This document shows, one piece after another, positions 1 to 64,000 of a DNA stretch of 64,000 nucleotides. Each line of letters begins with the position of its first letter. The first letter of the stretch is position 1. The notes under the pieces were generated by a model. That model worked only from the letters and a program-made list of their open reading frames with translations. It had not been told where the DNA came from and ran no database searches. The position numbers and the translations under genes are program-made. The stretch spans positions 151,565 to 215,564 of the forward strand of contig NZ_JAGHZZ010000007.1 in the NCBI RefSeq assembly GCF_017745095.1, read 5' to 3'. This DNA is from Sporocytophaga sp. (GTDB lineage Bacteria; Bacteroidota; Bacteroidia; Cytophagales; Cytophagaceae).

Positions 1-1
1 C

Positions 2-244
2 CCTATCATCATCTTCATTATAATCTTCGCAATTACTGCCTGGTATGCTTTCAAAAAAAATCTATCCCTCATTCCGGCTCTCGGATTCCTTATCAATCTT
101 TACCTCATGACAGAACTTGGAGCAACTAACTGGAGCCGCTTTCTGATATGGCTTGTACTCGGATTGATCTTTTATCTTTTTTACGGAAGACACAGAAGTC
201 ACCTGAATAAAAAGGCAACAGATCAGGCTTCTATAACCCTGTAA
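2..244 (+). CDS. C-terminal fragment of an APC-family amino acid permease (gene starts before the window)
   Basis: Frame 2 translates PIIIFIIIFAITAWYAFKKNLSLIPALGFLINLYLMTELGATNWSRFLIWLVLGLIFYLFYGRHRSHL..., matching the typical IP.L...INLYLM...W.RF.IWL..G..FY..YG..S C-terminus of cationic amino acid permeases; stop TAA at 242-244. Confidence 0.75.
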   Translation, partial: PIIIFIIIFAITAWYAFKKNLSLIPALGFLINLYLMTELGATNWSRFLIWLVLGLIFYLFYGRHRSHLNKKATDQASITL

Positions 245-302
245 TTGAAGGCATTTAAGCTTCTGATGATTAAATTAAAAACAAATAGGAAAGGATTTTA
301 CT

Positions 303-788
303 TTGCTTAGTATGAACCTTTCTTTACTGCGTAAGACTAAGTTTGTCAGATTTCTTACTAATTTCATTAAACAGGGTGCAACACCTGAAAAAATTGCTTT
401 GACTGTAGCTCTTGGAGTGATTCTAGGAGCCTTTCCGGTTATCGGTCCTACAACATTGCTTTGCACACTAGCTGCATTGATATTCAGGGTAAATTTACCT
501 GCAATTCAGTTTATCAACTATACTACTTATCCAATTCAAATTATCACCATTCTGCCTTTTTACAAATTCGGTGCTTATATCTTCGGAGATAAAACTTTTA
601 ATATCCCATTGGAAGAATTTACCGGAATGTTTCGTAAGGACATCTGGGGCTCTCTGCTTTTCTTTGGAAATGCGATATATCATGCTATTGTCGCGTGGTG
701 CCTGGTTGCACCCATTGCAGGAGGATTGATCTACTTCACAGTTTTATATTTATTCAAAAAATTCTCAGGGAAAAAGCAGATTGTTTAG
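303..788 (+). CDS. DUF2062-family membrane protein
   Basis: TPEKIAL.VALG..LG.FP..G.TT.LC...A..FR.NLP.IQ..NY pattern, hydrophobic. Confidence 0.7.
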   Translation: MLSMNLSLLRKTKFVRFLTNFIKQGATPEKIALTVALGVILGAFPVIGPTTLLCTLAALIFRVNLPAIQFINYTTYPIQIITILPFYKFGAYIFGDKTFNIPLEEFTGMFRKDIWGSLLFFGNAIYHAIVAWCLVAPIAGGLIYFTVLYLFKKFSGKKQIV

Positions 789-1034
789 CGATACATTCTA
801 TGTTATCTTATGTATTTTCTGATCCACCGAAAGATGATTATCAGTATACAGAGAAACACGAAGAAACACAGATATACATAGAGTGTGCATTACAATTTTT
901 AATTTTTTACTCTTAATAAAACTCAGTTTCAAATCTTTAGAAGAGGAAATAAAATTTTCATTTATATTATTTACTATGCTGCTCATATAACCTTAAAAAC
1001 TTGTAAATTAGATTATTATTACCTAATCTCATTT

Positions 1035-4000
1035 ATGAAAAAGCTGTTTATCACAGTATTCCTTTATTCTGGTTTAATAACAGGACTTATAGCTCAAAAC
1101 AATGTCGAAACTGTTTTACAGAAAGGACATTTTGCTTCCATTAAGTGTATTGAAATTGATCCGGAGGGAACCTTACTGGCAACTGGTAGCAAGGACAAAA
1201 CAGCCAAGCTTTGGGACATCAATTCCGGGAGGGAAATAAGAAGTTTTATCGGACATACACATTCTGTAACCAGAGTCCGCTTCAGCAGCGATAGTAAATA
1301 TCTTGTGACAAGTAGTATTGATGGAACTGCAAAAGTATGGGAAGTAGCAACTGGCAAATTTATTTTCTCCACACCTTCTACTGATAAGGTTTTAACTGAC
1401 GCGGTATTTTCTCCTGATGGGAAATTACTACTTACTTCCGGCTTTGCAGAGGTTGTTTCTATATATGACTTTCCTTCAGGAAACCTTATTAAAACAATAG
1501 AAACCAATCCTGATCAGGGATTAGGACTTGGCGTACATATTCAATTCAGCAAAGACGGAAAACTTTGTGCCATAGGAGAAGATAATCGTACTACTAAAGT
1601 CTACGAAACTTTAAGCTGGTCACTATTGAATACATTCAAGCCGGAGCAGGGATGGTGTGGAGGATGCGGTACTTATAATGTATTCACCAAAGATGGTAAT
1701 ACCCTTATAAAACTTTCCTCCAACAGCAAAGCAGAAGAATACGATATTAAATCAGGCAAACTCCTGATGACTTATGGTAATGAGTTAAAAGATGTAACAG
1801 GAGTTGACCTTAGCAATAATGATCGTTTCATTCTCACAGCAGAAGAAAAAGTTGCTTTGATTTTTAATCGTGGACAAAAAGATTCCATTGCTTTCTTCCC
1901 AGCTCCTGAGGGTCATGAAATCACAGCGGCTGCTTTAGGAAAAGGCAGTGAGTCTGTCTTTATAGCATCTGATGACAATGTTGTTACCGAATTCAATAAA
2001 GTAACAGGCAAAAAAATCAAACCATTTAAAGGTTTGCTAAATGAAAATGATGACAATGATCTGGGCTACGACCCTAATAGCTATTGGCATTCCCATATCA
2101 CTAAATATTTAAGGTTAAAGAACAAAGTCGTTCTTCTCCCTAATGGAAAAGAGATTATAAGAACCAAATCCGGGAAAGAAGTTAAGGTCTGGGACATTGC
2201 AACAGGCATACCACAGACCAAATTCTCAGACCATGCAAAACCTGTTATATCTCTTGACATAACTAAAGACGGAAAGACCATCGTCTCAGGAGACTCCAAA
2301 GGAGGTGTAAAAATCTGGTCACTGGATAAAGGTCAAAAGATATTTGATCTGAAAGGTCATAATGAACCTGTATTTGATGTGAAATATAGTCCGGACGAAT
2401 CTACTATTACCACAACCGGATGGGATGCCACCATCAATGTTTTCGATTCTAAAAACGGAAACCTTGTTAATCGGATTGATCTTAACAACAACTCTGCCTA
2501 CACATTTTCCTATACTCCCGACGGCTTATATCTTGTACTTGCCAGACTAGACAAAACCCTTGAACTGTTTGAGCCTGATTCTAAGACAAGAGTAAAATCA
2601 TTCATAGGTCACACTGACATCGTATCATCTATTTCCTTTCACCCTACTCAGCCACATATAATGATGAGCAGTTCATGGGATGGCACTACACGAGTGTGGG
2701 ATATCAAAACAGGGTTGATGCTAAAAAAGCTCAACGGAATCTCTACCCCTGTTCATGCTGCATTATTCACTCCTGATGGGTCACAGGTGATCACAGCAGG
2801 AGATGACAGAATCATCAGGATATGGGACTGGCAAAGCGGTAAAGTCATAAAGCAATTGGAAGGCCATAAAGCAGAGATCAGTAATTTGACCCTTAGCGCT
2901 GATGGCAAGATGTTACTTAGCTCTTCACTGGATGGATCTGTCAAATTCTGGAACCTGGAAAAAGGTCATGAGTTTTTCGAGCATATTTATATCAAAAACA
3001 AAGACTGGATGGTACTAACGAAGGAAGGTTATTTTAATGGTACTTCAGGAGCTATGGATTATGTGCACTTTGTAAAAGGAACTCAGTTATATTCTACCGA
3101 ACAGCTGATTGAAAAATTCTATAAGCCGGATCTTCTGCCTTCCCTATTTAACAACCGGGGAACAGGCATGCATAAGAGCGTGGACGATTTATTAAAGAAC
3201 ACGCCTCCCCCGGCAGTAAAAATCACAGCCTTAAAAACCGAAGGCAAAGCTGAAGCTGAAGTATACATTAAAGTAACAGATAACGGAGGAGGCACAGATG
3301 AAATTAAAGTATTGCATAACGGAAAGCGCATCTCTTTTGGTAATGTTAAAAATCTACCCAATAAAAAAGGGGAACATGTCGTATTAAAGGAAACAGTATC
3401 TCTTGTCCACGGAGTGAATATTTTTGAAGCAAGTGCATTCAGCAAAGAACGTATAGAGTCTTCTGCATCTTATTCAGAACTGCATTCTGAAACCGGAGAG
3501 CTTGCCAGCACTTGTCATATACTGGCAATAGGAATTGACAAATACAAAAACCCATCTATGACACTCACATTTGCAAGAGAAGATGCTGAAGCTATCACTG
3601 AAATGCTTAAAGAAAAAAGTCAGAAGATGTTTAAGAAAATCGAGGTCACTTCATTGTATGATGAAGAAGCTACAAAGGCCAATATCCTGAAAAAGTTAAG
3701 TGACCTTTCCAAAAACATTCAGAAGAACGATGTATTCATCTTTTACTATGCAGGACATGGAAGCATGACAGAAGAGCAGTTCTTCTTCATCCCATCTGAA
3801 TGTACAAGATTATACGAGAAAAATACGCTTGCAAAAGAAGCTATAGAAGCTTCCGAACTACAACAGAAATTCAAAGAGATCAAAGCACTTAAGCAAATCA
3901 TAATTATGGATGCTTGTCATTCGGGAGGCTCAATAGAATTCCTTGCATCCAGAGGGGGCATTGAAGAAAAGGCTATTGCTCAACTCGCAAGAAGTTCAGG

Positions 4001-4262
4001 GATACATGTGCTGGCATCGGCAGGAAGCAATGAAACAGCAATAGAAGTAAGTGAACTGGGCCATGGATTATTTACTTATATTTTACTTCATGCCTTGAAA
4101 GGCGAAGCTGACGGAGCTCCAAAAGATGGAAAAGTTACGGTATATGAACTAAAGTCCTTTCTGGACGATCAGATTCCTGAAATGAATAAGAAGTATCATG
4201 GAAAATCTCAATATCCATATACCTTTTCCAAGGGGCATGATTTTCCAATTGTTATAGAGTAA
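1035..4262 (+). CDS. Secreted WD40-repeat protein with C-terminal caspase-like (peptidase C14) domain
   Basis: Signal peptide; many GH...D.T.K.WD WD40 repeats; catalytic dyad motifs YYAGHG and DACHSG; terminal Q.P....G.DFPI motif. Confidence 0.9.
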   Translation: MKKLFITVFLYSGLITGLIAQNNVETVLQKGHFASIKCIEIDPEGTLLATGSKDKTAKLWDINSGREIRSFIGHTHSVTRVRFSSDSKYLVTSSIDGTAKVWEVATGKFIFSTPSTDKVLTDAVFSPDGKLLLTSGFAEVVSIYDFPSGNLIKTIETNPDQGLGLGVHIQFSKDGKLCAIGEDNRTTKVYETLSWSLLNTFKPEQGWCGGCGTYNVFTKDGNTLIKLSSNSKAEEYDIKSGKLLMTYGNELKDVTGVDLSNNDRFILTAEEKVALIFNRGQKDSIAFFPAPEGHEITAAALGKGSESVFIASDDNVVTEFNKVTGKKIKPFKGLLNENDDNDLGYDPNSYWHSHITKYLRLKNKVVLLPNGKEIIRTKSGKEVKVWDIATGIPQTKFSDHAKPVISLDITKDGKTIVSGDSKGGVKIWSLDKGQKIFDLKGHNEPVFDVKYSPDESTITTTGWDATINVFDSKNGNLVNRIDLNNNSAYTFSYTPDGLYLVLARLDKTLELFEPDSKTRVKSFIGHTDIVSSISFHPTQPHIMMSSSWDGTTRVWDIKTGLMLKKLNGISTPVHAALFTPDGSQVITAGDDRIIRIWDWQSGKVIKQLEGHKAEISNLTLSADGKMLLSSSLDGSVKFWNLEKGHEFFEHIYIKNKDWMVLTKEGYFNGTSGAMDYVHFVKGTQLYSTEQLIEKFYKPDLLPSLFNNRGTGMHKSVDDLLKNTPPPAVKITALKTEGKAEAEVYIKVTDNGGGTDEIKVLHNGKRISFGNVKNLPNKKGEHVVLKETVSLVHGVNIFEASAFSKERIESSASYSELHSETGELASTCHILAIGIDKYKNPSMTLTFAREDAEAITEMLKEKSQKMFKKIEVTSLYDEEATKANILKKLSDLSKNIQKNDVFIFYYAGHGSMTEEQFFFIPSECTRLYEKNTLAKEAIEASELQQKFKEIKALKQIIIMDACHSGGSIEFLASRGGIEEKAIAQLARSSGIHVLASAGSNETAIEVSELGHGLFTYILLHALKGEADGAPKDGKVTVYELKSFLDDQIPEMNKKYHGKSQYPYTFSKGHDFPIVIE

Positions 4263-4271
4263 AATATCACA

Positions 4272-4310
4272 TCTATTGATGTCATCGCTTGGAGCTATGG
4301 CATCAATAGA
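4272..4310. terminator. Long hairpin after the caspase gene (possible terminator or RNA-stability element)
   Basis: tctattgatg (4272-4281) is the exact reverse complement of catcaataga (4301-4310), with further imperfect inner pairing; no clear U-tract. Confidence 0.35.
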
Positions 4311-4365
4311 CTCGTCCCTCCCCTCCATGACCAATCGGAGGACATCATCATAAAATGAATAATGA

Positions 4366-5400
4366 GTGTTAAATGGGGAATATATTCTATATGGTGTTTT
4401 TTCAGAAATTATGTTTTTATATACAAATCAGATGCTTAGGAGATTACTTAATTTATTTGGAATATTTAAAGAAAAACGCCCCCCTCTAACGCCTGCAAAT
4501 AGCAGATTTAGGCAGGAATCTCATATTAGAGACTTTGAATTAGAAGACATACTAATTGAAGTTGCTCAAGAGTTTGATGACATTAATAGATTTAAGAAGG
4601 CTGCAAAAAACATCTCATCCCGATTAGAATTTAATAGAGCAAAGGAACTGACTAGGTATTTCCATAATAATCCACCAGAACCCGATACGCTGAAATCTAA
4701 AACCAGTAAATATGGATACTTCGGAGTTTGGATGAATATATGCCAGAATTCAGTTTTCGAAATTCTTTTCAATTATAAAGAACAAGCCATACCAATTTTA
4801 TATTCTATAGGATTTGGGGAATATGATTGGACTCAGTATAAAGCAATAGATGTACTCTGCAGAATTGCAATAGATGGAATTCAAACTAAGAAGATAGTAA
4901 AAGATATAGGTGACGAAATATTAAACTTTAGGTATGAAGCTGCTTTCCCTTCGGTAGAGTCAATTTCAAAAATTCCAAGTAATGAAGAAGTCCAATTGAT
5001 TTTGCTTAAAGTATTTGAGGAATATTCAAAGAATGATCCAATTGACGGATTACATATTCTACAATTATCAATAACCAATTATCCCGATTTTACCAAAAGC
5101 AAACTTGCTTTTATTAAAAATATAGCACAGGGAAAAGGAATTGAGAATCGCTCTCCGCTACTTGATGGAGCAGTATTGTCAATAGATCCAGAAGGGAATG
5201 AAGGCTACTTTATTGGTGGAGAAAAAATCGATGGAAATTTTGAGGAAACTCACAGAGTAAATGCTACAATTTTATATTACCTCCTGGATAAGAGAGATAA
5301 CGACATTAACGAACTTATGAATTTTTGGGAAAGAAATATTAAAGAGGATTCTCTTAGAAATAAGATAAAGGATTTGAGAAATCAGAGAACCGAAATTTAA
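4366..5400 (+). CDS. Hypothetical protein (likely start ATG 4432)
   Basis: 344-aa ORF, low GC, no recognisable motif. Confidence 0.7.
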   Translation: MLNGEYILYGVFSEIMFLYTNQMLRRLLNLFGIFKEKRPPLTPANSRFRQESHIRDFELEDILIEVAQEFDDINRFKKAAKNISSRLEFNRAKELTRYFHNNPPEPDTLKSKTSKYGYFGVWMNICQNSVFEILFNYKEQAIPILYSIGFGEYDWTQYKAIDVLCRIAIDGIQTKKIVKDIGDEILNFRYEAAFPSVESISKIPSNEEVQLILLKVFEEYSKNDPIDGLHILQLSITNYPDFTKSKLAFIKNIAQGKGIENRSPLLDGAVLSIDPEGNEGYFIGGEKIDGNFEETHRVNATILYYLLDKRDNDINELMNFWERNIKEDSLRNKIKDLRNQRTEI

Positions 5401-5590
5401 CACAGGATATACATCAAGCAGAACTGACTGGGTAAACTTAATAATAACTGATAACGTTCAGTTTATAGTAGTCTCTTCTGATCAGCCAAGCCTCTCCTTC
5501 CTATAACTCACTCATTCAGAGAAAAAAGCATTACACAAAAAACTTCATATCTATTCCCTGAGTTACTCCTATAGGGATTGTGGGAGTGAT

Positions 5591-6169
5591 ATGATCAGGA
5601 AATTTATAAACATTGCAGCTCTTTACCTTTTGTTATCTGCAGGTAAACCATCGGAAAGCTTATCTCCAAAGGACTGTTGCAAGCCCAGTCTTTGGGACGA
5701 AGTTTTGAATATCGATACATTAAAAATCGGAGCAATACCTGTCTATACAGATACGCTTACATTGCTTTCCAGTTTAGGAGCTCCAGAGAAAACAAGTGTA
5801 TGCGGCGCATCAGGATTGTACAGACCAGAAAAGTTTCCCCTTACAAATCCAATTTACATGTGGTCATATAAAGGAATTGATTTCCTTGTAAACGGAGACA
5901 AGGTAAATCTTAAGCTTGTCCGATTTACCGAAGCGCCCTCGACTCTGAGATTGACATATCCTTCATTAACGTTATGTCATTCAACCAGACTTGCAGATGT
6001 TAAAAAGATATTCCCGGTATCGGTCAGAATATCCTATGATTACTTTGATCCGGAAAGAAAGGAGACATTCAGATTGGTAAGGATCAATCCAAGGGAAGCA
6101 TGGACCGATGAGTGGATTCTGAGATTTAAGGGAAACAGATTATATGAAGTTGAATTCTGGACTCCTTGA
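5591..6169 (+). CDS. Hypothetical, probably exported protein
   Basis: 192-aa ORF with N-terminal hydrophobic stretch. Confidence 0.65.
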   Translation: MIRKFINIAALYLLLSAGKPSESLSPKDCCKPSLWDEVLNIDTLKIGAIPVYTDTLTLLSSLGAPEKTSVCGASGLYRPEKFPLTNPIYMWSYKGIDFLVNGDKVNLKLVRFTEAPSTLRLTYPSLTLCHSTRLADVKKIFPVSVRISYDYFDPERKETFRLVRINPREAWTDEWILRFKGNRLYEVEFWTP

Positions 6170-6253
6170 GCTGATTATCTATGTCTTCTCTGTGGAAGAA
6201 AAAATTACACAGAGAAAACACAGTGAAATTTAACATTGCTTATTACCAACAAT

Positions 6254-6460
6254 TCAGGAAAGGATTTTATATCCAGCTTTGTCGAGTGTTTTCTGTACAA
6301 TCTCAGGAGAAATATTTTCCCCCTTTACAGTCAGAATTTTATCGTTGGATTTTATATCGACATCCCATTCTTTTATTTCAGACGCCTCGTCTAAAGCTTT
6401 TCCAGCCTTTTCAACACAAGCTCCGCATTTGATATTTGTTTTAAATTGTAGAGTTTCCAT
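6254..6460 (-). CDS. copZ: Heavy-metal-associated (HMA) copper chaperone, CopZ-like
   Basis: 68 aa, IKCGAC CxxC motif, directly downstream of copA. Confidence 0.8.
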   Translation of the reverse strand: METLQFKTNIKCGACVEKAGKALDEASEIKEWDVDIKSNDKILTVKGENISPEIVQKTLDKAGYKILS

Positions 6461-6545
6461 GACTTACCTCGTTATTTATTTCTATAAAGTTAATGCTAAT
6501 CTGAATTACGGTTCTTATATAATTTTGAATATTATTTACACTTAG

Positions 6546-8759
6546 TTAAAGTCTTACTGTTTTTAACCTCAGGCTATTCAATACAACTGACACACTGCTT
6601 AATGCCATTGCCAATCCGGCAAGCATTGGATTTAGAAGAAAACCATTAACAGGATACAATACGCCCGCAGCAAGAGGAATACCGATCAGGTTATAAATAA
6701 AGGCCCAGAAGAGATTCTGACGGATTGTATTCACTGTAAATTTACTTAGCTTAAAACTTTCAGGGATCAATCGTAAATCAGAAGACATCAAAGTTATCTT
6801 TGCTACATCCATGGCTATGTCGGATCCCTGGGCCATTGCAATACTAACATCTGCTAGCGCCAGAGCTTCTGCATCATTCACGCCGTCTCCAGCCATAGCT
6901 ACAATTTTTCCATTATTCTTCAATTCCCTTACAAAGCTTGCTTTATCAGACGGTAATACTTCCGCTTTATACTTTTCAATTCCGGTTTTCTTTGCTATTG
7001 CTTCTGCTGTATGCATTGTGTCTCCAGTAAGCATGTAGATATCAATACCAAGATCCTTAATCTTTTGAATCGCATCATAAGAACCTTGCTTCACTTCATC
7101 AGCAACCGCAATTAGGGCCAGAACATTTTTATTCCGAACTAAATAAATCAAGGTTTTTGCTTCTGAACTATACTGCTTGGATATATTCTCTATATCAATT
7201 GATAATTCAGCCTTAATATCATTTTTAACAAAATTCCGGCTTCCTATAAAATAAATATCTCCTTTATATTGCACCTTAACACCTTTCCCAGTCTGACTTT
7301 CAAAATTCTCTAATGCAACTTCAGATGTATTTCTTTCTTTATAATATTGCACGACTGCCTCTGCCAGTGGATGTCCCGATTTACGCTCTGCTGTCAAAAT
7401 GATTCCTTCAAGCAAAGTTTTACTTTCAATATTCTCCTTCCAGTAAACATCTGTTACTTTAGGTCTTCCCATTGTGATAGTTCCTGTTTTATCCAAAACC
7501 AGCACCTGCGTTTTCTTTGCAAATTCCAGGCTCTCTGCATCTCTGATAAGAATACCTTTCTCCGCTCCTTTACCAATACCAACCATTATTGCAGTAGGTG
7601 TGGCTAATCCAAGAGCACATGGACAAGCAATTACAAGAACTGTAATCATAGCCAGTAATGCATGAGTGAAACTATGTTCTCCTCCGACTATAAACCATAC
7701 CAGAAAAGTTAGAATTGCAATACCTATGACTATCGGAACAAATATTCCCGCTATCTTATCTGCAAGCTTCTGAACAGGTGCTTTTGACCCTTGAGCTTCC
7801 TGAACAGTTTTAATGATGCCTGCAAGCAAAGTTTCAGCACCTACTTTCTCTGCTTTCATTGTAAAGCTTCCCTTCTGATTCAGAGTTCCTGCAAATACCT
7901 TTGCACCTGTTATTTTCTCTGAAGGAATAGATTCACCTGTTATTGTACTTTCATCAACAAATGAATTACCTGAAATCACCAGCCCGTCGACGGGGATCTT
8001 TTCTCCTGAACGAATAATAATTTCATCACCTTTTACTACTTCCTCTATTTTCAATTCAATTTCAGAACTACCTCTGATAACCTTAACAGTTTTAGGTTGC
8101 AAGCCCATTAGCTTTTTGATAGCACTTCCTGTTTTCTGCTTTGCCTGCTCTTCAAGCAAGCGACCTAATAAGATAAATGCAATTACCACCGCAGCAGCTT
8201 CAAAATATACATCTGGGTGCACTCCTTGCTTCAAAAGGACTTCCGGAAATAATGTATTAAATGTACTGAAAGCGAAAGCTATACCGGTGCTCAAAGCAAC
8301 AAGTGTATCCATATTGGTTTGACCGTGTTTAATTAATCGGAATGCATTGATAAAAAACTGCTTGCCAAAAATTAATATAACCGGTGCTGATAATAAAAGC
8401 ATGATCTGATTGGCATATGGAGCCATATGAAAAAACATACCTATTATAACTACAGGAATAGCAAAAGCCAAAGACAAGAAAGCATTCATTTTAAGTTTTT
8501 TAAAATGCGCTGACTGCTCTACTTCAGACGACTTGTTTCCATCTTCTTCCAGGATCAAATCGTAACCAATGGATTGAACCGCCTCTTTTAGTTTCGCTGC
8601 TGGATACGCATTATCGTAAGTAACCTGAGCAGTAGATCCTGCATAATTCACATTAACATCTTTGACCTCCGGAATTGATTTTAAAATCGACTCCACACTT
8701 ACAGCGCAGGAAGCACAACTCAAGCCTTCTACAGGAAAAATTTTTTTTATGGTACTCAT
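6546..8759 (-). CDS. copA: Cu(I)-translocating P1B-type ATPase
   Basis: N-terminal GLSCASC HMA, TGES, CPCALG, DKTGT, GDGVND, YN and MALSS Cu(I)-type transmembrane motifs. Confidence 0.95.
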   Translation of the reverse strand: MSTIKKIFPVEGLSCASCAVSVESILKSIPEVKDVNVNYAGSTAQVTYDNAYPAAKLKEAVQSIGYDLILEEDGNKSSEVEQSAHFKKLKMNAFLSLAFAIPVVIIGMFFHMAPYANQIMLLLSAPVILIFGKQFFINAFRLIKHGQTNMDTLVALSTGIAFAFSTFNTLFPEVLLKQGVHPDVYFEAAAVVIAFILLGRLLEEQAKQKTGSAIKKLMGLQPKTVKVIRGSSEIELKIEEVVKGDEIIIRSGEKIPVDGLVISGNSFVDESTITGESIPSEKITGAKVFAGTLNQKGSFTMKAEKVGAETLLAGIIKTVQEAQGSKAPVQKLADKIAGIFVPIVIGIAILTFLVWFIVGGEHSFTHALLAMITVLVIACPCALGLATPTAIMVGIGKGAEKGILIRDAESLEFAKKTQVLVLDKTGTITMGRPKVTDVYWKENIESKTLLEGIILTAERKSGHPLAEAVVQYYKERNTSEVALENFESQTGKGVKVQYKGDIYFIGSRNFVKNDIKAELSIDIENISKQYSSEAKTLIYLVRNKNVLALIAVADEVKQGSYDAIQKIKDLGIDIYMLTGDTMHTAEAIAKKTGIEKYKAEVLPSDKASFVRELKNNGKIVAMAGDGVNDAEALALADVSIAMAQGSDIAMDVAKITLMSSDLRLIPESFKLSKFTVNTIRQNLFWAFIYNLIGIPLAAGVLYPVNGFLLNPMLAGLAMALSSVSVVLNSLRLKTVRL

Positions 8760-8867
8760 AATTATTATCAGCTATTTTCAGAAGGACACATTTCCTCCTA
8801 ACCCTAGCAAAGTAACAATTAAATGAAGGGAATTTGCTTACAAAATTATGGGAAAGAGTTGTAGATA

Positions 8868-8909
8868 AAAGCGGAAGGCTTAAAGCTTAAAGCGGAAGGT
8901 TTAAAGAGA
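8868..8909 (+). repeat. Array of six degenerate 7-mers (aaagcgg aaggctt aaagctt aaagcgg aaggttt aaagaga)
   Basis: Read directly; 16 bp (8882-8897) is the perfect reverse complement of 9036-9051. Confidence 0.75.
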
Positions 8910-9029
8910 AAGTGTTTGCATGAATACCAGGGATATTATTTTTTCCATAGTAAGTTTAAGGAGTTGAGTATATAACAAAAGGAGTTTTTTTAGAAGTATC
9001 TAAATAATAGAGCTAAGCTTATTGTCACT

Positions 9030-9060
9030 TCTGCTTTCCGCTTTAAGCTTTTCGCTCTTT
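9030..9060 (-). repeat. Inverted partner array of 7-mers (agagcga aaagctt aaagcgg aaagcag on the minus strand)
   Basis: Read directly. Confidence 0.75.
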
Positions 9061-9626
9061 CAACTTATATCATCAAGAGGCTTACGCTGATGGCCTTTAA
9101 GCTTTTTAAATTCGGAGGATGAAAAACCGGTGATCTGTTTGAATTGATTACTGAGGTGCGCTACACTGCTATACCCAAGCTTATACGCCAATTCACTCAA
9201 GGTAAGCTCATTATATATTAAATATTCTTTTACTTTTTCTATCTTTTGCAGGATTATATATTTTTCGATTGTAAGATTCTCTATTGAAGAAAATAAATTG
9301 GATAATGTGTGATAATCCTTACCTACTTCTTTTGCCAGAAATTCAGAATAGTTTACATCAAGCTCTCCTTCATGATGATGTATCTGCTCAATCAATAGTG
9401 TTTTAATCTTCTCAACTAGTTTAACTTTTTTATCTTCCAATAATTCAAAGCCATTTTCCTCCAACACTTCCTTTATTTTAGACATTTCAGGTTCTTTTGG
9501 AGCATCTATTACTACTTCCCCAAGACGTATATCTTTTACATTTACAGAAAGCTTTTCCAGCTCATCCTTAACCACTTTAATACAGCGGTTACAAACCATA
9601 TTTTTGATGTATAAATGAAATTCCAT
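9060..9626 (-). CDS. AraC-family regulator with N-terminal CxxC metal-binding (HMA-like) domain
   Basis: IKNMVCNRC N-terminus; C-terminal LTLSELAYKLGYSSVAHLSNQFKQITG AraC HTH. Confidence 0.9.
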   Translation of the reverse strand: MEFHLYIKNMVCNRCIKVVKDELEKLSVNVKDIRLGEVVIDAPKEPEMSKIKEVLEENGFELLEDKKVKLVEKIKTLLIEQIHHHEGELDVNYSEFLAKEVGKDYHTLSNLFSSIENLTIEKYIILQKIEKVKEYLIYNELTLSELAYKLGYSSVAHLSNQFKQITGFSSSEFKKLKGHQRKPLDDIS

Positions 9627-9806
9627 AAGTCTTCAAATTATTTAACAAAATAAAAGATCGCTTCATTACTTCACAAATCTTTTGAAAGAAAGCTTGAAAT
9701 TTTATGAATTAAAGAAATTAATTTCCTTAATTCACAAGCAATTAAAATAGATGAATAAGTTTTACAACAAAGTTGGATTTTAAGCGTTTCCACTTTTTTA
9801 TGCCCT

Positions 9807-10316
9807 ATGAAAACAAAATTCTTCCTTCTGACATTTTTAATCTTTTCAGGTTTCGCATCTATAGCCCAATTCAAATCAGCTAAAATAGGAATAGATGGCC
9901 TTACTTGTTCCATGTGCTCGAACAGTGTTGAAAAACTTCTACTCCAACTGGATTTTGTTGAGTCTGTAAAAATGGATCTAAACACGAATGAAGCAACTGT
10001 TATATTCCGCCAGAAATATAAAACTGATTTCAAAAAGGTTAGTCAAAAAATCTATGATTCAGGATTTTCTGTCAGAGAAATTTCAACATCCCTTAACTTT
10101 GATACTATCAACCTTGATGGAAATGCTTTTCAGGTCAATGGAGATAAATTTTATATTTTGAGTGAAGAGAAAGCCAACCTTTCTGGTGAAAGGTCATTCA
10201 GGTTTCTCGATAAGAATCTTATCAGCAAAAAAGAATTCAGTCATTGGTCGTATTTCATTAAGGAAAACGACAAGGTCCATAATGAAAAACAGAAAGCATA
10301 CCACATCAGTCTATGA
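9807..10316 (+). CDS. Exported HMA-domain protein
   Basis: Signal peptide followed by GLTCSMC. Confidence 0.8.
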   Translation: MKTKFFLLTFLIFSGFASIAQFKSAKIGIDGLTCSMCSNSVEKLLLQLDFVESVKMDLNTNEATVIFRQKYKTDFKKVSQKIYDSGFSVREISTSLNFDTINLDGNAFQVNGDKFYILSEEKANLSGERSFRFLDKNLISKKEFSHWSYFIKENDKVHNEKQKAYHISL

Positions 10317-11281
10317 AAAAAATACTGATTTTATCTTTTCTTGTTCTTTCGTTCTTCAAAGGCATTTGCCAGGAGCTTTTCCCTTATGCTGAATCTGCAA
10401 GTAACATACCTAAGAATGTCCTTGGCATGCGTTTTTTATTTGAAGGATATAAAGAAATACCATCACAAAGACAAAGGAACTGGGGTGCGCTGAGGGCTAT
10501 GTATGGTATTACCGGAAAAACAACTTTGATGGTGACAGCAGCAGGATCGAACCACCATCTGGCCAAATTCCCTGCGAACCTTCAAAATTATTTTGCAAAT
10601 CACCATCAGCGAGTTTATAAACCAAATCCTTATCTACTGGAAGGTATTAATATTTATCTGAAACAACGAGTGATCAGCGTGGACGGCTTCCAGAAACATC
10701 TCAGAGTAGCTTTGTTCGGACAAGCATGCAAGTCCTTTGTACCACATGATGAATCAGAACCTTTTCTAATGGGTGATAATTCTGGCTATGGAGGAGGAGC
10801 AATTATCACTGGATTGTACAAGAGATTTGCGATATCCTTTACTTATGCATACGCTCATCCCTTGCTCTATAAAGACAAAGCTCAACAGATTACATTCCAG
10901 GCGGGAGACGCCAACAACTACGATATCTCATTAGGGTATCGTCTCTTCCCTTCAAAATACTCGACCTATAATGATTTGAATATAAATCTTTATGTAGAAT
11001 TTGAGAATAGAAGCTACGGTGCTGCTGAGATGACAGTTAGAGATGCACTTTATGACTTTAGTTATTTAAAAAACTTTGACCAGAATGTTTACTATAGTCT
11101 TATGGATGGTAAATACTCAGAGATAAAACCTTCCATTCAATTGATCTTTAACTCAAATAACAGGATAGATATAGGATGTGCTTACCCTTTCTACAATAGA
11201 TCTTACACTCATTTTTATCCCCTCTTTTTCTTTAATATTCAAAAGTATTTTTATTTCTCCAAAAAGAAGAAAAAAGTCTAA
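10313..11281 (+). CDS. Hypothetical exported, possibly outer-membrane protein coupled to the HMA gene
   Basis: ATGA overlap with the upstream stop; signal peptide; aromatic-rich alternating strands. Confidence 0.7.
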   Translation: MKKILILSFLVLSFFKGICQELFPYAESASNIPKNVLGMRFLFEGYKEIPSQRQRNWGALRAMYGITGKTTLMVTAAGSNHHLAKFPANLQNYFANHHQRVYKPNPYLLEGINIYLKQRVISVDGFQKHLRVALFGQACKSFVPHDESEPFLMGDNSGYGGGAIITGLYKRFAISFTYAYAHPLLYKDKAQQITFQAGDANNYDISLGYRLFPSKYSTYNDLNINLYVEFENRSYGAAEMTVRDALYDFSYLKNFDQNVYYSLMDGKYSEIKPSIQLIFNSNNRIDIGCAYPFYNRSYTHFYPLFFFNIQKYFYFSKKKKKV

Positions 11282-11817
11282 TTCTTTCTTCCTGATTTAA
11301 GAAGATCAAACACAACTCCTGATACAATTGCATAAATAATGTAATGTACTCCACTTACAGATATTGATTGGGGCCCCCATTTCTTTATAGGAGGAGCAAG
11401 ATGCAATTTGGGAAACATTACAAGTTCAGTTGTAAATACAGACGAAAAATGAATAGCATCTGCCAAAATTCCTTTTAAGCCGGCAGAACCAATAACTCCT
11501 CTTACTCCTCCCCATACTGTCCCATAGGCATAATGAATGATATTTATTAATTTCTCTTTGAGAATTAGCTTCACTGCCGGTAATAGATTTCGAACCGGAA
11601 TACCTAATACCTTTCCTAAAGCCTGAAAAAGAGTATCATTTTCTGCTCTTTTCGTAAACTTCATTTCAAGTATCTGAGAAACATTCATTGCTGCAGTTCC
11701 GATAAATCCTGCAACCAAACCTCTTCCCAAGTCGCCAGCAAAAGTCCCTACTGAATAAATTGCTTCTTCTTTAAACCTATCCCCGATGCTTTTCCTTTTA
11801 AAATTCAATAGTCCCAT
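11278..11817 (-). CDS. Hypothetical membrane protein, tandem paralog 1 (start reassigned to MGLLNFKRK)
   Basis: Aligns by eye with 12013-12522 from the KRKS motif onward. Confidence 0.75.
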   Translation of the reverse strand: MGLLNFKRKSIGDRFKEEAIYSVGTFAGDLGRGLVAGFIGTAAMNVSQILEMKFTKRAENDTLFQALGKVLGIPVRNLLPAVKLILKEKLINIIHYAYGTVWGGVRGVIGSAGLKGILADAIHFSSVFTTELVMFPKLHLAPPIKKWGPQSISVSGVHYIIYAIVSGVVFDLLKSGRKN

Positions 11818-12012
11818 ATTCAAATTCATTTGTATTAAAAACATCAGGAGATAATCCTTGGTTCGAATTCCGTGGATAACCAATAATCCCTTTCCAGACA
11901 AGGAAAGCATCACCTATTTAGGATATTATCTTCATTCATTTGACTCACACTAAGGCCATGTAAAGCGATTTGCTTTAAAGAGAGCACATAATAAACTAGG
12001 TGGTAATAGATT

Positions 12013-12522
12013 CTACTTTCTTTCTGATTTGAGAAGATCAAACACAACTCCCGATACAAGAGCATAAACAATGTGGTGTACCCCACTTATAGAAATTTCC
12101 TTAGCCCCCCATTCCTTTACCGGAGGAGCAACTTTTAAACCTGGAAGCATTACTAATTCTGTTCCGAAAACTGAAGAAAAGTGTAAGGCATTTGCAGGAA
12201 TACCTTTAAGCCCAAGAGTACCTATAATACCTCTAATACCTCCCCATGCTGTGCCATAAGTAAAATGTATACCATTTACCAGTTTACTTTTAGACTCATC
12301 ATTATTAGCATGAACATCAAGTACTTTTTCTGCTGCTTTTAAAGGGGAATCGCTTCCTTCTCTTCCGGTAACTTTCATTTCTATTAACTGCGAAAGACTT
12401 ATAGCTATAGTACCAACAAGTCCCGAAAACAGCCCCCTGCCAAGGTCGCCAGTAAAAGTTCCAACAGAATGTATAGCTTTATCTTTTAAGCTCTTTTTTC
12501 TTTTTCTGAATAAACGTATCAT
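12013..12522 (-). CDS. Hypothetical membrane protein, tandem paralog 2
   Basis: Shares SVGTF.GDLGRGL, YGT.WGG.RG, LHFSSVF.TELVM and ISGVH.I.YA.VSGVVFDLLKS with paralog 1. Confidence 0.8.
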   Translation of the reverse strand: MIRLFRKRKKSLKDKAIHSVGTFTGDLGRGLFSGLVGTIAISLSQLIEMKVTGREGSDSPLKAAEKVLDVHANNDESKSKLVNGIHFTYGTAWGGIRGIIGTLGLKGIPANALHFSSVFGTELVMLPGLKVAPPVKEWGAKEISISGVHHIVYALVSGVVFDLLKSERK

Positions 12523-12564
12523 CAGTCCTCCCTCTATTACAGAAAGAAAACAAGTGAAAAAGTA

Positions 12565-13044
12565 TCAGGGTTCGAATTCAGAAGGACTATTAACTTCTTT
12601 CCAGACAAGAAAAGGTTTTTCAGCATCTGCGACTTTCAATTGTTGTAAGGGATACTGCCTTTGCTCATTTGATTTACCGACTTCAGTGTATATGTGGCTT
12701 ACACCGAACCCATGTAATGCTGCCTGTTCCAATGAAGATCCATAATAAACAGTTCTTATTCCTGAAATATAAATGGCAGCGAGACACATGGGACAAGGGT
12801 GACCGCTTGCATAAATTACGCAACCTTCCAGAAATTCTGAATTTAATCGGAAAGCAGCTTTCCTTATTGCTTGAATTTCGGCATGTGCTGTAGGATCATG
12901 AATGTGAAGTACATCATTTACCCCCTTAGCTAATACTTCTCCGTTCTTCACTATCAAAGCTGCGAAAGGTTTTCCATCATTTAAGCGAACATTTTCAATA
13001 GCTGAATCAATTGCTTCCTTTAAAAACTCTTCATTTGTTTTCAT
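12565..13044 (-). CDS. Zn-dependent nucleoside/guanine deaminase (cytidine deaminase fold)
   Basis: HAEIQAIR and PCPMC motifs; PFAALIVK.G.V. Confidence 0.9.
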   Translation of the reverse strand: MKTNEEFLKEAIDSAIENVRLNDGKPFAALIVKNGEVLAKGVNDVLHIHDPTAHAEIQAIRKAAFRLNSEFLEGCVIYASGHPCPMCLAAIYISGIRTVYYGSSLEQAALHGFGVSHIYTEVGKSNEQRQYPLQQLKVADAEKPFLVWKEVNSPSEFEP

Positions 13045-13093
13045 ACAACTTTCAACTGCTAAAAAGTAGACATGTTCAGGGCCTCAAGTACAA

Positions 13094-13480
13094 TCAAATA
13101 AAAGACTCTACCCATGCCTTAGCCTTTTCGACATTTCTAAAAAGTTTGGTTGGCAATAGTGGCTTATTTATTCTAAGATAAAAATTCCCTAGGATTTCAC
13201 TTACATGGGATTCAACGATAATTGCCACACAAACAAGTATAGCATTGCCTTCCTTAGACAGATATTCATTGGCTTCCCTATCAACATACTTAATTTTTCT
13301 TATGTCTGCTATGGCAGGATAAATGGCCCCTTTTTGAAATATAATTCTATCTGACACTATCTTTTTAGCTTCTTTTAGCCTTAAGATAATTTCTTTATAT
13401 TCTGCCCACAAGACTCCATCTTCGATCCACATCTTTATATAATCATTTTCAAATACAGAAGGTAAATCATTTTTAATCAT
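13094..13480 (-). CDS. Small STAS/SEC14 (SpoIIAA-like) protein
   Basis: W.EDG.L.....D.R......EA..Y......AI......S....NFYL.INKP..PTKLF.....A..W pattern common in Bacteroidota. Confidence 0.6.
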   Translation of the reverse strand: MIKNDLPSVFENDYIKMWIEDGVLWAEYKEIILRLKEAKKIVSDRIIFQKGAIYPAIADIRKIKYVDREANEYLSKEGNAILVCVAIIVESHVSEILGNFYLRINKPLLPTKLFRNVEKAKAWVESFI

Positions 13481-13673
13481 AAAAGTAAAAAACGTAAAAC
13501 ATTTTTATGAAAGAAAATTTTGAATAACTATTCTTTAAAAATTAAGAGAAAGAAATATTTTTTCCCTTAACATTTTATTGCTTAATAAGGAGCACCAACA
13601 TGTTTTCACTTCAATAGTTGAGTATATACAATTTATTGTATCCAATCAATAAAAACTATTAAGATCTCCAACT

Positions 13674-16016
13674 ATGAAAAGGAAAAATCCTAACCTGAAC
13701 AGATACCAACTTCCTATTCCAAGAATAAGTCCGAAAACTGTAACTCCCTTTGATATACGTAATGCAGCCAAACCTGAGCCTATTGAAGAACTCAGACCTC
13801 CTAAGGATGCACCTAATATCCTTATCGTATTGATCGATGATATGGGCTTCGGTGCTACCAGTGCTTTCGGAGGCCCTTGCTATATGCCCAACGCAGAAAG
13901 ACTTGCCAATAACGGATTGAAATACAATAGATTTCACACCACTGCTTTATGTTCTCCGACCAGAGCTGCACTACTTTCAGGAAGGAACCACCACTCTGTT
14001 AATATGGCAGGAATCACTGAATGCGCAACACCTAACCCTGGTTACAATACAATAAGACCTGAAAGCATGGCCACTATTGCACAAACTCTGGTCATGAATG
14101 GATACAACACAGCTGCATTCGGGAAAATGCACCAAACTCCAGTCTGGGAGACAAGCATAGCTGGACCATTTGACCGTTGGCCTACAGGAGAAGGTTTCGA
14201 AAAATTCTATGGATTCATTGGAGGAGAAACAAACCAATGGGCTCCTTCTTTAATCGCAGGAACCATTCCGATTGATTCTCCCAATGATCCCGAATACCAC
14301 TTTAGTTCAGACATCACAGATAAAGCTATCAGTTATATCAGACAGCAAAAAACAATGGCACCTGATAAGCCATTCTTTGCATATCTTGCATTTGGAGCTA
14401 CTCATGCGCCACATCATGCGCCAAAAGAATATATTGAAAAATATAAGGGACAATTCGATCATGGCTGGGACAGGCAGAGAGAAATAACCCTTGATAGTCA
14501 AAAGGTATTGGGAATAGTACCTCAGAACTGTGAACTTTCGTCAAGACCAAATGACATACCAGCATGGGACAGTCTGAATGACAAAGAAAAACTTGCAGCA
14601 TCCAGATTAATGGAAGCCTATGCAGGTTTTGCAGAACATACAGATCATCAGGTAGGCAGAGTTCTGTCCACCTTGGAAGAAATCGAAGCATTGGACAATA
14701 CGCTTATTTTTTACATACTTGGAGATAACGGAGCCAGTGGTGAAGGAGGTATTTATGGCAGTGTGAATGAAATTGCCGCACTTAATAATGCTGCAGATAC
14801 TACTGAAAATATTATAAACAACCTGGATGCTATCGGGACACCCATGGCTTATAACCATTATCCTGTAGGATGGGCACATGCCATGGACACTCCATATCAG
14901 TGGACCAAGCAGATAGCTTCTCACTGGGGAGGAACAAGAACCGGCATGATCACCCACTGGCCTAATGGTATCGCTTCCAAGAATGAGGTTCGTCACCAGT
15001 GGTGCCATGTAATAGATATAGTACCAACGATACTGGAAGCTGCAAAAATTCCGCATCCACAGTTTGTTAACGGCATACAGCAAGAACCCATTGAAGGCAT
15101 CAGCTTTGTATATACATTTGATGATCCAAACGCTCCGGAGAGGCATACTACTCAATACTTTGAAATAGGTGGTAACAGAGGGATATACCATGAAGGGTGG
15201 TCAGCATGTACTATTCATTCAGTACCATGGGTATTGGCGGGTGTAAATAAACCTTTTGCCGATGACATTTGGGAATTATATGCCCCTGGCGATTGGAGTC
15301 AGGCACATAATATTGCCTTTCAAAACCCACAAAAACTAAAAGAATTGCAGGACTTATTTCTGATCGAAGCTTCAAAATACAAAGTTTTTCCGCTTGATGA
15401 CAGGAAAGCTGAACGCTTCAATTCAGATCTTGCCGGACGTCCTGATCTACTGCAAGGACGTACTACCATGACTCTATATCCTGGTATGAGTCATCTTAAT
15501 GAGAACACTGTTCTCAATATAAAGAATAAATCATTTTCAGTTACAGCTGAAGTTGAAATCAAAGATGACATGACAAACGGAGTTATAATAGCGCAAGGTG
15601 GAAGATTTGCTGGATGGTCACTTTATATGAAAAACGGTTACCCCGTTTTCTGTTATAACTGGTTCAACAGACAACATTACTACATTGGTAGCAGAGAGCA
15701 GCTTAATGCAGGAAAACACTTTATACATTTTGAATTTATATACGATGGAGGCGGTATAGGTAAAGGAGGAACAGGAATCCTATATGCAGATGATCATGAA
15801 ATTGGTCAGGGACGTATTGATAATACTGTTCCGTTTTTATTCTCTGCCGATGATTTTATGGATATAGGAAAAGATTCAGGAGCTCCGGTTACAGATGACT
15901 ATGCCTCATATCAAGCAGTTTTTACAGGAACTATTAATTGGGTAAAAATCAATATTGGCTCTGAAGTAAATGATGATCCTGCTGGTAAAGAACATGCATA
16001 TTTGGTAAGGCAATAA
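13674..16016 (+). CDS. Cys-type arylsulfatase (AtsA-like) with C-terminal LamG-like extension, no signal peptide
   Basis: PNILIVLIDD, CSPTRAALLSGR, GKMH, HAPH, DNGAS, HVIDIVPT, WELY motifs. Confidence 0.93.
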   Translation: MKRKNPNLNRYQLPIPRISPKTVTPFDIRNAAKPEPIEELRPPKDAPNILIVLIDDMGFGATSAFGGPCYMPNAERLANNGLKYNRFHTTALCSPTRAALLSGRNHHSVNMAGITECATPNPGYNTIRPESMATIAQTLVMNGYNTAAFGKMHQTPVWETSIAGPFDRWPTGEGFEKFYGFIGGETNQWAPSLIAGTIPIDSPNDPEYHFSSDITDKAISYIRQQKTMAPDKPFFAYLAFGATHAPHHAPKEYIEKYKGQFDHGWDRQREITLDSQKVLGIVPQNCELSSRPNDIPAWDSLNDKEKLAASRLMEAYAGFAEHTDHQVGRVLSTLEEIEALDNTLIFYILGDNGASGEGGIYGSVNEIAALNNAADTTENIINNLDAIGTPMAYNHYPVGWAHAMDTPYQWTKQIASHWGGTRTGMITHWPNGIASKNEVRHQWCHVIDIVPTILEAAKIPHPQFVNGIQQEPIEGISFVYTFDDPNAPERHTTQYFEIGGNRGIYHEGWSACTIHSVPWVLAGVNKPFADDIWELYAPGDWSQAHNIAFQNPQKLKELQDLFLIEASKYKVFPLDDRKAERFNSDLAGRPDLLQGRTTMTLYPGMSHLNENTVLNIKNKSFSVTAEVEIKDDMTNGVIIAQGGRFAGWSLYMKNGYPVFCYNWFNRQHYYIGSREQLNAGKHFIHFEFIYDGGGIGKGGTGILYADDHEIGQGRIDNTVPFLFSADDFMDIGKDSGAPVTDDYASYQAVFTGTINWVKINIGSEVNDDPAGKEHAYLVRQ

Positions 16017-16051
16017 AAAGCTGAAAGCCTAAAGTTAAAAGCTAAAAGTCA
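16017..16051 (+). repeat. Array of five 7-mers (aaagctg aaagcct aaagtta aaagcta aaagtca)
   Basis: Starts immediately after the sulfatase stop codon; same AAAG(C/T)NN unit as 8868-9060. Confidence 0.7.
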
Positions 16052-16108
16052 ATCCAAAATCAGTGTTTGAGATAAATGACCTTGGTACAGAATAATTACA
16101 GCTTTATA

Positions 16109-16149
16109 AAAACAAAAAGACCTCTGATATCTCGGAGGTCTTTTGTTTT
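16109..16149. terminator. Bidirectional intrinsic terminator between the sulfatase and chrA
   Basis: aaaacaaaaagacctc...gaggtcttttgtttt between convergent genes. Confidence 0.8.
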
Positions 16150-16183
16150 CCTATAAACATTAAGTGTGTTCTTTATTTCAATT

Positions 16184-17350
16184 TTATAAATTAAATACAA
16201 GTTTTAATAAAAGTCCGATTCCTGCCATGGCTACTATGATGATTGGTTCTTGTATTTTTTTGAATTTAAATAAAACAAAAGCTGTGGATAAAGCAATCAA
16301 TAATGTCGGGATATCAACGAGTGTTCTTTTACCTAATACCAAGACAGATCCAGCTATTGCTCCAATGGCCGCTGCAGTAACGCCATCCACAAAAGCCTTT
16401 ATAGCAGGATGCTTACCAAACTTTTTAAAATAAGGAGCAGGAAGAACAGTAAAAAGATAACATGGCAAAAAGGTAGCGGCTGCTGCTGCACATGCGCCCC
16501 ATATACCAGCTGCAAGGTATCCGATAAAACCTACTGTAATTACTACCGGACCTGGTGTGATCATTGCTACAGCAACGGCATCCAGAAACTGCTGCTCGGT
16601 AAGCCATTGATATTCTTTGACCGTTCCTCCATAAAGAAAAGGAACAATTGCCAGACCGCTTCCAAATACAAATGCTCCTGCTTTTGTAAAAAATATGATA
16701 ATCTGCCATATTCTGTTATTCTCAGTTTCAAACACTGAGAACGTCAGTAATAACGGCGGTGCAATCATCTTAAAACTTTTAGCCATCATAAATTTGGGAG
16801 GAGCTTTCATAAACCAGACAAGAACCCCTGCTGCGAGAATCAGCCACATATTCTCCTCTTCCAATAAGAACGTAGAAATAGCTAAGACTGCAAATATCGC
16901 CCAAAGTACCTTATCACTCCCGATACTTTTAGTGGTAAGCTTATAACTACTTAATGTTATAATTCCTATTACACAAGCACCAACTCCATAAAATATTGCC
17001 TGCATCGCAGGAATCCCACCAAATTCCGCATAAGCATATCCGAGGGCTAGAACCATCAGAAAAGATGGCAGGACAAAGGCTAACCCAACTAAAGTTGCAC
17101 CAATAAATTTATAGTGTACATAACCGAGGTATATAGACATTTGTGCTGCCAAAGGCCCTGGAGCAAGCTGAGACAAAGCCATTCCTTCCCTATAATCATC
17201 TTCGGATATCCACTTATATTTTTCTACAAGATCCCTGTGCATATAACCTACCAAGGCTACAGGACCACCAAATCCTATAGTTCCAAGCCTAAGGAAATAC
17301 ATTACCAAATCCTTAAGAGAATAGGAAACTAAATTATTTTTTTCTTCCAT
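16184..17350 (-). CDS. chrA: Chromate efflux transporter (long-chain CHR family); start reassigned to MEEKNN
   Basis: GTIGFGGP, QLAPGP, GAFVFGSG, AMITPGP duplicated CHR motifs. Confidence 0.93.
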   Translation of the reverse strand: MEEKNNLVSYSLKDLVMYFLRLGTIGFGGPVALVGYMHRDLVEKYKWISEDDYREGMALSQLAPGPLAAQMSIYLGYVHYKFIGATLVGLAFVLPSFLMVLALGYAYAEFGGIPAMQAIFYGVGACVIGIITLSSYKLTTKSIGSDKVLWAIFAVLAISTFLLEEENMWLILAAGVLVWFMKAPPKFMMAKSFKMIAPPLLLTFSVFETENNRIWQIIIFFTKAGAFVFGSGLAIVPFLYGGTVKEYQWLTEQQFLDAVAVAMITPGPVVITVGFIGYLAAGIWGACAAAAATFLPCYLFTVLPAPYFKKFGKHPAIKAFVDGVTAAAIGAIAGSVLVLGKRTLVDIPTLLIALSTAFVLFKFKKIQEPIIIVAMAGIGLLLKLVFNL

Positions 17351-17400
17351 GGTGTTAGATTTTTTTATTTTTTTTTTAAACCTAATAGTTACAATTTCAA

Positions 17401-17443
17401 TAAACATTCACCTAAGTCCTTATAGGGCTTAGGTGGATGTTTA
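17401..17443. other. 20-bp-stem hairpin in the chrB-chrA spacer
   Basis: taaacattcacctaagtcct-tat-agggcttaggtggatgttta, 18 of 20 Watson-Crick pairs. Confidence 0.7.
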
Positions 17444-17462
17444 TAAACTTAAAACTTATTAC

Positions 17463-17918
17463 TTACAACTTATTAAATTCCCAACCATGCGTTTCTTCAC
17501 TTACATGTTTACACCAGCTGTAAAGAGCATCATAAATAATCATTCCCTGTTTTAACATTTCCTGATCATTTATAAAATTATAAGACAAGCCAGCAGATAT
17601 TGCAAATAGTCCAGAGGCCTGAGGAGCCAGATCATATCGATCCGTATCGGCAGCCCTTACTATCAATGCCAGTCGAAATAATGCGTTATCCTGAATCTCA
17701 TGCTTCTTCAAAAAATAATCAAAAGTGCACTTGTCTCCTTCATGGGTATATTCAACTCCTGGGATGTCATAAGGAATTGCATCAAGCTCCCTTGCCTTCT
17801 CTATTACCTGATTGGTTGGAACGAATATGAATTCCGGTGAATCATCAATAAACCTGCTGATCAACCAGGGACAGGCAATCCTATCTATTTTGGGACGTTC
17901 TCTTGTTATCCATTTCAT
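17463..17918 (-). CDS. chrB: Chromate resistance protein ChrB (C-terminal domain only)
   Basis: MKWITRERPKIDRIACPWLI.RFID and GDKCTFD...ADT...APQA.GL.A.S.G motifs. Confidence 0.9.
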   Translation of the reverse strand: MKWITRERPKIDRIACPWLISRFIDDSPEFIFVPTNQVIEKARELDAIPYDIPGVEYTHEGDKCTFDYFLKKHEIQDNALFRLALIVRAADTDRYDLAPQASGLFAISAGLSYNFINDQEMLKQGMIIYDALYSWCKHVSEETHGWEFNKL

Positions 17919-17933
17919 AATAATACCTAGCTT

Positions 17934-18689
17934 TTATTCATCATGCTTTCTGAAATCCAATGAATGGAAAACAAATAGCCGCACTGCATTCGTTGAAGTA
18001 AACTTGTTTCCTGAAGCCTCCTGTTGAAAAACATTCATATAACCTAGATGAACATTGAGATGCTGAGTAAACTGATATCCAAATCCTATAAAGAACCTGT
18101 TCTGATCAAAATAATTATAGACTATATTCTTCCCAAAGTTTACAAACACTTCATCCATAAGTATAAAGAATGGAGTTTTAGCAACAATATCTTTGCCTTT
18201 CAGAGGAACAAATAATGATAAATTATATCTGAGTCTGAAATTGAATGTTGTCGAATTTTGCAATTTATCATTAACAACCTTCCTGTTAAATCGCTCTTCA
18301 AGTCTTATCCATTGCAATGTCTGAAACCTGACATATTTCTGTCTCCACCAAATCTGCTGCCAGGTCCTGTTTTCCGGGCGTATTGTATTTAATCCTTTCC
18401 CTGGATAATGCTCAACAAAAGCATACCCAAGATTTAATCTGAAATTGTCACTTACAAAATAAGTCAATGCCGGTCTGATCAATAACTGAAAAGGCCTTTC
18501 AACAAAATGATCTGTCTGTCTGTAATGCAGATCCAACCAGAGTCCCCAATGATTTGACAACCGGGTTTGATTAAAATACCCAAGCCATAACTGCTCCCGC
18601 ACATGCGTTTGTTTAGTTACTGTTTGCGCCTGTATATCGAAGGATACAAACAAGAAAGTAATAATAATAGAAAAAAGTACTTGCTTCAT
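17934..18689 (-). CDS. DUF2490-family outer-membrane beta-barrel protein
   Basis: Signal peptide; ENR.WQQ, RLEERF, R.RY, DEVF.NFG, FDQNR motifs. Confidence 0.85.
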   Translation of the reverse strand: MKQVLFSIIITFLFVSFDIQAQTVTKQTHVREQLWLGYFNQTRLSNHWGLWLDLHYRQTDHFVERPFQLLIRPALTYFVSDNFRLNLGYAFVEHYPGKGLNTIRPENRTWQQIWWRQKYVRFQTLQWIRLEERFNRKVVNDKLQNSTTFNFRLRYNLSLFVPLKGKDIVAKTPFFILMDEVFVNFGKNIVYNYFDQNRFFIGFGYQFTQHLNVHLGYMNVFQQEASGNKFTSTNAVRLFVFHSLDFRKHDE

Positions 18690-19354
18690 AATTCTATGAT
18701 TTGATAACCTACTTTATATACATTTTTAATTTCCACTCCCGATTTGGAATTAAGGAGTTTCTTTCTCAAGTTCTTAATATGAGCAAATAGAATATTAAAA
18801 GATTCAAGATTGTCCACATCATCACCCCAGAGGTACTCTGCTAAAAGTTCTTTAGAAACAACGCGGTGTTTGTTTGCATGAAGATGAAGTAAAATATCGT
18901 ATTCTGTCTTTGTCAGTTTTAAAGGCTGGTCCCATACAAATACAGTTCTTGCATAGAGATCAATAACAAGATTACCAATATATATCTTTGAATTGCTTTG
19001 AAATTTTTTCCTTCGTGTAACTGATTTTATTCTGGCAATAATTTCTTCATTGTGCATTGGAAGTACCAGGTAATCGTCCACCCCCAGCTCAAAGGCTGAC
19101 AGCTTGTATTCCAGAGCATCATTGGTTGATAATAATATTAATCCCTCACTCCTGTTATTTTCAGAAAGTTGTCTCAGCCATCCATAACACTCAATCTCAA
19201 TCTGGTCTATGTTAATAACAATGCAATCATATTCATATAACATAAACTTTTCAGACGCCTGCTGAATGGATGATACACTGTCGTGCAAAAAATCCTGGCT
19301 AATCTTAAGATCAGGTAAATCTGTGTCTGAAAAATTTACTAATAGGAGTTTCAT
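18686..19354 (-). CDS. OmpR/PhoB-family regulator with atypical (pseudo) receiver domain; start reassigned to MKLLLV
   Basis: C-terminal winged helix (LTKTEYDIL...VVSKE.L.E.LWG...HIKNLRKKL...VYKVGY); receiver lacks the acidic pair, phospho-Asp and Lys. Confidence 0.88.
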   Translation of the reverse strand: MKLLLVNFSDTDLPDLKISQDFLHDSVSSIQQASEKFMLYEYDCIVINIDQIEIECYGWLRQLSENNRSEGLILLSTNDALEYKLSAFELGVDDYLVLPMHNEEIIARIKSVTRRKKFQSNSKIYIGNLVIDLYARTVFVWDQPLKLTKTEYDILLHLHANKHRVVSKELLAEYLWGDDVDNLESFNILFAHIKNLRKKLLNSKSGVEIKNVYKVGYQIIEL

Positions 19355-19421
19355 TTCCACAAACATACGATTTGATTGTGAAGATTTGCTGAATAGAAAT
19401 ACTGTTGAAATGTCTTCAAAG

Positions 19422-19468
19422 AAAAAAACTATGATCTTGCGGTGCTTTTTTCGGGAATCATACCACCA
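19422..19468 (-). ncRNA. Candidate cis-regulatory pseudoknot RNA (chrB-motif-like riboswitch candidate)
   Basis: Minus strand UGGUG-G-UAUGAUU-CCCGAAAAAAG-CACCG-CAAG-AUCAUA-G-U7: GGUG pairs with CACC, UAUGAU with AUCAUA (H-type pseudoknot); 5' of the chr operon. Confidence 0.5.
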
Positions 19469-19613
19469 ATAATCTTAAAGAGGATAATTTCCAACTAAAT
19501 TCTCTTTCTAAAGTCATAAAAGTTCTGACGTTATCTCACTTCTTACCTTAAGTCAAGATTTTTCATTTTTTATAACAAGATATTTGTTCGCTCAACTATT
19601 TAAATATCCTAAA

Positions 19614-20030
19614 ATGAAAAATTTAAAATCAGTCAAAATATTCTTGTTTGCTACAGGGATGATCGGGATTATAATTGGAGCATCCCTTTTACTAATTCCA
19701 ATTGCATTTGAAGCTTCGGCAGGCATTCACCTTGATAACGAGGTAAATATTTTAAGTGAGGTGAGAGCTCCAGGAGGTACATTAATGGCTGCTGGATTAC
19801 TAATTGCCTCAGGAGCCTTTATATCCGGCATGACATATATATCTATTGTATTGGCAGCATTATTTTATTTATCTTATGGTTTATCCAGAACAATCAGTAT
19901 AATATTAGATGGATTACCTACAGATACACTCGTAATGGCAACTGTGAGTGAAATTATCATAGGATTAATGAGCTTATATATATTATTTAAATTCCCAAAG
20001 CCACAATACCATGGCGCTAATCTTCAATAA
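19614..20030 (+). CDS. DUF4345-like membrane protein
   Basis: LSEVRAPGG and YGLSR.ISI.LDG.P motifs, four hydrophobic segments. Confidence 0.75.
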   Translation: MKNLKSVKIFLFATGMIGIIIGASLLLIPIAFEASAGIHLDNEVNILSEVRAPGGTLMAAGLLIASGAFISGMTYISIVLAALFYLSYGLSRTISIILDGLPTDTLVMATVSEIIIGLMSLYILFKFPKPQYHGANLQ

Positions 20031-20032
20031 CC

Positions 20033-20620
20033 TTATTTAGATTTATCATTTTCCAATAATCTTTTTCTGATCCTGCTGAAAGATTCCGGAGTAACTCCCA
20101 TGTAGCTGGCAATTTGGTGCAATGGAACTCTGTTTAAGAGCTCAGGTTGTGTGTTAATTAAATTCCGGTATCTTTCTTCAGGTTTATGATGGTTGAGCAA
20201 ATTCATTCTATATTCCATTTTAGAATAATCCTGAGACATTAATGTGTGCACCAGGTATTTCAATTTCGGATACTTCCTGTGCAACTCGTATTCCTGTTCA
20301 CGGGTTCCGGTGATGAGCACACAATCTTCTGCACAAACCAACCAATATGCAGAAGGAGCCTGCTCAAGATAGCTGGAATATAGCACTGCGGGTTCTCCTT
20401 CAAGAAAAAAGCCGGTAGTTCTTTCTTCACCATCAGCCAGCTGGTATTGACGTATACAACCCTTTAAAACAAAATAACAGGTATCACAAATATTCCCTTC
20501 TCTTTGTATGATCGTTCCTTTTTGAAAACCTCTGACATCAGTGTTTTCTGCAATAAACTGGATTTCATCTTCTTCAAATTTATTTAGCCCAGCAATAAAA
20601 TCAGTCAATAGTTTTTTCAT
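20033..20620 (-). CDS. Crp/Fnr-family cNMP-binding regulator
   Basis: YFVLKGCIRQY...GEE.T..FF.E; PEERY..L....PELL.RVPLHQIASYMGVTPESFSRIR. Confidence 0.9.
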   Translation of the reverse strand: MKKLLTDFIAGLNKFEEDEIQFIAENTDVRGFQKGTIIQREGNICDTCYFVLKGCIRQYQLADGEERTTGFFLEGEPAVLYSSYLEQAPSAYWLVCAEDCVLITGTREQEYELHRKYPKLKYLVHTLMSQDYSKMEYRMNLLNHHKPEERYRNLINTQPELLNRVPLHQIASYMGVTPESFSRIRKRLLENDKSK

Positions 20621-20759
20621 AAAAAATAGATTAAAGCTCTGTCAACCCCAATAAAAATAGCATACGAGATTCAACAATCAAAAAATGAGATATATCTTAC
20701 AAAATATTCAATTAAGCTGTAAGATACATCTCGATCAATTAACTCTTTCTTTCAATTAA

Positions 20760-21167
20760 TCATCTTGCATTTATCCGTTTCTTAACACCTCTCCCCCAAG
20801 CTATAAATGCAGCAGCCACAGCAAAGAAAATATTCACACCAATCTGAGCTCCTTCTCCCCTTGAAATGTGAAAAATAATTGCAGCAATCATTAAAGCAAT
20901 AGTAGCTAATGATGCATAAACCGTAAGTCTTGGAACTATCCTCAATAAAGTCGGGAGTACCAGCCCTAGTCCTGCCAGGATATCTATTACACCGGTAAGA
21001 TTTACAAGATCTGCATGTTCTGCTGTCCAAGGCCACATTGCAGCAAGTTGTTCTGCTGGTTTAAATAGTTTCATTGCTCCTGCCCAGATGAACCCTACAG
21101 ATAACAGGATCTGTGCAATCCAAAGTGTAATATTCAGCAAAACAGGTACCTTTTGTTCTTTAGTCAT
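20760..21167 (-). CDS. DoxX-like family membrane protein
   Basis: LWIAQILL..GF..AG.MKL..P...L....PW...G..D.L.GLGL.LP pattern. Confidence 0.8.
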   Translation of the reverse strand: MTKEQKVPVLLNITLWIAQILLSVGFIWAGAMKLFKPAEQLAAMWPWTAEHADLVNLTGVIDILAGLGLVLPTLLRIVPRLTVYASLATIALMIAAIIFHISRGEGAQIGVNIFFAVAAAFIAWGRGVKKRINAR

Positions 21168-21281
21168 ATATAAATTCTTTTTAAATCGTTACAAAATTAA
21201 CGAAATTCACTTTCGTTCAGATAGTACTATACTGTTGGATAGCGCTATCCGTTCGGATAGTATCAGATAAACAAAAATAAA

Positions 21282-21620
21282 ATGCTGGCAAAAGGTAGTT
21301 GTCCCAAAACCATGCTGTCTATCAGAGACGCACTGGAAGCACTTGAAGGAAAGTGGAAGTTACTGATTCTGTTTTCATTATCAGACGGACCGAAACGATT
21401 CAAACAAATCTCAAAGGATGTCGGCAATATTACAGATAAAACTTTATCTAAGGAGTTAAAAAGTCTGGAAACCAACAAACTAATTAAACGAGAAGTTTAT
21501 GACACCTTTCCTCCAACTGTGGAATACTCCATAACTCCACACGGTTTGTCACTGGAAAAAGTTCTGGATGAGCTGCACGTCTGGGGATTGGCTCACCGTA
21601 AAAAAGTTATCGGTAAATAA
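21282..21620 (+). CDS. HxlR-family winged-helix regulator, divergent from doxX
   Basis: LEGKWKLLIL..L..GPKRF...ITDK.LSKELK.LE...L..R.VY...PP.VEY..T. Confidence 0.92.
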   Translation: MLAKGSCPKTMLSIRDALEALEGKWKLLILFSLSDGPKRFKQISKDVGNITDKTLSKELKSLETNKLIKREVYDTFPPTVEYSITPHGLSLEKVLDELHVWGLAHRKKVIGK

Positions 21621-21630
21621 TAATATTTAT

Positions 21631-22166
21631 TCAACCCATCAGCAAATAAGAAAAACCTTCTTCTTCAAAGGATGCAGCAACAGATGCCTTATTATCAGTC
21701 ATACTTCTTTCAAATGTAGCTAACTGTTTTTGAATCTCTTTAAGTTGTATATCTGTAGGATTCAGAGAGTCTTCTGATAAAGATGTATTCTTCAAGTTAA
21801 ATTCTGCATCTTTCAATTCTTTGAATTTCGTATAGTCAGCAGATATAAACTCTTTGTATTTCAGCCATCTATCACGAAGCCTTTCTGTCGGCATTACGAC
21901 TGCGAAATATTCAGATAGTTTCCATCTTTCTTCAATATTATCAGCTTTCATGATAATTTCAACATATCTATCAAAAGCCTGCATTTCCTGAATTCCAGCA
22001 GCTCTTTCCTTAAATCCTTTGTCAATAATAACTGTTACAATAACAAGTGCAACGCTACCTATAATCCATTTAATCAGCTATACTTTGAATTTTGCTTTCC
22101 AAACTGGAATGTCTTTTCCTCTAAAGTTTCATCAGCGATTTCTAATTGATTTAAATTATCTTTCAT
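21631..22166 (-). pseudogene. Probable pseudogene of a single-pass membrane protein
   Basis: The frame of ORF 21631-21984 stays open upstream through a TM segment (LIKWIIGSVALVIVTVIIDKGFKERAAGIQE) until an in-frame TAG; the only upstream ATG (22166) is in another frame. Confidence 0.55.
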
Positions 22167-22269
22167 ATTGATATCAATTTTTATAATCAAATACAATTAA
22201 CATTATCAATCTCACTTTTATTTTGGTTTTATATTTCTCTATACATCAACTAAAAATCATCGTTTAAAA

Positions 22270-22941
22270 TTACAGAAACATACCCTTTGCGACTTCCCAG
22301 GTAAATGGGCCTTCATAATCCTTAAGTTTCATTAGTTGTTCTATCTCAAGCTTTCGCCATTCCACAGTTGACTTCTCCGGGGACTCATCATTCCCTTTTG
22401 ATATGCTCCATTTTTTTGCCAAAAAATTAAAACTATAATTTTTATAATCCTGAGAAGACGGATTATATTGACTTCTATCAGCACCTATCATATAAAAATC
22501 ATTATCCTGATAACGAAATTTATAATTCATCATAATATCTGTACTACCTCCCTGTAAAAAAGATATATTCAAAACACCCTTAACAATTTCCATTCCCTCA
22601 TACCAAGGGCCAGGCTCCAACTGATGATATGATATAAGATTATTACATTGCTCAATAAACCTGAAATTGCTGCTTTCAGGATTATAAAAGGCAATTATTA
22701 AAATAAAATGCTGAAAAGATTCTGTGTTAATTTTCCTATCATCTCTGTGCTCAATGACAAATGCAATATCTTTATAACTATCTTTATTTAAATCACCCTC
22801 AACAGTATCAACGAGATTCCAGCCTTTAGGTATAAAATCGATTACCTTTTTGCCTTCCTTTTTAACAAGAGGATACTGAAACTCTTGCCCCTGAACAAAA
22901 GTGTAATGAAATAACAATAATAGAGCGGCGAAATACTTCAT
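22270..22941 (-). CDS. Hypothetical secreted protein
   Basis: Signal peptide; FIPKGW.L.D...GDLNKD..KD.A pattern. Confidence 0.75.
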   Translation of the reverse strand: MKYFAALLLLFHYTFVQGQEFQYPLVKKEGKKVIDFIPKGWNLVDTVEGDLNKDSYKDIAFVIEHRDDRKINTESFQHFILIIAFYNPESSNFRFIEQCNNLISYHQLEPGPWYEGMEIVKGVLNISFLQGGSTDIMMNYKFRYQDNDFYMIGADRSQYNPSSQDYKNYSFNFLAKKWSISKGNDESPEKSTVEWRKLEIEQLMKLKDYEGPFTWEVAKGMFL

Positions 22942-23031
22942 TTTATCATCTGAAATTCTATACTTACATATAATACTTAATTTACCAACAAGTCTTCATA
23001 TCTCAAGGAAATTAGCAAATTTAATCTTTAT

Positions 23032-23570
23032 TTAAAACCGTCCTTCAATTAAGAAAACATAGTCATATCAAAATGCCTGTCATTCCATTACATCCATTCT
23101 CGAAATATTCCTTCATTTTTGAATCCTAATTTTGAAAGCACCTTTTCTGAAGCAATATTCCCTTGCATTACCTCTGCCTCTATCCAATTAGCATCAAGCT
23201 CACTAAATCCAAATCCTGTAACTACTTTCAATGTCTCTGTTAAATAACCTTTATTCCAAAATTCAGAGCACAATTCATATCCAATGTTTGTTCTATGTCG
23301 CTTGGTAAAATTATTAAATCTATTGTTCCGACTATGCTCTTCTGAGCCTTTAACGCAACTCCCCAACGATTTCTAACTTTGTTATTAAATCTATCTCGAT
23401 ATAGATCCAGAAATCTTTGTGCTTCTTGTTCCGTTCTTAAAGTTACTTTGTTATAAAATTTTGCCACTTGATGATCTCCAAAGAGCTTAAACACGTTCAC
23501 CTAAGTGTTCTTGATTTATTTCGATAAGATCTAAGCTGTCTGTATGAAGTGTTGGAAATTTAGATTATTC
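23032..23570 (-). pseudogene. RimJ/RimL-type GNAT acetyltransferase pseudogene
   Basis: Pieces FPTLHTD.LDLIEI, FKLFGD..V..FY, IVGTI, FNNFTKRHR.NIGYEL..EFW.KGY and EWM*WNDRHFDMTMFSL sit in different frames: two frameshifts, one nonsense codon, start lost. Confidence 0.88.
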
Positions 23571-23628
23571 AATTAACTTTATCTGCTTCCTAATGAATTA
23601 AAATTATCTATAACTAAGAAAGCTTTTT

Positions 23629-24105
23629 TCATATAGCAATTCTAAGCTTTGGACCTTTCATTTCAAATCCCTGCTTTTTATAGAATTCAATTGTTCTTGG
23701 CCACTCATCTTTGTTAGGAGCTCCAACCTCCACCTTCTTCCAGTTCATTGTTTTAGCGAACCCTAATGCAGCATCTATTAAAAGCTTCCCAATCCCTTTA
23801 CTTCTGACAGTTTCATTAACATACAATTCTGTTATTACCCCAAAGTCTCCTCCATTATAGATTGCAGTTGCCTGAGTAATTGTTATTCCCCCAACTGCTT
23901 CATTTGTCTCATTATCTGCGGCAATGAATCCTGCGAAATTATCCCTGCTTAATAAATCTTTACATGTTACTTCTACTTTCGATGCATCAATGACAAAATT
24001 ACTACCACTCCTTTGATTGAATCCTTTTAACAATTCACAGATTAATTCAGAAAGAACAAAGGAATCCTCGGTGGAAGCTCTATATATTGAGTATTTATCT
24101 ATCAT
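23629..24105 (-). CDS. GNAT-family N-acetyltransferase
   Basis: ITELYV...VRSKGIGKLLI acetyl-CoA motif; FYKKQGF. Confidence 0.88.
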   Translation of the reverse strand: MIDKYSIYRASTEDSFVLSELICELLKGFNQRSGSNFVIDASKVEVTCKDLLSRDNFAGFIAADNETNEAVGGITITQATAIYNGGDFGVITELYVNETVRSKGIGKLLIDAALGFAKTMNWKKVEVGAPNKDEWPRTIEFYKKQGFEMKGPKLRIAI

Positions 24106-24126
24106 TTAGAATGATTATTTGAAAAA

Positions 24127-24873
24127 TTAATGATCACTTAATGCTTTTTTATTTAAGTCAACTTGACCAAACCCTAACAGCCGTCGAATTGAAGTCAGGT
24201 GACTTATTAAAACTATCGGCACTATAAAGGTTGGCAACCAAATAAACGGAAAATTCAATATAGCAATGTTTGGTTGTTCAAATGCAAATTTTTGCATAGG
24301 TGAAGGTGTAGATAAAAATGCATTTACGACGATATTCAATAGAAGTCCCAAACATACAAAGTTCCAGACTAAAATTACCTGGCCGCTTAATTTCATTTTT
24401 GTCAAACCATAATAAGCGACTAATGGTGTAGTTATCCCTGCTATGATATCATAATTTCGTCCTTCAAATGTCATTAGCTCTGGTACTGCATTGTTGAGAT
24501 AAAGCCAAAATAATACTAGCTCAACAGGAACCCTGACAATACTTATGTAGGTTAAATTTTTAAGTGGTAAACTATCAACGAACTGTTTCCCCATTTGAGT
24601 TGTAAACAGGAAAACGATTGTTATTATGACGGGCAATAAACCAAACAGAAAAATTTTAGGAGGCAATGAATTTATTTCAGTATTATAAATACCTTTTAGT
24701 GTCAACGCTGCTTGTAAAGCTAACCAAACTATAAGCCCAGCTATAATTCTGTTTGATTTAGCTTTTACAACTACTGAATTACTATTTTTTATTGTCCAGC
24801 CAAAAAATGTTAATGTTGCGAGTGTCGTTAGCCCAAAAATAAGTGTAATAAATACCGGTAGGTTTGCTATCAT
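24127..24873 (-). CDS. Conserved hypothetical multi-pass membrane protein
   Basis: VRVPVELVL..L...VP..MTF.GRN.DI and FP..WLP.F.VP motifs, about 7 TM segments. Confidence 0.75.
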   Translation of the reverse strand: MIANLPVFITLIFGLTTLATLTFFGWTIKNSNSVVVKAKSNRIIAGLIVWLALQAALTLKGIYNTEINSLPPKIFLFGLLPVIITIVFLFTTQMGKQFVDSLPLKNLTYISIVRVPVELVLFWLYLNNAVPELMTFEGRNYDIIAGITTPLVAYYGLTKMKLSGQVILVWNFVCLGLLLNIVVNAFLSTPSPMQKFAFEQPNIAILNFPFIWLPTFIVPIVLISHLTSIRRLLGFGQVDLNKKALSDH

Positions 24874-25393
24874 TTTTCTCTTTTATATTATATTAATGAA
24901 TTCTTATGTAAAAAGTAATCAAATCAATCTCAAAAATTCAATATAGCTACTCACGTAGTCATATTGTGCTTAAAGGAAGTACTTTGTCTTTCGTACAGCT
25001 TAATCCTAAGAACAAAAACCCTTATTATAAACACTTTACAATATATATCAAAAGTACTCAATTTCCAATATTAAGACCTTGAAGAGAAAATCATGATTGA
25101 AATAAAAAAGAAAGTACATTAACAAGCTTGATAAAGGTTAAAGTGAATTGAAATAAAAAAGCTCTATTCTTCGATCAAATATTTTAGCCAATTAGTGATC
25201 TATCTTCCTCCCATACACATTACCATTAACTTACAAGATCCTGCACATACTAAACAACTCAGTTCCACAATCATACATAAATCAAAAAATAAAAGAGACT
25301 TATCCGCTTGTTGTATCTCCCTTTAAATAGATATTTTTAATGGATTTCAGCCAAAACTTTGATGCGACTGAAAACGTATTTACCTAATTCCAA

Positions 25394-26026
25394 TTGAATA
25401 TGAGACTAATCCACATGATACCATTCCTTTTACTTCTGGTATCTTTTCAAATGAGGGCACAGACTACATTAAATTTTTCTGTTACTCAAAATCCCAGTGT
25501 ACTTACTGTTAATGCCGGGACCAATATATCAATTACCAACGGACAGCAGGCCGTGCTTGGAGGAGCGCCAAGTGTGAGTGGAGGCACATCTCCATATACC
25601 TTCAGCTGGTCACCGCCACTAGGCTTAAATCAGGACAATACAGCAAATCCAGCTGCTAGTCCTACTGTTTCTACAGTTTACACCATGACAGTAACAGACA
25701 GCAAAGGGTGTAGCAATTCTAAAAGTATAACAGTTACAGTCGATGGAGTTCCTGTTGGGATTTTTAATGGCTATGCATCTTCTGTCAAATTATATCCCAA
25801 TCCTACAACCAGCAGGCTTTTTATATCTTCTGACCTTATTCCTGATAAAGAGCTCAAACTAGAGGTCTTCAATCCTCAGGGAATTTCTGTTTATGAAGAT
25901 ATTCTTTCTTCCACTAATGGAACGTTGGATGCAATGATAGATCTTCCGGAAGACATCAAAGGCTTGCTCATGATCAAGCTTTCCAGCAATGACTTGTTGC
26001 TAGTTCGTAAAATAATGGTTGAATAA
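25394..26026 (+). CDS. Small secreted protein with PKD/Ig-like segment and T9SS type A C-terminal sorting domain
   Basis: Signal peptide; GG..PYTFSWSP...Y...VTDSKGC; VKLYPNPT...KIMVE C-terminus. Confidence 0.85.
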   Translation: MNMRLIHMIPFLLLLVSFQMRAQTTLNFSVTQNPSVLTVNAGTNISITNGQQAVLGGAPSVSGGTSPYTFSWSPPLGLNQDNTANPAASPTVSTVYTMTVTDSKGCSNSKSITVTVDGVPVGIFNGYASSVKLYPNPTTSRLFISSDLIPDKELKLEVFNPQGISVYEDILSSTNGTLDAMIDLPEDIKGLLMIKLSSNDLLLVRKIMVE

Positions 26027-26041
26027 TTTGTCTGCTGGATT

Positions 26042-29000
26042 ATGATAAAGAAATTCAAAAGTTCATTCAATATAATTAGTATAATATTAACTCTGCTTAT
26101 ACTTTCCTTCACCGGAAACCTAAGGGCTCAAAATACTATAATATACAAGGGAGATTCCATAAAACTATCTCTTGATACTTATAGAGGACAAGTAATGTGG
26201 CAAAAGGCCGCTGAATTTAGTGGTTTGCCTGTTACATGGTCTGATATTCCTGGAGCTTCTTTCAATAATTATTGGGCAAAACCGACAGAGCACACCTTTT
26301 ACAGAGCAAAGGTTACGGAAGGCACTTGTAATCCCGTGGTATATTCTCCAGAAAAGCTTGTATTGATCAGTTCACAGCCAGGAGTATCCATCACAGTAAC
26401 AGCACCTACAAATGTCACACACAGTACCGCCAATGTTGCAGCACTTGTTCAACGTTTAGGAGGAGATGCAAAAGTTACAGCAAGAGGTATATGCTGGGGC
26501 ACCAGCATCAATCCCACGATAGAAAATACCAAGACCATTAATGGAACAGGAACAGGTTCATTTAATGCCGTCCTAACAGGCCTTCAAGAGAATACGACCT
26601 ATTATGTTAGAGGATATATCACTACAGATAACATATACAGCTATTATGGCGCTGATCCTCCCAACATTCCATATTTCACCTTCAAAACACCATATCGCGT
26701 AAATGTCACAGACAACAAACAACCTGAAACAACCTTTAATACCGCTACTCTGAAAAGCGATATTTCATTCAATGGATCGAGTGTTCCGATTGTTTCAAAA
26801 GGCATTGTTTATAGAACTGTTTCCGATTACAGGATTGATAAACGCTATCCAGATCTATCAGATACCAAGACAGTTGACGGCTCCGGAAATGGTCCCTTTA
26901 TAACTAATCTTACCAATCTAAAGTCAGGTGGATATTATATATACAGGTCATATGCTACGACAGCAGATGGAGTGACATATTATAGCGAGGGATGGACCTT
27001 TAAAACACTTCAGTCATTAACTGCAGTACTTTCCGGTGTGGGTCGTCTTGAAAGTAATCGTGCAGACATAGGTATTACTGTTTACGGAACAGGATCTTAT
27101 TCTGAAAAGGGAGTATGTTATGGACTTTCTCCTACACCAACCATTGCAGGATCGAATTCACAGACAGGAATTCTTCTACCATTGAATCCTAATAGCAAAT
27201 ATTATGCTCGTGCTTATGTGATCGATTCCATTGGCACTGTTATATATGGAAATGAAATTTCATTCACAACCCTTCCACTAAATTCTCAGCCTCTGATAAT
27301 AACGAATTTCGGGGCTACTCTGGAAGCAGGTATTGTCTATACCAACTCTATCATTGAAGGATCTGGAACAATCATAAATAAAGGAATTTGTTATGATGTT
27401 CCTGAAGATCAACCGGTCGTAATCATAACTACTGACAATAATAAAACTTCAGAAGGTCCTGGAAGTGGTGCTTTTTCAAGCGCACTTAATGGACTTACCA
27501 AAGAAGGGACATATTTTTATAGAGCTTATGCCACGCTCAATAACGGAACAACTATTTACTCCGGTTACAAATACTTCTTCTTTTACGACTTCATTGATGC
27601 TGATGTGCAGTTCAACAAGATTGTATCAATTCAGCATAATGCTGCAGTTTTCAGCAGCAAAGCAGAACTTATTGAAGGAACAGGCAGAGGCACGATTAGC
27701 TCAAGAGGAATCTGTTACAGTACGGAGCCTAATCCTTCTGTCGGAGATTCAAAAGTAATTGCAGCTAACAGCAGTGGTGATATACAGACAACAATCACAG
27801 GTTTAAAACCTAATACAACTTATTACGCAAGAGCTTATGTCGTAGTCAATGCTTATGGAGAAGGATACTCAACATACTATAGCGATGAACTTTCATTTAC
27901 TACATTCCCCTCTCCATTGGCTTCGGTTACTACAGAAACTCCTTCTTCTATTGCTAACACCTCTGTTGTGCTGGGTGGTAAAATAATAGTTAGTGATATT
28001 GTAACTGAACGTGGAATTTGCTGGAGCTTGTCTCCTTCTCCTTCCATACTAGGTAACAAAGTTATTGAAGGTGCCGGTGCCGGATCTTTCACTATTGCAT
28101 TAACAGGACTAACACCTGGCATGAAATATTATGCAAAAGCCTATGCTATTACAAATAGCAGTAGCACGATGTATGGAGATGAGGTTTCATTTACTACCGA
28201 AATCACTCCAATAACGATTTCTACCTCAACAGTAAGCGGTATTACTCCTAACAGCGCTATGTCAGGAGGCTCTGTTATATTAGAGGGCGGCATGGCCGTC
28301 AATGAGAGAGGTATTTGTTATGGCATATCAGGAGGCCCTACCATCAGCAACAGTAAAACCAGCAATGGTCAGGGTGCAGGTACTTATACAAGTACATTAA
28401 CAGATCTTACTGTCAATACAACTTACTATGTAAGAGCATACGCAACAGATCATACAAATAAGACGCATTATGGAGATGAGGTAAGTTTTACAACTCCAGT
28501 AGCTACCACCTTTCAGGTCACAACTACTCCTATGACTAACATTCAGCTGTTAACTCCCACTTACAGCGGCACTTCAGGAGGAACGGTAAGTGGAACCGGG
28601 ACAATATCTGCGAAAGGTGTGTGCTGGAATTCAGCTGAAAATCCAACAATCGACAATTCTAAAACTACTAATGGCACAGGTCTAAGTGCATTCAGCAGCA
28701 TTGTTACCGGACTTAATCCTGGAACTACATATTATTACCGTGCCTATGCCACCAGCAGCACAGGCACAACTGTTTATGGCGAACAGTATTCTGTATATTA
28801 TGCAACTACCATTACAACAGAGTTACCTTATAATGTGCAGGGTAATACTGCATCATCAGGAGGTAACGTTCCTACACCAGCTTCCGGTACCATTACAGTA
28901 AGAGGAGTTTGCTGGAGCACAACAGAGAATCCTACAATTGTCAATTCAAAAACATCCGATGGCACAGGCCCTGGAACCTATTCAAGTTCGATGACCGGAT

Positions 29001-30814
29001 TAACGGTCAACACCACTTATTACGTGAGAGCTTATGCTACATTAAGTACAGGAAATACCTATTATGGAAATCAACGTTCCTTAACAACATATCAGGCAGG
29101 TACAGTTTCCGTAGCAACCCTTGCTGCTTCTAATCTCACTGACATTAGCGCCGAAATAGGTGGCAAAGTTATAGGACAGGAAAACATTCAGGCTCGAGGC
29201 ATCTGTTATGGAACTGTGCAGAATCCTTCTTTAAGCAATAAAATCATAACAGCCTATACCTGGTCAACTGATTATTTATTTAATCTAAAAGCTACAGGAT
29301 TAACTGAAAACACTCTCTATTATGCCAGAGCTTATGCTACTCTGAGTAATGGAGAAACAGTATATGGCAATCAAATTTCCTTTACTACACCATTAGGTCC
29401 TTCTTATACCATCACTACTGCTCCGGTAAGCGACATTCAGCCAAATTGGGTAATGGGAGGAGGAACCTATAGCGGGCCAGGAATTATAACGGACAAAGGT
29501 GTAGCATTCGGAATCAGCCCTAATCCTATCGCTTATTCAGCCGGAACCGGAACCAGTCAGATGCCATCTGAAACAACTACTTTTCAAGGGCATCTTGGTC
29601 CGTTACAACCGAATACGCTATATTATGTGAGAGCATATATTGCTGCTCCAAGTGGAAAAATCTTTTATGGAAATCAAATTACCTTTACTTCTGGCAGCGT
29701 GAAGGTTGACACTTACAACTCACAATTGGAAGGAATGTCGGCTACTTTGAATGGGAATATAACCCTTTATAGTGGTGCTACAATTACTGATAAAGGATTC
29801 TGCTGGAGTGCAACCAACATGAATCCTTCTATAACTGATAACAAAACCTCTCAGGGCACAGTGTCCGGATTATTCAGCACTAAGATCACTGGGCTATCGA
29901 CAAGCACTATATATGCATACAGAGCCTATGCAATCACAAGCAGTGGTACGACCATTTATGGTGAAGTAATGGGCTTTATAACAAGAGATCATGCGACAAT
30001 TGTGGTAGAAACAAGGGGTTCTTTTGAAAAAACGACTACCAGTTTATTAATTGGTGGAGAGGTTATAAATGAAGGAAGTGAAGTCGTCACTTCAAGGGGA
30101 ATTTGTTATGATGCAACAAATCCAACACCAACAACATCAGATAGCAAAGTAATCAGTGGTTCCGGCAATGGTGCCTTCGGAGCTTTATTAAGCGGATTAC
30201 AGCCCTCTACAAGATACTACTACAGAGCATATGCTATAACCAATGCCGGAAAGACTGTTTACGGAAGAGTTATTATGGGCTTTACCCTAACATATGATAA
30301 CATACCTCCTCCTGCACCAGACCCGCAAGAGCCTACACCTCCTAATAATGGTGGAGGAACTGATGGTAGCGGCGGTTTCACTCCCGGAACCGGTGATCGT
30401 TATCTTATGTTCGGAAGAGTATTTGGACCAGCTAAACAGGACTGCCGTGAAGGAAGCAACTACTTCCAAGATTATAAGGCTTATGGAATTTTGTATGTGG
30501 AAGGAAAGTATACAAAAGCTTCTTATGATCAGGCGAAAACAAGCCTTGATGGCCAAATGAAAGCTAAATATTATGGTGACAAATATAGTTATTCAGTTGA
30601 ATCATCTGCTGATTATAATGTTAATTACAGATATGCAGTAATCATTGAGTATAAAAAGAAAATATCTGGTTGGGACTGTTATAGTGTATTCGTAACCATA
30701 GGATATGGCAACTCTTACGATGAAGCATTAACTCACGCATTATCAAGAAAAAATAAGGATACGAACAATGGAGATAAAGCACCTTACAAGGTTCTTAAGC
30801 AGCTTCAATGGTAG
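26042..30814 (+). CDS. Large secreted protein with 13 FN3-like repeats, Pro/Gly linker and unique C-terminal domain
   Basis: 13 copies of about 100 aa carrying RG.C(W/Y)...PT...G.G.F...LTGL..NT.YY.RAY...YG....FTT; then PPPAPDPQEPTPPNNGGGTDGSGG and about 140 aa non-repetitive tail. Confidence 0.9.
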   Translation: MIKKFKSSFNIISIILTLLILSFTGNLRAQNTIIYKGDSIKLSLDTYRGQVMWQKAAEFSGLPVTWSDIPGASFNNYWAKPTEHTFYRAKVTEGTCNPVVYSPEKLVLISSQPGVSITVTAPTNVTHSTANVAALVQRLGGDAKVTARGICWGTSINPTIENTKTINGTGTGSFNAVLTGLQENTTYYVRGYITTDNIYSYYGADPPNIPYFTFKTPYRVNVTDNKQPETTFNTATLKSDISFNGSSVPIVSKGIVYRTVSDYRIDKRYPDLSDTKTVDGSGNGPFITNLTNLKSGGYYIYRSYATTADGVTYYSEGWTFKTLQSLTAVLSGVGRLESNRADIGITVYGTGSYSEKGVCYGLSPTPTIAGSNSQTGILLPLNPNSKYYARAYVIDSIGTVIYGNEISFTTLPLNSQPLIITNFGATLEAGIVYTNSIIEGSGTIINKGICYDVPEDQPVVIITTDNNKTSEGPGSGAFSSALNGLTKEGTYFYRAYATLNNGTTIYSGYKYFFFYDFIDADVQFNKIVSIQHNAAVFSSKAELIEGTGRGTISSRGICYSTEPNPSVGDSKVIAANSSGDIQTTITGLKPNTTYYARAYVVVNAYGEGYSTYYSDELSFTTFPSPLASVTTETPSSIANTSVVLGGKIIVSDIVTERGICWSLSPSPSILGNKVIEGAGAGSFTIALTGLTPGMKYYAKAYAITNSSSTMYGDEVSFTTEITPITISTSTVSGITPNSAMSGGSVILEGGMAVNERGICYGISGGPTISNSKTSNGQGAGTYTSTLTDLTVNTTYYVRAYATDHTNKTHYGDEVSFTTPVATTFQVTTTPMTNIQLLTPTYSGTSGGTVSGTGTISAKGVCWNSAENPTIDNSKTTNGTGLSAFSSIVTGLNPGTTYYYRAYATSSTGTTVYGEQYSVYYATTITTELPYNVQGNTASSGGNVPTPASGTITVRGVCWSTTENPTIVNSKTSDGTGPGTYSSSMTGLTVNTTYYVRAYATLSTGNTYYGNQRSLTTYQAGTVSVATLAASNLTDISAEIGGKVIGQENIQARGICYGTVQNPSLSNKIITAYTWSTDYLFNLKATGLTENTLYYARAYATLSNGETVYGNQISFTTPLGPSYTITTAPVSDIQPNWVMGGGTYSGPGIITDKGVAFGISPNPIAYSAGTGTSQMPSETTTFQGHLGPLQPNTLYYVRAYIAAPSGKIFYGNQITFTSGSVKVDTYNSQLEGMSATLNGNITLYSGATITDKGFCWSATNMNPSITDNKTSQGTVSGLFSTKITGLSTSTIYAYRAYAITSSGTTIYGEVMGFITRDHATIVVETRGSFEKTTTSLLIGGEVINEGSEVVTSRGICYDATNPTPTTSDSKVISGSGNGAFGALLSGLQPSTRYYYRAYAITNAGKTVYGRVIMGFTLTYDNIPPPAPDPQEPTPPNNGGGTDGSGGFTPGTGDRYLMFGRVFGPAKQDCREGSNYFQDYKAYGILYVEGKYTKASYDQAKTSLDGQMKAKYYGDKYSYSVESSADYNVNYRYAVIIEYKKKISGWDCYSVFVTIGYGNSYDEALTHALSRKNKDTNNGDKAPYKVLKQLQW

Positions 30815-30901
30815 TATTGTGGAAATAAAACTTTAAGCTTCTTTCCCCTATCTTTAGTTATTCTATAAACATTCAAATAGAGTTGAATAATCAAAAAAAT
30901 C

Positions 30902-30937
30902 AAAAGCGTTCCACATTAACAGTGAAACGCTTTTTTT
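30902..30937. terminator. Bidirectional terminator
   Basis: aaaagcgttccac-attaaca-gtgaaacgcttttttt between convergent genes. Confidence 0.8.
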
Positions 30938-30949
30938 ATCTTTATAAAA

Positions 30950-32821
30950 CTATTTCTTATCTATATTAGCATCGTTAACAACAGCATTCTGTTGCATTCT
31001 TATTCTTCCAGCATAATCCCAATCAATCAAAGGATAAACATGATATTTCTTCGCTTCGATTTCATAAAGGTCTTTCAACTCCTTCAGCTTCTCAGGATGC
31101 TTTGCAGCCAGATTATTACGTTCATTAAAATCTTCATTCAGATTATATAACTCCCATACATCTTTGGTAGGATCTGAGACAATTGATTTTCTTTCTCCTT
31201 CGAATTGAGCAAAATCAATATAATCAGGATGATGAGCTGCTGCTGCTTTCCAACCATCTTTATAAATAGCTCTCGAACCTGCAATCGTATAATACTGCTG
31301 AGTATGTTTTGTTGGAGCATTCGGATCGGCAAAAGAAGAGTTTAGCTCTTGTCCTTCTAAAGGTGTCTGTACATAATTCTTTACCTTCTCAGGTAAGTTC
31401 AATCCTATCAGTTTAAGTGTGGTTGGATATATGTCAGTTATGTGCGCATACTGATTTCGGATCCCTCTTTCTTTGATTCCCTTTGGATAAAAGACAATTA
31501 ATGGATTATGCGTACCTCCTTCTGAAAAAGCATCTTGCTTCCAATATTTAAAAGGCGTATTTGTTGCCTGCGCCCATCCCAATGGATAGTTCGCTGAAGT
31601 AATAACATCTTTCGTGCCAATCTTATCATATTCACTTAGAACAAGTTTTCTATATTCTTCACGTGTCAGTTTATCTCTTCCAAAAGCAATAGATTTCGTT
31701 GTTACCCCATAATCGGTTCCCTCCTTGCTAGCTCCATTATCTCCAATGGAAACAAATATCACCGTATTTTCTAGCTGTCCGGTTTCCTTTAAATAAGTTA
31801 ATACTCTTCCAATCTCATAATCAGTGTACTCCAGGAATCCTGCATACACTTCAAAGAAACGCGCGAATAGTTTACGTTCTTCTTCAGGAAGGTCTTTCCA
31901 AGCTTTAACAAGTGAGTTACGAGCAGGAAGCGTAGCATTCGCAGGTACGGTACCAAGTTTCTTCTGATTAGCCAATACCTTTTCACGGTATACATCCCAA
32001 CCAGTATCAAATTTACCTTTATACTTGTCACTCCATTGTTTATCCACCTGATGAGGTGCATGAGTAGCGCCAGGAGCCCAATAAATGAAAAATGGTTTGT
32101 CAGGAGCTTTGCTTTTTAATCTCGTAATGTAACTGATTGCTTTATCTGCAAGCAGCTTATTCAGATGTGTACCATCAGGCTTAATGTGTTCATTATCTTC
32201 AACCAGGTCAGGTTTGTATTGATCTGTAGCTCCGCCAAGGAAGCCATAGTTGTGATCAAATCCTTTGCCTGAAGGCCAGCGTGTGAATGGACCTGCATCG
32301 GTTGTTTCTTCATCAGGTGTCAAATGCCATTTCCCAAGCTGGAAAGTTGCATAGCCATTCTCATTCAATACTTCCGCAATAGTAGCTTTTTCGCTAGGTA
32401 TTTTGCCATCATAACCAGGATAATCCGCCCTTACTGAATTACTGGGAAATAATCCCATGTGGGCAGAATGTGAGTTTCTACCAGTCAGCAAAGCCGCACG
32501 TGTAGGAGAACAGATACCTGTTGTATGAAAATTTGTATACCGAAGACCATTATTAGCAAGGCTATCAAGGTTGGGAGTATTGACTAATCCCCCAAAAACA
32601 CTGGCAGCACCGTAGCCAACGTCATCTATTAAAATCCAAATGACATTGGGCGCACCTGCAGGTGCTTTCTTACCTCCATATATAGTTTTATAAGCTGGTT
32701 GTGACTCCTGCCATGAAATGGAAATTTTACCTTCACCTGTTTTTTCTTCCTGTGCAAATGAAGGCGACAAAGTTGTCGCTGCCAGGAACAAGGCAGTTGA
32801 TATTTGTTGTATCTTTTGCAT
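30950..32821 (-). CDS. Secreted Cys-type arylsulfatase (third of tandem trio)
   Basis: Signal peptide; PNVIWILIDD, CSPTRAALLTGR, GKWHL, HAPH, DNGAS. Confidence 0.93.
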   Translation of the reverse strand: MQKIQQISTALFLAATTLSPSFAQEEKTGEGKISISWQESQPAYKTIYGGKKAPAGAPNVIWILIDDVGYGAASVFGGLVNTPNLDSLANNGLRYTNFHTTGICSPTRAALLTGRNSHSAHMGLFPSNSVRADYPGYDGKIPSEKATIAEVLNENGYATFQLGKWHLTPDEETTDAGPFTRWPSGKGFDHNYGFLGGATDQYKPDLVEDNEHIKPDGTHLNKLLADKAISYITRLKSKAPDKPFFIYWAPGATHAPHQVDKQWSDKYKGKFDTGWDVYREKVLANQKKLGTVPANATLPARNSLVKAWKDLPEEERKLFARFFEVYAGFLEYTDYEIGRVLTYLKETGQLENTVIFVSIGDNGASKEGTDYGVTTKSIAFGRDKLTREEYRKLVLSEYDKIGTKDVITSANYPLGWAQATNTPFKYWKQDAFSEGGTHNPLIVFYPKGIKERGIRNQYAHITDIYPTTLKLIGLNLPEKVKNYVQTPLEGQELNSSFADPNAPTKHTQQYYTIAGSRAIYKDGWKAAAAHHPDYIDFAQFEGERKSIVSDPTKDVWELYNLNEDFNERNNLAAKHPEKLKELKDLYEIEAKKYHVYPLIDWDYAGRIRMQQNAVVNDANIDKK

Positions 32822-32936
32822 CGTTTAATTTTATTTGGTTCACTATTGAGTTATTTGTAATTCAACTGCAGGTTCATCTTACTTGAATACTTTGATGGTT
32901 GAAAGCTGTTTGATATGATAAAAGCGATAAGAAATT

Positions 32937-32967
32937 AAAAGCGTTTCATTTCTGAAACGCTTTTTTT
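32937..32967. terminator. Terminator-like hairpin between sulfatase genes, similar in sequence to 30902-30937
   Basis: aaaagcgtttca-tttc-tgaaacgcttttttt. Confidence 0.75.
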
Positions 32968-32977
32968 CAATTCACAA

Positions 32978-35287
32978 TTATTTTGCAGGCTCTTCCGCCA
33001 ATTTAGGAGTTTCAATTAATTCAAGTACAACTTCATTTAACTTTCCGGTAAATGCAAACGGAGCCTTATATGCAGGAGTAACAGGTGTTCCCAGATCTCT
33101 TCCTACTTCCAGTCCATCATACCCGCTACTTGCATTACTTATCTTTCCAAGATTCTTTGAAGCTACTGGTTGACCATTGATAAATAAAGCGACTGATTTA
33201 TTCTTTCCATCATTGTTATAAGAAACCTCAGCCTTTAATGATACTTTTCCTGCAGGAATTTCTTTCTCTGATTTAATTTCAATCAGTTTTCCATCTGCAT
33301 TATAAGCAAAGGCAAGTTTTTTATCCTTAACATACAAACTTATTCCTGACAATACATTTCCAAAAGAGAATAATACTCCTTGTGTAGTAGATGTTACTTC
33401 TGCATTGGCTGTTATTGAGTAAGAGTCATTATAGAATTTAGGAGCTGCACTTCTTGATAAGAAGTTATCTTTATAAAGAACTATTTTTTTAGAATTACCA
33501 AAAACAGTTTGATTTTTTACTGCCCAGTCATCTTTTAACGGATACACGTTGTACTTCCATGCTTCTGCTTCAAAAGCTTCTGCAAGCTCTTTAACCTTTT
33601 CAGGATATTTTGCTGCCAGGTCGTTTTGCTCATTAAAATCTTCACGTACATTATACAAATACCATCTCTCTTCAGATGCAGGAATTCTTTTTGTGCGATC
33701 ATGCGGGAATGATGCTTTCCAACCATCTTTATAAAGACTATGAGAACCTGTCATTTCCTGATACTGAATATTATGTCTTTCTGCTACACCCTTATTGGCA
33801 GGATCTATAGTATATCCAAGACTTGTACCTTCGATCGGCTCCTGTGGATAACCATTAATGACTGTTGGTACTTTCACTCCGGCAAGTTCAATTGTAGTAG
33901 GAAGAATATCATTTACATAGGAATACTGATTGCGAATTCCTCCTTTATCTTTAATCTTTTTCGGATAAAAAAGAATTAAAGGATCATGAGTACCGCCTTC
34001 GAAGTTTCCATAACTCTTATAAAAACGGAAAGGTGTATTCGTTGCTGCTGCCCATCCGTCAGGCCATAGAGCCGAAGAACTTTCAGTACCCAACTTGTCG
34101 AGATTCTTCACTTCCTGCGCTAAGACCTGCTCACGAGTATCATCAGGGTTTGTGGTAATAAATCTTCCAAATTCTTTTGCACCACCTTCTGCCCCATTAT
34201 CTCCAATAAGTAGAGCTATAAGAGTGTTATCAAGCTGACCCAATTTTTCAACATAGTCAATGATACGACCGATCTCATGATCTGTCTGAGAAAGAAAACC
34301 TGCATATACTTCCATATGACGCAAATAAACTTTCTTCTCATCTTCTGATAATTTCTCCCATGGCTTCACACCCGGATTGGCTGGAGGCAATGTAGTGCCT
34401 GCAGGAACAACACCTTTTGCTATTTGATTCTTTAATACTGTTTCCCTGTATTTATCCCAACCAGCATCAAACTTTCCTTTGTATTTGTCTATCCATACTT
34501 TGGAGACCTGATGAGGCGCATGTACTGCACCAGGAGCAAAGTAAAGGAAGAATGGCTTATCAGGAGCTGCTGCCTTCTGTCCAGCAATAAAATTAATTGC
34601 TTCATCGGCAAAAAGTTCATTTACATGTCTTCCTTTGGGATCTTCCGGTTCTCTTTGTGTATCACGGTAAAGAATCGGATGCCATTGATCACCAGCTCCT
34701 GTTTCAGGAGGAAACCCATAGAAGTGATCAAAACCACGCCCTGTAGGCCAGCGGTTGAATGGCCCTGCCTGCGTAGCATCAGATGGATGCGTTAAATGGT
34801 ATTTACCAACAGCAAATGTATTGTATCCATTTTCACGAAGAATTTCTGCTGCAGTGGCTTTTTCAAAAGGTAAGTATCCATCATAGCCAGGCGTATCATA
34901 AGAAGTACTTGCAAAAAATCCAAAATGGGCAGAATGGGTATTTCTTCCTGTTAGCAATGCTGCTCTAGTCGGAGCACAGTATGCCGCAGTATGGAAGTTT
35001 GTATAACGTAGTCCTTGATTGGCCAGACGATCAAAATTAGGTGTCTCAATTAAACCACCAAATGCAGTGGAAGCTCCATAACCTATATCATCGATAAGTA
35101 TCCATATAATGTTGGGAGCACCCTCGGGAGCTTTTGGTTGTGTTTGTGGCCGGGACTCTTTAGTTTCCGCAAGTGTTTTTCCTATCTTTCCTTGGAAGGG
35201 TTGTGTAGGACTGTGCTGTGCATTGGCATAAAAACCAATTGTAAGTAAACTTGCCGATGCAAGTATTTTAAATTTATTTGATCTCAT
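32978..35287 (-). CDS. Secreted Cys-type arylsulfatase with C-terminal LamG-like extension (second of trio)
   Basis: Signal peptide; PNIIWILIDD, CAPTRAALLTGR, GKYHL, HAPH. Confidence 0.93.
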   Translation of the reverse strand: MRSNKFKILASASLLTIGFYANAQHSPTQPFQGKIGKTLAETKESRPQTQPKAPEGAPNIIWILIDDIGYGASTAFGGLIETPNFDRLANQGLRYTNFHTAAYCAPTRAALLTGRNTHSAHFGFFASTSYDTPGYDGYLPFEKATAAEILRENGYNTFAVGKYHLTHPSDATQAGPFNRWPTGRGFDHFYGFPPETGAGDQWHPILYRDTQREPEDPKGRHVNELFADEAINFIAGQKAAAPDKPFFLYFAPGAVHAPHQVSKVWIDKYKGKFDAGWDKYRETVLKNQIAKGVVPAGTTLPPANPGVKPWEKLSEDEKKVYLRHMEVYAGFLSQTDHEIGRIIDYVEKLGQLDNTLIALLIGDNGAEGGAKEFGRFITTNPDDTREQVLAQEVKNLDKLGTESSSALWPDGWAAATNTPFRFYKSYGNFEGGTHDPLILFYPKKIKDKGGIRNQYSYVNDILPTTIELAGVKVPTVINGYPQEPIEGTSLGYTIDPANKGVAERHNIQYQEMTGSHSLYKDGWKASFPHDRTKRIPASEERWYLYNVREDFNEQNDLAAKYPEKVKELAEAFEAEAWKYNVYPLKDDWAVKNQTVFGNSKKIVLYKDNFLSRSAAPKFYNDSYSITANAEVTSTTQGVLFSFGNVLSGISLYVKDKKLAFAYNADGKLIEIKSEKEIPAGKVSLKAEVSYNNDGKNKSVALFINGQPVASKNLGKISNASSGYDGLEVGRDLGTPVTPAYKAPFAFTGKLNEVVLELIETPKLAEEPAK

Positions 35288-35303
35288 TTTTAGTTTGATT
35301 GTT

Positions 35304-37157
35304 TTATTTTTTCTGTTCTGCTGTAGTCTTGATATTTTGCTTGATATAATACTCTATGTCTATCAAAGGATAGATATTATATTTTTCAGCTTCCTGATCA
35401 TACAAGGCCTTCAGCTCCTTTAACTTTTCAGGATATTTCTTCGCTAAATCATTACGTTCATTGAAGTCTTCGTTCAGATTGTATAATTCCCAAACATCAT
35501 TATCAGCATTGTTTACAAATACCGGCTTGGTTTCCCCCAGATATGAAGCAAGATCCAATGGATTTGGATGGTGTGCAGCAGAAGCTTTCCAACCATCCTT
35601 TACTATTGCTCGGTTTCCGAATATTGTATAATACTGTTGTGTATGTGTACTCGGAGCATTCTTGTCTTTTATTGCATAAGCCAGACTGTTTCCATGTAGA
35701 GGCTTCTGATTGATATTCTTAATTTTTTCCGGCTGCTGAATCCCTGTTAAATCAAGAATGGTTGGATAAATATCAATCACATGTCCGTATTGATTACGAA
35801 TTCCACCTTTCTCACTAATAGCCTTGGAATAAGAAAAGATCAAAGGATTGTGTGTTCCACCTTCAGCATTTGCATCTTGCTTCCATAACTTAAAAGGAGT
35901 ATTAGTTGCTTGAGCCCATCCTAAAGGGTAATTAGCGGAAGAGATAACTTCTTTACCACCAATTTTATCATATTCACTCTGAATAAACTTTTTATAATCT
36001 TCACGAGTCAAAGCATTTGTCACACCTGAAGTTACGTTAGGGTTTTGCGTGGTTACTCCATATTCGGTCCCTTCTTTACTTGCACCATTATCCCCTACAA
36101 TGACAAAAAAAGCAGTGTTATCAAATTGTCCGGTTGTTTTCAAGTGTGCAATCAAACGTCCTATCTCAAAGTCTGTATATTCTAAGAAGCCAGCATAGAC
36201 TTCCATGAATCTAGCATTCACCTTTTTTTCTTCAGGTGAAAGGTCTTTCCATGCATGAAGGAAACTGTTTCTATCAGGTAACTTAGCATTGGCCGGAATT
36301 ACACCTAACTTCTTCTGATTGGCAAAAACTGTTTCTCTATAAACATCCCAACCTGCATCAAATTTCCCTTTGTATTTATCACTCCATTCTTTCGCTACCT
36401 GGTGAGGCGCATGTGCTGCTCCTGTTGCATAATAGAGGAAGAATGGCTTATTAGGAGCGATAGCTTTTTGTTTGGTGATATAACTGATAGATTTATCTGT
36501 AAGCAATTTATTTAAATGACTTCCATCTGTTTTTACATGTTGATTGTCTTCTACAAGATCCAATTTATATTGATCCGTTGCGCCACCCAGGAAACTTAAG
36601 TTGTGATCAAAGCCCTTACCAGATGGCCATCTCAGAAATGGCCCAAGATCCGAATATTCTGAGCCCGGTGTTAAGTGCCACTTCCCAACTTGATAAGTGC
36701 TATACCCATTGGCCTGTAAAACTTCTGCTACAGTTCCATTCTCAGGTTGAATATATCCGTTGTAGCCTGGAAAGTCGGCATAGATAAACGGAGGTGGAAA
36801 TAATCCCATACCTACTGAGTGATGGTTACGTCCTGTAAGTAGGGCTGCACGTGTAGGTGAACAGATTCCTGTAGTATGAAAATTTGTATATCGAAGTCCA
36901 TTATTGGCTAGTGTATCCAGATTGGGAGTATTGATCAGGCCTCCAAAAGTGCTTATTGCTCCATACCCCACATCGTCTAAAAGGATCAACACTACATTAG
37001 GAGCTCCTTCTGGAGCTGCTTTGTTAAACTCGAGTTTATATGGTAAAGACTCGGAGGCATTTTTGGCAACCTTGCCTTTCCATTCTTGTGTCTGTTGTCC
37101 TTGGGATGCTAGTGCTCCGAGCAAAAGCATGGATGAAAATAGTATTTGTTTTTTCAT
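35304..37157 (-). CDS. Secreted Cys-type arylsulfatase (first of trio)
   Basis: Signal peptide; PNVVLILLDD, CSPTRAALLTGR, GKWHL, HAPH. Confidence 0.93.
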   Translation of the reverse strand: MKKQILFSSMLLLGALASQGQQTQEWKGKVAKNASESLPYKLEFNKAAPEGAPNVVLILLDDVGYGAISTFGGLINTPNLDTLANNGLRYTNFHTTGICSPTRAALLTGRNHHSVGMGLFPPPFIYADFPGYNGYIQPENGTVAEVLQANGYSTYQVGKWHLTPGSEYSDLGPFLRWPSGKGFDHNLSFLGGATDQYKLDLVEDNQHVKTDGSHLNKLLTDKSISYITKQKAIAPNKPFFLYYATGAAHAPHQVAKEWSDKYKGKFDAGWDVYRETVFANQKKLGVIPANAKLPDRNSFLHAWKDLSPEEKKVNARFMEVYAGFLEYTDFEIGRLIAHLKTTGQFDNTAFFVIVGDNGASKEGTEYGVTTQNPNVTSGVTNALTREDYKKFIQSEYDKIGGKEVISSANYPLGWAQATNTPFKLWKQDANAEGGTHNPLIFSYSKAISEKGGIRNQYGHVIDIYPTILDLTGIQQPEKIKNINQKPLHGNSLAYAIKDKNAPSTHTQQYYTIFGNRAIVKDGWKASAAHHPNPLDLASYLGETKPVFVNNADNDVWELYNLNEDFNERNDLAKKYPEKLKELKALYDQEAEKYNIYPLIDIEYYIKQNIKTTAEQKK

Positions 37158-37187
37158 AGTGATTAAAATGAAGGTTTAATTTATACT

Positions 37188-37210
37188 ATCTCTATTGACT
37201 AAATAGGGAT
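37188..37210. promoter_or_regulatory. Candidate operator upstream of the sulfatase trio
   Basis: atctctatt-gacta-aatagggat, 8 of 9 arm positions palindromic, 30 bp upstream of the start codon. Confidence 0.4.
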
Positions 37211-37221
37211 TAAATCCTTAT

Positions 37222-37248
37222 AAAAGCCCTTCAAAGTATTGAAGGGCT
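37222..37248 (-). terminator. Intrinsic terminator on the minus strand upstream of the sulfatase trio
   Basis: agcccttcaa-agta-ttgaagggct perfect 10-bp stem followed by T4 on the minus strand. Confidence 0.65.
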
Positions 37249-37284
37249 AAGTACATTCTTTAGATCTTAACAAGAGTTCATTAT

Positions 37285-37317
37285 TACAATGAGCATATAA
37301 TATAAATGCTCATTGTA
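37285..37317. other. Perfect 12-bp inverted repeat, 9-bp spacer
   Basis: tacaatgagcat-ataatataa-atgctcattgta. Confidence 0.6.
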
Positions 37318-37616
37318 TTCAATACTCTATATACACCATCCTTAAAAGAAAATGATGCTAGAGAATTGATGTGTTTTATCATTTATTCACAATTCTTATT
37401 AAAATGACAATAGCATTCTAATAGGTCAAATAAAACCATAGATAAATTAAACTAATAAAGTCTGAAAGGCAGTTTGGTGGCTGAACGGCCTGGTGGTGAA
37501 CAAACATACCAAAAAGGAGAATATAAAAAAATAGATTGACGAATAACAGCCTGATGAACGCTAAACTCTTCCGAATTCATACCTAAGATTTCGGGAAAGA
37601 TACCACTTATTGGATT

Positions 37617-38460
37617 TTATCGTCGATACTCTCGATCCATATAGTAGTATATATTCATGAGATCAACGAAGAGTTTTTTTTCACTGGCTTTATCATACCA
37701 GAATCCATCTGTGGAATAAAGAAAGTTATCCCACTCTAGTTTAAAACTTTCAGTCTTAGTAGTACCAACAAATTCATTCAGAGAAATGAATTTTGCTTCA
37801 ATATTTCTTTGTCCCTTTAGAGGTATCTTTTTATTCTGAGTCCAATAAAAATACTCCCCTGTGATGCTATAATCTTTGTATTCGTATAATGTCATTGATA
37901 CCTTGTACTTCTTATTTATTTTTTCAACAAAATGGTAATATGGTTTTACCTCCTGGCATAAGTACTTAATCCTAATAGCCATTTACCATAGTCGCTCAAG
38001 TATTCATTTATGTCGATAACCCGGAGATACTTTGATGAGCTATAATTGCAGTTCTGCCAGGCATGCGGATAGCACTCACCATTATAACTTGTAAAAATAG
38101 ATTCCTTACCAAGAATAAACCCATGATTCATTATATGACACCTAAACTCACATTGACCATCTAACTTGTATGCATTTTTGGATTCAAAATCACCGGTTTC
38201 ATTACCATAAGCACATTGATGCATTTCCCTTATAGATTGACGACAATCGCCTAACCAATATTTTTCTAAAAATCAAAATATTGGGTACCATCAATCAAAT
38301 CAGGTAATAAAATCAATTCCCCTTTTTCCAAATCGAACTGTAGGTTATCGGTTGCTGACCCGGAGGATATGCACCACCTGCCCAATCAACTTTTATTGTC
38401 ATCATAACGAACATCTTCAAGGTATAAGAAACTATTCCCACATTCCGCATTTAGCCTGCA
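37617..38460 (-). pseudogene. Multiply frameshifted remnant of an unknown (possibly DUF3298-like) protein
   Basis: Fragments GGAYP, FDLEKGELILLPDLID, FLEKYWLGDCRQSIREMHQCAYG and the 37617-37982 tail lie in different frames; family assignment weak. Confidence 0.55.
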
Positions 38461-38524
38461 ATTAATGAGTAGTATAAAAATGAATATCTTTCTTAACATC
38501 TTGATTTTATTTATACAGCAACAG

Positions 38525-39448
38525 TTAATCTTTTACAACTATCTTTGCTGTCTCCTTTGCAATTCCTATTGTAGCAACCGATCCACTATTAAACCTCAGA
38601 AAATCAGTTTCGATACCATCGCTGAATATGATTCCACTAGCTGGCATGAGTGATTCAATAGTCAGATAATTTTGATTTTTAATCAATCCTGCTGTTATTC
38701 CTGTTTGCGTCCTGATGCTCTGGAACGGCTCTCTGACAGCAAATAATAATTCATTGTCATTAAGAGCAGGCTTTTTAGGTTTCAAATTTTTTTCCAACAA
38801 ACCTGCGACCCCATAGGCCATGTTAAAAACGGAACTTAACCAGCCTGTTGAACCTGCCAGTGTTGAAACAATAAGCCCGCTAGAAGAATGTTCTTCCGTT
38901 TTTTTATTGAATGATATTCTATATCGTGCGGAAATATGTGAAGATGCTCCGATGAAAAGATCATTAAACGCCAAAAGCCTTTGTCCATCATTTAATCTGG
39001 CTTCGGCAAATCTCATTGTCTTTGATTGAAATTTATTACTGATTACATTTTCAATACCCAACATAAAGTTTGACGTATCAAAAGGTAGAAGAATACCGTC
39101 GTACCTTCCCTTGTCAGGATTTACTGCAACGATCGGACAAGACTTCGAATATTTTGCAGTGTTTGCAACTAGGCCATCTTGTCCTATTACGACAATTAGA
39201 TTTTTCTCTGAGAAAATGAAAGAAGGAAGATATATCCGTTCAACAGTTTTATTCTTTACAACCTTTGATAATTGTGTCTGTAAGGATATAAGTGAACTTT
39301 GAAATATTTCATGTTCCAGTTCATAATCATCAAAATTTCCGCCAAGACTTTCAATATAGAACTTTGCCTGAGCTTTTGTATTAAAGCGTTCAATTAAAGA
39401 TTCAAGCCTAGTCTTATTTTTTACAATAATGGCATACTCTATATTCAT
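38525..39448 (-). CDS. Divergent ATP-NAD kinase family protein
   Basis: VIGQDG (variant of GGDG), VN, AFND, SSGLIVSTLAGSTGW (variant of DG..VSTP.GST.Y). Confidence 0.82.
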   Translation of the reverse strand: MNIEYAIIVKNKTRLESLIERFNTKAQAKFYIESLGGNFDDYELEHEIFQSSLISLQTQLSKVVKNKTVERIYLPSFIFSEKNLIVVIGQDGLVANTAKYSKSCPIVAVNPDKGRYDGILLPFDTSNFMLGIENVISNKFQSKTMRFAEARLNDGQRLLAFNDLFIGASSHISARYRISFNKKTEEHSSSGLIVSTLAGSTGWLSSVFNMAYGVAGLLEKNLKPKKPALNDNELLFAVREPFQSIRTQTGITAGLIKNQNYLTIESLMPASGIIFSDGIETDFLRFNSGSVATIGIAKETAKIVVKD

Positions 39449-40467
39449 TTTCTGATGTCTTTCTTATCATTAAGGATTGAATCCAAAAGCTCCGGACTAA
39501 TATTTAGACTTCCTATTTTATCCGCATTTTCAGCCAATTGTCTAAAGGCAAGCGAAATATTAAACTTTGGATCAGGATTATTATTTAAAGCTGTCAAGGT
39601 CTTCCAATCGATGTCTTTATATGGTCTTAATGTAGTTTCAATTACATATCCTCTCGTTTCTGCTTCTTTCTTATCATTAGCAGTTTTCTGCTCAATCAAT
39701 TGCTTTCTATGATTTTCAACTGCTATATCTGCTTCTAGTCTCATCTCCCGGAGTTTCCTGTCGTTTTCTGCCTTTTGCACTTCGGACTCCATCTTCTTTT
39801 CTGCAATTTGCTTTTGCTTCTCTTCAACAGCGATTTCAGTATTTAATTCTGATTCTTTGATTTTTCGTTCTTGTTCAACAGCAAAATTCCGACGTTCGTA
39901 AATAGCCTGATCCGCCTCTTGTTGTAGCTTCTCCCTTGTCTCAGTTTCAAGTGCTCTGGACATTTCAGGAGTAGCTTTAATTGCTAGAATGTTTGCTCCT
40001 AAAATTTCAATACCTAGCATTGCAATAGCTTGTGAAGATTTAAGACCTTCCAATATTTGTTCTTCAATACCTTTTGCTGAACGGATAGCGTCTTTCAGTT
40101 TTATTTCATGAATAAATGAAGAGGTCGCCGTTTGGGCATCATTAATGATCCTTTGATTCAACTTTTCTATATCGTTCTTCTTATACTGTCCGTTGTCATT
40201 AACAGTAAAATCTAATACATCTGCCAAAGTCTTAGGCTGGCGGATTTTATAACTGATCTGTCCTTGAATATTAACGGTCTGATAGTCGTTGGTAGATTCA
40301 TTAAAGATGAAAGGTAAATCGTTGCTTCCCATAGGAATGGCAACAATTGAGCTATTGGGTGAAAAATAAAAAAATGAAAGACCTCTACCCTCTCTTTTTA
40401 TACTTCCGTTCTTATAATGAAGAACGTAAGTCATTGAATCAAATTTAATGTGCTTTATTCCAAACAT
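39445..40467 (-). CDS. SPFH/band-7 domain protein with long coiled coil, no N-terminal TM helix
   Basis: T.DYQTV.IQGQISYKI..P..LA..LDF SPFH core; TPEM.RALET..RE..QQEAD.AIYERR..AVEQER.I coiled coil. Confidence 0.88.
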   Translation of the reverse strand: MFGIKHIKFDSMTYVLHYKNGSIKREGRGLSFFYFSPNSSIVAIPMGSNDLPFIFNESTNDYQTVNIQGQISYKIRQPKTLADVLDFTVNDNGQYKKNDIEKLNQRIINDAQTATSSFIHEIKLKDAIRSAKGIEEQILEGLKSSQAIAMLGIEILGANILAIKATPEMSRALETETREKLQQEADQAIYERRNFAVEQERKIKESELNTEIAVEEKQKQIAEKKMESEVQKAENDRKLREMRLEADIAVENHRKQLIEQKTANDKKEAETRGYVIETTLRPYKDIDWKTLTALNNNPDPKFNISLAFRQLAENADKIGSLNISPELLDSILNDKKDIRK

Positions 40468-40572
40468 ATTCCTATTGTAATTTTTTAGATTAAGCTCCTA
40501 AAATATGGAGCTATAAAGTTTAATATTGTGTATTACTTTTTCACTTTAGAAATGAACGACTGAACGATTACT

Positions 40573-43500
40573 CTAATAAACAAAATATGGTCTCTCAGTA
40601 ACAAATAACATCTTATCAGCCTTTTCCTTCCAGCTTTTCGGAGACTTTTCTCCCAAATAAACAGCACCTAAAACATAGGCATGTCCTTTCATTTTAATTG
40701 ATAACTCTTTGATTTTTTCTTCTGCTTTTTCAGGAGCTTCTCCATTTTGAAGAGATTTCACAAATGCGTCAAATCTATAAAAATCCGATGGAGAGTAGGT
40801 GCGCAGAATAACCATATAAGGACTAATATCTTTTCCTTTTCTTGCTAATAACCCAATACTCGGAGTTATACTATTCATATTTAAGCCTTCTTCAGGACTT
40901 AAATTAAGAAACTCTTGAACAATGTTTTCGGAAACTCCGTCTGATGCTGCCGCCAGCCTGAGAGCAAATGAACGATTATCCCCACTACTACCTGATACTT
41001 TTAAAGCTTCATTAAGATAGCCTTTAGACAAATTAACATAGATTAAAGAAACGGAGTCTGTCAAAGTTCCCCATTCTAATTGGGTTATATATTCAAGATA
41101 ATCCGATTTCCATGAATTTTCAACCAGCTTATTATAATTCATCTTATGTATCCGCGCAATATCTACGCAAACACTATTTAGAGAAGGTTCTTTTTCTATT
41201 GCATTTCTCAAAGCCTTTTCTGCAAGTGTCCAATTTTCCTGACTTGTCAAAACGTATCCTCCTGCCAAAGAAAGCCATGCATTGTCAGGCCATTTGTTAT
41301 AACCATCTATAAATGCCTTATCTTGCTCCGGACCATCTTCCATGCAACGAATTGCCAGGTAATACAAATCTGCATTTTCAGGATCTTTCTTGTACCTTTC
41401 CTCACAATCACGACAGACTTTTTTTGCCTGCACCTCTGACACTGCATCCTGCATGCTTCTGAGAGTGATTACTTCATTTTTGTTTCTTTTTAATCTTAAT
41501 GCAAGTAAGGTATCTCCGTCTTTCATAGTTGCTGCCACTGACAACCAAGAACCAAGACTTTTGGATTTAGTATCATCCCAAAGTATGTGACTCCTGATGA
41601 GATTTAAACTGTCTAACTTATCATTGACAACAGAAAGCACTTCATAGGGGCTATTTCCATAATCAGTAAGTAATGACTTAAATTCAGAGGATCCTCTTTT
41701 TAATTTAATAGTTTCAGGAAAGTCTGTAAAAAAATAATCCGCATCCGATTTAAACCACCTTGGAGCTCCATATACTTTCTGCTGAGGAGCATAACTTGAA
41801 CTTATTGAAGTAGCATAGGAATAAAAAGTTGTCCATTTCTGCATCACTGCAGCTGAGGCTATATTGTACACTAATGTCCCGCTCTCGCTATTGAGTTCTT
41901 CCTCGAATTTTTCAATCAGCGTCCCATCTTCCGTTCTGGATTCTACAGTAAATTTCCCATCCGTTGAAATAGATATTTTTTCATTGGACAATGGTTCCAA
42001 CCTTATACTTTCATCTGCAATATTTACCGATACAGGTGTTGATAAGCCATTGTATATAATCAGATCAGTTTCAGTTACTGATTGTCCCGCAAAAAAAGCA
42101 ACACCTATAATGGATGCTGCAACTGAAAATCTGGCAATAGTTGGTATTAACCCATCAGCAGAGTAAAACCTATCCCACAGATTCAGTTTAAGCTCTACTT
42201 TACTTTCATTGCCATTCAATAAAAGAGGATATGTATAAGATATACTGGAAACAGAAGGAGCTGCGCCAGGATTAGCAGATGTCTGATAAGCAGAAGCTAG
42301 CTTTTCTTCTGTTGCAATCAGTTCTTCCAATGCCCCATCCTTCAGTTTTTCAAGACTATTAACCGCAAGATTAATCCAGCTATCCACAACTCCTATCCAA
42401 CCATTAATATTTTCATTATTGGCATATCCAAGTTTAAATTCTTCAAGGAGTGAAGACCAACTTTCTGCATTCATTCTAGCCAGGACTAAAGTCCCCGGAT
42501 TTACACTTGATGTATTATTATAAATGACTTCAAGCGACCTTGTAATATTTCTCGCGTCGCTCAATAATCTGTTCATTTCGGAAGAAGAAACATTCCCATC
42601 TGCCAGAATTACTCTTAGAGTGTTATCAAATACTCTTTTGTAATCTGCAATGATAGCAACAGAATGTTCTGCATAATGTATGAGACTTACAAGTCCCTTC
42701 AGATAGGTGTTCCACGAAGGATCAAAACTTTCACCAATATTAGAATGTATAGATCTGAGTTTTTGATTGTATTTCAGAAATTTTTGCTGCTGCTCATTCA
42801 CTTCTCTTTTTAGTCGAGAAATTAATTCCGGTAAATCCTTTCTTTTTATCTCCTTGCCTTCATGCAATATTACGCCTCCCGGAGCATCATACACTTTATC
42901 AAATAATGCCTGAAGCATTATTATTTCTTCGTTTCTGCTTTCAAGCAACTCCAGTTCCTGCTTCAATGACTCAGGGTACAAATCTTTCAAAAACTCATGA
43001 ATCTCTTCATTCCTATATTGATTAGAATAAAGTTCATCAACTTTTTCAACATCTCTGGCAAGAGAATACTTAAGATAATAACCTCTGTATTTGGGATTAT
43101 AGAAAATCTTATTATATCTTTTATCTATCTCCTCAATGGCTTGCTCATTGCTAATATCTACTATCTGCTTGTCCTTGATAACAATATGCTTGTAAAGATG
43201 CTTGGTCATCTTTTTCTTAAGTTCTTCAGCATCTTTAAATAATATCCATGAGCTACGTTCGTCCTTTGGAGCATCGATATAAGTTCGTTTAGCGTTTTCC
43301 TCCCTTTCAAAACCTGAAGGGTGCGTAGACCACATTTTAGGAGGACTTGCAAGATGTTTTTTGAAAATTCGCTGAGAGGAAGAATTTTCTATTACCGGTG
43401 GATTCCCATATTCCGGTTTATCGATTATGACACCAATCTTCTTTATAAAATATTTCTGAAGGTTAAATACATCTGAGACTGCCTTCCCTTCATATAAAGC

Positions 43501-44394
43501 TTCTACACCATACTGAACCGATTGATCCCATGCATTATCCGCTGCTTCTAGTCTATATAAACCATTTACAATTGCATCACTACCTGTTAATGATACAGCA
43601 ACCAGGTCTGCATTAAATTCCATTTCTCTGGAAAGCGCTCTTTCAGCCAATATTACAATCGTGAATAAAGTATCCATCAAGGACCTGATCGCCCAAACAA
43701 ATATACTTAATAACCATCCTATCCATGCGATTCTCAGATCAAAGCTTGAAATCCCTTTAATCATATTATCAAACCAATCTCTGGCGCCAACTATGTGAGA
43801 AGCTATCTGTCTGGATATATATACCCACCTGCCCACAGCCATTGTCTTTTGGGCAAAATGGCCAAATTCATGCGCAAGAACAGCTTTAAATTCATTAAGT
43901 GTAAGTGAGTTTACAAGACCTAAACCTATTTCAAGATTTTTTTTGGTCGGAAATACCAGATTGATAATAGAAAGATCATAAAAAACCGAAGCGTTTACTC
44001 GTGCTGATAAATATACACGATGAGGCCTTGGTGCTCCTGCATTATCAGCAACCTCATTAATAAATTTAAATAGCTCAGGCTCTTGCTTTTCTGTTATTTC
44101 AAAATCATCACCTTTATCGAATCTCTTAATAAAAAATAAGGCCTTGGTTAAAAAGAGCGCAAGGAATGCCATGATTACCCCTACAATCAAATTCAGGAAT
44201 GGATTACTTCCTGTGCCAACATTCATAAATGATTTTACTGAGGTAGAGGCAAAAAAATAAATGAACCAAAAATAAAGAAGTACGAATACACACAAACCAC
44301 TAAGTGCAAGCCAAGCATGAAGCTTATATTTGGAAGTCGGTTTAGTGAGGTTCTCAGGTACGGACTTTGGACCTTTAGGATAATATATTTCCAT
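40573..44394 (-). CDS. Large M48-family (HtpX-like) membrane metalloprotease with TPR-like C-terminal region
   Basis: VNASV, AVLAHEFGH, SREMEFNAD, STHP motifs; TM segments; helical repeat tail. Confidence 0.9.
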   Translation of the reverse strand: MEIYYPKGPKSVPENLTKPTSKYKLHAWLALSGLCVFVLLYFWFIYFFASTSVKSFMNVGTGSNPFLNLIVGVIMAFLALFLTKALFFIKRFDKGDDFEITEKQEPELFKFINEVADNAGAPRPHRVYLSARVNASVFYDLSIINLVFPTKKNLEIGLGLVNSLTLNEFKAVLAHEFGHFAQKTMAVGRWVYISRQIASHIVGARDWFDNMIKGISSFDLRIAWIGWLLSIFVWAIRSLMDTLFTIVILAERALSREMEFNADLVAVSLTGSDAIVNGLYRLEAADNAWDQSVQYGVEALYEGKAVSDVFNLQKYFIKKIGVIIDKPEYGNPPVIENSSSQRIFKKHLASPPKMWSTHPSGFEREENAKRTYIDAPKDERSSWILFKDAEELKKKMTKHLYKHIVIKDKQIVDISNEQAIEEIDKRYNKIFYNPKYRGYYLKYSLARDVEKVDELYSNQYRNEEIHEFLKDLYPESLKQELELLESRNEEIIMLQALFDKVYDAPGGVILHEGKEIKRKDLPELISRLKREVNEQQQKFLKYNQKLRSIHSNIGESFDPSWNTYLKGLVSLIHYAEHSVAIIADYKRVFDNTLRVILADGNVSSSEMNRLLSDARNITRSLEVIYNNTSSVNPGTLVLARMNAESWSSLLEEFKLGYANNENINGWIGVVDSWINLAVNSLEKLKDGALEELIATEEKLASAYQTSANPGAAPSVSSISYTYPLLLNGNESKVELKLNLWDRFYSADGLIPTIARFSVAASIIGVAFFAGQSVTETDLIIYNGLSTPVSVNIADESIRLEPLSNEKISISTDGKFTVESRTEDGTLIEKFEEELNSESGTLVYNIASAAVMQKWTTFYSYATSISSSYAPQQKVYGAPRWFKSDADYFFTDFPETIKLKRGSSEFKSLLTDYGNSPYEVLSVVNDKLDSLNLIRSHILWDDTKSKSLGSWLSVAATMKDGDTLLALRLKRNKNEVITLRSMQDAVSEVQAKKVCRDCEERYKKDPENADLYYLAIRCMEDGPEQDKAFIDGYNKWPDNAWLSLAGGYVLTSQENWTLAEKALRNAIEKEPSLNSVCVDIARIHKMNYNKLVENSWKSDYLEYITQLEWGTLTDSVSLIYVNLSKGYLNEALKVSGSSGDNRSFALRLAAASDGVSENIVQEFLNLSPEEGLNMNSITPSIGLLARKGKDISPYMVILRTYSPSDFYRFDAFVKSLQNGEAPEKAEEKIKELSIKMKGHAYVLGAVYLGEKSPKSWKEKADKMLFVTERPYFVY

Positions 44395-44663
44395 GATAAT
44401 ATTAATGAATTGAGAAAAAGATTTTATTGAAAACGGATCAATAACTATTGTAAAAATTAATCATACTTTTAATATTCTTAACTAATCTAATCAAAAAATA
44501 CGAGATTAATCACTTCAAGTTTGGTAATTTATAAACATTTATGAGCTGATAATTTGATATGAAATTCCCCCTTACAAAATTTCATTTTCTTTAAATTCTC
44601 ACAATTTACCATTTAAAATTCCTTCTAAAAATCAACTAATTAAAAACCCAGAGAGTCTAAATA

Positions 44664-46991
44664 TTAGAAAAAAATCGTGAAAGTCGAGCCTTTACCTAAT
44701 TCACTTTCCACCTCAATATGCCCACCTGTGTTTTCAATCATTTTTTTCACAATATATAGTCCCACTCCAGTCCCCTCCACATGAGTATGCAAACGTTTAA
44801 ACATCTGGAACAATTTGCCTTGTTGCCGTTTATCCAATCCCAGACCGTTATCTTTAATAGAAAGTATTATATTGCCTTCTTCTAACCTTTCCGTTTTTAT
44901 ATTGATTACAGGGTCTCGTTCACTTCTATATTTAATAGCATTGCTCAGGAGATTATACATAATACTTCGTAGATTTTTTTTAGAAAAATGAATTGAAGCA
45001 ATCTGAATATCTTCTATAAAAGTTACTTTGTCCATTTTTATCTGCTCTCTGTAATCTTGCTTAAAATCATTTATAATAGTATTAAATGAAATATCTTCAG
45101 CAGCATCATGTACACCTCTTTGAATTCTGCTAATTTCCGTTAATTCTTCTATAGTAATTTTTAACCTTTCAATTGAAGTTTTTATCATCTCAATAAGCGA
45201 CTGCTGTTCTTCTGATTTAATATTTTTACTCCCTTCAAAAATAATATCCACCAATGCTTCCATATTAATGATAGGAGCTTTCAGATCATGAGAGGCTGTA
45301 TAAATAAAATTATCAAGATCATTGTTAATCCTAAGTAATTCAAAATTTTTCTTTTCAAGTTTTTTTTCATTTTCAATTCTTTCTGTAAGATCTATTCCCA
45401 TAATCACCACTCCCCTTACCTTATTTTCAAATATATCAGGAATAAAATTGAGGCTAATAGTCTTTGATAACTTGCTTTTTAATTCCAATTCAATTTCAGC
45501 AGAAGTTTCATTTCCAGATAATGATCCGTTCAACAATTCATGAAATATGTTATAAGTTTCTTCATCCATCCCATCCTGAATTGCTTTACCCTCAATACTA
45601 TCAGAGACATTTCTGATCTTCTTAAAGTTCTGATTGGCAAACTGACATACATTATCTTTATTGATATACGCTATCATTGCAGGTATTGCATTGGTTATAA
45701 GACTCAACTGGCTCTCTCTTTTTTTTAGCTCATAGGTTCTTTCCCTTATTTTTTCCTCCAGATTTTGATTCGCCGCTTTTAATTTATCCTGAATTTCTTT
45801 AAGCTCCGTTATATCTCTTGAAATCGAAAGGATATGGGTTACATTGCCTTCTGCATCCCTTTGAAAAGGGATTTCTCTCGAAGCTGTCCAATTCCATTTC
45901 CCGGTATTAGGGTCCTTCACACTAAATTCAAATGTAGTGATCTCATCATCTTTTAATTTTCTATATTTTTCATACCTGGCTTTTATTGCTGAATTTTCAT
46001 CCGGATGTAAAATGCCCCATTCCGTAAGCATATCAGCAGTCACTCCCAAATATTTTTCTGGCTCACGATTAATATAAACAACTTCTCCTGTATTCAAATC
46101 AACTATAAAAATGGAATCAGGTGTGGTCTCTGCAACCTTTTGACTGAACAATTGGCTCTCCTTTAATTCTTCCTCTACCTCCTTTCTATCTGTGATGTCC
46201 ATCACGATTCCTATAATCTGGCAAACATTTCCATTTTTATCTCTTCTGAAAACTTTTTCTCTTGAATAAAACCATCTATACTCCCCGTTTACATCCTTTA
46301 TTCTATAATCCAATGACCTTACTTCATCATCTTCTGCACTTTTAAAGCCATCAAAATAGTCTTCTATCAGCTGAACATCATCCGGGTGTATTAACTCTGA
46401 TACAATCGATTTCCCCATACTTTTCAATTGGTCGGAGCTATAGCCAAGGGATTCATTCAATTCTTTATTTGAATAGATATTCTTTTTTTCATTTATATCA
46501 TATACATACAATTTATTAGGACTAGCTTCAGCCAGATTTTGTATAAAGTGCTTATGTTTTTCCAAAGCTTTTACGTGATCATTCAGCCGGTCTTTTAAAC
46601 TACGAAATGAAAGATTATCTATAATAGTCAGAATTTTTGGTGCAAGCACATATAAGGCATAAATCACCCCTAATGAAGCAATTGAAGTAATGCCCCTGAC
46701 AATAAACTCAAGCCTATAAATTGGATTCCAAACAGTTAATACATCGATAAGATGACTAATTCCAGTCCCTGTAATAAAAAGAAAAATGAGCAGGACCCAC
46801 CAGTATCGTCTAAAATCTTTTCTCTTCCAAATAATATATCCTATAATGAAAGAGATAATAAAAAAAACGAGGGAAGTAATGGCGTCAGAAATAACATTGA
46901 TCCACATAGTGTCAAGTTTCCCTAAAATAAATTGAGTAATCCTCCCAAAAAGCAAACTTAATAAGGTCATCAACGATTGGGTATAAAACAA
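44664..46991 (-). CDS. Sensor histidine kinase: ethylene-receptor-like 3-TM domain, PAS/PAC domains, HisKA, HATPase
   Basis: ISD...F.I...G.SHL N-terminus; two PAC motifs; ASHDLKAP H-box; NLLSNAIKY, DNGLG, FQMF, GTGVGL boxes. Confidence 0.92.
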   Translation of the reverse strand: MFYTQSLMTLLSLLFGRITQFILGKLDTMWINVISDAITSLVFFIISFIIGYIIWKRKDFRRYWWVLLIFLFITGTGISHLIDVLTVWNPIYRLEFIVRGITSIASLGVIYALYVLAPKILTIIDNLSFRSLKDRLNDHVKALEKHKHFIQNLAEASPNKLYVYDINEKKNIYSNKELNESLGYSSDQLKSMGKSIVSELIHPDDVQLIEDYFDGFKSAEDDEVRSLDYRIKDVNGEYRWFYSREKVFRRDKNGNVCQIIGIVMDITDRKEVEEELKESQLFSQKVAETTPDSIFIVDLNTGEVVYINREPEKYLGVTADMLTEWGILHPDENSAIKARYEKYRKLKDDEITTFEFSVKDPNTGKWNWTASREIPFQRDAEGNVTHILSISRDITELKEIQDKLKAANQNLEEKIRERTYELKKRESQLSLITNAIPAMIAYINKDNVCQFANQNFKKIRNVSDSIEGKAIQDGMDEETYNIFHELLNGSLSGNETSAEIELELKSKLSKTISLNFIPDIFENKVRGVVIMGIDLTERIENEKKLEKKNFELLRINNDLDNFIYTASHDLKAPIINMEALVDIIFEGSKNIKSEEQQSLIEMIKTSIERLKITIEELTEISRIQRGVHDAAEDISFNTIINDFKQDYREQIKMDKVTFIEDIQIASIHFSKKNLRSIMYNLLSNAIKYRSERDPVINIKTERLEEGNIILSIKDNGLGLDKRQQGKLFQMFKRLHTHVEGTGVGLYIVKKMIENTGGHIEVESELGKGSTFTIFF

Positions 46992-47159
46992 AAAACCTTG
47001 TACTAACCTAATTGTTAGGAAAATACACTCACAGTTGTCGAATATTTAATCTAAAGACAAAATTAAATGTTCGTGAATTAAAAATGCCCACCAAGTTTCA
47101 AATCCTGAAGGGCATCTAATTTTATACTAAAATTTTGCAAAAACCTTAGTTTTTCATGC

Positions 47160-47513
47160 TTAAGACTGGCCTATGGGCTGGTTTACAGACTTACTATCTT
47201 TAGACTGAATTGAATTCAGTACCTCCTGAGTTACATCTTTTCCTCCCGTGATATTGGTATATAAAGCACCTATGCTATAAATAGGTCCCCAGGGAATCCC
47301 CCACCATCCCAAAAGAAATGTTAGTAATGTAAACCCAATACCATGTTTCACAGTTGACTCTCCAGGTTTAATAAAATACACATCACTTGAGCGTCTAAAA
47401 GTCATTACAACAATCGAAATGCAATATTGAAACACAACGAATTTTCCTCCATTGTTTAATTCTCTTTCAATATCACTGCCAGATAGTCCTTGAATGTTTT
47501 TGATGTTGGCCAT
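47160..47513 (-). CDS. Conserved hypothetical membrane protein
   Basis: GGKFVVFQYCIS..MTF.RSS.VYFI and LLGWWGIPWGPIY motifs. Confidence 0.75.
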   Translation of the reverse strand: MANIKNIQGLSGSDIERELNNGGKFVVFQYCISIVVMTFRRSSDVYFIKPGESTVKHGIGFTLLTFLLGWWGIPWGPIYSIGALYTNITGGKDVTQEVLNSIQSKDSKSVNQPIGQS

Positions 47514-47831
47514 ATTTATTTTTATTTTAAAAAGTTATTTACAAATATTGAAATTTAGAGAAACTAGAGTTTTGGTAAGAATGAGTATACTTAAAATATC
47601 TTGAATAGGTTAGAAAATTCCCATATACAAAATTTTTACTAGGTCAAACTCAGATTCAAAATCCTCCTGAATATGTAAAATTTCATTTACCATATTCACT
47701 ACCTAATGAAAAAATAACTTACTCAAAACTTTTTCGTACAGAAATTCCTATTGAGAATCTTAAAATTTGTATAACAAAATAATAAATAATATATAAAGGC
47801 AAAAATCTTCATATGAAAATGTAAATAAGAA

Positions 47832-47845
47832 TTTAAATCGGAATG
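47832..47845. repeat. Possible third, decayed copy of the tRNA-Lys downstream att sequence
   Basis: tttaaatcggaatg identical to 61697-61710 and 59112-59125. Confidence 0.35.
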
Positions 47846-48115
47846 AAAACCTTTTTAAAATCTATTCATACTTTTATATGAAGATTTAAGATAAACCTAA
47901 GAAATAAATCTATTTTCAGCTAACTTAACAAAGACATAAATTTTACAATATTGTATTCATTGGGATTCGTGCGGTAAAGACTACCTATAGTTAATTTTCT
48001 CTTGCAATATTTCCAAGCTTTAACACAAGCTATTCAACTCCTACATTCGACTGACTTTATTAAGCCCTTATATCATATTTTCTTTTATTCAGTTGGCCTT
48101 TATTAAAGCAAGTGA

Positions 48116-49495
48116 TTAATGACTAATAAGCGGTAAACCATTTTCTTCAGCATCAACACCCTGTCCATATTTTTCAACTATTTGGCTGAATGGTTTATTC
48201 GTGAATGCTACCTGGAAATACTCTGTTTCATACTCTCCATTGGAATGTTTCATGGCCTCATGTGCCTGATTCCATTTCTCATCAAAATCTTTGTTATGGC
48301 ACTTTCTAAGCTTTTTATAATTCTTATTTGCCATAGCCTTCATTGCCTCAGTGTCGCCAATCCTTCTTTCAGTAAAATGAGTAATAGCTTTGCCAATATC
48401 TCCACCAAATTCATCGATAAGATGAGCAAACACCCTAACACTTTCCATACAGGTATTCATACCCATAGCATAGAAAGGAGGCATAGCATGGGCCGCATCT
48501 CCTACCAGCAAGACCTGATCTTTAAAGTTCCAATTGGTGCATTTTATCTCAGAGATTTTAGATTCGGGATTGCTGTTGAACTCGGATATGAACTGCTCCT
48601 TATCAATAAATGAAAGGAACTGGCAGTTTTCCTGTACGAATTCAAACAACTTTTCATTATCCTTCAATTTATTTACTTCACAAGATTCTGTATAGAACAA
48701 AGTACCATTAAAGCCCTTCTTACCATCAGGCAGCGCAACGAACAATAGCTCGGCTATATTCCAAATGTGTACATAATTCGGATCCAATACATACTCACCG
48801 TTTCTCGGAGGTATATAAATCTCTTTGAATCTGTAGTCCAGAGTCGAAAGGGTTGCATCTACCAAACCCTGATCCACCAACCTTTGTCTAACACAAGAAA
48901 AAGTACCGTCGCAGCCAAATAAATATTCATATTTAACAACTCTTTCAGTGGTAGTATCTTGGCCCTCTATACTATAATTGGTATTTGTGATAAATGTAAT
49001 CTCCTTATCATCTACATTAATTCCTTCTAATTTATGTCCATAATAGAACTCTACATTACCTGTTTCCAAACAAGCGTCCATCAGGTAAAAATTAAAATGT
49101 TTTCTATTGACAGTATAAATGGCCTCTTTGTTAGCTCCATAATACTGAGGATATACCTGCCCGCTTCGTAAATGAACAGCACGTCCATATTTAGGCACCA
49201 GCAATGATTTGTAACTATCATACAAACCCAAATCTTTAAGAGTAGTAACTCCTCTTTCACTGATCGACATCCCTACTGTCCTTTTCTTAATTTCATTGTT
49301 ATTTATAAGGTTCATTCTTTTTTCATAAACCTGTACCTTATAACCCTTCTTCGCCAAATACAAAGCCAATGTACAACCACTAATGCCTGCACCAATAACT
49401 ACGACAGGCTTATTTTCTAAATAATCGATATTCGTTCCCACGCACTTAATTAATTTACTTATATATATAAGGCTAACAGGTGGACTGGCAGGCAC
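48116..49495 (-). CDS. FAD-dependent monooxygenase, divergent kynurenine 3-monooxygenase-like (start uncertain)
   Basis: VIGAGISG, RTVGMSISERG, GCDGTFSCVR, HIW, VGDAAHAMPPFYAMGMN align with KMO motifs RSINLALSxRG, GADGAFS, GDAAHAIVPFYGQGMN. Confidence 0.85.
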   Translation of the reverse strand: MPASPPVSLIYISKLIKCVGTNIDYLENKPVVVIGAGISGCTLALYLAKKGYKVQVYEKRMNLINNNEIKKRTVGMSISERGVTTLKDLGLYDSYKSLLVPKYGRAVHLRSGQVYPQYYGANKEAIYTVNRKHFNFYLMDACLETGNVEFYYGHKLEGINVDDKEITFITNTNYSIEGQDTTTERVVKYEYLFGCDGTFSCVRQRLVDQGLVDATLSTLDYRFKEIYIPPRNGEYVLDPNYVHIWNIAELLFVALPDGKKGFNGTLFYTESCEVNKLKDNEKLFEFVQENCQFLSFIDKEQFISEFNSNPESKISEIKCTNWNFKDQVLLVGDAAHAMPPFYAMGMNTCMESVRVFAHLIDEFGGDIGKAITHFTERRIGDTEAMKAMANKNYKKLRKCHNKDFDEKWNQAHEAMKHSNGEYETEYFQVAFTNKPFSQIVEKYGQGVDAEENGLPLISH

Positions 49496-49881
49496 TGTTT
49501 AAAAATTAAAAAAAAAACAAACTGGCAAGGGGAAAAATCATGAATATCCTGCAAAAATTAAATTTAAGATTTTGTCAAATTTTATTGCAAATATTGTTTT
49601 GAATAATAAACTGTCGATTACTGAGCGGTTAGCTCTAAAAATAGAATTAACTGAAATGAGTTTTGCAAACTTCATCTCTTATTGGTCGGTGTGTGCTAAA
49701 AAGTATAACCTAAATCTAATATGATTACTTTCTTTTTCATTGCGATATAATCATTTAGATTTAGGGAAGGATTCACAAGTCATTTCTCTACATGACTTCT
49801 GGAATAATTTTTTTTAAATTTTGAGTAAAACATCCGTTTATCATTTTTCTAGAATGAAGTTCTATTTATAGCTAAACTAAT

Positions 49882-51078
49882 TCAACTTGCAGATTTTAAA
49901 AATCCTTTTCTCTCCAATGCATTTTCAATGATAGATGAAAAATCCTCTGCTCTTTTTTGCCATGAATTACCAGATGCAAATTTTATTCTTGCCTCTTTCT
50001 TAATTTCATTATCGGTATTCAATTCTTCTCTTATAGCATTAAGAAAACTTTCCTTAGAAGAGACAAAATGAATAAAGGAATCGAACTCCGGAAGATCTGC
50101 AAAATTTGACGAAACCACCGGCTTACCTACTGCAAGGTATTCATTGAACTTTAATGGATAGACGCTCCTTGTATAATCATTTTTTAAATAAGGAACAATC
50201 CCCAGATCTATCCCTCCTATTATTACTGGGATTTCTTCAGGCTTTTTAGCGCCTAGCCATCTCGTATTTGAAAATTTAGATAAAATTCTAAAGGCATTTT
50301 CATCGGGTGTTCTTCCTGCAAAAAGAAATTCAACATCAGGTAAATTTTCTATCAAATACTTCATCGTTTCAATATCAAATCGATCGTCAATACTTCCTGT
50401 ATACCCTATCACTTTCCTTTTTGCATTCCTAACATTTGCTGCATGCATATTAAATCGATTGAAGTCAACTCCGTTCTTAATTAAATAGCATTCTTTGGTT
50501 TTACTACTCTTCGAATGAAACAGAATTTCTGAAGTGGTAATGACAACATCCGCTTTATTTATATAATCATTCTCGATCAGAATCCCATGATTGGAGTTCC
50601 ATCCTGTTGCTATTTCATCATAACAGTAATAGATATTTAATATTTCATCAAGCCGTCCTGCAAGCATTGTTCCATAATAAGGATTAAATCCTGAAACAAT
50701 AATCGGATCTTTGATTTTAAGTTGTTGAACTGCTCTTTTAATTTCACTTTCAACAATGCGAGCATTTACCCTTAATAGTTTTAAAAAAAGTGGATGAGAG
50801 GGTATCATATTGATGGGAAGCACTGGGGGAGGACTTAAGACATTAATAGTTGAACTAACCCTGGTTTTCACTTCTCGCAATCTTGGTTCAAATCCTAATA
50901 TCTTTTTAAAGGGAATAGCCTTAGGGCCCCTTAAAAAATCTTTAAAACTAAATGCATAGTCTACATGCAGTACTTTATTTTCTGAACTTAAAACAGTCAT
51001 GATTTCTGCCATAGTATTTGTGAAATTACTTTCCCACATATTGTTTCCAAGGCAGATTATATTTTGATCTTTTAGCAT
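49882..51078 (-). CDS. GT-B glycosyltransferase (GT4/TuaH-like); start reassigned to MLKDQ
   Basis: IYYCYD, TS..L, IKNGVDF, GY.G.ID.RFD, PLKFNEYLA.GKPVVS. Confidence 0.88.
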   Translation of the reverse strand: MLKDQNIICLGNNMWESNFTNTMAEIMTVLSSENKVLHVDYAFSFKDFLRGPKAIPFKKILGFEPRLREVKTRVSSTINVLSPPPVLPINMIPSHPLFLKLLRVNARIVESEIKRAVQQLKIKDPIIVSGFNPYYGTMLAGRLDEILNIYYCYDEIATGWNSNHGILIENDYINKADVVITTSEILFHSKSSKTKECYLIKNGVDFNRFNMHAANVRNAKRKVIGYTGSIDDRFDIETMKYLIENLPDVEFLFAGRTPDENAFRILSKFSNTRWLGAKKPEEIPVIIGGIDLGIVPYLKNDYTRSVYPLKFNEYLAVGKPVVSSNFADLPEFDSFIHFVSSKESFLNAIREELNTDNEIKKEARIKFASGNSWQKRAEDFSSIIENALERKGFLKSAS

Positions 51079-51771
51079 TTTTATAGATTTATAAAATATC
51101 AACTGTGATGTGATATTTAAGTTAGGACAAGACTATTTAAGGCTTTTGCTTTGTTTGTCTCACTCACTAAAGTTCATACATAGATAAAAACTCATTATAT
51201 AAAGCTTGCACTCATCGATAATAACTCCCTTGTAATCATTTCCTCCCTAGGACTTTTAATCACTCTACCCCAATCCTATCATTTACCACACAGTTTAATT
51301 TAATTTTACAAATGGGATATAATGATCCATTAAACCAATACCGGAGAATAATATTGCTTCTGATAAATAAAATACACTGAAATACTCTATCTCATTTATC
51401 TATAATATTATTTACTATTATACTAGAAAGAGACCGATGGCGGAGAATAAATCAATTATTTCTTCCTTGAACATTGGTAAAAAAACTTCCCCTTACTCTT
51501 ATAAATTTACCCTATGTAAAAAATTTTTGCTTACAAATATTTGCTGACATTCTAAAATGTTATGGATTTAACATTTTGTAAAATTTTATATTACTTACTA
51601 AAAAAATAATAAATGGCTTTATAAAACTTTAATTAATCTAAAGATCTACCAACAGTCAATAAAGACGGGTTTAATATGATTTTAATAACAAAGAAAATCT
51701 ATAGTACGTTTCTTTAATATCAAGCTTTTAAAAGATCACAAAATTAGTAAATTAAATTTAGTAAAAACACT

Positions 51772-54700
51772 ATGGAAAGTGAAGTAAGAGTATTAAGACA
51801 AAATGTAAGGTTACAAAAAAATAGTTTAGATAAACTCAAAGAAAAACTATCGCATCTCAACGAAAACAAATTTTCCTCATTTATACTATCACTAAGTGCA
51901 TTTATTGCTTTGGCAAAAAGATATACAGATCAAGATAAATTCTTAGTATCATATAATAACTCAATACACCCCAATGGAAATGTATTGAACAAATCAAATC
52001 AAAGGATCTCCTATATAGAAATAGATCTTTCAGAAGATCCTACTTTTGAAATTTTAATTCAACAATTGAATGATAAAATTCAAAAAGATACAGAGAGAAC
52101 AATAGCAGATAAAAAGGACTCTTATCCATTTGTTGTTAATTTTTCCTTTGATGATATACTTGAAGATGGTAGTTCCAATCTTAATTTAAATTTACAAAGG
52201 ACAGACAATCAAAATACCTTACCAGTTCTTTCAATTAATTTATCTAATTCCGAAGAGGATGTCATGTGTGGTTGCCTTGAAGCAAGACTAGACTTGATGG
52301 AAATTTCTATCTCTGAAAATAGTAATGAACACTATTGCAATATTTTAAGAGAAGCGATAATAAATCCTCAAAAGAGAATCTCCGAATGTAATATGTTGGA
52401 TGAAGCTGAAAGAAATAAAATTCTTTTTGAATGGAATGCAACTGAAAAAAATTACCGCAATAATATATGTTTACATCATTTAATAGAAGAACAGGTAGAT
52501 AAAACTCCTGATTCAACAGCCGTCATTTACAACGGTCATTCACTAACTTATAAGGAATTAAATAGAAGAGCTAACATTGTAGCGGCACGTTTAATTAATA
52601 GAGGAATAAAAGAAGAAGACCTTGTTGCTGTATTGTTTGAATTATCATTAGAATCTGTCGTAGCTATAATAGGAGTTTTAAAAGCTGGTGCTGTTTATGT
52701 TCCACTTGACACCAACTATCCTGTTAAGAGAATACAATTACTAGTGGACGATTCCAAACCAAAATTATTAATTACCAATTCAAGTTTAAAAGGTTTATTA
52801 GAGTTTCCAGAAGAGAAAAAACTTATAATAAGTGATAATGATTGGCTAAATAATGATTATTTAGCTAATCCGAAAACGGGTGTTAAACCTGAAAACGCGG
52901 CATATGTAATGTACACCTCCGGTTCTACGGGATCTCCTAAGGGAATTGTAATACAACATAATAGTGTTGTGAATAACATAATGTTGATAAAGGATCGATA
53001 CATGCTTACCCCAGAAGATACTGTTCCTTCTATGCCTTCATTAGCATTTGATGCTTCAGTTTCCAAGTTATTCCCGATATTAACTATAGGTGGAACAGTT
53101 GTACTTCCAACAGAAGAAGAAATAAGAGACGTAGAAAAAACGCTTGAATTAATCAATAAATACAATATGCCTTATTTTTCTACACCTCCAAGCATATTAA
53201 GAGTCATTAATTCAATTAATCCTGATTTATCGAAACTACGCAGTATATCTTGTGGAGGTGAAGCGTTGAAATTTTCAGATGTTAGTAATCTTAATAAACA
53301 CGTCCCTATAATTAACATATATGGGCCTACCGAAGCAACCGTTTCTTCCTGCACTTATACAATACCGAAAAACTCCAGCCCTATTACTTCTCGCATCCCA
53401 ATAGGAAAACCCAACCCTAACTGCAAGGTGTATATATTAGATAAACATTTAAATTGTATGCCCGTCAATTGCTATGGAACAATATATATTGGAGGAATTG
53501 GCGTAGCACGTGGTTATTTAAACAATCCGGAGTTAACAACACAAAGATTTATTAAAAGCCCTTTTGTAGAGGGAGAAGTATTGTACAATACTGGAGACAT
53601 TGGCAGGTGGCTACCAGATGGGAATATCGATTTCATTGGTAGAAATGATAATCAGATAAAGATAAGAGGTTTCAGGATTCAGATAGAGGAGGTTGAAAAG
53701 ATATTAATAAAGCACCCATCTGTTAACGAAGGTAAAATCATTGTTAAAGGCACAAGTAATGAAGATAAATTCATGGTCGCCTGTGTAATTCCAAAAGAGG
53801 GAGAAAGTTTGTCAATAGAATCGATGAGAGACTTTATTGAAAAATATTTACCTGATTATATGGTTCCTTCCGACCTTATACTTCTTGACCATTTTCCCCT
53901 TAATCAGAATAACAAGGTAGACTCAAAAGCTCTACTTCAAAAATATGACGAAAAAAAACCTATTCAACAACAAAAGGTATCTATCAGCAAGAATAGCATT
54001 GAGAAAGAACTCGTTATCTTTTGGAAAGAGATCCTGAATAAGGAAATCAATATTCAGGAAAATTTTTTCCACGCAGGAGGACATTCGCTTCATGCCATGC
54101 AACTGAAAATGTATATCAATAAGAAATTCAATACAGATTTTTCGATGAAAGACATTTTCAATAATCTTACAATTGAAAAATTAACTTCTTTAATAGCATC
54201 AAAAGCTCAAGTAAATGAAGATAATATTAATATATCAAATAGCCACCAAAACAAGAATCCTTTTATTGCTGAAAAACAAAGTATAGAAAATATAACTCCT
54301 ATCGAAGTATCAAACATAAGAACCCAAACTTTGGATACTTCAATAAATAAAAATGAGATAGGTTTAATTACCTCAAAAGATAAAGAAAGTAGCTTATATC
54401 AGTTGTTCTTCAAAAAACCAACATTATTTGACCTGTCATTTAACGAAAGAAGATTATGGTTTCTCTACCAATTTCTTCCTAATAAAGCTACTTACAATGT
54501 AGTTAAAGCCTATAATTTGTCAGGCAAATTGAATACAGGTGTATTAGAAAAAAGTGTAAAACAACTACTGGATAAGCATTTAAATTTAAGAAAAAACTTT
54601 ATTGAAGTAGATGGAGAACCTAAAGCTAAATTAAATTATAAAGCGACCTTTAAAGTAAGAGTATGCTGTTTATCTGATTTTTTAAAATCAACTTCTGACG

Positions 54701-55014
54701 ATGAAGAAACAATTATCCAAAAATTAATAGATGACGAAACTGAAAAGGCATTTGATCTAAGTAAAGATCTTCCTATTCGTTTAACTGTGATCAAAAAAGG
54801 GAAAGAAAGTAGTATTCTGATTATTTCTGCTCATCATATTATTTCTGATGCCTGGTCATTCGCTATCATATTAGAAGAACTGAATAAGCTTTATAATTCC
54901 AACCTCATCGACGAAGAAATAAATCTTGAGGATTTGACAAGAGAATATAACAGCTACGTTGGGGCGCAGAAACAACATCTAAATAAGAATAAGGTTATTG
55001 GAGAAATAAGCTAA
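51772..55014 (+). CDS. NRPS, 5' part: C-lobe remnant - A - T - N-lobe of a condensation domain
   Basis: YTSGSTGSPKG, FDAS, YGPTE, TGD, GRNDNQIKIRGFRI, GGHSL, HHIISDAWS. Confidence 0.92.
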   Translation: MESEVRVLRQNVRLQKNSLDKLKEKLSHLNENKFSSFILSLSAFIALAKRYTDQDKFLVSYNNSIHPNGNVLNKSNQRISYIEIDLSEDPTFEILIQQLNDKIQKDTERTIADKKDSYPFVVNFSFDDILEDGSSNLNLNLQRTDNQNTLPVLSINLSNSEEDVMCGCLEARLDLMEISISENSNEHYCNILREAIINPQKRISECNMLDEAERNKILFEWNATEKNYRNNICLHHLIEEQVDKTPDSTAVIYNGHSLTYKELNRRANIVAARLINRGIKEEDLVAVLFELSLESVVAIIGVLKAGAVYVPLDTNYPVKRIQLLVDDSKPKLLITNSSLKGLLEFPEEKKLIISDNDWLNNDYLANPKTGVKPENAAYVMYTSGSTGSPKGIVIQHNSVVNNIMLIKDRYMLTPEDTVPSMPSLAFDASVSKLFPILTIGGTVVLPTEEEIRDVEKTLELINKYNMPYFSTPPSILRVINSINPDLSKLRSISCGGEALKFSDVSNLNKHVPIINIYGPTEATVSSCTYTIPKNSSPITSRIPIGKPNPNCKVYILDKHLNCMPVNCYGTIYIGGIGVARGYLNNPELTTQRFIKSPFVEGEVLYNTGDIGRWLPDGNIDFIGRNDNQIKIRGFRIQIEEVEKILIKHPSVNEGKIIVKGTSNEDKFMVACVIPKEGESLSIESMRDFIEKYLPDYMVPSDLILLDHFPLNQNNKVDSKALLQKYDEKKPIQQQKVSISKNSIEKELVIFWKEILNKEINIQENFFHAGGHSLHAMQLKMYINKKFNTDFSMKDIFNNLTIEKLTSLIASKAQVNEDNINISNSHQNKNPFIAEKQSIENITPIEVSNIRTQTLDTSINKNEIGLITSKDKESSLYQLFFKKPTLFDLSFNERRLWFLYQFLPNKATYNVVKAYNLSGKLNTGVLEKSVKQLLDKHLNLRKNFIEVDGEPKAKLNYKATFKVRVCCLSDFLKSTSDDEETIIQKLIDDETEKAFDLSKDLPIRLTVIKKGKESSILIISAHHIISDAWSFAIILEELNKLYNSNLIDEEINLEDLTREYNSYVGAQKQHLNKNKVIGEIS

Positions 55015-58000
55015 GTGATAAAATTTCCAAATTAAAATTACCATATGAGCGTACTGGAAAAGATATCATTTCAGATAGCGCCTTATATGAAGAAATTTTA
55101 ATACCTAATACCATAATCAATTCACTAAAAAAATTTAGTAAAGAAAAAGATGTTACGTTCTTTATGACCTTCTTTAGTGCATTCCAATCCCTACTATATA
55201 AATATAGCCAAAACGAATTTATAAATACTGCAATTCCAATTGTAGATCGGGCTGATGCAGCAACAAAAAGACTAATTGGTTTTTTTGTAAACACTTTAAT
55301 TGTTCCCACTGATTTTTCCAAAGATGTTGCATTTGATGAATTGATAGAAGAAGTTAAACAAACATTATTAGAAGCTTTTCATCATCAAGATCTGCCATAT
55401 GAAATTCTTGCTAATGAATTAAGAAAGGAAACAGGAGCTGATGTAAATTCACTCATTCAAGTAATGTTTGCTTTTCAAAATGTACATGAAGATCCATTGC
55501 ATTTAACAGGAGTTAAAGCAGAGAATATTTTATTGAAAAATAAACATGCTAAGTTCGATCTTACAGTTTCTGTTTCCGAACAAGCAGAAGGTTATCTGGT
55601 ATCTGCAGAGTATAAATCTGATCTATTCCATTCTATTACAATAAAAAGAATGTTGAATTCATTCCATATGCTCTTAGAACAAGTAATGTCAAACCCTAAA
55701 ATCAAGTTATCTCAGATTGAAGTATTGAATCAATCGGTGAAAGAAGTCCTTACAAAAGTATGGAATGACACAAAAAGAAATCTTCCTGATTTTTCAGTAC
55801 ATGAATTATTTGAAAGACAAGTGTTCTCATCCCCGGATGCAATTGCACTAAATTGGAATGGCAAAAAAATCAGTTATAATGAATTAAATATTCGATCTAA
55901 TCATTTAGCACATTATCTTAAAAAACAAGGAATCTCTTCTGAAGAACTGGTAGGTATATTAATGGATGAATCGGAGTTTAGTATAATATCTCTGATTGCT
56001 GTTTTAAAGACAGGAGGTGCATACCTTCCTCTCGACCCTGCCTATCCAAAAGAAAGAATTGCTTATATGTTAAATGATTCAAAGGTTAAAACAATTATCA
56101 GTGAGAAAAAATATCTTGACTATCTTCCAGATTCTTCTTACCAATGGATTGTTTTGGATCAACTTGGTGAAGAATTAAGTAAAGAAAAAGATACCAATCC
56201 TGAAAGTAGAATACTTACCAATCATCTGGCCTATGTAATGTATACATCCGGTTCCACTGGTAATCCAAAAGGAGTTGGAGTAGAACATAAGAACATCATA
56301 AGGCTGGTGAAAAACACCAACTATGTTACATTAACAAGCAGCACTAAGCTATTAAAAACAGGCGCCTTTTCATTTGATGCATCAACATTTGAGGTATGGG
56401 GAATTTTATTGAACGGTGGTGAATTATTTGTATATCCAAAAGAAAATTTATTAGACCATCAATTGCTGAAAGAAAAGATAAAAGAGAATGGAATTTCTTT
56501 GATGTGGTTTACAGTATCCTGGTTTAATCAATTAGTAGATATAGATGTAGACATTTTTAAGCCTCTTCAATCAGTATTTGTTGGAGGCGATAAATTATCA
56601 GTGAAGCATATTAATAAAGTTAAACAAGCAATTCCTCACCTTGAAATAGTCAATGGATATGGGCCTACTGAAAACACAACTTTTTCTCTATATCATAAAA
56701 TAGAGCATACAAGTGAAGAAGACATTCCTATTGGTAAGCCAATCACGAATACCACCGTTTATATTTTGGACAAATCTCTTAATCTTCTTCCAATTGGAGT
56801 GCAAGGTGAAATTTATGTAGGAGGGAAAGGAGTTGCAAGAGGGTATATAAACGATGAAAAACGTACGCAAGAAAAATTCATTCCTGATCCATTTAGTTTT
56901 GAAGGAAGATTGTATAAGACCGGAGACCTTGGAAGATGGCTGGAAAATGGAACGATAGAATTTGGAGGAAGAAAAGACAATCAAATTAAACTTAGGGGAT
57001 ATAGAATAGAACTGGGAGAAATTGAAAATGCTATATCTAGCCATCCTCTGATAGAAGATTCTGTAGTGATTTTAAAAGATGACAATGGTGATAAAAAGAT
57101 TATAGGGTTTTATTTAAGCAATACGAATTTAACGGAAGCTGATGTAAAAACTTTTCTTAGAAAGACTCTTCCTGATTTTATGATACCTGTCTACCTGATC
57201 AAAAAGGAAAGCTTTCCATTAACTTCTAACGGAAAAATTAATCGTCAGGCATTAGCAAATAGTACTAAGAATTATATTAATGCAAACAAAACATTTGAGT
57301 TTGCCTTTAATGCAACAGAGGAAAAACTTGTGGCGATCTTTGAAGAGATTTTAGGAAGAGACGCTATCAGCATTACTGATAATTTCTTTGAATTAGGTGG
57401 ACATTCTCTTCTCGCTACAAAAGTAATGGCCAAAATTGAAAGGGAGTTTGGACAAAATTATCCATTGTCCATATTATTTGAAGCTCCTACTATTAAAGAG
57501 CTCAGTAAGGTTATAAAAGGAGATTCTGGAATTAAAAAAACAGGAATTATTCCTATACAACCTAAAGGAAATAAACCTCCGTTATTCTTATTGCCAGGAT
57601 ATTTATTCTATCATAATCTAGCAAAATATCTCGGAGAGGATCAGCCACTGTATGGATTTGAGCCATTAAATATAGACAGAACAGAAGAAGTTGCGGCTAT
57701 GTTTATAAAGCAAATGAAACAGATTCAGCCAACAGGCCCTTATTTCATTGGTGGATTTTGTGCCAGTGGAATCATCGCGTACGAAGTAGCTCAACAACTC
57801 ACTGCCGCAGGAGATGAGATTGGTCTGTTATCTTTATTTGAAGTTTATACTCCAGAAGCCACGGTTTCTAAGGCATCAAAGAAATATTTATCAGACAAGT
57901 TTGCTCATTGGAAGGCCGCATTCTCTTATAATTCTTTCAGAGCTAAGATAAAATTGATTTATAATGAATCTCAGAAACTCCTTCAATATTTCCTTCTTAA

Positions 58001-58265
58001 TCAATTTAGAAGTATGATAAGTGATTACAAGCTCAAACCATATGATGGAAAGATTGTATTGTTCAAAGCTTTAGATGAACTGGTAAGCTCATCTTCATCT
58101 GACCCTTACATGGGTTGGAATAGATACTGTTCAGCTCATAATATAACTTTGATTAAAATTCCAGGAAATCATAATACATTATTTAAAGAACCTTATATTG
58201 GTATTACTGCTGCGCAAATTAAAAAGTGTTTGGAAAATCAAAATTATCATGTTGAAGAAATTTGA
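54993..58265 (+). CDS. NRPS, 3' part (frame open from 54993; first ATG 55164): rest of C - A(Val-like) - T - TE
   Basis: YWRNKL..LKLPYER C-domain motif upstream of the called ATG; YTSGSTGNPKG, GGHSL, TE GGFCASG and GNH. Confidence 0.92.
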   Translation, partial: GYWRNKLSDKISKLKLPYERTGKDIISDSALYEEILIPNTIINSLKKFSKEKDVTFFMTFFSAFQSLLYKYSQNEFINTAIPIVDRADAATKRLIGFFVNTLIVPTDFSKDVAFDELIEEVKQTLLEAFHHQDLPYEILANELRKETGADVNSLIQVMFAFQNVHEDPLHLTGVKAENILLKNKHAKFDLTVSVSEQAEGYLVSAEYKSDLFHSITIKRMLNSFHMLLEQVMSNPKIKLSQIEVLNQSVKEVLTKVWNDTKRNLPDFSVHELFERQVFSSPDAIALNWNGKKISYNELNIRSNHLAHYLKKQGISSEELVGILMDESEFSIISLIAVLKTGGAYLPLDPAYPKERIAYMLNDSKVKTIISEKKYLDYLPDSSYQWIVLDQLGEELSKEKDTNPESRILTNHLAYVMYTSGSTGNPKGVGVEHKNIIRLVKNTNYVTLTSSTKLLKTGAFSFDASTFEVWGILLNGGELFVYPKENLLDHQLLKEKIKENGISLMWFTVSWFNQLVDIDVDIFKPLQSVFVGGDKLSVKHINKVKQAIPHLEIVNGYGPTENTTFSLYHKIEHTSEEDIPIGKPITNTTVYILDKSLNLLPIGVQGEIYVGGKGVARGYINDEKRTQEKFIPDPFSFEGRLYKTGDLGRWLENGTIEFGGRKDNQIKLRGYRIELGEIENAISSHPLIEDSVVILKDDNGDKKIIGFYLSNTNLTEADVKTFLRKTLPDFMIPVYLIKKESFPLTSNGKINRQALANSTKNYINANKTFEFAFNATEEKLVAIFEEILGRDAISITDNFFELGGHSLLATKVMAKIEREFGQNYPLSILFEAPTIKELSKVIKGDSGIKKTGIIPIQPKGNKPPLFLLPGYLFYHNLAKYLGEDQPLYGFEPLNIDRTEEVAAMFIKQMKQIQPTGPYFIGGFCASGIIAYEVAQQLTAAGDEIGLLSLFEVYTPEATVSKASKKYLSDKFAHWKAAFSYNSFRAKIKLIYNESQKLLQYFLLNQFRSMISDYKLKPYDGKIVLFKALDELVSSSSSDPYMGWNRYCSAHNITLIKIPGNHNTLFKEPYIGITAAQIKKCLENQNYHVEEI

Positions 58266-58394
58266 TTAAAATTTGATTGAAACAAGTTTAAGAAAGAGAG
58301 TTGTATTTGAATGAATGTTTGATTTAAATAACACTCTCTTTCTTTTATTATCTCTAATCCGAAGATTATACTCATTCCTTTACTTATTATTTCA

Positions 58395-59027
58395 ATGGAA
58401 ATATTTTATACTAAGTTCGAGGACAAACTGGATCATAAGAAATTGATTGCATACATAAGAACTCTTCCCCTTTCAATGAGAAAAGATATTTTTAAATTTA
58501 AAATGCCACTTGATATTCAAGGGCACCTATTTGGAAAAATTTTATTAAAAAAAATATTTGAAAATTATTACAATACTGAAAATATATTAAATCAGTTGGA
58601 ATATAATAAATATGGCCGTCCATACATTTCCAATTCAACCATAAATTTTAGCATTTCTCATTCTGAGCAATTTTCAGCAGTTGCAGTATCAAATGGGTTT
58701 CCGATAGGGATAGACATTGAAAAAATGAAAGAGATATCTTTCTGCGATTTTAAAACTTTATTTACAGAAAGTGAATGGAATGTAATTTTAACATCAGCCA
58801 ATCCTTTAAAAACATTTTATGTTTATTGGACCAAGAAAGAAAGTACAGCAAAGGCAGATGGAAGAGGTCTTTCCATTCCTTTAAATGAAATTTTAATTGA
58901 AGATGCTATTTCAATTTTAAATAAAAAACGGTGGCACTTATTTGAAATTAATTTAGAGCCTGACTATATGATTCATATTGCAAGTGAACAACAAGAATTG
59001 ATCAATATCCATAGGTTTACTTTTTAG
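58395..59027 (+). CDS. Sfp-type 4'-phosphopantetheinyl transferase
   Basis: YGRP, FSISHS, IGIDIE, FYVYWTKKES..KADGRG. Confidence 0.92.
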   Translation: MEIFYTKFEDKLDHKKLIAYIRTLPLSMRKDIFKFKMPLDIQGHLFGKILLKKIFENYYNTENILNQLEYNKYGRPYISNSTINFSISHSEQFSAVAVSNGFPIGIDIEKMKEISFCDFKTLFTESEWNVILTSANPLKTFYVYWTKKESTAKADGRGLSIPLNEILIEDAISILNKKRWHLFEINLEPDYMIHIASEQQELINIHRFTF

Positions 59028-59080
59028 ATTAAACACATAATTGGTTTTTGACCCTTAAGGAAACCTAAAAAGCTTTAACA

Positions 59081-59152
59081 AAAAATCCTCACATGTTATA
59101 CAAGTGAGGATTTTAAATCGGAATGTGAATCTCTTGGGACTTTCCTAGAACC
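59081..59152 (-). repeat. Displaced degenerate copy of the tRNA-Lys 3' end plus downstream spacer and terminator (attR-like)
   Basis: 36 bp (59094-59129) identical to 61679-61714; flanks continue with mismatches; contains perfect stem aaaatcctcac/gtgaggatttt. Confidence 0.88.
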
Positions 59153-59222
59153 TTTTAAGTTAAGACTTTTATATAACTCCATCCTCACTTTGTCAAGCTG
59201 TAGGATAGCTATCCAGAAGGTA

Positions 59223-60263
59223 TTAATTCTGAATTCTAAAACTTTCCTTCCATACTTTACCGCTTATGTCTTCTACCTCTATCCAATACCCGCCTTCTTT
59301 TGAGACGGTAATTGGAAGAGTTACTTTGGCTTTGGCTCCTAATGGAATGATCAAACTGTTTTTGCCTTTCTTCACTTTGGCAATGTAATAATTCTCAATG
59401 TCCCCATCAGGTATTTTGGAAAGCTCACTATACGAATACTCTTCTAATAATTCACCATTTTCATCTTTTAAAGAAATTCGTGTGATAAATGCACCATACG
59501 TATCAATACCCTGATCTCTGAACAGATCGAATCTAAGCCCTTTGACTTTGTCATACTTTGTTTCTGAAATTACAATATTAGGCTTCATAGATAGGTTATG
59601 AAGTTTTCCCCATACTCCTCCATGAAAGACTTGATTGGTATACAAAGTTATTATTAAAGAAAACATTGCGATGAATAAAGAAATGTATGTAAATATTCTA
59701 TTGCTAATGTTTATGTCACCAGACCCCATATATTTAAACCATTTTTTTTCTTTTAGTTTAGTAAGCCTTGAAAGCAAGAGTCTGTCTAAGGAAAACTTAT
59801 CTGCGCCAGCTACTATCATAATGAGTCCAGCTATGATACCAAAAGCCCCGATCTGCCATTCATCCAGGCACGTTGTTCCAAGCCATCCAGCACCAAACAA
59901 TATTCCAAAAGAGAGGAGAAACACTCCTAATGCTGAGGCTCGAGTAAATATCCCAAACAATAGCCCTAATCCAACCAGAGCTTCAATGATCGTAAATACG
60001 ATGAGGAATATCTGAAGGAAATCTGGATGAGTGATCATAAAATGAATCATAGGTTTAACGAATATAGCATTGGGGAAGAAGTGGTTAAACTTCTCACCAA
60101 CATAGCCGATTCCATCAGGATCTAATTTATTTTCCAGAATCAACCTTCTCCAGAATGCAGAGAAGAAGAGCCAGCCTGTAACCCATCTTAATCCCGTTAG
60201 CAAAACTGCTGAGGAGGACAATTGGTATTGAGAATTTTTATCTGAAATTTTAATTGTTTCCAT
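59223..60263 (-). CDS. doxD: Thiosulfate:quinone oxidoreductase, DoxD domain fused to DoxA-like domain
   Basis: LRWVTGWLFFSAFWRR..L..KL.P...GY.GEKFN.F.P; GWLG.TCLDEWQI; C-terminal GIDTYGAF...PLGAKA DoxA-like region. Confidence 0.85.
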   Translation of the reverse strand: METIKISDKNSQYQLSSSAVLLTGLRWVTGWLFFSAFWRRLILENKLDPDGIGYVGEKFNHFFPNAIFVKPMIHFMITHPDFLQIFLIVFTIIEALVGLGLLFGIFTRASALGVFLLSFGILFGAGWLGTTCLDEWQIGAFGIIAGLIMIVAGADKFSLDRLLLSRLTKLKEKKWFKYMGSGDINISNRIFTYISLFIAMFSLIITLYTNQVFHGGVWGKLHNLSMKPNIVISETKYDKVKGLRFDLFRDQGIDTYGAFITRISLKDENGELLEEYSYSELSKIPDGDIENYYIAKVKKGKNSLIIPLGAKAKVTLPITVSKEGGYWIEVEDISGKVWKESFRIQN

Positions 60264-60318
60264 TTCCGTTTTTCTTTTTAAGTGAAGGAATAATAAATAA
60301 GAATCGCATTTAATTTAA

Positions 60319-60780
60319 TTACAACTCGACGGTTTTATATCCATTCATTTGCAAATCAAACATGTAGGTTAGTCCATTCGGAACAATTTCAATTCCATTC
60401 ATTATTGTTAAAGGATCAATATTGAATTGTTGAAGAGACATTCCACAAATCTTAAATTGAATACCTGCAGCTTTCCCCTTCTGAATCAGTTCAGCAAATT
60501 CACTGCCTTTCACAAACGCTTCAACAGATTTGGCACAGGCCATGACTACTAAAGTTTCTCTTCTGTATTTGCTGTCCTTCGTTATCGACTCTGCTGTATT
60601 AACAACTGCCTTTATGTGATTAGGCTGACTGATAAGAATCGCATAGTTTAGTTTTTTTTTATCACTTAATATCGTGCTTTCATGTATAGGTCTGTAAATA
60701 AATGACGTATGCAATAATGAGATGCTGATTAATACATTCAGTACAATAGTTTTTACTTTATTTTTATCTTGTAAATTCAT
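60319..60780 (-). CDS. DsrE/DsrF-like protein with probable signal peptide
   Basis: VVMAC..SV, F.ICGMSL, IEIVPNG motifs. Confidence 0.75.
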   Translation of the reverse strand: MNLQDKNKVKTIVLNVLISISLLHTSFIYRPIHESTILSDKKKLNYAILISQPNHIKAVVNTAESITKDSKYRRETLVVMACAKSVEAFVKGSEFAELIQKGKAAGIQFKICGMSLQQFNIDPLTIMNGIEIVPNGLTYMFDLQMNGYKTVEL

Positions 60781-60943
60781 AGGATATTTAATTAGTTAGA
60801 TTTTATAATCGACATAGTTATCCCAAGGCCTTCATTTAGAATGAGGTCAGAGTATAACAAGTGAAAAATTTTACAGAGTAATATTGACAGGATATAACAA
60901 TCCCCATTACATCGTAATAATAATATCAGTCTTGATTTATAAC

Positions 60944-61297
60944 TTAATTAAAACAGGGAGGAGGAGAATGAATGTTACTGCAGCAAGAGTAATCAGTAAC
61001 TTTGTAAACCTGATGATGACTAATCAGCTTTGATGATATCATTAAAAATTCGTTATGCTGAATAATATGTATATCAGCAGAACAAATAGTTATAAGCTTC
61101 TTATTTGACTTTTTTTGCTTATCTGATAAACTTGATTTTCCTGAAGAGGATATTTTAAATTGTTTATTCTTTCTGCCATACTTGCACTTCTTTTTAAATT
61201 CATAGATACTATCATTACTATTAAATACAGAAAGCGCATATACCGTCTGATTTAACAGATAAATGAACAGAAACAAAAATGTAAGTAGGCGTTTCAT
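60944..61297 (-). CDS. Hypothetical small exported protein
   Basis: 117-aa ORF with hydrophobic N-terminus and HSPP end typical of small Bacteroidota proteins. Confidence 0.5.
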   Translation of the reverse strand: MKRLLTFLFLFIYLLNQTVYALSVFNSNDSIYEFKKKCKYGRKNKQFKISSSGKSSLSDKQKKSNKKLITICSADIHIIQHNEFLMISSKLISHHQVYKVTDYSCCSNIHSPPPCFN

Positions 61298-61665
61298 TCA
61301 ATCCCTAACGCTATATTAATTAAAATAATTTTGGAACTGCACTAAAAAAAGTAGACAAAACAATAAGCATTTTTAATAACAAATAATTTAGCATTACATT
61401 TATATAATATTAATTATTTGATAATCATAAACATTCACTCTTAAGATAAATAACAAACAATAGCCACAATAAAGTGCGGATATCATTTCATTTACTTCAA
61501 CTAAAGTAGCTTCTTCTTAACCAATATTCAATTGCCCCAGTGAAGTATACTTACATATATATAAATTCTGATTTTTTGAAAAAATGAAATCTAAACCTAC
61601 TGGATAAAAATCGACACTTAAAAAACAAGGACTTGTGACAACAAACTGTTTATTCAATAGCAAAA

Positions 61666-61739
61666 AAAAATCCCCACCTGTTATACAAGTGAGGATTTTA
61701 AATCGGAATGTGAACCCGCTGGGATTCGAACCCAGGACC
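61666..61739 (-). repeat. attL-like copy: tRNA-Lys 3' end, spacer and terminator
   Basis: See 59081-59152; the stem has a U:G pair on the minus strand, consistent with terminating tRNA transcription. Confidence 0.88.
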
Positions 61740-61783
61740 CCTACATTAAAAGTGTAATGCTCTACCAGCTGAGCTACGGATTC
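61711..61783 (-). tRNA. trnK: tRNA-Lys (anticodon UUU), CCA not encoded
   Basis: GAATCCG/CGGGTTC acceptor stem, TAGCTCAGCTGGTAGAGC D arm, TTACA-CTTTTAA-TGTAG anticodon arm, GGTTCGAATCC T loop. Confidence 0.97.
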
Positions 61784-61861
61784 TTGTTTTTTTTTGCCTT
61801 TTCGAAATCGTTTTCCGTAAATGCGATGCAAAAGTATAAGCTTTTTTTATATTTGCAAAAC

Positions 61862-62623
61862 ATGAAGCGAATTTTATTTACAATACTTGCTGTTTTTTTT
61901 CTAACTCCTCTCGCCTTCTGCGCTAATTACGCTGATTCCCTGAAGCTTGCAGATTCGTTATTCAATGAAAAAAAATATCCACAATCCTATAGTATCTATT
62001 CTGGCATACTTACTTCTACTGAAAAGTTTTCCCCAAGAATGCTTCTCAAAATGGCTATGATTAAAGAACAGGAAGGTGATTATACCATGGCTCTTTATTA
62101 TCTAAACCTCCTCTATAAATACCAGCCAGATAAAAGAGTGCTTGAAAAAATGGATGAACTGGCATCTGCTCATCAGCTTACTGGTTATACATTTACTGAT
62201 TTGGAGTACTTTATTTCTCTTTACAACCAGTATTACTATTACATCATCTTCTTCTTCCTTATCGTATCTGCAATTATCTATCTGTATCTTATTTTCAAAA
62301 AGTTTTATAGCAAAAGACTAGGTTTACGTCCTCTCTTCTTCGTTTTTGTATTATCCTTTGCCTACATTCTTACCAATTATGATATCGTTCCTATGAAGGG
62401 AATCATAAGTCAGGACCATTCCTACTTAATGAGCGGCCCTTCCGCAGGTGCTGATCCTGTAGCTGAAATAGAAAAAGGTCACCGTGTTATAGTATGGTCA
62501 GAAGATGATGTTTGGTATAGAATCAGCTGGAATGGAGAATTTGTTTATATCAAAAAAAATCATCTCCTGTTAGTAGGAGACGAAAATCATTTAAGCGGTG
62601 AATCTTTCTCTTTTGATATATGA
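61862..62623 (+). CDS. Exported TPR-like / SH3b-domain membrane protein (start reassigned to MKRILF)
   Basis: Signal peptide; helical N-region; two TM segments; LMSGPSAGA..V..I.KGHRV.V....DVWY.I SH3-like end. Confidence 0.75.
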   Translation: MKRILFTILAVFFLTPLAFCANYADSLKLADSLFNEKKYPQSYSIYSGILTSTEKFSPRMLLKMAMIKEQEGDYTMALYYLNLLYKYQPDKRVLEKMDELASAHQLTGYTFTDLEYFISLYNQYYYYIIFFFLIVSAIIYLYLIFKKFYSKRLGLRPLFFVFVLSFAYILTNYDIVPMKGIISQDHSYLMSGPSAGADPVAEIEKGHRVIVWSEDDVWYRISWNGEFVYIKKNHLLLVGDENHLSGESFSFDI

Positions 62624-63393
62624 TTGAAGACTACTCTATCAACAAGACCGGGAAAAAATTTCTTAAGAAAGATGGTTGATTTACCTTGTGAGGTCAATAC
62701 AAGATCTCTCTTTCTTTGCTCAACAGCTTTGTAGATGCTTGCAGCAACTTCTTCCGCACTCATCATCTTACCTTCATCCATTGATGATTCTCCAATGATA
62801 CTTCCGTCCTTAGACAAAGATGTATTCCTGATATTGGAAGTCGTAAAGCCCGGACAAGCCACCAGCACATGCACATTTTTATTCAGGAGTTCTACACGTA
62901 GTGCTTCCAGAAAGCCATTCATAGCAAATTTAGACGCGCTGTAACCCGTTCTACCCGGAAGGCCTACACTACCAGCTATAGAAGAAACGCCTACCACAGA
63001 GCCTTTATTTTTGATAATTTCAGGCAATGCATACTTTGTAGCATAAACAGTTCCGTAAAAATTAATATCCATTACCTTTTTCAATACACTCAAATCTGCA
63101 TCTGTGAATAAAGCTCTCATCGATATACCTGCATTGTTAATAAGTATATCTATCCTTCCAAAAACTTTAATCGTCTCTTTGACGAGCATTTCGTTATCTT
63201 CCTCCATAGCCGAATCCGCTTGTATAGACAATACCGGGATTCCTTTACTTCTAAGCAATAATGCAGTTTCTTCAAGGTTCACCTTATTTCTTCCAGTTAT
63301 GACAATCTTTGCTCCCTTGCTTCCAAACTCCTCTGCGCAAGCCTTGCCAATTCCTGAGGATCCTCCTGTGATTATAACTACTTTATCTTTCAT
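62587..63393 (-). CDS. Short-chain dehydrogenase/reductase
   Basis: TGGSSGIG, NNAG, YSASK motifs. Confidence 0.95.
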   Translation of the reverse strand: MKDKVVIITGGSSGIGKACAEEFGSKGAKIVITGRNKVNLEETALLLRSKGIPVLSIQADSAMEEDNEMLVKETIKVFGRIDILINNAGISMRALFTDADLSVLKKVMDINFYGTVYATKYALPEIIKNKGSVVGVSSIAGSVGLPGRTGYSASKFAMNGFLEALRVELLNKNVHVLVACPGFTTSNIRNTSLSKDGSIIGESSMDEGKMMSAEEVAASIYKAVEQRKRDLVLTSQGKSTIFLKKFFPGLVDRVVFNHISKEKDSPLK

Positions 63394-63405
63394 GAATATT
63401 AAATT

Positions 63406-63999
63406 TTAATGTTCTTCTGATTTATTTATCCGCGTCTTAAAATACTTTGCAACAGCATGTATAAGATTGGAATGCCCGGCGGTAAGTACTTCTAATTTAT
63501 AATTATTCAGATTACGAAGAAAATACTTCATATTCTTCAGATTAATAATTTTGTCGTAAGTCCCTAAAAAGAGTTCCAGCTCTATCTTGTTGTCGTTAAG
63601 GATAACTGCAACCTTCTTAGTATTGAACTTTAGATCTCTGAATACTATCCAGGAAAAATACACCCTTCTCCTCTGCTCCCTGGTAATCATTTGGGTATTT
63701 GCAAACCGGTGGAGGCCTTTATCAAGTAGCTTAAACCTGTTTAAGGTATTTACCACATTATGATAGATTCGAGGCTTTACAATGGTTCTTTTAAATATTC
63801 CTTGAAGAAGGGTCGGGTAAGTGGCAATATTGTACCAGAAGCTCGTTTTGATCCCATCCGGAGCTATCAGAATAACCTTATCAATCTTTGAATAAAAATA
63901 CTCCAGGGTTGAAAGTACAAACTTTCCTCCCATGCTAAAACCTAGCAGGCTGAACCTTTCTATTTGCTGACTTTCCAGAAACCCGGCAAAAAATTCATT
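63406..63999 (-). CDS. Alpha/beta hydrolase, 5' end outside the window
   Basis: The frame extends upstream of the called ATG giving RFSLLGFSMGG (GxSxG); G.YD.II and AGH C-terminal motifs. Confidence 0.85.
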   Translation of the reverse strand, partial: NEFFAGFLESQQIERFSLLGFSMGGKFVLSTLEYFYSKIDKVILIAPDGIKTSFWYNIATYPTLLQGIFKRTIVKPRIYHNVVNTLNRFKLLDKGLHRFANTQMITREQRRRVYFSWIVFRDLKFNTKKVAVILNDNKIELELFLGTYDKIINLKNMKYFLRNLNNYKLEVLTAGHSNLIHAVAKYFKTRINKSEEH

Positions 64000-64000
64000 C

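Follow-up and report, generated by a model that had tools for sequence, protein, structure and literature searches.

The genes nrtX and nrtY are listed without an assigned function in the 2008 reconstruction of the NrtR regulon, whose Table 1 gives the layouts 'Proteus mirabilis nrtR<#>nrtX-nrtY' and 'Streptomyces #nrtR2; #nrtX-nrtY' (PMC2330246). As described there, the NrtR operator is a 21-bp palindrome with a GT-N7-AC core, and NrtR responds to ADP-ribose (PMC2330246). Human NADK2 (C5orf33) has D161 as its catalytic Asp (PMC9245612), and its W319 stacks on the nicotinamide ring (PMC3535332, PMC9245612). Du et al. 2022 reported that the EMKA insert supports the dimer and blocks the tetramer, and described it as confined to animal mitochondrial kinases (PMC9245612). 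In the SPFH systems HflK/C-FtsH and QmcA-YbbJ (SPFH-NfeD), an SPFH domain, a long helix and a C-terminal region go together with a dedicated partner gene alongside, which encodes a membrane protease or an NfeD protein. For most bacterial SPFH members we know of no established client or purpose, and a literature search for SPFH proteins with an NAD kinase or with NrtR found nothing.

We analysed a 64-kb stretch of Sporocytophaga sp. DNA, hereafter the window, in which an SPFH gene is followed by an NAD kinase-like gene (Table 1). The pair is very probably the nrtX-nrtY of the 2008 NrtR regulon, a match made by gene arrangement and not by accession numbers. In Proteus mirabilis, a Nudix/NrtR gene is divergent from the SPFH-kinase pair with two operators between them, and on a Streptomyces plasmid the pair is preceded by two tandem GT-N7-AC palindromes, without an adjacent nrtR; both agree with the published layouts. 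The window copy differs from the published nrtX-nrtY in that nrtR and the operator are absent.

Table 1. Positions of the gene pair and its features in the window.
Feature	Coordinates	Strand	Description
SPFH/Band 7 gene, nrtX-like	39445..40467	-	340 aa; SPFH domain, a long helix in the model, conserved C-terminal part; without membrane anchor
NADK2-type NAD kinase-like gene, nrtY-like	38525..39448	-	307 aa ORF
ATGA overlap of SPFH stop codon and kinase start codon	39445..39448	-	Read from the sequence
SPFH domain proper, residues 15-193	39889..40425	-	Pfam Band_7 envelope
Single long charged helix, residues 167-275	39643..39969	-	Highly conserved ALETETREKLQQEADQAIYERRNFAVEQERKIKESELNTEIAVEEK core; DSSP on the model, composition and conservation
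GQDG motif, residues 89-92	39173..39184	-	Codons GGA CAA GAT GGC; holds the predicted catalytic Asp91, equivalent to D161 of NADK2
GSTGW motif, residues 199-203	38840..38854	-	Codons read; Trp203 equivalent to W319 of NADK2
105-bp region upstream of the SPFH gene	40468..40572	-	Without NrtR-type operator (pattern search)

At the junction of the two genes the plus strand reads TCAT, so the coding strand has ATGA, and the preliminary description was correct that the SPFH stop codon shares bases with the kinase start codon. Such a 4-base overlap is found in 33 of 86 related loci, with a gap of at most 15 bases in most of the others, and all 86, which span many phyla, have the SPFH gene immediately 5' of the kinase gene, on the same strand. 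The pairing also holds when the search is anchored on the SPFH gene, and there is a natural SPFH-kinase fusion protein (P0219). Pairwise distances of the SPFH and kinase proteins correlate (r 0.88). Conservation of the pair, which had been put forward as a point on which the functional proposal would stand or fall, is therefore established: the association is far beyond chance, and the two genes are a co-inherited unit. The window pair is one example of a two-gene unit that is self-contained and widespread.

The SPFH protein and the kinase co-evolve and are under strong purifying selection. Identity at the first, second and third codon positions is 0.91, 0.95 and 0.45, respectively, with third positions near saturation, and DNA similarity ends at the ORF boundaries. 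At the protein level, identity is ~90% across distantly related Bacteroidota lineages. Recent horizontal transfer was rejected as the origin of this identity on account of the near-saturated third positions, the end of similarity at the ORF ends and a GC content that fits the surroundings. The kinase family is present in at least 599 of 185,579 species genomes, and few species within a genus carry it, for example in Flavobacterium. A DNA search that reaches down to ~65-70% identity found it in none of 5,426 complete E. coli genomes. The pair is also found on plasmids and chromids. One Proteus mirabilis chromosome record (NZ_OL790811.1) contains both a canonical NadK and the SPFH-kinase pair, so the kinase of the pair is accessory there. 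This coexistence, together with the patchy distribution and the absence from E. coli, upholds the earlier view of a kinase with a role other than housekeeping.

The SPFH protein matches Pfam Band_7 with an E value of 5.6e-14 (53 bits, against a cut-off of 23.6), and its Foldseek matches are stomatin, erlin, HflK/C, flotillin, prohibitin and QmcA, with E values of ~1e-8 to 1e-6. The best PDB profile match of the family has an E value of 0.007, which places it at a distance in sequence from the characterised SPFH proteins. Neither an N-terminal transmembrane helix nor a hydrophobic hairpin was found; the SPFH domain opens the protein directly, and the highest 19-residue Kyte-Doolittle mean is 1.74, in a stretch that is predicted to be a beta strand inside the SPFH domain. 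The lack of a transmembrane anchor was noticed from the start, as was a long coiled coil, which in the model is a single helix of ~108 residues. The model of the SPFH protein is of low confidence (pLDDT 64, from a shallow alignment), and 64% of the helix residues are E, K, R, Q, A or D. NrtX, as modelled, has the same arrangement of domains as the SPFH proteins that form cages, minus the membrane anchor. In the model it shares with QmcA-YbbJ and HflK/C-FtsH the order of SPFH domain, long helix and C-terminal region and the adjacent dedicated partner gene, and Foldseek matches it to their cage assemblies; in contrast to them, it has no transmembrane segment or hydrophobic hairpin, and its partner is a soluble nucleotide kinase.

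The AF2 model of the kinase-like protein (pLDDT 94) has a two-domain NADK fold. When it was compared with the PDB using Foldseek, the top matches were to human NADK2 (7r4j/7n29, TM 0.79), followed by bacterial NADKs, and the top 50 matches were all NAD(H) kinases, with E values down to 2e-20. A reading of the fold as a lipid or DAG kinase was ruled out, the top structural matches being NAD kinases throughout. The TM score to canonical NADKs is about 0.6, and the family profile matches PDB sequences of NADK2 with an E value of 1e-15, against 1e-4 for canonical NADKs. Pfam NAD_kinase does not match the window's protein, and the best score with the NCBIfam NAD kinase models is 31 bits, where the cut-offs are 211-493.

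Two departures from the usual NAD kinase motifs, the GQDG sequence and the Trp that follows GST, had been pointed out in the single sequence and are family-wide. The family form of the first is G[QPR]DGLV, in which G89, D91 and G92 are invariant and the second Gly is replaced by Q, P or R; also invariant are N162-D163, S190 and W203. Across hundreds of 50%-identity clusters, the catalytic Asp, both flanking Gly residues, ND and the SSG...GSTGW motifs do not vary. K10 aligns with K76 of NADK2. The NADK2 markers of Ohashi 2012 are present, with W203 at the Trp319 position and S190 at the Ser306 position, in a segment that aligns to SSG...GSKAW of NADK2, and the published C5orf33/NADK2 signatures agree with the invariant residues of the family (PMC3535332, PMC9245612). 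NADK2 motif 1, PX-GXN(T/S)DP, may have as its counterpart the family consensus QPI-x-(A/G)VNPDP, with Pro at the T/S position, and PIVAVNPDK in the window copy.

Human NADK2 and the kinase-like protein are ~17% identical in sequence and share the catalytic Asp in G-x-D-G, an N-E/D motif and N-x-DP after the GGDG strand, and both carry Ser for Asp and Trp for Tyr in the SSG...GS-x-x-W segment. The kinase-like protein differs in having GQDG for GGDG and no targeting peptide, in the family-wide replacement of the adenine-stacking His191 by an aligned Ile or Val, and in the operon that its gene shares with an SPFH gene. Compared with canonical NadK/PpnK, it has the same two-domain fold and the same positions of the catalytic motifs, but the Trp/Ser signature differs and the distribution is patchy and not universal. 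It is not a canonical NadK; by its model and its motifs, it is predicted to fold as an NAD kinase like mitochondrial NADK2 and to keep the residues for catalysis and for stacking on the dinucleotide.

After Trp203, the model has a helix (residues 203-218) and a loop to residue 233, ~30 residues in all, and in a HMMER alignment the start of this helix coincides with the start of the NADK2 dimerisation insert. We infer that the helix and loop may correspond to that insert; a bacterial counterpart would be new. At the other end of the protein, an extra helical N-terminus of ~75 aa had been described, which is an overstatement, as the first N-domain strand starts at residue 5 in the model. The GGDG motif is at residues 71-74 in E. 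coli NadK and its equivalent is at 89-92 here, so only ~18 residues are extra. A helical stretch of approximately residues 14-61 lies between the first two strands and aligns with the N-terminal region of human NADK2, and is modelled as part of the kinase domain, not as an appendage.

A gene for the NrtR repressor adjoins the pair in 22 of 82 loci, in two different arrangements and in many phyla. Palindromes of 21 bp with the GT-N7-AC core are found upstream of the SPFH gene in 13 of the 22 NrtR-linked loci and 6 of 57 others, against a background of ~0.02 per 250 bp. The loci with such an operator upstream of the pair are from Bacteroidota, Acidobacteriota, Planctomycetota, Chloroflexota, Proteobacteria and Streptomyces, and the NUDIX <> SPFH-kinase arrangement is also present in Providencia, Acinetobacter, Rhizobium and Methylomonas. 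Genes for handling ADP-ribose occur near the pair: NADAR in five cases, Macro in two and ADP_ribosyl_GH in one. A connection to NAD or ADP-ribose had been surmised, with a neighbourhood survey as the way to check it, and the survey bears it out through NrtR, its operators and these neighbours.

The reading that we favour, with moderate confidence, is that the pair provides an accessory NAD(H) kinase that would be held or gated by an SPFH oligomer and tied to ADP-ribose-signalled NAD turnover. Breakdown of NAD would cause ADP-ribose to build up, and the nrtX-nrtY operon would be derepressed. The kinase would then phosphorylate NAD(H) to NADP(H), or use a closely related ADP-ribose-containing dinucleotide. 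While it does so, an oligomeric ring or cage of the SPFH partner would bind, enclose or gate it, perhaps on the membrane's inner face. Because the genes overlap, the two proteins may be made in comparable amounts, which would favour a stoichiometric complex over a cage that contains little cargo. A bolder version, which we think unlikely, would make NrtX a new anchor-less SPFH ring or closed shell with an NADK2-type client, serving as an ADP-ribose-inducible compartment that secures or rebuilds NADP(H) under NADase toxins, phage defence or DNA damage; NADK2 itself, dimerisation insert included, would have this bacterial family as its prokaryotic sister or source.

The NADK fold may instead act on another ADP-ribose-linked substrate, such as ADP-ribose, a 2'-phospho derivative, NAAD or a signalling nucleotide, which we regard as conceivable but doubtful, and we give the same limited credence to a NrtR-SPFH-kinase module that would sense and then process or detoxify ADP-ribose-type molecules and make no NADP. 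A repressor often takes as its effector the substrate of the operon under its control, NrtR responds to ADP-ribose, and in Table 1 of the 2008 reconstruction nrtXY is the only NrtR target listed for Proteus (PMC2330246). The nearby NADAR, Macro and ADP-ribosylglycohydrolase genes point the same way, and the family-wide G[QPR]DG, ND for NE and lost adenine-stacking His indicate that the substrate could differ from NAD. However, the nicotinamide-stacking Trp of NADK2 is invariant in the family, which favours a dinucleotide whose second base is aromatic, and the reconstruction assigns one NrtR-binding profile in Hahella to NAD salvage genes and nrtXY alike, which fits NAD(P) supply (PMC2330246). 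It is highly improbable that the kinase-like protein lacks catalytic activity and serves the SPFH assembly as a structural or regulatory client, binding NAD(P) or ADP-ribose and signalling this to the assembly. The degenerate second position of GGDG, the very low scores with curated NAD kinase models and the similar protein amounts suggested by the gene overlap would suit such a client, whereas the invariance of the catalytic Asp, the flanking Gly, ND and SSG...GSTGW is a pattern that looks typical of an active enzyme. Hardly credible at all is a divergent form of the housekeeping NadK of Sporocytophaga sp.: the 64 kb contain just this one NADK-like ORF, which is very weak support because the window is a small part of the genome, and against it stand the presence of both a canonical NadK and the pair on one Proteus mirabilis chromosome record, the small fraction of species with the family, its absence from complete E. 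coli at the similarity searched and its occurrence on plasmids.

The preliminary description had also proposed an anti-phage module with a cage that localises or activates the kinase. As an anti-phage or abortive-infection module, the SPFH cage would activate or release the kinase on infection and so shift the NAD pool or a nucleotide signal. Many defence systems turn on NAD depletion and ADP-ribose, and predicted conflict systems include Nudix-type regulators (PMC9503650). Copies of the module lie on plasmids and chromids, and in one Rhizobium chromid a RES-family NAD+ phosphorylase gene is 2.6 kb from the pair. We nevertheless consider this role very unlikely. PADLOC has no match for either protein or the neighbours, the surroundings of the pair in the window are free of defence genes and none recurs among ~300 neighbours, and in Providencia the pair sits amid the core genes lnt, corC and ybeY. 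Typical defence genes evolve fast, whereas both proteins evolve very slowly, as their ~90% identity across distant Bacteroidota at saturated third positions indicates. The pair is absent from GenBank phages, and just 2 of 2.9 million IMG/VR contigs carry it, both weak loci; a phage origin was rejected on the same evidence.

If the accessory NAD(H) kinase reading holds, the client of an SPFH protein would be a defined soluble enzyme with an easy assay, coupled to it over hundreds of species, which would make SPFH function directly testable. Textbooks give bacteria a single NadK, and a second NAD kinase type in bacteria would follow. Human NADK2, a disease gene, gains clear bacterial relatives. 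The nrtX-nrtY genes, without a function since 2008, would gain protein families and through them a tie to ADP-ribose signalling, now a core subject in the biology of toxins and phage defence.

In the window itself there is no nrtR gene and no NrtR-type operator upstream of the SPFH gene; the operator pattern has one match, 21 kb away, which is at chance level. Most loci in the window's near clade likewise are without nrtR or an upstream operator. Expression of the pair must therefore be controlled otherwise here, and the ADP-ribose logic may not apply to this copy. A scan for sigma-70 promoters and terminators gave matches at chance level, an Rfam scan of the whole window found one tRNA and nothing else, and a search of RNA-seq data placed the sequence only in soil and aquatic metagenome DNA runs. 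The neighbours in the window encode sulfatases, an M48 peptidase, a histidine kinase and NRPS proteins. SPFH-protease pairs suggested the M48/HtpX-like gene upstream (40573-44394) as a possible third member, which was rejected, as a homologue is present in 0 of 86 loci. The 105-bp region upstream of the SPFH gene contains a palindrome, AGCTCC-N8-GGAGCT, at 40493-40512.

The SPFH gene and the kinase-like gene of Sporocytophaga overlap by the ATGA noted in the preliminary description, the kinase ATG lying across the SPFH TGA on the coding strand (Table), and the GC content of the pair (35%) is like that of its surroundings. When one genome per species was scanned across 185,579 species, the kinase had relatives in at least 599 genomes, and only a small minority of species have the family; the best 80 of these are from the Bacteroidota, Acidobacteriota, Planctomycetota, Chloroflexota, Spirochaetota, Nitrospirota, Proteobacteria, Myxococcota, and others. 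The family is also found on plasmids and chromids. An SPFH gene of the same subfamily is directly upstream of the kinase gene, on the same strand, in all 86 related loci; the same four bases overlap in 33 loci, and the gap is at most 15 bases in most others. A search anchored on the SPFH gene gave the same picture, and pairwise distances of the two proteins are correlated (r 0.88). The two genes are an obligate pair, conserved as the preliminary reading presupposed. In one cluster representative (P0219), the SPFH protein and the kinase are naturally fused. In another (P0232), the kinase is followed by about 260 C-terminal residues with several hydrophobic segments, read by eye, probably a membrane domain; among plasmids, its kinase part is matched best on one from Roseomonas (L096), where an SPFH gene directly precedes the match.

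Features of the Sporocytophaga window in and around the SPFH-kinase pair
Feature	Position	Strand	Length or remark
Three tandem sulfatase paralogues	30950-37157	minus	
Two overlapping ORFs in different frames	37617-38224	minus	121 and 92 aa
Kinase-like ORF	38525-39448	minus	307 aa
Start-stop overlap, plus-strand TCAT	39445-39448		
SPFH ORF	39445-40467	minus	340 aa
Palindrome AGCTCC-N8-GGAGCT	40493-40512		about 25-45 bases upstream of SPFH start
M48/HtpX-like gene	40573-44394	minus	1273 aa
Histidine kinase gene	44664-46991	minus	
First NRPS ORF	51772-55014		
Second NRPS ORF	55164-58265		

The SPFH protein is approximately 90% identical to proteins from Saprospiraceae, Roseivirgaceae, and Paludibacter, and the kinase is 80 to 86% identical. 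Recent transfer as the source of this high protein identity is ruled out by the DNA similarity of the pair to those Bacteroidota, which is only 66 to 78% and stops at the ORF ends, by identities of 0.91, 0.95, and 0.42 to 0.52 at codon positions 1, 2, and 3, and by the matching GC content. Unlike typical conflict genes, the pair is under strong purifying selection.

The kinase-like protein has no Pfam match, and its matches to the NCBIfam NAD kinase models are weak (best 31 bits, far under the cut-offs of 211 to 493). Among 1.84 billion cluster representatives, 1,882 clusters were related at E up to 0.001 and 213 below 1e-30; this is a large and distinct family. The GQDG in place of GGDG and the Trp of the GST motif that had been described are both present, at positions 89 to 92 and within GSTGW at 199 to 203, respectively. 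Motifs found throughout the family are G[QPR]DGLV, ND[LF]FI, and STG-x-GSTGW, and G89, D91, G92, N162, S189, G191, G199, S200, and W203 are invariant in two independent alignments. The top PDB match of the AlphaFold2 model (pLDDT 94, from an alignment of 129 sequences) is human mitochondrial NADK2 (7r4j, TM 0.79, E 2e-20). The NAD kinases of bacteria and yeast and the human cytosolic enzyme come next, with a TM of about 0.6. The top 50 matches are all NAD(H) kinases and include no lipid kinase, and a lipid kinase identity was rejected. The family profile likewise finds NADK2 at E 1e-15 and canonical NADKs at only about 1e-4.

In the C5orf33/NADK2 type, Trp replaces the Tyr of GST-A-Y, Ser replaces the Asp that starts this segment, and a PX-GXN(T/S)DP motif is present (Ohashi et al. 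2012, PMC3535332). The family of the window kinase shares the Trp and Ser invariantly, but only a near-match of the third motif, QPI-x-(A/G)VNPDP. In human NADK2, D161 of GGDG is catalytic, W319 stacks on the nicotinamide, and K76 contacts the diphosphate (Du et al. 2022, PMC9245612); they correspond to D91, W203, and K10. H191, which stacks on the adenine, has no conserved counterpart. In the model, the Trp is followed by a helix (203-218) and then by a loop to residue 233, and HMMER aligned the start of this segment with the start of the NADK2 dimerization insert, whose role it may share. An extra helical N-terminus of roughly 75 residues, as previously described, was not confirmed: in the model, the N-domain already opens with a strand at residue 5, GGDG of E. 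coli NadK (71-74) is only about 18 residues earlier than GQDG, and the helical stretch is between the first two strands, where it aligns with the N-terminal region of human NADK2. We conclude that the protein is a bacterial NADK2-type kinase, probably active.

SPFH proteins assemble into rings or cages. The window protein matches Pfam Band_7/SPFH with E 5.6e-14 and 53 bits (cut-off 23.6), and the domain is right at the N-terminus. Its most hydrophobic 19-residue stretch (1.74) falls within the domain itself, where a beta strand is predicted, so the protein lacks a membrane anchor. The structure model, of modest quality (pLDDT 64) and built from a shallow alignment, nonetheless gives a clear layout, in which the SPFH domain leads into one very long helix and then a small C-terminal region. 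Residues 167 to 275 are a single helix, highly conserved and rich in E, K, R, and Q. Both the missing anchor and the long helix agree with the preliminary description. Foldseek matched the model about equally to all the cage-forming SPFH proteins, namely stomatin, erlin, HflK/C, flotillin, prohibitin, and QmcA (E 1e-8 to 1e-6), and the family sequence profile is far from all solved members (best E 0.007). The protein belongs to a divergent, anchor-less SPFH subfamily.

After all flanking ORFs were clustered, the sole recurrent neighbor of the pair was a Nudix and NrtR winged-helix protein. Of 82 loci, 22 encode it no more than 6 kb away; its gene precedes the pair on the same strand in Bacteroidota and follows it in Acidobacteriota. 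In the NrtR-linked loci, the SPFH gene is preceded by 21-bp palindromes, frequently as tandem copies; the Bacteroidota sequence is TTTGTGT-N7-ACACAAA and the Acidobacteriota one TAGTGTC-N5-GACACTA. Both contain the GT-N7-AC core given as the common NrtR motif (Rodionov et al. 2008, PMC2330246). Under a strict definition, 13 of the 22 NrtR-linked loci have such a box in the 250 bp preceding the SPFH gene, as do 6 of the 57 others; the background is about 0.02 per 250 bp. Further neighbors include NADAR in five cases, Macro in two, and ADP-ribosylglycohydrolase in one. The Nudix/NrtR survey that had been suggested upheld the proposed tie to NAD and ADP-ribose. NADAR genes are in or beside the module in Chryseobacterium, Lewinella, Fulvivirga, and Dysgonomonas (L041, L044, L048, L062, L017); the Chryseobacterium order is nrtR-NADAR-2OG oxygenase-SPFH-kinase, with a small 2OG-Fe(II) oxygenase gene between NADAR and SPFH. 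In Chryseolinea (L050), the SPFH gene is immediately preceded by a DUF4291 gene, with which ORFs from four further loci cluster.

The 2008 study reported the layouts 'Proteus mirabilis nrtR<#>nrtX-nrtY', 'Streptomyces #nrtR2; #nrtX-nrtY', and 'Hahella ... #nrtX-nrtY', the last beside NAD salvage operons (PMC2330246). On a Proteus mirabilis chromosome, the Nudix/NrtR gene and the SPFH-kinase pair are divergent, and two boxes lie in the intervening DNA. The pair on a Streptomyces plasmid, where no nrtR is adjacent, has two boxes of the TTTCGTC-N5-GACGAAA type in tandem. These layouts match the published ones, and the pair is therefore regarded as nrtX-nrtY, a match by arrangement and not by gene identifiers. 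A NUDIX gene divergent from SPFH-kinase is annotated in Providencia, Rhizobium, and Methylomonas replicons. The Acinetobacter lwoffii plasmid pALWED1.1, with a layout like that of Proteus, has annotated NUDIX and kinase genes and two boxes preceding an unannotated SPFH start. The module is real and conserved, its genes having been noted as unknown since 2008, and we class it as a NADK2-type kinase that is obligately partnered with an SPFH protein; none of the literature searched links NrtR with SPFH proteins, or SPFH proteins with NAD kinase. Overall, the preliminary observation is largely correct and its interpretation correct in part. The module directly adjoins tetR-tet(J) in P. mirabilis (L087, 5915-7822) and tetR(H)-tet(H) on pALWED1.1 (L090, 5921-7835), and seems to travel with this tetracycline-resistance region. 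The window kinase had an identical match, with 46.6% identity and the same score, on Moraxella and two uncultured-bacterium plasmids.

The NrtR switch is absent from the window and its near clade. The palindrome upstream of the window SPFH gene, or the CGTT-N9/10-ATTTTAGG-like element found at a similar distance in several NrtR-less Bacteroidota loci (L007, L008, L010, L012, L027, L029, and L032 were examined), may be an alternative sigma factor promoter or the site of a different regulator.

No second NADK-like ORF is present in the 64-kb window. Proteus mirabilis (NZ_OL790811.1) encodes both the pair, at 3.26 Mb, and, at 2.72 Mb, a canonical NadK that shares 74% identity with the E. coli enzyme. 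There, where it could be checked, the kinase is not the housekeeping enzyme and the pair is accessory to NadK. None of the complete E. coli genomes has a member of the family at the DNA similarity searched, roughly 65 to 70% identity or more. The anti-phage role that had been proposed found no backing: PADLOC defense models matched neither protein nor any neighbor, the genes around the pair in the window include those for three sulfatases, a monooxygenase, a glycosyltransferase, the M48 peptidase, and a PAS histidine kinase as well as NRPS genes, and no defense family recurs among approximately 300 neighbors of the pair. GenBank phages gave no match to the pair and IMG/VR two weak ones. In the ADP-ribose-sensing conflict systems predicted by Iyer et al. 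2022, other enzymes form the core and the pair does not figure. A defense role is unlikely; an indirect role in surviving NAD depletion is conceivable. On a Rhizobium sp. Pop5 chromid (L091), a gene for a RES-family NAD+ phosphorylase toxin (8511-9068) is 2.6 kb from the module, which may be coincidence.

The pair combines a NADK2-type fold, catalytic residues intact, with an anchor-less SPFH partner, and is accompanied by NrtR operators in many lineages. NrtR proteins are predicted repressors that are released from DNA in vitro by ADP-ribose, a product of NAD cleavage (PMC2330246). We infer that consumption of NAD and a rise in ADP-ribose would derepress the operon, and that the kinase would then convert NAD(H) into NADP(H), or act on a close relative, while held or gated by an SPFH oligomer.

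The M48/HtpX-like gene directly upstream of the pair in the window was rejected as a member of the unit, since none of the 86 other loci contains a counterpart. Its product carries, in a membrane region, an N-terminal peptidase (HEFGH); the C-terminal extension, approximately 900 residues long, has a weak TPR-like match. Neither Pfam nor PADLOC matched the two small ORFs just downstream of the kinase gene, the related loci contain no relative of them, and they may be a frameshifted orphan gene. The N-terminal membrane part of the histidine kinase matches the N-terminal domain of the ethylene receptor ETR1 (E 3.6e-20) and precedes several PAS domains and HisKA/HATPase. The two NRPS ORFs are 150 bases apart; the first ends with the first half of a Condensation domain (profile positions 7-190) and the second starts with the other half (254-455). 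The arrangement resembles an NRPS gene broken by an interruption or frameshift, or else a condensation domain that is split.

What the first reader, a model, noticed from the sequence alone, without database searches (positions are those of the whole stretch)
48116..59027. Compact self-sufficient NRPS cluster of unfamiliar composition
Seen: KMO-like flavin monooxygenase and GT-B glycosyltransferase divergent from a two-module NRPS (C-lobe remnant-A-T-C-A-T-TE, about 2160 aa if fused) followed by its own Sfp PPTase; visibly AT-rich. I do not recognise a characterised cluster with this gene set. Inference: a small hydroxylated, possibly glycosylated X-Val dipeptide-derived metabolite.
Basis: partly seen in the sequence, partly recalled or inferred. 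Interest (0 to 1): 0.75.

Follow-up and report, generated by a model that had tools for sequence, protein, structure and literature searches.

The report
Kynurenine-hydroxylase-coupled two-module NRPS cluster, broken here
This is an orphan secondary-metabolite cluster of a Sporocytophaga-like soil bacterium that pairs a rare, dedicated kynurenine 3-monooxygenase with a two-module peptide synthetase, which probably joins 3-hydroxykynurenine to valine, and in this strain a 16-base deletion cuts the synthetase gene.

Summary
At 48116-59027 lie a kynurenine 3-monooxygenase (KMO), a GT4 glycosyltransferase, a two-module NRPS and an Sfp-type PPTase. The stretch has the lowest GC in the window (31.9% against 36.2%). 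The NRPS split is a 16-nt deletion between AGGT repeats inside the condensation domain. Five related assemblies (84-90% nt identity) carry all four genes with one intact ORF of 2166-2174 aa.

The conserved core is KMO plus NRPS, not all four genes. The KMO forms a single 50%-identity cluster among 1.84 billion representative proteins. Wherever enough contig is available it lies head-to-head with an orthologous NRPS; one case has KMO next to a PPTase instead. The GT occurs only in the Sporocytophaga group, and its nearest paralogues sit in Wzx/Wzy polysaccharide loci.

The KMO keeps all four L-kynurenine carboxylate contacts, and its model matches only KMO structures at the top. The A2 code is a valine code. 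The A1 code (DASSSGIVSK) is an unassigned alpha-amino-acid code with a roomy, hydroxyl-lined pocket.

Best reading: KMO makes 3-hydroxy-L-kynurenine, and the NRPS makes a 3-hydroxykynurenine-Val product that the Cys thioesterase releases. I found no described cluster that matches. It is an orphan member of a known kind, of moderate interest.

The parts
48116..49495 (-). Kynurenine 3-monooxygenase (KMO), 459 aa from a GTG start; the true start may lie about 25 codons further in. It belongs to a rare subfamily linked to NRPS genes, marked by the motif PFYAMGMN.
   Evidence: Pfam FAD_binding_3. The best PDB relatives are all KMOs, at E 3e-59. The AlphaFold model (pLDDT 79.5) has KMO structures as its top 35 Foldseek hits, with TM up to 0.89. 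The L-Kyn carboxylate contacts R105, Y119, N391 and Y426 are conserved.
49882..51102 (-). GT4 (GT-B fold) glycosyltransferase, TuaH-like. Gene callers give 398 aa. It lies between KMO and the NRPS only in the Sporocytophaga group.
   Evidence: Pfam Glyco_trans_1_4. NCBIfam TuaH at 1.4e-30, below the family cut-off. Orthologues at 82-90% identity occur only in Sporocytophaga-like contigs. Paralogues at 47-50% identity sit inside Wzx/Wzy EPS loci.
51103..51771 (.). A 669-bp AT-rich divergent intergenic region between the GT/KMO arm and the NRPS arm. It presumably holds the promoters.
   Evidence: Sequence read. There was no Rfam hit. The promoter scan was no better than shuffled sequence.
51772..52485 (+). 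N-terminal remnant of a condensation domain. Only the C-terminal lobe is present, and there is no HHxxxDG motif.
   Evidence: Residues 88-221 align to positions 328-453 of the internal C domain. They also align to the last ~85 residues of the Txo1/Txo2 C domains, and to C-domain ends directly upstream of A domains in dozens of NRPS loci. It is the least conserved part of the protein: 22-25% identity to distant orthologues, against 37-58% for the other domains.
52486..55014 (+). A1 (code DASSSGIVSK), T1 (GGHSL at 54076-54090) and the N-terminal lobe of the C domain (HHIISDAWS at 54832-54858). The ORF ends at a premature stop after the frameshift.
   Evidence: Pfam AMP-binding, PP-binding and Condensation profile positions 7-190. 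Code extraction. Motif coordinates.
54988..54995 (+). Site of a 16-nt deletion (junction 54991/54992, ambiguous by 4 nt because of AGGT direct repeats). It shifts the frame inside the C domain.
   Evidence: Three-frame translations. Alignment with L001, L002, L122, L123 and L124, which all keep the 16 nt and encode ...K(V/I)NELLGYW....
55164..58265 (+). Rest of the NRPS; this frame is open from about 54988. It holds the C-terminal lobe of the C domain, A2 (code DAFWFGGTFK, Val), T2 (GGHSL at 57396-57410) and the TE. The TE has a Cys nucleophile (GGFCASG at 57750-57770, Cys codon 57759-57761), Glu at acid position I (LFEVYTP at 57834-57854) and His (GNHNT at 58164-58178).
   Evidence: Pfam. Codes. 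TE alignments to AB3403 (GWCFGG) and to the serine TEs of NocB, Pks13 and 7CRN. Conservation in all orthologues. Coordinates.
58395..59027 (+). Sfp-type 4'-phosphopantetheinyl transferase, 210 aa.
   Evidence: Pfam ACPS plus AASDHPPT_N. Weak NCBIfam matches to AusB and HetI. It is conserved downstream of the NRPS in the five relatives.

Best explanation
This is an orphan NRPS cluster whose conserved core is a dedicated KMO plus a two-module synthetase.

Inferred pathway:
1. The KMO hydroxylates free L-kynurenine, which comes from the cell's own tryptophan breakdown, to 3-hydroxy-L-kynurenine.
2. Module 1 (a vestigial C-lobe, then A1-T1) loads this amino acid, or kynurenine itself.
3. An LCL-type C domain joins it to L-valine, which module 2 has loaded.
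4. A thioesterase with a cysteine nucleophile releases the dipeptidyl chain. The most likely product is a diketopiperazine or a linear dipeptide. The more reactive thioester intermediate might instead allow attack by the weak aryl-amine or phenol nucleophile of the kynurenine ring.

The Sfp-type PPTase primes both carrier domains. In the Sporocytophaga lineage a GT4 paralogue borrowed from polysaccharide synthesis has been inserted and may or may not glycosylate the product.

In the sequenced strain a 16-nt deletion inside the C domain splits the synthetase, so no dipeptide should be made here.

Shown: gene content, domain order, the lesion, conservation and co-occurrence, KMO family membership, the Val-type code, and the Cys nucleophile position.
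Inferred: the A1 substrate, the order of hydroxylation and loading, the mode of release, and the product.
For: KMO identity:
- PDB sequence hits are all KMOs.
- The top 35 fold hits are all KMO structures.
- The four residues that bind the L-Kyn carboxylate in PfKMO (R84, Y98, N369, Y404; PMC6376250) are invariant in the clade. This argues for a free amino-acid substrate.

Dedicated enzyme, not housekeeping:
- The clade is one 50%-identity cluster in 1.84e9 representatives, with a drop from 738 to 412 bits to the next hit.
- It comprises 12 clusters at 90% identity among 5.8e9 clusters.
- It occurs in 5 of 185,579 species genomes.

Linkage:
- KMO and an orthologous NRPS are adjacent in two different genomic neighbourhoods: the Sporocytophaga group, and the OH_PBB/OH_SFB-type MAGs and metagenome contigs L083-85, L087, L088 and L094.
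- KMO+PPTase are adjacent in L086.
- The next-nearest KMO-like genes (36-40% identity) also sit in NRPS contexts.

A1:
- D235 and K517 are present, as expected for an alpha-amino acid.
- The pocket is lined by S/S/S/G, so it is large and hydroxyl-rich. This pattern, D[ATV]S[SP][ST]G[IV]VSK, is conserved in all orthologues.
- It resembles the published Kyn code DAWTTTGVGK in its small hydroxylated residues at positions 278/299.

A2: the code equals a published Val code.

C domain: best solved match is the LCL domain of TycC, and the His motif is present.

Cys-TE: conserved in every orthologue. Published Cys-TEs release through weak nucleophiles or form strained rings (PMC11792885, PMC11298585).

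Precedents:
- The fungal A-T-C-A-T synthetase AacA makes an L-Kyn-containing diketopiperazine (PMC11942691).
- The kynurenine pathway exists in the related Cytophaga hutchinsonii.

Lesion.
Against: - No A-domain assay or product exists.
- The A1 code matches the known Kyn code at only 4 of 10 positions, and three of those are near-universal.
- I could not check whether the genome encodes tryptophan 2,3-dioxygenase and kynurenine formamidase. None is in the 64-kb window.
- The NRPS next to a more distant KMO-like gene (L106) has no A domain with an A1-like code, so 'KMO-like next to NRPS' does not always predict this code.
- L086 shows the KMO without an NRPS within 6-10 kb.
- The deletion is not confirmed by reads. 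The only near-identical public run has a coverage gap exactly over the site.
Confidence: 0.5

Rival explanations
1. The KMO-like enzyme is a tailoring hydroxylase. It acts on a carrier-bound aromatic residue or on the released X-Val peptide. The degenerate N-terminal C-lobe serves as its docking platform, by analogy with recruitment domains in other NRPSs. X would then be an ordinary aromatic or large amino acid.
For: - KMO-like genes at 36-40% identity sit inside larger NRPS operons whose A-domain codes differ from A1.
- The N-terminal C-lobe remnant is retained in every orthologue.
- The nearest canonical codes to A1 are of the aromatic (Tyr) type; this comparison is from memory.
Against: - All four residues that clamp the free alpha-carboxylate of L-kynurenine are invariant. 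In an N-terminal residue of a peptide or thioester that carboxylate does not exist.
- The C-lobe remnant is the fastest-evolving part of the protein: 22-25% identity against 37-58% elsewhere. That fits a structural vestige better than a specific docking surface.
Confidence: 0.2
2. The KMO is simply the organism's housekeeping enzyme of the tryptophan-to-NAD pathway, and its position next to the NRPS is incidental. The NRPS would make an unrelated X-Val dipeptide or diketopiperazine.
For: - Cytophaga hutchinsonii, a relative, has a kynurenine pathway with a soluble KMO.
- The substrate-binding residues are those of a true KMO.
Against: - The clade is extremely rare and was not found in C. hutchinsonii by the clade-specific patterns.
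- The adjacency is kept in two unrelated genomic neighbourhoods.
- No other kynurenine- or NAD-pathway gene lies nearby.
- One instance pairs the KMO with a PPTase.
Confidence: 0.08
3. The 16-nt gap is an assembly or consensus artefact, and the NRPS of this strain is really intact.
For: No read-level confirmation exists. Contigs of the only 99%-identical public run break on both sides of the site.
Against: - A clean 16-nt loss between 4-nt direct repeats is the typical footprint of replication slippage. It is not a homopolymer-type sequencing error.
- The surrounding sequence is otherwise colinear with five relatives.
Confidence: 0.15

Closest known systems
Aspkyncin pathway of Aspergillus aculeatus (AacA; PMC11942691)
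   Same: It uses a minimal two-module NRPS that condenses L-kynurenine with a small aliphatic amino acid to give a dipeptide-derived diketopiperazine. Some homologous clusters carry a kynurenine-pathway enzyme (IDO).
   Different: It is fungal. Its order is A-T-C-A-T with no release domain. It uses unhydroxylated kynurenine and N-methyl-alanine, has no KMO, and shares no detectable orthology. Here there is a KMO, a C-lobe remnant, a Cys thioesterase and a Val module.
Kynurenine-incorporating module of daptomycin/taromycin (DptD, with the tryptophan dioxygenase DptJ)
   Same: A bacterial NRPS A domain activates a kynurenine-type alpha-amino acid that a cluster-encoded tryptophan-pathway enzyme supplies. 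The pocket is lined with small hydroxylated residues (code DAWTTTGVGK).
   Different: Kyn is the C-terminal residue of a 13-residue lipopeptide. The supplied enzyme is a dioxygenase, not KMO. Only 4 of 10 code positions are shared.
Actinomycin and pyrrolobenzodiazepine (anthramycin/sibiromycin-type) clusters
   Same: These are NRPS clusters that draw on 3-hydroxykynurenine made from tryptophan. That the pyrrolobenzodiazepine clusters encode their own KMO is from my own knowledge and was not checked here.
   Different: In those pathways 3-hydroxykynurenine is cleaved by kynureninase to a 3-hydroxyanthranilate starter, which an aryl-acid A domain loads. Here no kynureninase or methyltransferase is present, and A1 keeps Asp235, the mark of an alpha-amino-acid substrate.
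Aureusimine AusA/AusB
   Same: It pairs a two-module NRPS that has a Val module with its own Sfp-type PPTase. AusA and AusB are among the best NCBIfam matches for the NRPS and the PPTase.
   Different: AusA ends in a reductase domain and gives pyrazinones. All scores are far below the family cut-offs (1160 against 2500 bits; 76 against 225 bits).
Cysteine thioesterases (ObiF, SulM, BulbE, polymyxin TE, AB3403)
   Same: The nucleophile position holds Cys instead of Ser. The best solved sequence match of the TE is the Cys-TE of AB3403.
   Different: The Gln-Cys-Asn motif of SulM is absent; here the sequence is F/Y-C-A. The acid at position I is Glu. There is no beta-hydroxy or beta-amino C-terminal residue that could form a beta-lactone or beta-lactam. 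ObiF and SulM TEs were not among the sequence hits.

Membership tests
Kynurenine 3-monooxygenase (class A flavoprotein monooxygenase) | Overall sequence and fold of KMO, including the C-terminal helical domain | tested here: met
   Ten KMO sequences top the PDB search at E 3e-59 to 1e-41, and the next family stands at 3e-09. The model has pLDDT 79.5. Foldseek hits 1-35 are all KMO with TM 0.72-0.89, and the next family is 8-10 orders of magnitude weaker in E-value.
Kynurenine 3-monooxygenase (class A flavoprotein monooxygenase) | Residues that contact the L-kynurenine carboxylate (PfKMO R84, Y98, N369, Y404) | tested here: met
   They correspond to window residues R105, Y119, N391 and Y426, and are invariant in the 12-sequence clade alignment. 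The residue list comes from PMC6376250.
Kynurenine 3-monooxygenase (class A flavoprotein monooxygenase) | NADPH-dependent 3-hydroxylation of free L-kynurenine | not testable with these tools
   This needs an enzyme assay.
Kynurenine 3-monooxygenase (class A flavoprotein monooxygenase) | Genomic company of other kynurenine/NAD-pathway genes (housekeeping role) | tested here: not met
   None is present in the window or in any related locus. The neighbours are NRPS or PPTase genes.
Type I modular NRPS | A-domain core motifs, carrier-domain serine (GGHSL), C-domain HHxxxD motif, terminal thioesterase | tested here: met
   Pfam hits. Motifs located. The His motif is HHIISDAWS here (Gly replaced by Ala) and HHIVADGWS in distant orthologues.
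Type I modular NRPS | One uninterrupted reading frame, giving a functional C domain | tested here: not met
   The window carries a 16-nt deletion and a frameshift inside the C domain. The frame is intact in five relatives.
Sfp-type phosphopantetheinyl transferase | Two-lobed ACPS fold (N-terminal AASDHPPT_N plus ACPS domain), about 210-240 aa | tested here: met
   PF22624 and PF01648 both score above their cut-offs.
Natural-product glycosyltransferase acting on the NRPS product | Co-occurrence with the core genes wherever they occur, and relatives in other secondary-metabolite clusters | tested here: not met
   It is absent from all six KMO+NRPS loci outside the Sporocytophaga group. Its nearest paralogues lie in Wzx/Wzy EPS loci.
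Beta-lactone/beta-lactam-forming Cys thioesterases (ObiF/SulM type) | Cysteine nucleophile | tested here: met
   GG(F/Y)CASG aligns to GWCFGG of AB3403 and to GWS(L/F)G of the serine TEs. It is conserved in all orthologues.
Beta-lactone/beta-lactam-forming Cys thioesterases (ObiF/SulM type) | Catalytic Asp moved to the loop after strand beta-7 (position II) | tested here: inconclusive
   Position I holds a conserved Glu (LFE.YTP). A conserved Asp also follows the predicted beta-7 strand (LFKAxD). The TE model was too poor to decide, with pLDDT 42.
Beta-lactone/beta-lactam-forming Cys thioesterases (ObiF/SulM type) | Gln-Cys-Asn motif (SulM) and a C-terminal residue with a beta-hydroxyl or beta-amino group | tested here: not met
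   The motif here is F/Y-C-A, and module 2 has a Val code. The criteria come from PMC11298585.
Any characterised biosynthetic gene cluster (MIBiG) | Gene-for-gene match to a cluster with a known product | not testable with these tools
   MIBiG, antiSMASH and BiG-FAM are not available here. Full-text searches gave no match. No named close homologue turned up in the protein searches.

The most novel reading that the evidence does not exclude
The KMO+NRPS pair is the first assembly line that takes ring-hydroxylated 3-hydroxy-L-kynurenine directly as an amino-acid building block. Its conserved cysteine thioesterase uses the weakly nucleophilic aryl amine or phenol of that residue, within one chain or between two chains, to release a new heterocyclic or macrocyclic, redox-active and UV-absorbing scaffold. 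In Sporocytophaga a recruited GT4 enzyme then glycosylates it.
Probability: 0.15. Interest if true: 0.6.

Novelty: new member of a known kind. Interest (0 to 1): 0.4.

Why it matters
Few Bacteroidota natural products are linked to their genes. This cluster gives a small target of two to four genes that is easy to clone. Intact copies are available in close relatives, and there is a specific, testable prediction: a 3-hydroxykynurenine-valine product.

If the prediction holds, it would add 3-hydroxykynurenine to the list of NRPS building blocks. I found no report of its direct incorporation. It would also add a very simple case to the small set of cysteine thioesterases, whose chemistry is of current interest for biocatalysis.

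For this particular strain the practical message is that the cluster is probably dead, so metabolite screening should use a relative.

Tried and rejected
- **Reads over the deletion.** The only near-identical public run (X1) has contig breaks on both sides of the site. A 90-95% identical run (X3) carries the undeleted form. There is therefore no confirmation either way.
- **RNA elements.** No Rfam family matched in 44-64 kb except one tRNA-Lys.
- **Promoters and terminators.** The consensus scans did no better than shuffled sequence.
- **TE structure.** The single-sequence AlphaFold model had pLDDT 42, so I did not use it for a fold search or for triad geometry.
- **NRPS-side homologue searches.** The genome scan with the second NRPS half found only the two close relatives plus generic NRPSs at 41% identity or less. 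It missed the L083-type orthologues because its patterns were window-specific. The protein search with module 1 was swamped by generic A domains, and its listed hits were all under about 1420 aa. Co-occurrence was therefore established from the KMO side.
- **Does an A1-like code follow KMO-like genes in other NRPSs?** It does not in L106, whose codes are DVWHISLVDK, DLFNNALTYK, DGAIAASVKK and DAMHVGGVTK.
- **Kynurenine-pathway genes in the window.** None was found among about 40 ORFs scanned. I could not search the rest of the genome.
- **Halogenase or N-hydroxylase reading of the flavoenzyme.** Rejected. All the top hits are KMOs, a halogenase (PltA) appears only at E 1.7e-05, and no lysine/ornithine N-hydroxylase appears among the matches.
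- **Aryl-acid (3-hydroxyanthranilate) starter.** Rejected as the less likely option, because A1 keeps Asp235 and no kynureninase is present.

Full report
**What is there**

- On the minus strand lies a 459-aa flavoprotein (48116-49495). Upstream of it on that strand is a 398-406-aa glycosyltransferase (49882-51102).
- A 669-bp AT-rich spacer separates these from the plus-strand genes.
- On the plus strand two ORFs of 1080 and 1033 aa (51772-55014 and 55164-58265) together read C-lobe remnant-A-T-C-A-T-TE.
- A 210-aa Sfp-type phosphopantetheinyl transferase follows (58395-59027) (Pfam; NCBIfam).

The stretch has 31.9% GC against 36.2% for the rest of the window. It is the lowest-GC stretch of its length in the window.

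The organism is a low-GC member of the Cytophagales close to Sporocytophaga.
- The nearest genomes are a Sporocytophaga sp. MAG and the 'Bacteroidetes bacterium OH_CBlB_80' MAG, at 84-86% nucleotide identity over the cluster.
- A Sporocytophaga myxococcoides protein is 84% identical to the GT.

**The break in the NRPS**

Three-frame translation shows the first ORF running into a stop just after ...QKQHLNKNK. The next frame then continues with GYWRNKLSDKISKLKLPYE..., the normal continuation of a condensation domain.

I aligned the site with five related assemblies: L001, L002, L122, L123 and L124.
- All five encode one uninterrupted NRPS of 2166-2174 aa.
- The window lacks 16 nucleotides that all five retain.
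- The missing stretch lies between two AGGT repeats, which is the usual footprint of replication slippage.

I found no other lesion. The deletion falls between the two lobes of the only functional C domain, so this strain should not be able to make the dipeptide.

I could not confirm the deletion from reads. The single near-identical public run has a coverage gap over the site, and a more distant run carries the undeleted form.

**The flavoenzyme is a true KMO of a rare, NRPS-linked kind**

Family membership rests on three lines of evidence.
- Its best solved relatives are all kynurenine 3-monooxygenases (human, rat, yeast, Pseudomonas) at E 3e-59 to 1e-41. The next family (tetracycline destructases) stands at 3e-09.
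- A model built from a 12-sequence alignment (pLDDT 79.5, pTM 0.82) has KMO structures as its top 35 Foldseek matches, with TM-scores up to 0.89. The match includes the C-terminal helical domain.
- The four residues that hold the carboxylate of L-kynurenine in the Pseudomonas enzyme are Arg84, Tyr98, Asn369 and Tyr404 (PMC6376250). They correspond to R105, Y119, N391 and Y426 here and are invariant across the clade. This points to a free amino-acid substrate, not a peptide or a thioester.

The enzyme is nevertheless not the common bacterial KMO.
- In an exhaustive HMMER search of 1.84 billion representative proteins, the whole clade collapses into one 50%-identity cluster. The score drops from 738 to 412 bits at the next hit.
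- The word-indexed search found only 12 clusters above 50% identity among 5.8 billion.
- Only 5 of 185,579 species genomes carry it.
- Clade-specific patterns did not pick up Cytophaga hutchinsonii, a relative known to have the kynurenine pathway.

**What travels together**

All four genes co-occur only within the Sporocytophaga group, at six loci counting the window.

Outside that group the KMO orthologues are 51-60% identical to the window's KMO, and they appear as follows.
- Three MAGs (OH_PBB_18, OH_SFB_18, OH_PBB_231) and three metagenome contigs carry the KMO head-to-head with a 2131-2146-aa NRPS.
  - That NRPS has the same domain order, and its domains are 37-58% identical to those of the window NRPS.
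  - These loci sit in a different neighbourhood (aconitase, a T9SS-tailed protein, TamB) and have neither GT nor PPTase.
- One contig (L086) has the KMO next to a PPTase, with no NRPS within 6-10 kb.
- The next-nearest KMO-like genes (36-40% identity) also lie in NRPS settings.
  - One lies between two large NRPS genes in a Cyclobacteriaceae MAG.
  - Others lie beside a type II thioesterase, a racemase and a TauD enzyme.
  - One lies beside a PPTase in Aquimarina spongiae.
- The relatives at 30-34% identity, in Ignavibacteria, Krumholzibacteria and others, mostly have no NRPS neighbour. The exception is the truncated hit L119 (Thiomargarita), which does.

The conserved functional unit is therefore KMO+NRPS.

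**The glycosyltransferase**

It belongs to GT4 and is TuaH-like. Orthologues at 82-90% identity exist only in Sporocytophaga-like contigs.

The next relatives, at 47-50% identity, include a paralogue in S. myxococcoides. They sit inside classical Wzx/Wzy polysaccharide loci, with an initiating transferase, a flippase, a Wzy polymerase and GT2 enzymes.

The copy here is thus a lone paralogue that landed between KMO and the NRPS in one lineage and has stayed there. Whether it acts on the peptide is open. I put this at roughly one in three.

**The synthetase**

*N-terminal remnant.* The first 238 residues are the C-terminal lobe of a condensation domain without the catalytic HHxxxDG lobe.
- They align to positions 328-453 of the internal C domain.
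- They align to the ends of the Txo1/Txo2 C domains.
- They align to C-domain ends just upstream of A domains in many loci.

This is the least conserved part of the protein (22-25% identity against 37-58% to distant orthologues). I read it as a structural vestige.

*A-domain codes.* I extracted Stachelhaus codes by aligning to GrsA-PheA.
- A2 gives DAFWFGGTFK in the window, and DAFWLGGTFK or DALWMGGTFK in orthologues. DAFWLGGTFK is a published Val code.
- A1 gives DASSSGIVSK, with the pattern D[ATV]S[SP][ST]G[IV]VSK across all orthologues.
  - It keeps Asp235 and Lys517, as expected for an alpha-amino acid.
  - It has small, hydroxylated residues where Phe- or Trp-activating domains have bulky ones.
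  - The published kynurenine code DAWTTTGVGK shares the Thr/Ser-lined character but only 4 of 10 positions. The assignment to (3-hydroxy)kynurenine therefore rests mainly on the gene linkage.

*C domain.* The internal C domain matches the LCL domain of TycC best. Its His motif is HHIISDAWS in the Sporocytophaga group and HHIVADGWS elsewhere. There is no epimerisation, methylation or reductase domain.

**The thioesterase**

- GG(F/Y)CASG aligns with GWCFGG of the Acinetobacter AB3403 TE, which is the best solved match.
- It also aligns with GWS(L/F)G of the serine TEs NocB, Pks13 and 7CRN.
- The cysteine is conserved in every orthologue, as are a Glu at the usual acid position and the His.

Cysteine TEs are uncommon. 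Characterised cases form strained rings (ObiF beta-lactone, SulM beta-lactam) or use weak nucleophiles (BulbE indole N-acylation). Changing Cys to Ser narrows the range of nucleophiles accepted (PMC11298585, PMC11792885).

The SulM-specific Gln-Cys-Asn motif is absent, and the last residue is Val. A beta-lactam or beta-lactone is therefore not expected.

A kynurenine residue does offer an aryl amine and, after hydroxylation, a phenol. Release through one of these is conceivable but unproven. The default outcome for a dipeptidyl thioester is a diketopiperazine or hydrolysis.

**Most likely mechanism and its rivals**

Main reading (confidence about 0.5):
1. KMO converts free L-kynurenine to 3-hydroxy-L-kynurenine.
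2. A1 loads it.
3. The C domain couples it to Val.
4. The Cys-TE releases a 3-hydroxykynurenine-Val product.
5. The PPTase primes the carriers.

Rivals:
- The KMO-like enzyme is a tailoring hydroxylase on a tethered or released substrate (0.2). The conserved carboxylate clamp argues against this.
- The KMO is a housekeeping NAD-pathway enzyme that is adjacent by accident (0.08). Rarity, conserved adjacency in two neighbourhoods and the PPTase pairing argue against this.
- Separately, the deletion could be an assembly artefact (0.15).

**Comparison with what is known**

- The closest functional analogue is the fungal aspkyncin synthetase AacA. It is an A-T-C-A-T enzyme that makes an L-Kyn/N-Me-Ala diketopiperazine (PMC11942691).
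- Bacterial precedents for kynurenine in NRPS products are daptomycin and taromycin.
- 3-Hydroxykynurenine feeds the actinomycin pathway, but only after cleavage to a 3-hydroxyanthranilate unit. I recall the same for the pyrrolobenzodiazepine pathways, but I did not check that here.
- I found no report of 3-hydroxykynurenine being incorporated directly.
- AusA/AusB are the best-named NCBIfam neighbours, but they score far below the family cut-offs and end in a reductase domain.
- I could not run MIBiG or antiSMASH.

**Verdict**

This is a real, orphan, compact NRPS cluster: a new member of a known kind. It has two features worth a specialist's attention, a dedicated and very rare KMO and a conserved cysteine thioesterase. 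In this strain it is probably inactivated. Interest is moderate (0.4).

Noticed in passing
window 44664-46991 (-): A 775-aa histidine kinase has an ethylene-receptor-like N-terminal domain (ETR1_N, E 4e-20), followed by PAS domains, HisKA and HATPase. It sits just beyond the KMO in the window and in all five Sporocytophaga-group relatives. It could be a regulator of the cluster or simply a syntenic neighbour.
   Followed up: partly
window 47160-47513 (-); L002 3995-4348; L124 11684-12037: A 117-aa ORF with no family match encodes two hydrophobic stretches (…LLGWWGIPWGPIYS…). It changes place between relatives. It lies between KMO and the kinase in the window, L122 and L123, between GT and KMO in L002 and L124, and is absent from L001.
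   Followed up: partly
window 59223-60780 (-): A fused DoxD-DoxA protein (subunits of the thiosulfate:quinone oxidoreductase type in one 346-aa ORF) lies next to a DsrE-like protein, directly downstream of the PPTase. In L002 and L122-L124 this neighbourhood differs, and no DoxDA homologue was detected in L001 or L002.
   Followed up: no
window 61710-61783 (-): A tRNA-Lys (anticodon TTT) lies 2.7 kb beyond the cluster. It is the only RNA-family hit in 44-64 kb.
   Followed up: no
window 13674-16016 and 30950-37157: There are four large sulfatase genes, three of them in a row. Next to them (26042-30814) lies a 1590-aa protein with fn3 and purple-acid-phosphatase-N-like repeats, and just upstream of that (25394-26026) a small ORF with a T9SS sorting tail.
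   Followed up: no
window 1035-4262 (+): A 1075-aa protein is made largely of WD40 beta-propeller repeats.
   Followed up: no
window 16184-17918 (-): A chromate transporter (ChrA) and a ChrB C-terminal-domain gene form a pair. A copper/heavy-metal P-type ATPase lies at 6546-8759.
   Followed up: no
L106 416-19834 (Cyclobacteriaceae MAG); L090/L092; L103 (Aquimarina spongiae): KMO-like genes at 36-40% identity are embedded in other Bacteroidota NRPS clusters. One lies between two NRPS genes of 3171 and 2823 aa. Others lie next to a type II thioesterase, an Asp/Glu racemase, TauD, a beta-lactamase-ABC fusion and a penicillin amidase. One lies next to a PPTase. Together they suggest a wider, unstudied family of NRPS-associated KMO-like hydroxylases.
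   Followed up: partly
protein P0025 (metagenome, 713 aa): A single polypeptide fuses a canonical KMO (N-terminal) with a tryptophan 2,3-dioxygenase domain (C-terminal, containing ASGFQSAQFR).
   Followed up: no
L083 636-1112 and L085 529-1008: A GyrI-like small-molecule-binding protein lies just downstream of the NRPS in two of the distant KMO+NRPS loci, transcribed toward it. It might be a self-protection gene. It is not present in the other loci.
   Followed up: no
window 54832-54858 and the orthologues: The catalytic motif of the C domain reads HHIISDAWS in all Sporocytophaga-group copies, with Ala in place of the usual Gly of HHxxxDG. The distant orthologues keep the Gly (HHIVADGWS, or HHIISDGWS in L094).
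   Followed up: partly

What the first reader, a model, noticed from the sequence alone, without database searches (positions are those of the whole stretch)
57540..58265. Thioesterase with a cysteine nucleophile
Seen: GGFCASG where GxSxG is expected, Glu (LFEVY) at the usual Asp position, His retained (PGNH). Established: Cys-nucleophile TEs catalyse unusual release chemistry in obafluorin (beta-lactone) and sulfazecin (beta-lactam) NRPSs, though they also occur in ordinary systems. Inference: non-hydrolytic or strained-ring release is possible.
Basis: partly seen in the sequence, partly recalled or inferred. Interest (0 to 1): 0.58.

Follow-up and report, generated by a model that had tools for sequence, protein, structure and literature searches.

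The report
Cysteine thioesterase ending a broken NRPS
The release domain of a small two-module peptide synthetase does use cysteine instead of serine, but it belongs to an already known, fairly common class unrelated to the beta-lactone and beta-lactam makers, and in this genome the synthetase gene is cut by a 16-base deletion.

Summary
Observation confirmed. Window 57540-58262 (+) encodes a C-terminal type I thioesterase (TE) with Cys (GGFCASG), Glu (LFEVY) and His (PGNH). All three are conserved in every orthologue down to 48% identity. dN/dS against congeners is about 0.03.

The link to ObiF/SulM is not supported.
- The TE groups by sequence and predicted fold with AB3403 (also Cys), Pks13, skyllamycin, NocB and EntF TEs.
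- ObiF1 and SulM do not match even at E <= 10.
- The acid sits after beta6 (position I), not after beta7 as in ObiF1/SulM.
- The motif is F-C-A, not SulM's Q-C-N.
- My manual reading of the last adenylation domain gives DAFWFGGTFK, close to a published valine code. Valine has no beta-nucleophile for a four-membered ring.

Cys is common in this TE family, and Glu at the acid position occurs almost only with Cys (C/E 53, C/D 37, S/D 91, S/E 3).

The host gene, (C-remnant)-A-T-C-A-T-TE, carries a 16-bp frameshifting deletion in its condensation domain. All four congeners have it intact. A kynurenine-monooxygenase-like paralogue is conserved beside the NRPS in a second genus.

Verdict: a new member of a known kind. 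Non-hydrolytic (cyclising) release remains possible; strained-ring release is unlikely.

The parts
57540..58262 (+). Type I thioesterase domain (residues 793-1033 of ORF 55164..58265; P0001)
   Evidence: PF00975 at 55.1 bits. AlphaFold model pLDDT 92 with an alpha/beta-hydrolase fold. Best structural match is AB3403 TE at Z 26.1.
57759..57761 (+). Cys nucleophile codon (TGT; Cys866 of the ORF, Cys74 of P0001), elbow G-F-C-A-S
   Evidence: It aligns with the Cys of AB3403 GGWCFGG and is invariant in orthologues.
57840..57842 (+). Glu at the acid position after beta6 (position I; Glu893 / Glu101)
   Evidence: It aligns with the Asp of AB3403, Skyxy, NocB and Pks13 TEs and lies directly after strand 94-100 in the model. 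The LFE.Y motif is conserved in orthologues.
58170..58172 (+). Catalytic His (His1003 / His211) in PGNH
   Evidence: It follows strand 202-207 and is invariant in alignments A1 and A2.
55164..58265 (+). Downstream ORF of the broken NRPS: C-terminal lobe of the C domain, then A2 (manual code DAFWFGGTFK), T2 (Ser748, nt 57405-57407) and TE
   Evidence: Pfam hits: Condensation profile 254-455, AMP-binding, PP-binding, Thioesterase. Code, coordinates.
51772..55014 (+). Upstream ORF of the broken NRPS: about 230-aa C-domain remnant, then A1 (manual code about DASSSGIVSK), T1 (Ser772) and the N-terminal lobe of the C domain (HHIISD at 54832)
   Evidence: Pfam hits: AMP-binding, PP-binding, Condensation profile 7-190..
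54985..54998 (+). Site of a 16-bp deletion (junction near 54991/54992) that shifts the frame inside the condensation domain
   Evidence: DNA alignment with three congeners. The intact 2170-aa P0004 reads ...NKNKVSELLAYWKNKL... across the site. All four congeners have an open 2168-2229-aa frame.
58395..59027 (+). Sfp-type 4'-phosphopantetheinyl transferase
   Evidence: PF01648 and PF22624. Also next to the NRPS in a congener and in the order-level relative G235.
48116..49495 (-). Kynurenine-3-monooxygenase-like flavoenzyme, a paralogue dedicated to the cluster
   Evidence: KMO structures match at E 3e-59. A 60%-identical orthologue lies divergently next to the NRPS in a second genus. A second KMO homologue at 30% identity and a Trp dioxygenase lie elsewhere in the genome.
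49882..51102 (-). GT-B (group 1) glycosyltransferase
   Evidence: PF13692 and PF00534. Present in congener G002 but not next to the NRPS in the second genus.

Best explanation
This is the terminal type I thioesterase of a two-module NRPS with the layout (C-remnant)-A1-T1-C-A2-T2-TE. It belongs to the EntF/Pks13/NocB/AB3403 branch of TEs and carries a Cys-His-Glu triad in the ordinary geometry: Cys after beta5, Glu after beta6 (position I) and His after beta8. In intact orthologues the X-Val dipeptide on T2 is passed to Cys866 by thioester exchange, giving a dipeptidyl-S-enzyme. This intermediate is more reactive than the usual oxoester, and His1003/Glu893 then help a nucleophile attack it. My reading of the release step is as follows. 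Cyclising release is about 45% likely; the simplest form is attack by the free alpha-amine to give the diketopiperazine cyclo(X-Val), or attack by a side-chain nucleophile of residue 1. Plain hydrolysis to a linear dipeptide is about 35% likely. Four-membered ring formation is under 5%. Residue 1 is probably an aryl or kynurenine-type amino acid, because a KMO-like paralogue travels with the NRPS. In this particular genome a 16-bp deletion splits the condensation domain, so the assembly line is most likely dead and the TE is a recently orphaned, still intact relic. Shown here: the residues, their conservation, family placement, fold, the position of the acid, the deletion, and the conserved neighbour. 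Inferred: the acyl-thioester intermediate, the substrates, and the mode of release.
For: The closest solved relative by sequence, profile and fold is AB3403 TE, which also has Cys (GGWCFGG) with its acid at position I (PMC11298585). The triad is conserved in all orthologues from 98% to 48% identity, and dN/dS is 0.03. Among about 190 nearest TE domains the nucleophile/acid pairs are S/D 91, C/E 53, C/D 37, C/N 11 and S/E 3. The C/E state is clustered on the tree, needing 9 changes against 45.6 when labels are shuffled. Other C/E members sit in ordinary C-A-T-TE and A-T-TE termination modules. The last A domain reads DAFW[FLM]GGTFK across orthologues, and DAFWLGGTFK is listed as Val in PMC9113097. 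No HHxxxDG-bearing starter C domain precedes A1, so the dipeptide probably keeps a free amine. The characterised Cys-TEs cited in PMC11792885 (ObiF, SulM, BulbE, polymyxin TE) are all cyclases, and Cys-to-Ser variants of ObiF1 and BulbE shift to hydrolysis. The deletion is documented.
Against: No member of the orthologue group or of the C/E clade has a known product, so the release chemistry rests on analogy. AB3403, the closest solved relative, is itself uncharacterised. I derived the A-domain codes by hand from motif anchors, and the module-1 code matches nothing I know. I could not read the model's coordinates, so the Cys-His-Glu distances were not measured. An Asp/Glu also follows beta7 in the orthologues (LFKALDE, KSKDG), so a position II acid is not formally excluded, although such an acid is just as common in ordinary Ser/Asp relatives. 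The C/E association traces to a few clades, and the independent-pairs test had no power. The 16-bp deletion could still be an assembly error, since no reads were available.
Confidence: 0.7

Rival explanations
1. Plain hydrolytic TE. Cys is a lineage variant of the nucleophile with no consequence for chemistry, and the enzyme releases a linear X-Val dipeptide acid that the KMO-like enzyme and the glycosyltransferase then tailor.
For: Cys and Ser interchange often in this TE family, with about 25 changes on a tree of 188 domains. Cys forms sit in ordinary termination modules. Eight of 80 loci from species-representative genomes have Cys. The lid is short, about 60 residues in two helices. The related NocB TE releases its product by hydrolysis, as described in PMC11298585 and PMC11792885.
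Against: All characterised Cys-TEs named in the literature I read are cyclases, and Cys-to-Ser variants of ObiF1 and BulbE shift to hydrolysis. Strict conservation of both Cys and Glu at dN/dS 0.03 suggests the pair matters.
Confidence: 0.35
2. An ObiF/SulM-like strained-ring former: the Cys thioester is attacked by a beta-heteroatom of the last residue to give a beta-lactone or beta-lactam.
For: A Cys nucleophile and a very small (dipeptide) substrate, as in obafluorin and sulfazecin (PMC11298585). An acidic residue also follows beta7 in the orthologues.
Against: No detectable sequence relation to ObiF1 or SulM. SulM TE shares only 9-10% identity at Z 19.5, against Z 26.1 for AB3403. Position I holds a conserved Glu rather than being vacated. 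The motif is F-C-A, not Q-C-N. The last A domain reads as Val-like in all orthologues. None of the neighbouring genes scanned against Pfam matched a sulfotransferase or another candidate supplier of a beta-hydroxy amino acid or Dap.
Confidence: 0.04
3. An intermolecular acyl transferase: like Pks13 TE, which passes its acyl chain to trehalose (my own knowledge, not checked here), the TE hands the dipeptidyl group to a sugar or another hydroxyl or amine acceptor.
For: The best NCBIfam hit of the TE is the Pks13 model. Pks13 TE ranks second by fold at Z 24.7. Glycosyltransferase genes lie next to the NRPS in this genus and in G235.
Against: The glycosyltransferases belong to different families in the two lineages, and none is adjacent in the second genus. 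Similarity to Pks13 TE is at the level shared with NocB, FAS and EntF TEs.
Confidence: 0.07
4. The frameshift is an assembly artefact, the gene is intact, and the TE is active in this strain.
For: Both halves are otherwise open and 92-96% identical to the intact P0004. The genome is a 64-contig draft.
Against: The difference is a clean 16-bp gap in non-homopolymer sequence inside a long contig. That is not a typical base-calling error.
Confidence: 0.15

Closest known systems
AB3403 (ABBFA_003403) termination-module TE of Acinetobacter baumannii, PDB 4ZXH/4ZXI
   Same: It is a type I TE fused after a T domain, with a Cys nucleophile in GG[WF]C..G and the acid on the loop after beta6 (position I). 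It is the best hit by sequence (5.8e-13), by profile (4.3e-44) and by fold (Z 26.1, 24% identity) (PMC11298585).
   Different: AB3403 has Asp where this TE has Glu, and GxCxG where this TE has GxCxS. It closes a single C-A-T-TE protein. Its product and reaction are unknown, so it gives no functional transfer.
ObiF1 TE (obafluorin beta-lactone) and SulM TE (sulfazecin beta-lactam)
   Same: A Cys nucleophile and a very small peptide substrate.
   Different: Their Asp is moved to the loop after beta7 (RifR-like), ObiF1 has Gly at the usual acid site, SulM has Q-C-N, and they group with type II TEs (PMC6668435, PMC11298585). The window TE has none of these features and shows no detectable sequence relation to either. 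Its last module also reads as Val rather than a beta-hydroxy amino acid or Dap.
BulbE TE (bulbiferamide, indole N-acylation) and the polymyxin TE
   Same: They are Cys-dependent cyclising type I TEs. BulbE TE is reported as closest in fold to Pks13 and NocB TEs (PMC11792885), the same neighbours found here. They illustrate the idea that a thioester intermediate allows attack by a poor nucleophile.
   Different: They cyclise hexa- to decapeptides. BulbE has a 'second lid' insertion, whereas the model here shows only about 24 residues between strands 172-177 and 202-207. I had no BulbE or polymyxin TE sequence, so no direct comparison was made.
EntF, NocB, skyllamycin (Skyxy), Pks13 and FAS thioesterases (Ser-His-Asp, position I)
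   Same: The same branch of PF00975, the same order of triad positions, and significant sequence and fold matches.
   Different: These use Ser and Asp where the window TE uses Cys and Glu.

Membership tests
Type I NRPS/PKS thioesterase (Pfam PF00975, alpha/beta hydrolase) | Profile match above the curated cut-off, located directly after a carrier domain | tested here: met
   PF00975 scores 55.1 bits against a cut-off of 26.4, at residues 815-1007 after PP-binding 720-783.
Type I NRPS/PKS thioesterase (Pfam PF00975, alpha/beta hydrolase) | [quoted passage not shown] | tested here: met
   AlphaFold pLDDT 92.1, with helices 114-129 and 133-161 between strands 94-100 and 172-177. Z 19-26 to about 50 solved TE entries.
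Type I NRPS/PKS thioesterase (Pfam PF00975, alpha/beta hydrolase) | Nucleophile elbow after beta5, acid after beta6, His after beta8 | tested here: met
   Cys74, Glu101 and His211 of P0001 lie at these places. The variant residues are Cys for Ser and Glu for Asp.
ObiF/SulM-type beta-lactone/beta-lactam-forming Cys-TE | Cys nucleophile | tested here: met
   GGFCASG.
ObiF/SulM-type beta-lactone/beta-lactam-forming Cys-TE | Catalytic Asp relocated to the loop after beta7 (position II), with position I vacated (Gly in ObiF1) | tested here: not met
   Position I holds a strictly conserved Glu. An Asp/Glu does follow beta7, but it is equally frequent in Ser/Asp relatives. Side-chain distances could not be measured.
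ObiF/SulM-type beta-lactone/beta-lactam-forming Cys-TE | Gln-Cys-Asn motif around the nucleophile (SulM criterion, PMC11298585) | tested here: not met
   The motif is Phe/Tyr-Cys-Ala in all orthologues.
ObiF/SulM-type beta-lactone/beta-lactam-forming Cys-TE | Last module activates a residue with a beta-nucleophile (Dap, or a beta-hydroxy amino acid) | tested here: not met
   My manual code DAFWFGGTFK, and DAFWLGGTFK in orthologues, matches the code listed as Val in PMC9113097. This is a prediction only, with no assay.
ObiF/SulM-type beta-lactone/beta-lactam-forming Cys-TE | Sequence and structure grouping with ObiF1/SulM (type II-like branch) | tested here: not met
   Neither is among the PDB matches at E <= 10 or the 60 best for the family profile. 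SulM TE scores Z 19.5 at 9-10% identity, against Z 26.1 for AB3403. No joint tree could be built because their sequences were not obtainable.
AB3403-like Cys-TE (Cys with the acid at position I) | Cys nucleophile together with an acidic residue on the loop after beta6 | tested here: met
   Aligned residue by residue with AB3403, which is the top hit.
BulbE-like indole-N-acylating Cys-TE | 'Second lid' insertion between beta7 and alphaE | tested here: inconclusive
   The model has only about 24 residues between strands 172-177 and 202-207, with no extra helices. No BulbE sequence or structure was available for direct comparison.

The most novel reading that the evidence does not exclude
The Cys-His-Glu thioesterases form an undescribed functional subclass. 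In this conserved pair of a KMO-like enzyme and a two-module NRPS, the thioester intermediate would exist to let a poor nucleophile attack the hindered valyl carbonyl. That nucleophile could be the aryl amine or phenol of a 3-hydroxykynurenine-type first residue. The result would be an unusual small cyclic dipeptide, a BulbE-like logic applied to a dipeptide.
Probability: 0.1. Interest if true: 0.6.

Novelty: new member of a known kind. Interest (0 to 1): 0.27.

Why it matters
Cys-for-Ser thioesterases are used as flags when mining genomes for beta-lactone and beta-lactam natural products. This case shows that the flag alone is weak. Cys is frequent in the EntF/Pks13/AB3403 branch, and what separates ObiF/SulM is the relocated acid and the nature of the last residue. 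The useful leftovers are modest. First, Glu at the acid position goes almost only with Cys in this family, a pattern I did not find described in the papers searched. Second, there is a small, uncharacterised NRPS with a co-conserved KMO-like enzyme in two genera of one Cytophagales family, best studied in the intact congeners rather than in this strain.

Tried and rejected
I therefore took orthologue DNA and context from the genome search and the fetch from genomes.
- I could not obtain ObiF1, SulM, BulbE or polymyxin TE sequences through any tool. PDB sequence, profile and fold rankings served as a proxy.
- Model coordinates are not exposed, so triad distances were not measured.
- The independent-pairs test of Cys/Glu co-variation had only 4 supported pairs and no power. 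I report the association as descriptive only.
- The search for related loci chose a pattern general to the whole TE branch, [IV]A[YF]E[MVI]AQQL. It returned 28-40% relatives from cyanobacteria, Acidobacteriota and others rather than near orthologues. I used those loci only to count Cys (8 of 80).
- Cluster names gave no functional annotation for C/E-type relatives.
- Literature searches for GXCXG and for Bacteroidetes Cys-TEs found nothing specific.
- I considered and rejected programmed frameshifting or a split C domain. The break is a 16-bp deletion absent from all congeners, and there is no start codon in the 170 nt before 55164.
- I considered and rejected a lipo-initiation role for the N-terminal C remnant, because only the C-terminal lobe remains and Pfam finds no Condensation match there.
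Full report
**What is there**

Window 57540-58265 (+) translates without stops to a 241-residue domain ending the ORF 55164..58265. The opposite strand is closed. Pfam reads that ORF as the C-terminal half of a condensation domain, then AMP-binding, PP-binding and Thioesterase (PF00975, 55.1 bits against a cut-off of 26.4).
- GGFCASG, with the Cys codon TGT at 57759-57761
- LFEVY, with the Glu codon at 57840-57842
- PGNH, with the His codon at 58170-58172

The elbow is strictly G-F-C-A-S. The last small residue is Ser in this genus and its sister genus, and Gly in more distant orthologues.

**Is it real and more than chance**

HMMER alignments to solved TEs put the Cys in the nucleophile column and the Glu in the Asp column of AB3403, skyllamycin TE, NocB and Pks13. 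An AlphaFold model built on 30 homologues has pLDDT 92 and pTM 0.89. It places Cys74 right after strand 68-73, Glu101 right after strand 94-100, and His211 after strand 202-207. This is the beta5/beta6/beta8 arrangement of type I TEs.

All orthologues recovered keep Cys, Glu and His: P0004-P0016 and P0036-P0041, from 98% to 48% identity. Against two congeners the TE has dN/dS of about 0.03, the lowest of the three segments of the gene compared. The Cys is therefore a selected feature, not noise.

**Where the TE belongs**

- By single-sequence search of the PDB, the best hit is AB3403 of Acinetobacter baumannii (4ZXH). Its elbow is GGWCFGG, so it is also Cys. Next come skyllamycin TE, NocB TE, Pks13 TE, fengycin TE and EntF.
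- A profile of the family gives AB3403 4e-44, Skyxy 2e-38, Pks13 3e-33, FAS TE 5e-32, EntF 1e-27, and type II TEs (RedJ) only 0.02-0.03.
- ObiF1 and SulM chains are not among the 60 best profile hits. They are also absent from the 36 sequences that match P0001 at E <= 10.
- Foldseek and VIA-align agree. AB3403 scores Z 26.1 at 24% identity, Pks13 24.7, Skyxy 24.4, NocB 23.7 and EntF 23.3. SulM TE ranks 42-43 with Z 19.5 at 9-10% identity, and ObiF1 is not in the 50 entries shown.

**What the literature says defines the lactone/lactam TEs**

In ObiF1 and SulM the catalytic Asp sits on the loop after beta7 (a RifR-like arrangement, 'position II'). ObiF1 has Gly at the usual site and SulM has a Gln-Cys-Asn motif. 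Both group with type II TEs, and the ring is closed by a beta-OH or a beta-sulfamate of the last residue. AB3403 is named as the only other solved NRPS TE with Cys, with its Asp at the usual 'position I' (PMC6668435, PMC11298585).

The window TE has a conserved acid at position I and an F-C-A motif.

My manual reading of the last adenylation domain gives DAFWFGGTFK, and DAFWLGGTFK in the sister genus. PMC9113097 lists the latter as a Val code. Valine has no beta-heteroatom. None of the neighbouring genes I scanned against Pfam matched a sulfotransferase or another candidate supplier of a beta-hydroxy amino acid or Dap. So every testable criterion for an ObiF/SulM-type reaction fails.

**How unusual is Cys here**

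Among about 190 TE domains nearest to the query (representatives at 50% identity), the nucleophile/acid pairs are S/D 91, C/E 53, C/D 37, C/N 11 and S/E 3. On a FastTree tree with the three trait columns and the lid removed:
- Cys and Ser interchange about 25 times.
- The C/E state is clustered, needing 9 changes against 45.6 when labels are shuffled; supported branches force at least 4.
- A phylogenetically independent test had no power, so I describe the association rather than claim co-evolution.

C/E-type TEs close ordinary C-A-T-TE and A-T-TE modules, one with a TubC docking domain and an inserted methyltransferase. In a separate sample from species-representative genomes, 8 of the 80 best loci have Cys. 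Cys is thus a common minority state in this branch. Glu at the acid position is almost confined to Cys forms, which I did not find described in the papers searched.

**The gene around it**

The upstream ORF 51772..55014 holds a roughly 230-aa C-domain remnant, A1, T1 and the N-terminal lobe of a C domain (HHIISD). It stops where another frame continues with the YW...L motif and runs into ORF 55164..58265.

A DNA alignment with three congeners shows a clean 16-bp gap at about 54991/54992. The intact 2170-aa P0004 reads through the site. All four congeners have an open frame of 2168-2229 aa. Both halves are otherwise open and 92-96% identical to P0004.

The simplest reading is a recent inactivating deletion in this strain. 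An assembly error cannot be excluded without reads. Either way, the biology of this TE is best studied in the intact congeners.

**Context**

In this genus the NRPS is flanked by a KMO-like flavoenzyme, a GT-B glycosyltransferase and an Sfp-type PPTase.
- The NRPS was found in this genome and all four congener genomes, in 3 of 3 genomes of a second genus of the same family, in one genome of another family (G235) and, more distantly, in one more. That is 10 of 401 genomes of the order sampled, and 5 of 401 of the phylum sampled.
- In the second genus a 60%-identical KMO-like gene again lies divergently upstream. There is no adjacent glycosyltransferase or PPTase there.
- G235 keeps the PPTase and has a GT2 instead.
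- The window's genome has a second KMO homologue at 30% identity and a Trp dioxygenase elsewhere.

So the cluster copy is a dedicated paralogue and kynurenine should be available. The conserved core is the KMO-like enzyme plus the NRPS. That makes an aryl or kynurenine-type residue 1 plausible; its manual A1 code, about DASSSGIVSK, matches nothing I know.

**Mechanism**

Shown: a Cys-His-Glu triad in ordinary position I geometry, on a dipeptide-sized assembly line with no functional starter C domain.

Inferred: T2-bound X-Val is passed to Cys866 by thioester exchange. The more reactive acyl-thioester is then resolved with help from His1003 and Glu893. The characterised Cys-TEs cited in PMC11792885 (ObiF, SulM, BulbE, polymyxin TE) are all cyclases, and Cys-to-Ser variants of ObiF1 and BulbE drift to hydrolysis. 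On that basis I weight the release step as follows:
- Cyclising release, about 45%. The candidates are the diketopiperazine via the free alpha-amine, or a ring through a side-chain nucleophile of residue 1.
- Hydrolysis, about 35%.
- Transfer to an external acceptor, about 7%.
- A four-membered ring, under 5%.

**Verdict**

The suggested kinship with ObiF/SulM chemistry is not supported. This is a new member of the known AB3403-type Cys-TEs, carrying a Glu variant of the triad, in a gene that is frameshifted in this genome.

The scan's earlier notes on this window had independently flagged the frameshift, the KMO-like gene and the same A-domain codes. I re-derived or tested each of these here.

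Noticed in passing
window 54985-54998: A 16-bp deletion relative to three congeners and to the intact P0004 shifts the frame in the middle of the NRPS condensation domain. All four congeners have an open frame of 2168-2229 aa.
   Followed up: yes
window 48116-49495 (-); L102:6170-7456 (-); G000:C11:87252-88502: The KMO-like flavoenzyme next to the NRPS has a 60%-identical orthologue in the same divergent position in a second genus. The window's genome holds a second KMO homologue at only 30% identity, plus a Trp dioxygenase elsewhere. The cluster copy therefore looks like a dedicated paralogue.
   Followed up: partly
proteins P0049, P0050, P0054, P0059, P0067, P0068 (relatives, not in the window): Large NRPSs of 2200-4500 aa carry an internal TE-like domain near residue 1100 with a Cys nucleophile and Asn at the acid position (GGYCFGG ... 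L[IM]NC[AV] ... PGAHE), plus a terminal Cys/Asp TE. Proteins of about 1250 aa (P0045, P0048, P0057, P0058, P0060, P0064) carry two TE-like domains in tandem.
   Followed up: no
L012 (G235) 5979-12612; L102 14317-14793; L103 5617-6096: Neighbours of the orthologous NRPS differ between lineages. G235 has a PPTase, a GT2, an unknown 523-aa ORF, a UbiA prenyltransferase, an FAD_binding_4 oxidase and an SDR. The second genus has a GyrI-like small-molecule-binding protein downstream of the NRPS and a DUF3836 protein with a Por secretion tail beyond the KMO-like gene on the upstream side.
   Followed up: partly
window 51772-52460: The first roughly 230 residues of the NRPS are a remnant of the C-terminal lobe of a condensation domain, with no HHxxxDG and no Pfam Condensation match. 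The orthologue P0016 instead carries methyltransferase domains.
   Followed up: no

Follow-up and report, generated by a model that had tools for sequence, protein, structure and literature searches.

How does a fragment of a sulfur-oxidation operon come to lie beside an NRPS cluster, held between two copies of a tRNA gene's 3' end, with no integrase of its own? The locus is part of a 64-kb stretch of Sporocytophaga DNA, the whole of which we refer to as the window. We consider it probable that positions 59130-61661 belong, as a single cassette, to a series of small cassettes without integrases that have accumulated in tandem downstream of tRNA-Lys(UUU) in a Sporocytophaga clade. As a hot spot of decayed mobile elements the locus is ordinary, if neatly organised, and nothing in it is new in kind. 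It does give an unusually detailed view of the turnover of a tRNA-linked hot spot in a lineage of soil Bacteroidota: among six related genomes, five different cassettes are found between copies of a single junction unit, and hybrid junctions allow gain and loss events to be read directly.

The two direct repeats that bound the cassette are 63 nt long, 89% identical and 2585 bp apart from start to start (Table 1). A perfect core of 36 nt (59094-59129 = 61679-61714) occurs exactly twice in the window, with no occurrence expected from 100 shuffles, and comprises the last 5 nt of tRNA-Lys, a 10-nt spacer, and the loop and one arm of the terminator hairpin. The second hairpin arm differs at 2 positions between the copies, so that the core falls short of the whole terminator. 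An earlier, sequence-only reading of this DNA had described repeats about 2.58 kb apart with a 36-bp perfect core spanning the terminator; spacing and core length are right, while the core takes in one arm and the loop. Its view of the repeats as att-type duplicates of the tRNA-Lys 3' end and terminator is supported. At 47835-47852 a weak match (18 nt, 2 mismatches; 3 matches in the window, 0.21 expected) marks a decayed third copy, which aligns with the middle copy and arm of the related locus L013 at 79% identity over 71 nt (E 2e-8) and folds at just -5 kcal/mol. Among k=31 unitigs of run X1 the 36-nt core forms a unitig of its own at double depth. No excision or empty-site joint and no circular form was seen in the run contigs, and k=31 unitigs cannot separate integrated from excised forms across a 36-nt repeat. 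In a relative of ~94% identity (run X3) the core of copy 1 is unchanged and the adjoining 3' region of the PPTase gene is ~11% different.

Table 1. Features of the tRNA-Lys locus, in window coordinates
Feature	Position	Strand	Evidence
Copy 3: decayed third copy with arm, at the far end of the NRPS cluster, hairpin gone	47801-47898		
4'-Phosphopantetheinyl transferase (PPTase), last gene of the NRPS cluster	58395-59027	+	Pfam ACPS, AASDHPPT_N
Copy 1, distal, attL-like: A-run, hairpin 59082-59114, spacer, GTGAA, diverged tRNA-like part	59077-59139		
Element-side arm: pseudo-tRNA 3' part common to distal copies, cut short by the cargo junction	59130-59168		
Second dsrE gene (product of 117 aa in relatives), 30-nt remnant of its 3' end	59165-59194	-	
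DoxD-DoxA fusion, 346 aa, predicted thiosulfate:quinone oxidoreductase-type membrane protein	59223-60263	-	Pfam DoxD 7e-46, DoxA 2.4e-39
DsrE-like protein, 153 aa	60319-60780	-	Pfam DsrE 2.4e-5, above gathering score
Conserved Cys-rich ORF, 117 aa, signal-peptide-like N-terminus	60944-61297	-	61% identity to L005 117-aa ORF
AT-rich right end of the cassette, 25-31% GC	61298-61661		Composition
Copy 2, tRNA-proximal, attR-like: hairpin 61667-61699, spacer, true tRNA 3' end	61662-61724		
tRNA-Lys(UUU), intact, single	61710-61783	-	ARAGORN; Rfam 70.8 bits

The hairpin of copy 1 consists of 11 perfect pairs, one U.U mismatch and 3 further pairs; its folding energy is -16 to -17 kcal/mol for both strands, with z about -5.4 to -6. 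On the minus strand copy 1 folds at -17 kcal/mol with the tail UUUUUUGUU and copy 2 at -19.7 kcal/mol followed by a run of nine U (z of these two minus-strand folds about -5.4 to -6.2); on the plus strand merely four U follow the stem. Both copies thus combine, on the minus strand, the GC-containing stable hairpin and the U-run of a predicted intrinsic terminator, and a terminator scan lists copy 2, the predicted terminator of the tRNA-Lys transcript. The PPTase gene and doxDA converge across copy 1, as the earlier reading had observed, and the displaced hairpin there is the predicted end of doxDA, the last gene of the cassette, and probably the terminator of the PPTase gene too. A stable hairpin folds in all 15 copies that we compared, with 94% of stem cells paired; in no copy is the minus-strand RNA notably less stable than that of the plus strand, the distribution of G.U pairs favours the minus strand, and one pair of the stem appears as A-U, G-U and G-C in different copies. 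By these patterns of pairing the hairpins are conserved as predicted minus-strand terminators, which upholds the proposal that the displaced copy was kept for this function. The duplicated att site would then be an integration scar co-opted for gene expression.

The related loci L001, L002, L013 and L015 are homologous to the window up to 59130-59146 and again from 61662, with the break falling exactly on the inner edges of the two repeats. In place of doxDA, 5/5 NRPS-bearing relatives carry an SDR gene, followed in 4/5 by a cNMP-binding regulator; the short contig of L017 shows just the left copy and the start of an SDR-like ORF, with no regulator. This SDR cargo is bounded by diverged copies of the hairpin-spacer-tRNA-end unit. 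An additional cassette lies behind the middle copy in L001 and L015, L013 has an additional cassette with a 250-aa ORF, and the cargo between unit copies in relatives includes a 161-aa ORF; PADLOC, PHROGs and NCBIfam returned nothing useful for the 161-aa and 250-aa ORFs. Since the relatives hold different cassettes between both copies, the locus is a multi-cassette array. The idea of one old insertion with an empty site in relatives has to be given up, and relatives without doxD/dsrE do retain both copies, the very outcome that its proponent had named as speaking against it. Among the relatives compared no empty site for the doxDA cassette was found, that position being occupied by other cassettes. 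For a neighbouring cassette, L002 with its single copy and L001 and L015 with two copies form a filled-versus-empty pair.

What do the junctions tell about the arrival of cassettes? Each junction bears a copy of a single unit, made up of the tRNA's intrinsic-terminator hairpin, a spacer of 10 nt and the final 5-8 nt of the tRNA (core TGTGAACC); on the distal side there is, in addition, a common pseudo-tRNA arm of some 40-60 nt. In L013, the middle junction and the tRNA-proximal one have only the core in common, with unrelated sequence on either side, the pattern classically left by site-specific crossover at a tRNA 3' end. A cassette would be gained at this 8-nt core, where, we infer, a tyrosine-type integrase, either lost or encoded elsewhere, would recombine a circular element with the tRNA 3' end, the attP of the element mimicking hairpin, spacer, core and arm. 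On the one hand, the incoming cassette's own hairpin would become the new terminator of the tRNA, and on the other hand the old tRNA terminator would be pushed outward to end the last gene of the cassette, here doxDA.

Cassette loss is read by comparison. The tree ((L001,(W,L013)),(L017,(L002,L015))), in which W is the window, indicates that the SDR gene and regulator are ancestral and were lost in the window, and that the 161-aa cassette was lost in L002, which retains one hybrid copy. The left flank of copy 1 matches the PPTase-side copy of the relatives, and from the loop through the spacer to the end of the 39-nt right arm it follows the middle copy of L013; copy 1 is, on this comparison, an apparent recombinant that marks the loss of the ancestral SDR and regulator cassette from the window lineage. 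By this comparison, recombination between neighbouring hairpin copies deletes cassettes, and at least two were lost in this way. In both documented losses the crossover lies in the A-run or the left stem, not in the core, which points to ordinary homologous recombination instead of integrase action.

The same observations bear on a different account of the doxDA block, to which we assign a minor but real share of the probability. According to it, the repeats are pre-existing cassette boundaries, and the doxDA block, taken up for example as DNA from another Cytophagaceae, replaced earlier cargo by illegitimate or short-homology recombination and never was a site-specifically integrating element. 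The cassette deletions that crossed over in the hairpin and not in the core are in its favour. So is the left cargo junction, which at 59165-59168 lies within coding sequence of the remnant dsrE, with an overlap of a few A/T-rich bases between it and the arm; being inside the remnant, it looks like an illegitimate joining at microhomology and not like a clean element end. The arm in the window is also shorter than in L013 and in copy 3. Furthermore, copy 1 with its arm (59077-59168) and the middle copy of L013 (12391-12482) share 89% identity over 92 nt, compared with 88-90% for the flanking NRPS genes, a likeness that fits vertical descent of the arm. The arm of copy 1 could, judging from these identities, simply be orthologous to that of L013, and the doxDA genes may have been joined to this older arm by illegitimate recombination instead of arriving as a clean element. 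Against wholesale replacement stands the right boundary, which coincides exactly with a full hairpin-spacer copy near-identical to copy 1 (52/54 with the X3 variants); random replacement does not predict so exact an edge at a unit copy. Several unrelated cassettes also have the same end structure. We retain the array of cassettes gained at the tRNA 3' end as the preferred reading.

That the islet lacks an integrase, as the sequence-only reading had stated, is supported. The three cargo ORFs match no recombinase or relaxase family, none of the ORFs at 59-62 kb, at 40-51 kb or in the cassettes of the relatives encodes a recombinase, and fragments of integrase or conjugation genes are likewise absent from this and related cassettes, the dsrE remnant being the sole gene stump. 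No excisionase or attP-bearing element was found in the window, the related loci, or the metagenome, viral and plasmid/phage searches: a 22-mer of the unit matched one contig only in the metagenome collection (L012, from the same organism as L007) and gave 0 matches in the viral collection, and copy 1 with its arm had no blastn match among plasmids and phages. Three viral matches to a 17-mer of the arm all lack the context of hairpin and spacer and are attributed to chance. A bolder proposal, which we find improbable, is that Sporocytophaga maintains a cassette system at tRNA-Lys, in which a trans-acting recombinase of the genome or of a helper element stacks promoter-bearing mini-cassettes. 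Were this true, the conserved ends would be the terminator hairpin, spacer, core and arm of ~60 nt, each insertion would give the tRNA a new terminator and hand the old one to the incoming genes, and the tRNA gene would carry an integron-like gene-capture device able to hold an 11-kb NRPS cluster.

A question remains, could the distal copies be decayed tandem tRNA-Lys genes with their own terminators, between which unrelated genes were inserted later? Two identical tandem tRNA-Lys genes do occur at this locus in relatives, versus one gene in the window. We asked whether the single gene results from assembly collapse; an unbroken unitig of run X1 (61685-61770) leads from the spacer into the tRNA, the spacer that separates the two tRNAs in L001 is absent from the contigs of that run, and the single tRNA is accepted on these grounds. 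The two tandem tRNAs of the relatives have different terminators, which speaks against an array of decayed genes. As the earlier reading had noted, the displaced tRNA part has decayed: copy 1 diverges past GTGAA (TCTCTTGGGA versus CCCGCTGGGA), and its likeness to the tRNA is gone after about 15 nt, the remainder scoring below shuffled controls, so that copy 1 does not qualify as a full pseudo-tRNA. In the alignment of all copies, moreover, the distal ones share a derived arm, CTTGGGAC.AT.CTTCGAAC TTTTTATATGAAG, that is unlike the tRNA; as they are alike where they differ from the tRNA, they argue for a common element arm and not for independent tRNA decay, and we regard descent from tandem tRNA genes as very unlikely. 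An Rfam search found only the tRNA, with sub-threshold NsiR1 matches that are terminator look-alikes. Least credible of all is a generic terminator family of the genome, or chance similarity unrelated to integration: the hairpin is an ordinary A-run, GC stem and T-run terminator, and the upstream tandem tRNA of the relatives has one of similar style (GATCCTCTG...CAGAGGATC), but the 36-mer is matched in 0/100 shuffles, across the 64 kb of the window and some 200 kb from related loci the unit is confined to this tRNA-Lys locus, the 22-mer has the distribution given above, and the likeness extends to the non-hairpin spacer and the tRNA end.

Among known systems, the closest kind is CIME-like remnants together with tandem accretion at tRNA genes. 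CIMEs and tandem accretion at att sites are described for ICESt1-type elements of Streptococcus thermophilus and for streptococcal tRNA-Lys islands, and the three-step accretion scheme set out there agrees with the Sporocytophaga locus (PMC5704250). Likewise, the cassette lies between an attL-like and an attR-like repeat, both direct copies of the 3' end of the target gene, strain-to-strain variation begins exactly at their inner edges, integration and transfer genes are absent from the three cargo ORFs, and several units are stacked at one site with newcomers beside the target gene and older ones outward. Insertion has taken place at the tRNA 3' end with the tRNA restored, an intact tRNA-Lys abutting copy 2, whereas no integrase gene lies next to a junction as in a typical tRNA island. 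The locus differs from CIMEs in belonging to another phylum (Bacteroidota, Cytophagales), in its very small cassettes of 0.6-2.5 kb with one to three genes, which show no trace of decayed integrase or conjugation genes, and in a unit that includes a whole, predicted functional intrinsic terminator; no partner ICE or IME is known for these cassettes.

In Dehalococcoides, vcrABC are reported to lie in a horizontally acquired island inserted site-specifically at ssrA (tmRNA), by a mechanism common in the genus; these too are metabolic genes in an island at a small stable-RNA gene, in another phylum and at another target gene (PMC3146451). Genomic islands of Prochlorococcus are built by tycheposons, which encode a tyrosine recombinase, often together with a replication module, and whose excision was shown by PCR (bioRxiv 10.1101/2020.12.28.424599). 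These islands similarly lie beside tRNA genes, where successive integrations push older elements deeper, and contain scattered partial tRNAs and degraded remnants, most of their material having no integrase; the Sporocytophaga cassettes differ in that no recombinase or replication gene was found in them and that the host is an unrelated soil bacterium. Integron cassette arrays depend on IntI, attI and attC sites with RYYYAAC/GTTRRRY boxes. The resemblance concerns the layout only: small cassettes follow one another in the same orientation, and each is closed by an imperfect-palindrome site. Here no IntI lies near the array, there is no attI, a tRNA gene serves as anchor and a promoter would fit into each cassette. 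On inspection by eye, RYYYAAC/GTTRRRY boxes are absent from the unit, whose GTTATAC and CTTTAAC do not fit them.

By homology and gene order, the cargo represents four genes, in decayed form, from a sulfur-oxidation operon of Cytophagaceae (ORF117, DsrE, DoxDA and the dsrE stump), now apart, on the same evidence, from that operon's regulator, persulfide dioxygenase and transporters. The closest homologues of DoxDA (75-84% identity) are located in Cytophagaceae sulfur clusters; its score for NCBIfam TQO_large_DoxD is below the family cutoff. The DsrE-like gene is syntenic with DsrE genes of 152-155 aa in L005 and L016, and the 117-aa ORF of L005 lies at the same position in a sulfur cluster. 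The cargo 117-aa ORF has no Pfam, PHROG or PADLOC family, and a 117-aa ORF at 47160-47513 was ruled out as its paralogue on comparison. In L003, L004 and L005 a dsrE gene directly follows doxDA; in the window all of this second dsrE is deleted except the remnant, which is 93% identical to L003 9360-9390 and likewise matches L004 and L005. An apparent tRNA match beside doxDA of L003 proved to be tRNA-Arg and tRNA-Pro genes, not tRNA-Lys. Promoter and leader of the cargo presumably lie in the right end of the cassette; this end lacks a full Bacteroidetes -7 box TAnnTTTG, and 61351-61661 has no blast match among all related loci obtained. The GC content of the cargo is no different from that of the flanks. 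A tandem array explains this orphan operon fragment adjoining the NRPS cluster: doxDA/dsrE and the NRPS genes are separate cassettes, and doxDA/dsrE is therefore not part of the biosynthetic cluster. PPTase orthologues are found in L001, L002, L013, L015 and L017; for the S. myxococcoides homologues P0243 and P0244 no contig position was located. In a second lineage, ~94% identical and from an unrelated rhizosphere metagenome, PPTase, copy 1 and doxDA are contiguous.

The tRNA-Lys locus of the window is of a known kind, and its distinction lies in the clarity that comparative data give it rather than in an unusual mechanism. Two repeat copies, c1 beside the PPTase gene and c2 beside the tRNA, enclose a short cassette (Table). 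As the sequence-only reading had it, there is a direct repeat with a perfect 36-bp core at the tRNA; the copies, of 63 nt each, are 89% identical and 2585 bp apart, and the core (59094-59129 = 61679-61714) occurs exactly twice in 64 kb, where shuffled sequences give an expectation of none. ARAGORN and Rfam find a single intact tRNA-Lys(UUU), whose position makes c2 a composite of the tRNA's final 15 nt, its terminator hairpin and, between them, a spacer of 10 nt. The segment between the repeats is not distinct from its flanks in GC content. The description of the islet as integrase-less is borne out, as none of the three ORFs between c1 and c2 encodes a recombinase, and none was found in any cassette or in the window at 40-51 kb.

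Table. Coordinates of features in the window and in the fetched loci
Feature	Locus	Position	Strand	Remark
Conserved 117-aa ORF	window	47160-47513		
c3, decayed third copy	window	47801-47898		far end of NRPS cluster; 79% identity over 71 nt to L013 cM, E 2e-8
Kynurenine-monooxygenase-like gene	window	48116-49495		just inside c3
Kynurenine-monooxygenase-like gene	L015	1-1441		region where the gene stands on the opposite side of a conserved 117-aa ORF from its place in the window
PPTase gene	window	58395-59027	plus	closes NRPS cluster; converges on doxDA across c1
c1	window	59077-59139		
dsrE remnant, 30 nt	window	59165-59194		3' end of second dsrE gene, between doxDA stop codon and arm; 93% to L003, L004, L005
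doxDA (DoxD+DoxA fusion)	window	59223-60263	minus	between c1 and c2
DsrE-like protein	window	60319-60780	minus	between c1 and c2
Cys-rich ORF, 117 aa	window	60944-61297	minus	between c1 and c2
Cys-rich ORF	L005; L003	6975-7328; 7231-7587		
c2	window	61662-61724		
tRNA-Lys(UUU), single	window	61710-61783	minus	
tRNA-Lys, tandem pair	L001; L002; L007	9684-9923; 9683-9922; 2139-2381		
SH3/TPR gene	window	61862-62623	plus	
SDR gene	window	62587-63393	minus	
Palindrome TTTACCATTTGGTAAA	L001; L002; L013	8955-8975; 9555-9575; 12310-12325		just upstream of cNMP-binding regulator gene
Motif CCCCCAGA(TT/AA)TTCCGATTGATCC	L013; L008; L015	12349-12369; 108-129; about 12670-12696		40-60 nt outside hairpin
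ORF118-DoxDA-DsrE	L003	6337-9400		locus where a tRNA array is directly upstream of the block

With the conserved SH3/TPR gene right of the tRNA as query we retrieved L001 and L002, two Sporocytophaga-type MAGs, and also L007, L008, L009 and L011; the PPTase as query gave L013/L014, L015 and L017. From the NRPS cluster through the PPTase the window is 82-90% identical in nucleotides to L001, L002, L013 and L015; this homology ends at 59130-59146, resumes at 61662 and continues rightward at 86-87%, so that the DNA specific to the window fills precisely the interval enclosed by the repeats' inner edges. The earlier reading took this stretch for an islet integrated at the tRNA and proposed a search for the empty site in relatives. 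Its att-type duplication of the tRNA end and its retained terminator stand, but the empty site does not appear in any of the five NRPS-bearing relatives (L001, L002, L013, L015, L017): all five carry an SDR gene (255-262 aa) at the position of doxDA, followed in four by a 189-aa cNMP-binding regulator, the short L017 contig stopping within the SDR-like ORF. On the PPTase side the SDR cassette is bounded by a diverged copy of the repeated unit (cL), and on the tRNA side by another copy wherever the contig extends so far. Further cargo follows: L001 has a 161-aa ORF flanked by a middle copy (cM) and by the copy next to the tRNA (cR), L015 a 326-nt remnant of that cassette, L002 one unit copy only at that position, and L013 a 250-aa ORF between cM and the tRNA. 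In L007/L012, without the NRPS cluster, an unrelated secreted-protein gene directly follows the hairpin. A palindrome, TTTACCATTTGGTAAA, just upstream of the relatives' regulator gene is likely its autoregulatory operator.

In an alignment of 15 unit copies each has an A-run, followed by a hairpin (ATCCTCAC ... GTGAGGAT), by the spacer TTTAAATCGGAA and by TGTGAACC. Past TGTGAACC the tRNA-proximal copies run on as tRNA, while the distal copies are unlike tRNA yet alike among themselves (CTTGGGAC.AT.CTTCGAAC TTTTTATATGAAG); this arm is present in c1, in cL and cM of L013, and in c3. Since the likeness of c1 to the tRNA stops after about 15 nt, the distal copies are not complete tRNA genes in decay; they have the look of junctions that bear a common element-derived arm. 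The two junctions of the 250-aa cassette in L013 have only TGTGAACC in common, with unrelated sequence on each side, and its tRNA-proximal hairpin (GCTCAC/GTGAGC) is homologous to the usual one but diverged from it; judged by their sequence, these junctions present the classical picture of site-specific recombination at a tRNA gene 3' end. The attP of the recombining element would then imitate hairpin, spacer and tRNA end. The unit has no match in plasmid, phage or viral collections, and no joint shows in the available runs, which as k=31 unitigs lack the resolution for a 36-nt repeat. The copy c3 may be a further cassette boundary within what was read as one NRPS cluster. A kynurenine-monooxygenase-like gene is found near c3 and, differently placed, in L015. 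Several copies from different genomes have the motif CCCCCAGA(TT/AA)TTCCGATTGATCC outside the hairpin, absent from the window's copies.

The cargo of the window is a fragment of a sulfur operon. Positions 59229-61350 are 72-79% identical in nucleotides to a block in other Cytophagaceae sulfur-metabolism clusters, which run ArsR-type regulator, TauE, persulfide dioxygenase-rhodanese, YeeE-type transporters, methyltransferase, ORF117, DsrE (152 aa), DoxDA, DsrE (117 aa). Identity between the 117-aa ORF of the window and that of L005 is 61%, and the closest DoxDA (L016, 84%) sits in the normal DsrE-DoxDA-next-ORF context. A remnant of the second dsrE gene indicates that the cassette formerly had four genes, the last now mostly deleted; the right end of the cassette (311 nt, 61351-61661) has no match in the other fetched loci. 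On a rival reading, the doxDA block did not arrive by integration at the tRNA but was fused through illegitimate recombination to an arm already in place; the main point for this is the cargo-arm join itself, which falls within the second dsrE gene, 10 nt short of the stop codon, and has an overlap of a few A/T bases. A dedicated trans-acting system stacking cassettes at tRNA-Lys is improbable, and the locus is not an integron. Accompanying DoxDA and DsrE in these clusters is a small Cys-rich protein of 117-118 aa whose start resembles a signal peptide and whose C-terminus, IHSPPPCF, is conserved; no Pfam, NCBIfam or PHROG family includes it. In L003, a contig of more distant Cytophagaceae, and also in L004, ORF118-DoxDA-DsrE follows directly on an array of tRNA genes, Ser-Pro-Arg-Pro-Arg, in which Pro-Arg is duplicated in tandem, another tRNA-adjacent site for the same sulfur genes.

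In structure, with att-like repeats at its ends and no integration or transfer genes, the locus fits the description of CIMEs and of their stacking by tandem accretion at att sites (PMC5704250), and the same picture is given by Prochlorococcus, whose tRNA-linked islands are built by successive integrations with degraded remnants (10.1101/2020.12.28.424599). Unlike these, our locus belongs to a different phylum, its cassettes are of very small size and retain no trace of mobility genes, and a terminator, whole and conserved, is part of the repeated unit.

All unit copies except c3 fold to stable hairpins, with -15 to -20 kcal/mol for the minus-strand RNA and -4 to -17 kcal/mol for the plus-strand RNA, the difference being due to several stem positions that form G.U pairs only in the minus-strand RNA. 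Of the stem cells in the 15 copies 94% are paired, and one pair is found as A-U, G-U and G-C. This pattern supports selection for termination of minus-strand genes, the cassette genes and the tRNA. The claim that the terminator stem was kept while the tRNA part diverged holds for c1, whose stem has 11 perfect Watson-Crick pairs. Because it folds equally well on both strands, c1 could also stop the PPTase transcript, though in that direction the stem is followed by just four U.

The last 3.3 kb of the NRPS/PPTase region yield the tree ((L001,(W,L013)),(L017,(L002,L015))), where W is the window, with all forks fully supported; by this topology the SDR and regulator cassette is ancestral and was lost in the window's lineage. 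The hybrid nature of c1 fits such a loss: on the left it has the orthologue of the cL flank, from the PPTase side, and its loop, spacer and 39-nt arm match cM of L013 (89% over 92 nt). Similarly, the single copy of L002, with a cM-type left flank and a cR-type loop and spacer, marks loss of the 161-aa cassette, which occurs in both major clades. The crossover of each deletion lies outside the core, in the A-run or the left stem, and both events have the look of ordinary recombination at short direct repeats. In all close relatives tRNA-Lys(UUU) is present as two identical genes in tandem, about 95 nt from each other and with different terminators, whereas the window has one, with the upstream flank of their first copy and the downstream flank of their second. 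It looks like a merger of the two genes, a third deletion event of the same type, and an unbroken unitig in the source sample (61685-61770) argues for a true event and against a collapse in assembly. An unrelated rhizosphere metagenome has a contig (X3, about 94% identity) that spans PPTase, c1 and doxDA, and thus a second lineage has this arrangement in common with the window. The contig's 36-nt core is unchanged while the adjacent PPTase 3' region differs by about 11%, and its variants at 59093 and 59130 are states found in cM of L013 and c2, which puts the original identity of c1 and c2 at about 42 nt.

In the source soil sample (X1) unitig depth is 19.4 right of the tRNA (61751-63500) and 8-11.5 left of it (57500-61700), about a doubling, which a second strain with only the right flank in common would explain. 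On that flank the SH3/TPR and SDR genes overlap tail to tail by 37 nt (62587-62623), as they also do in L001, L002 and L009.
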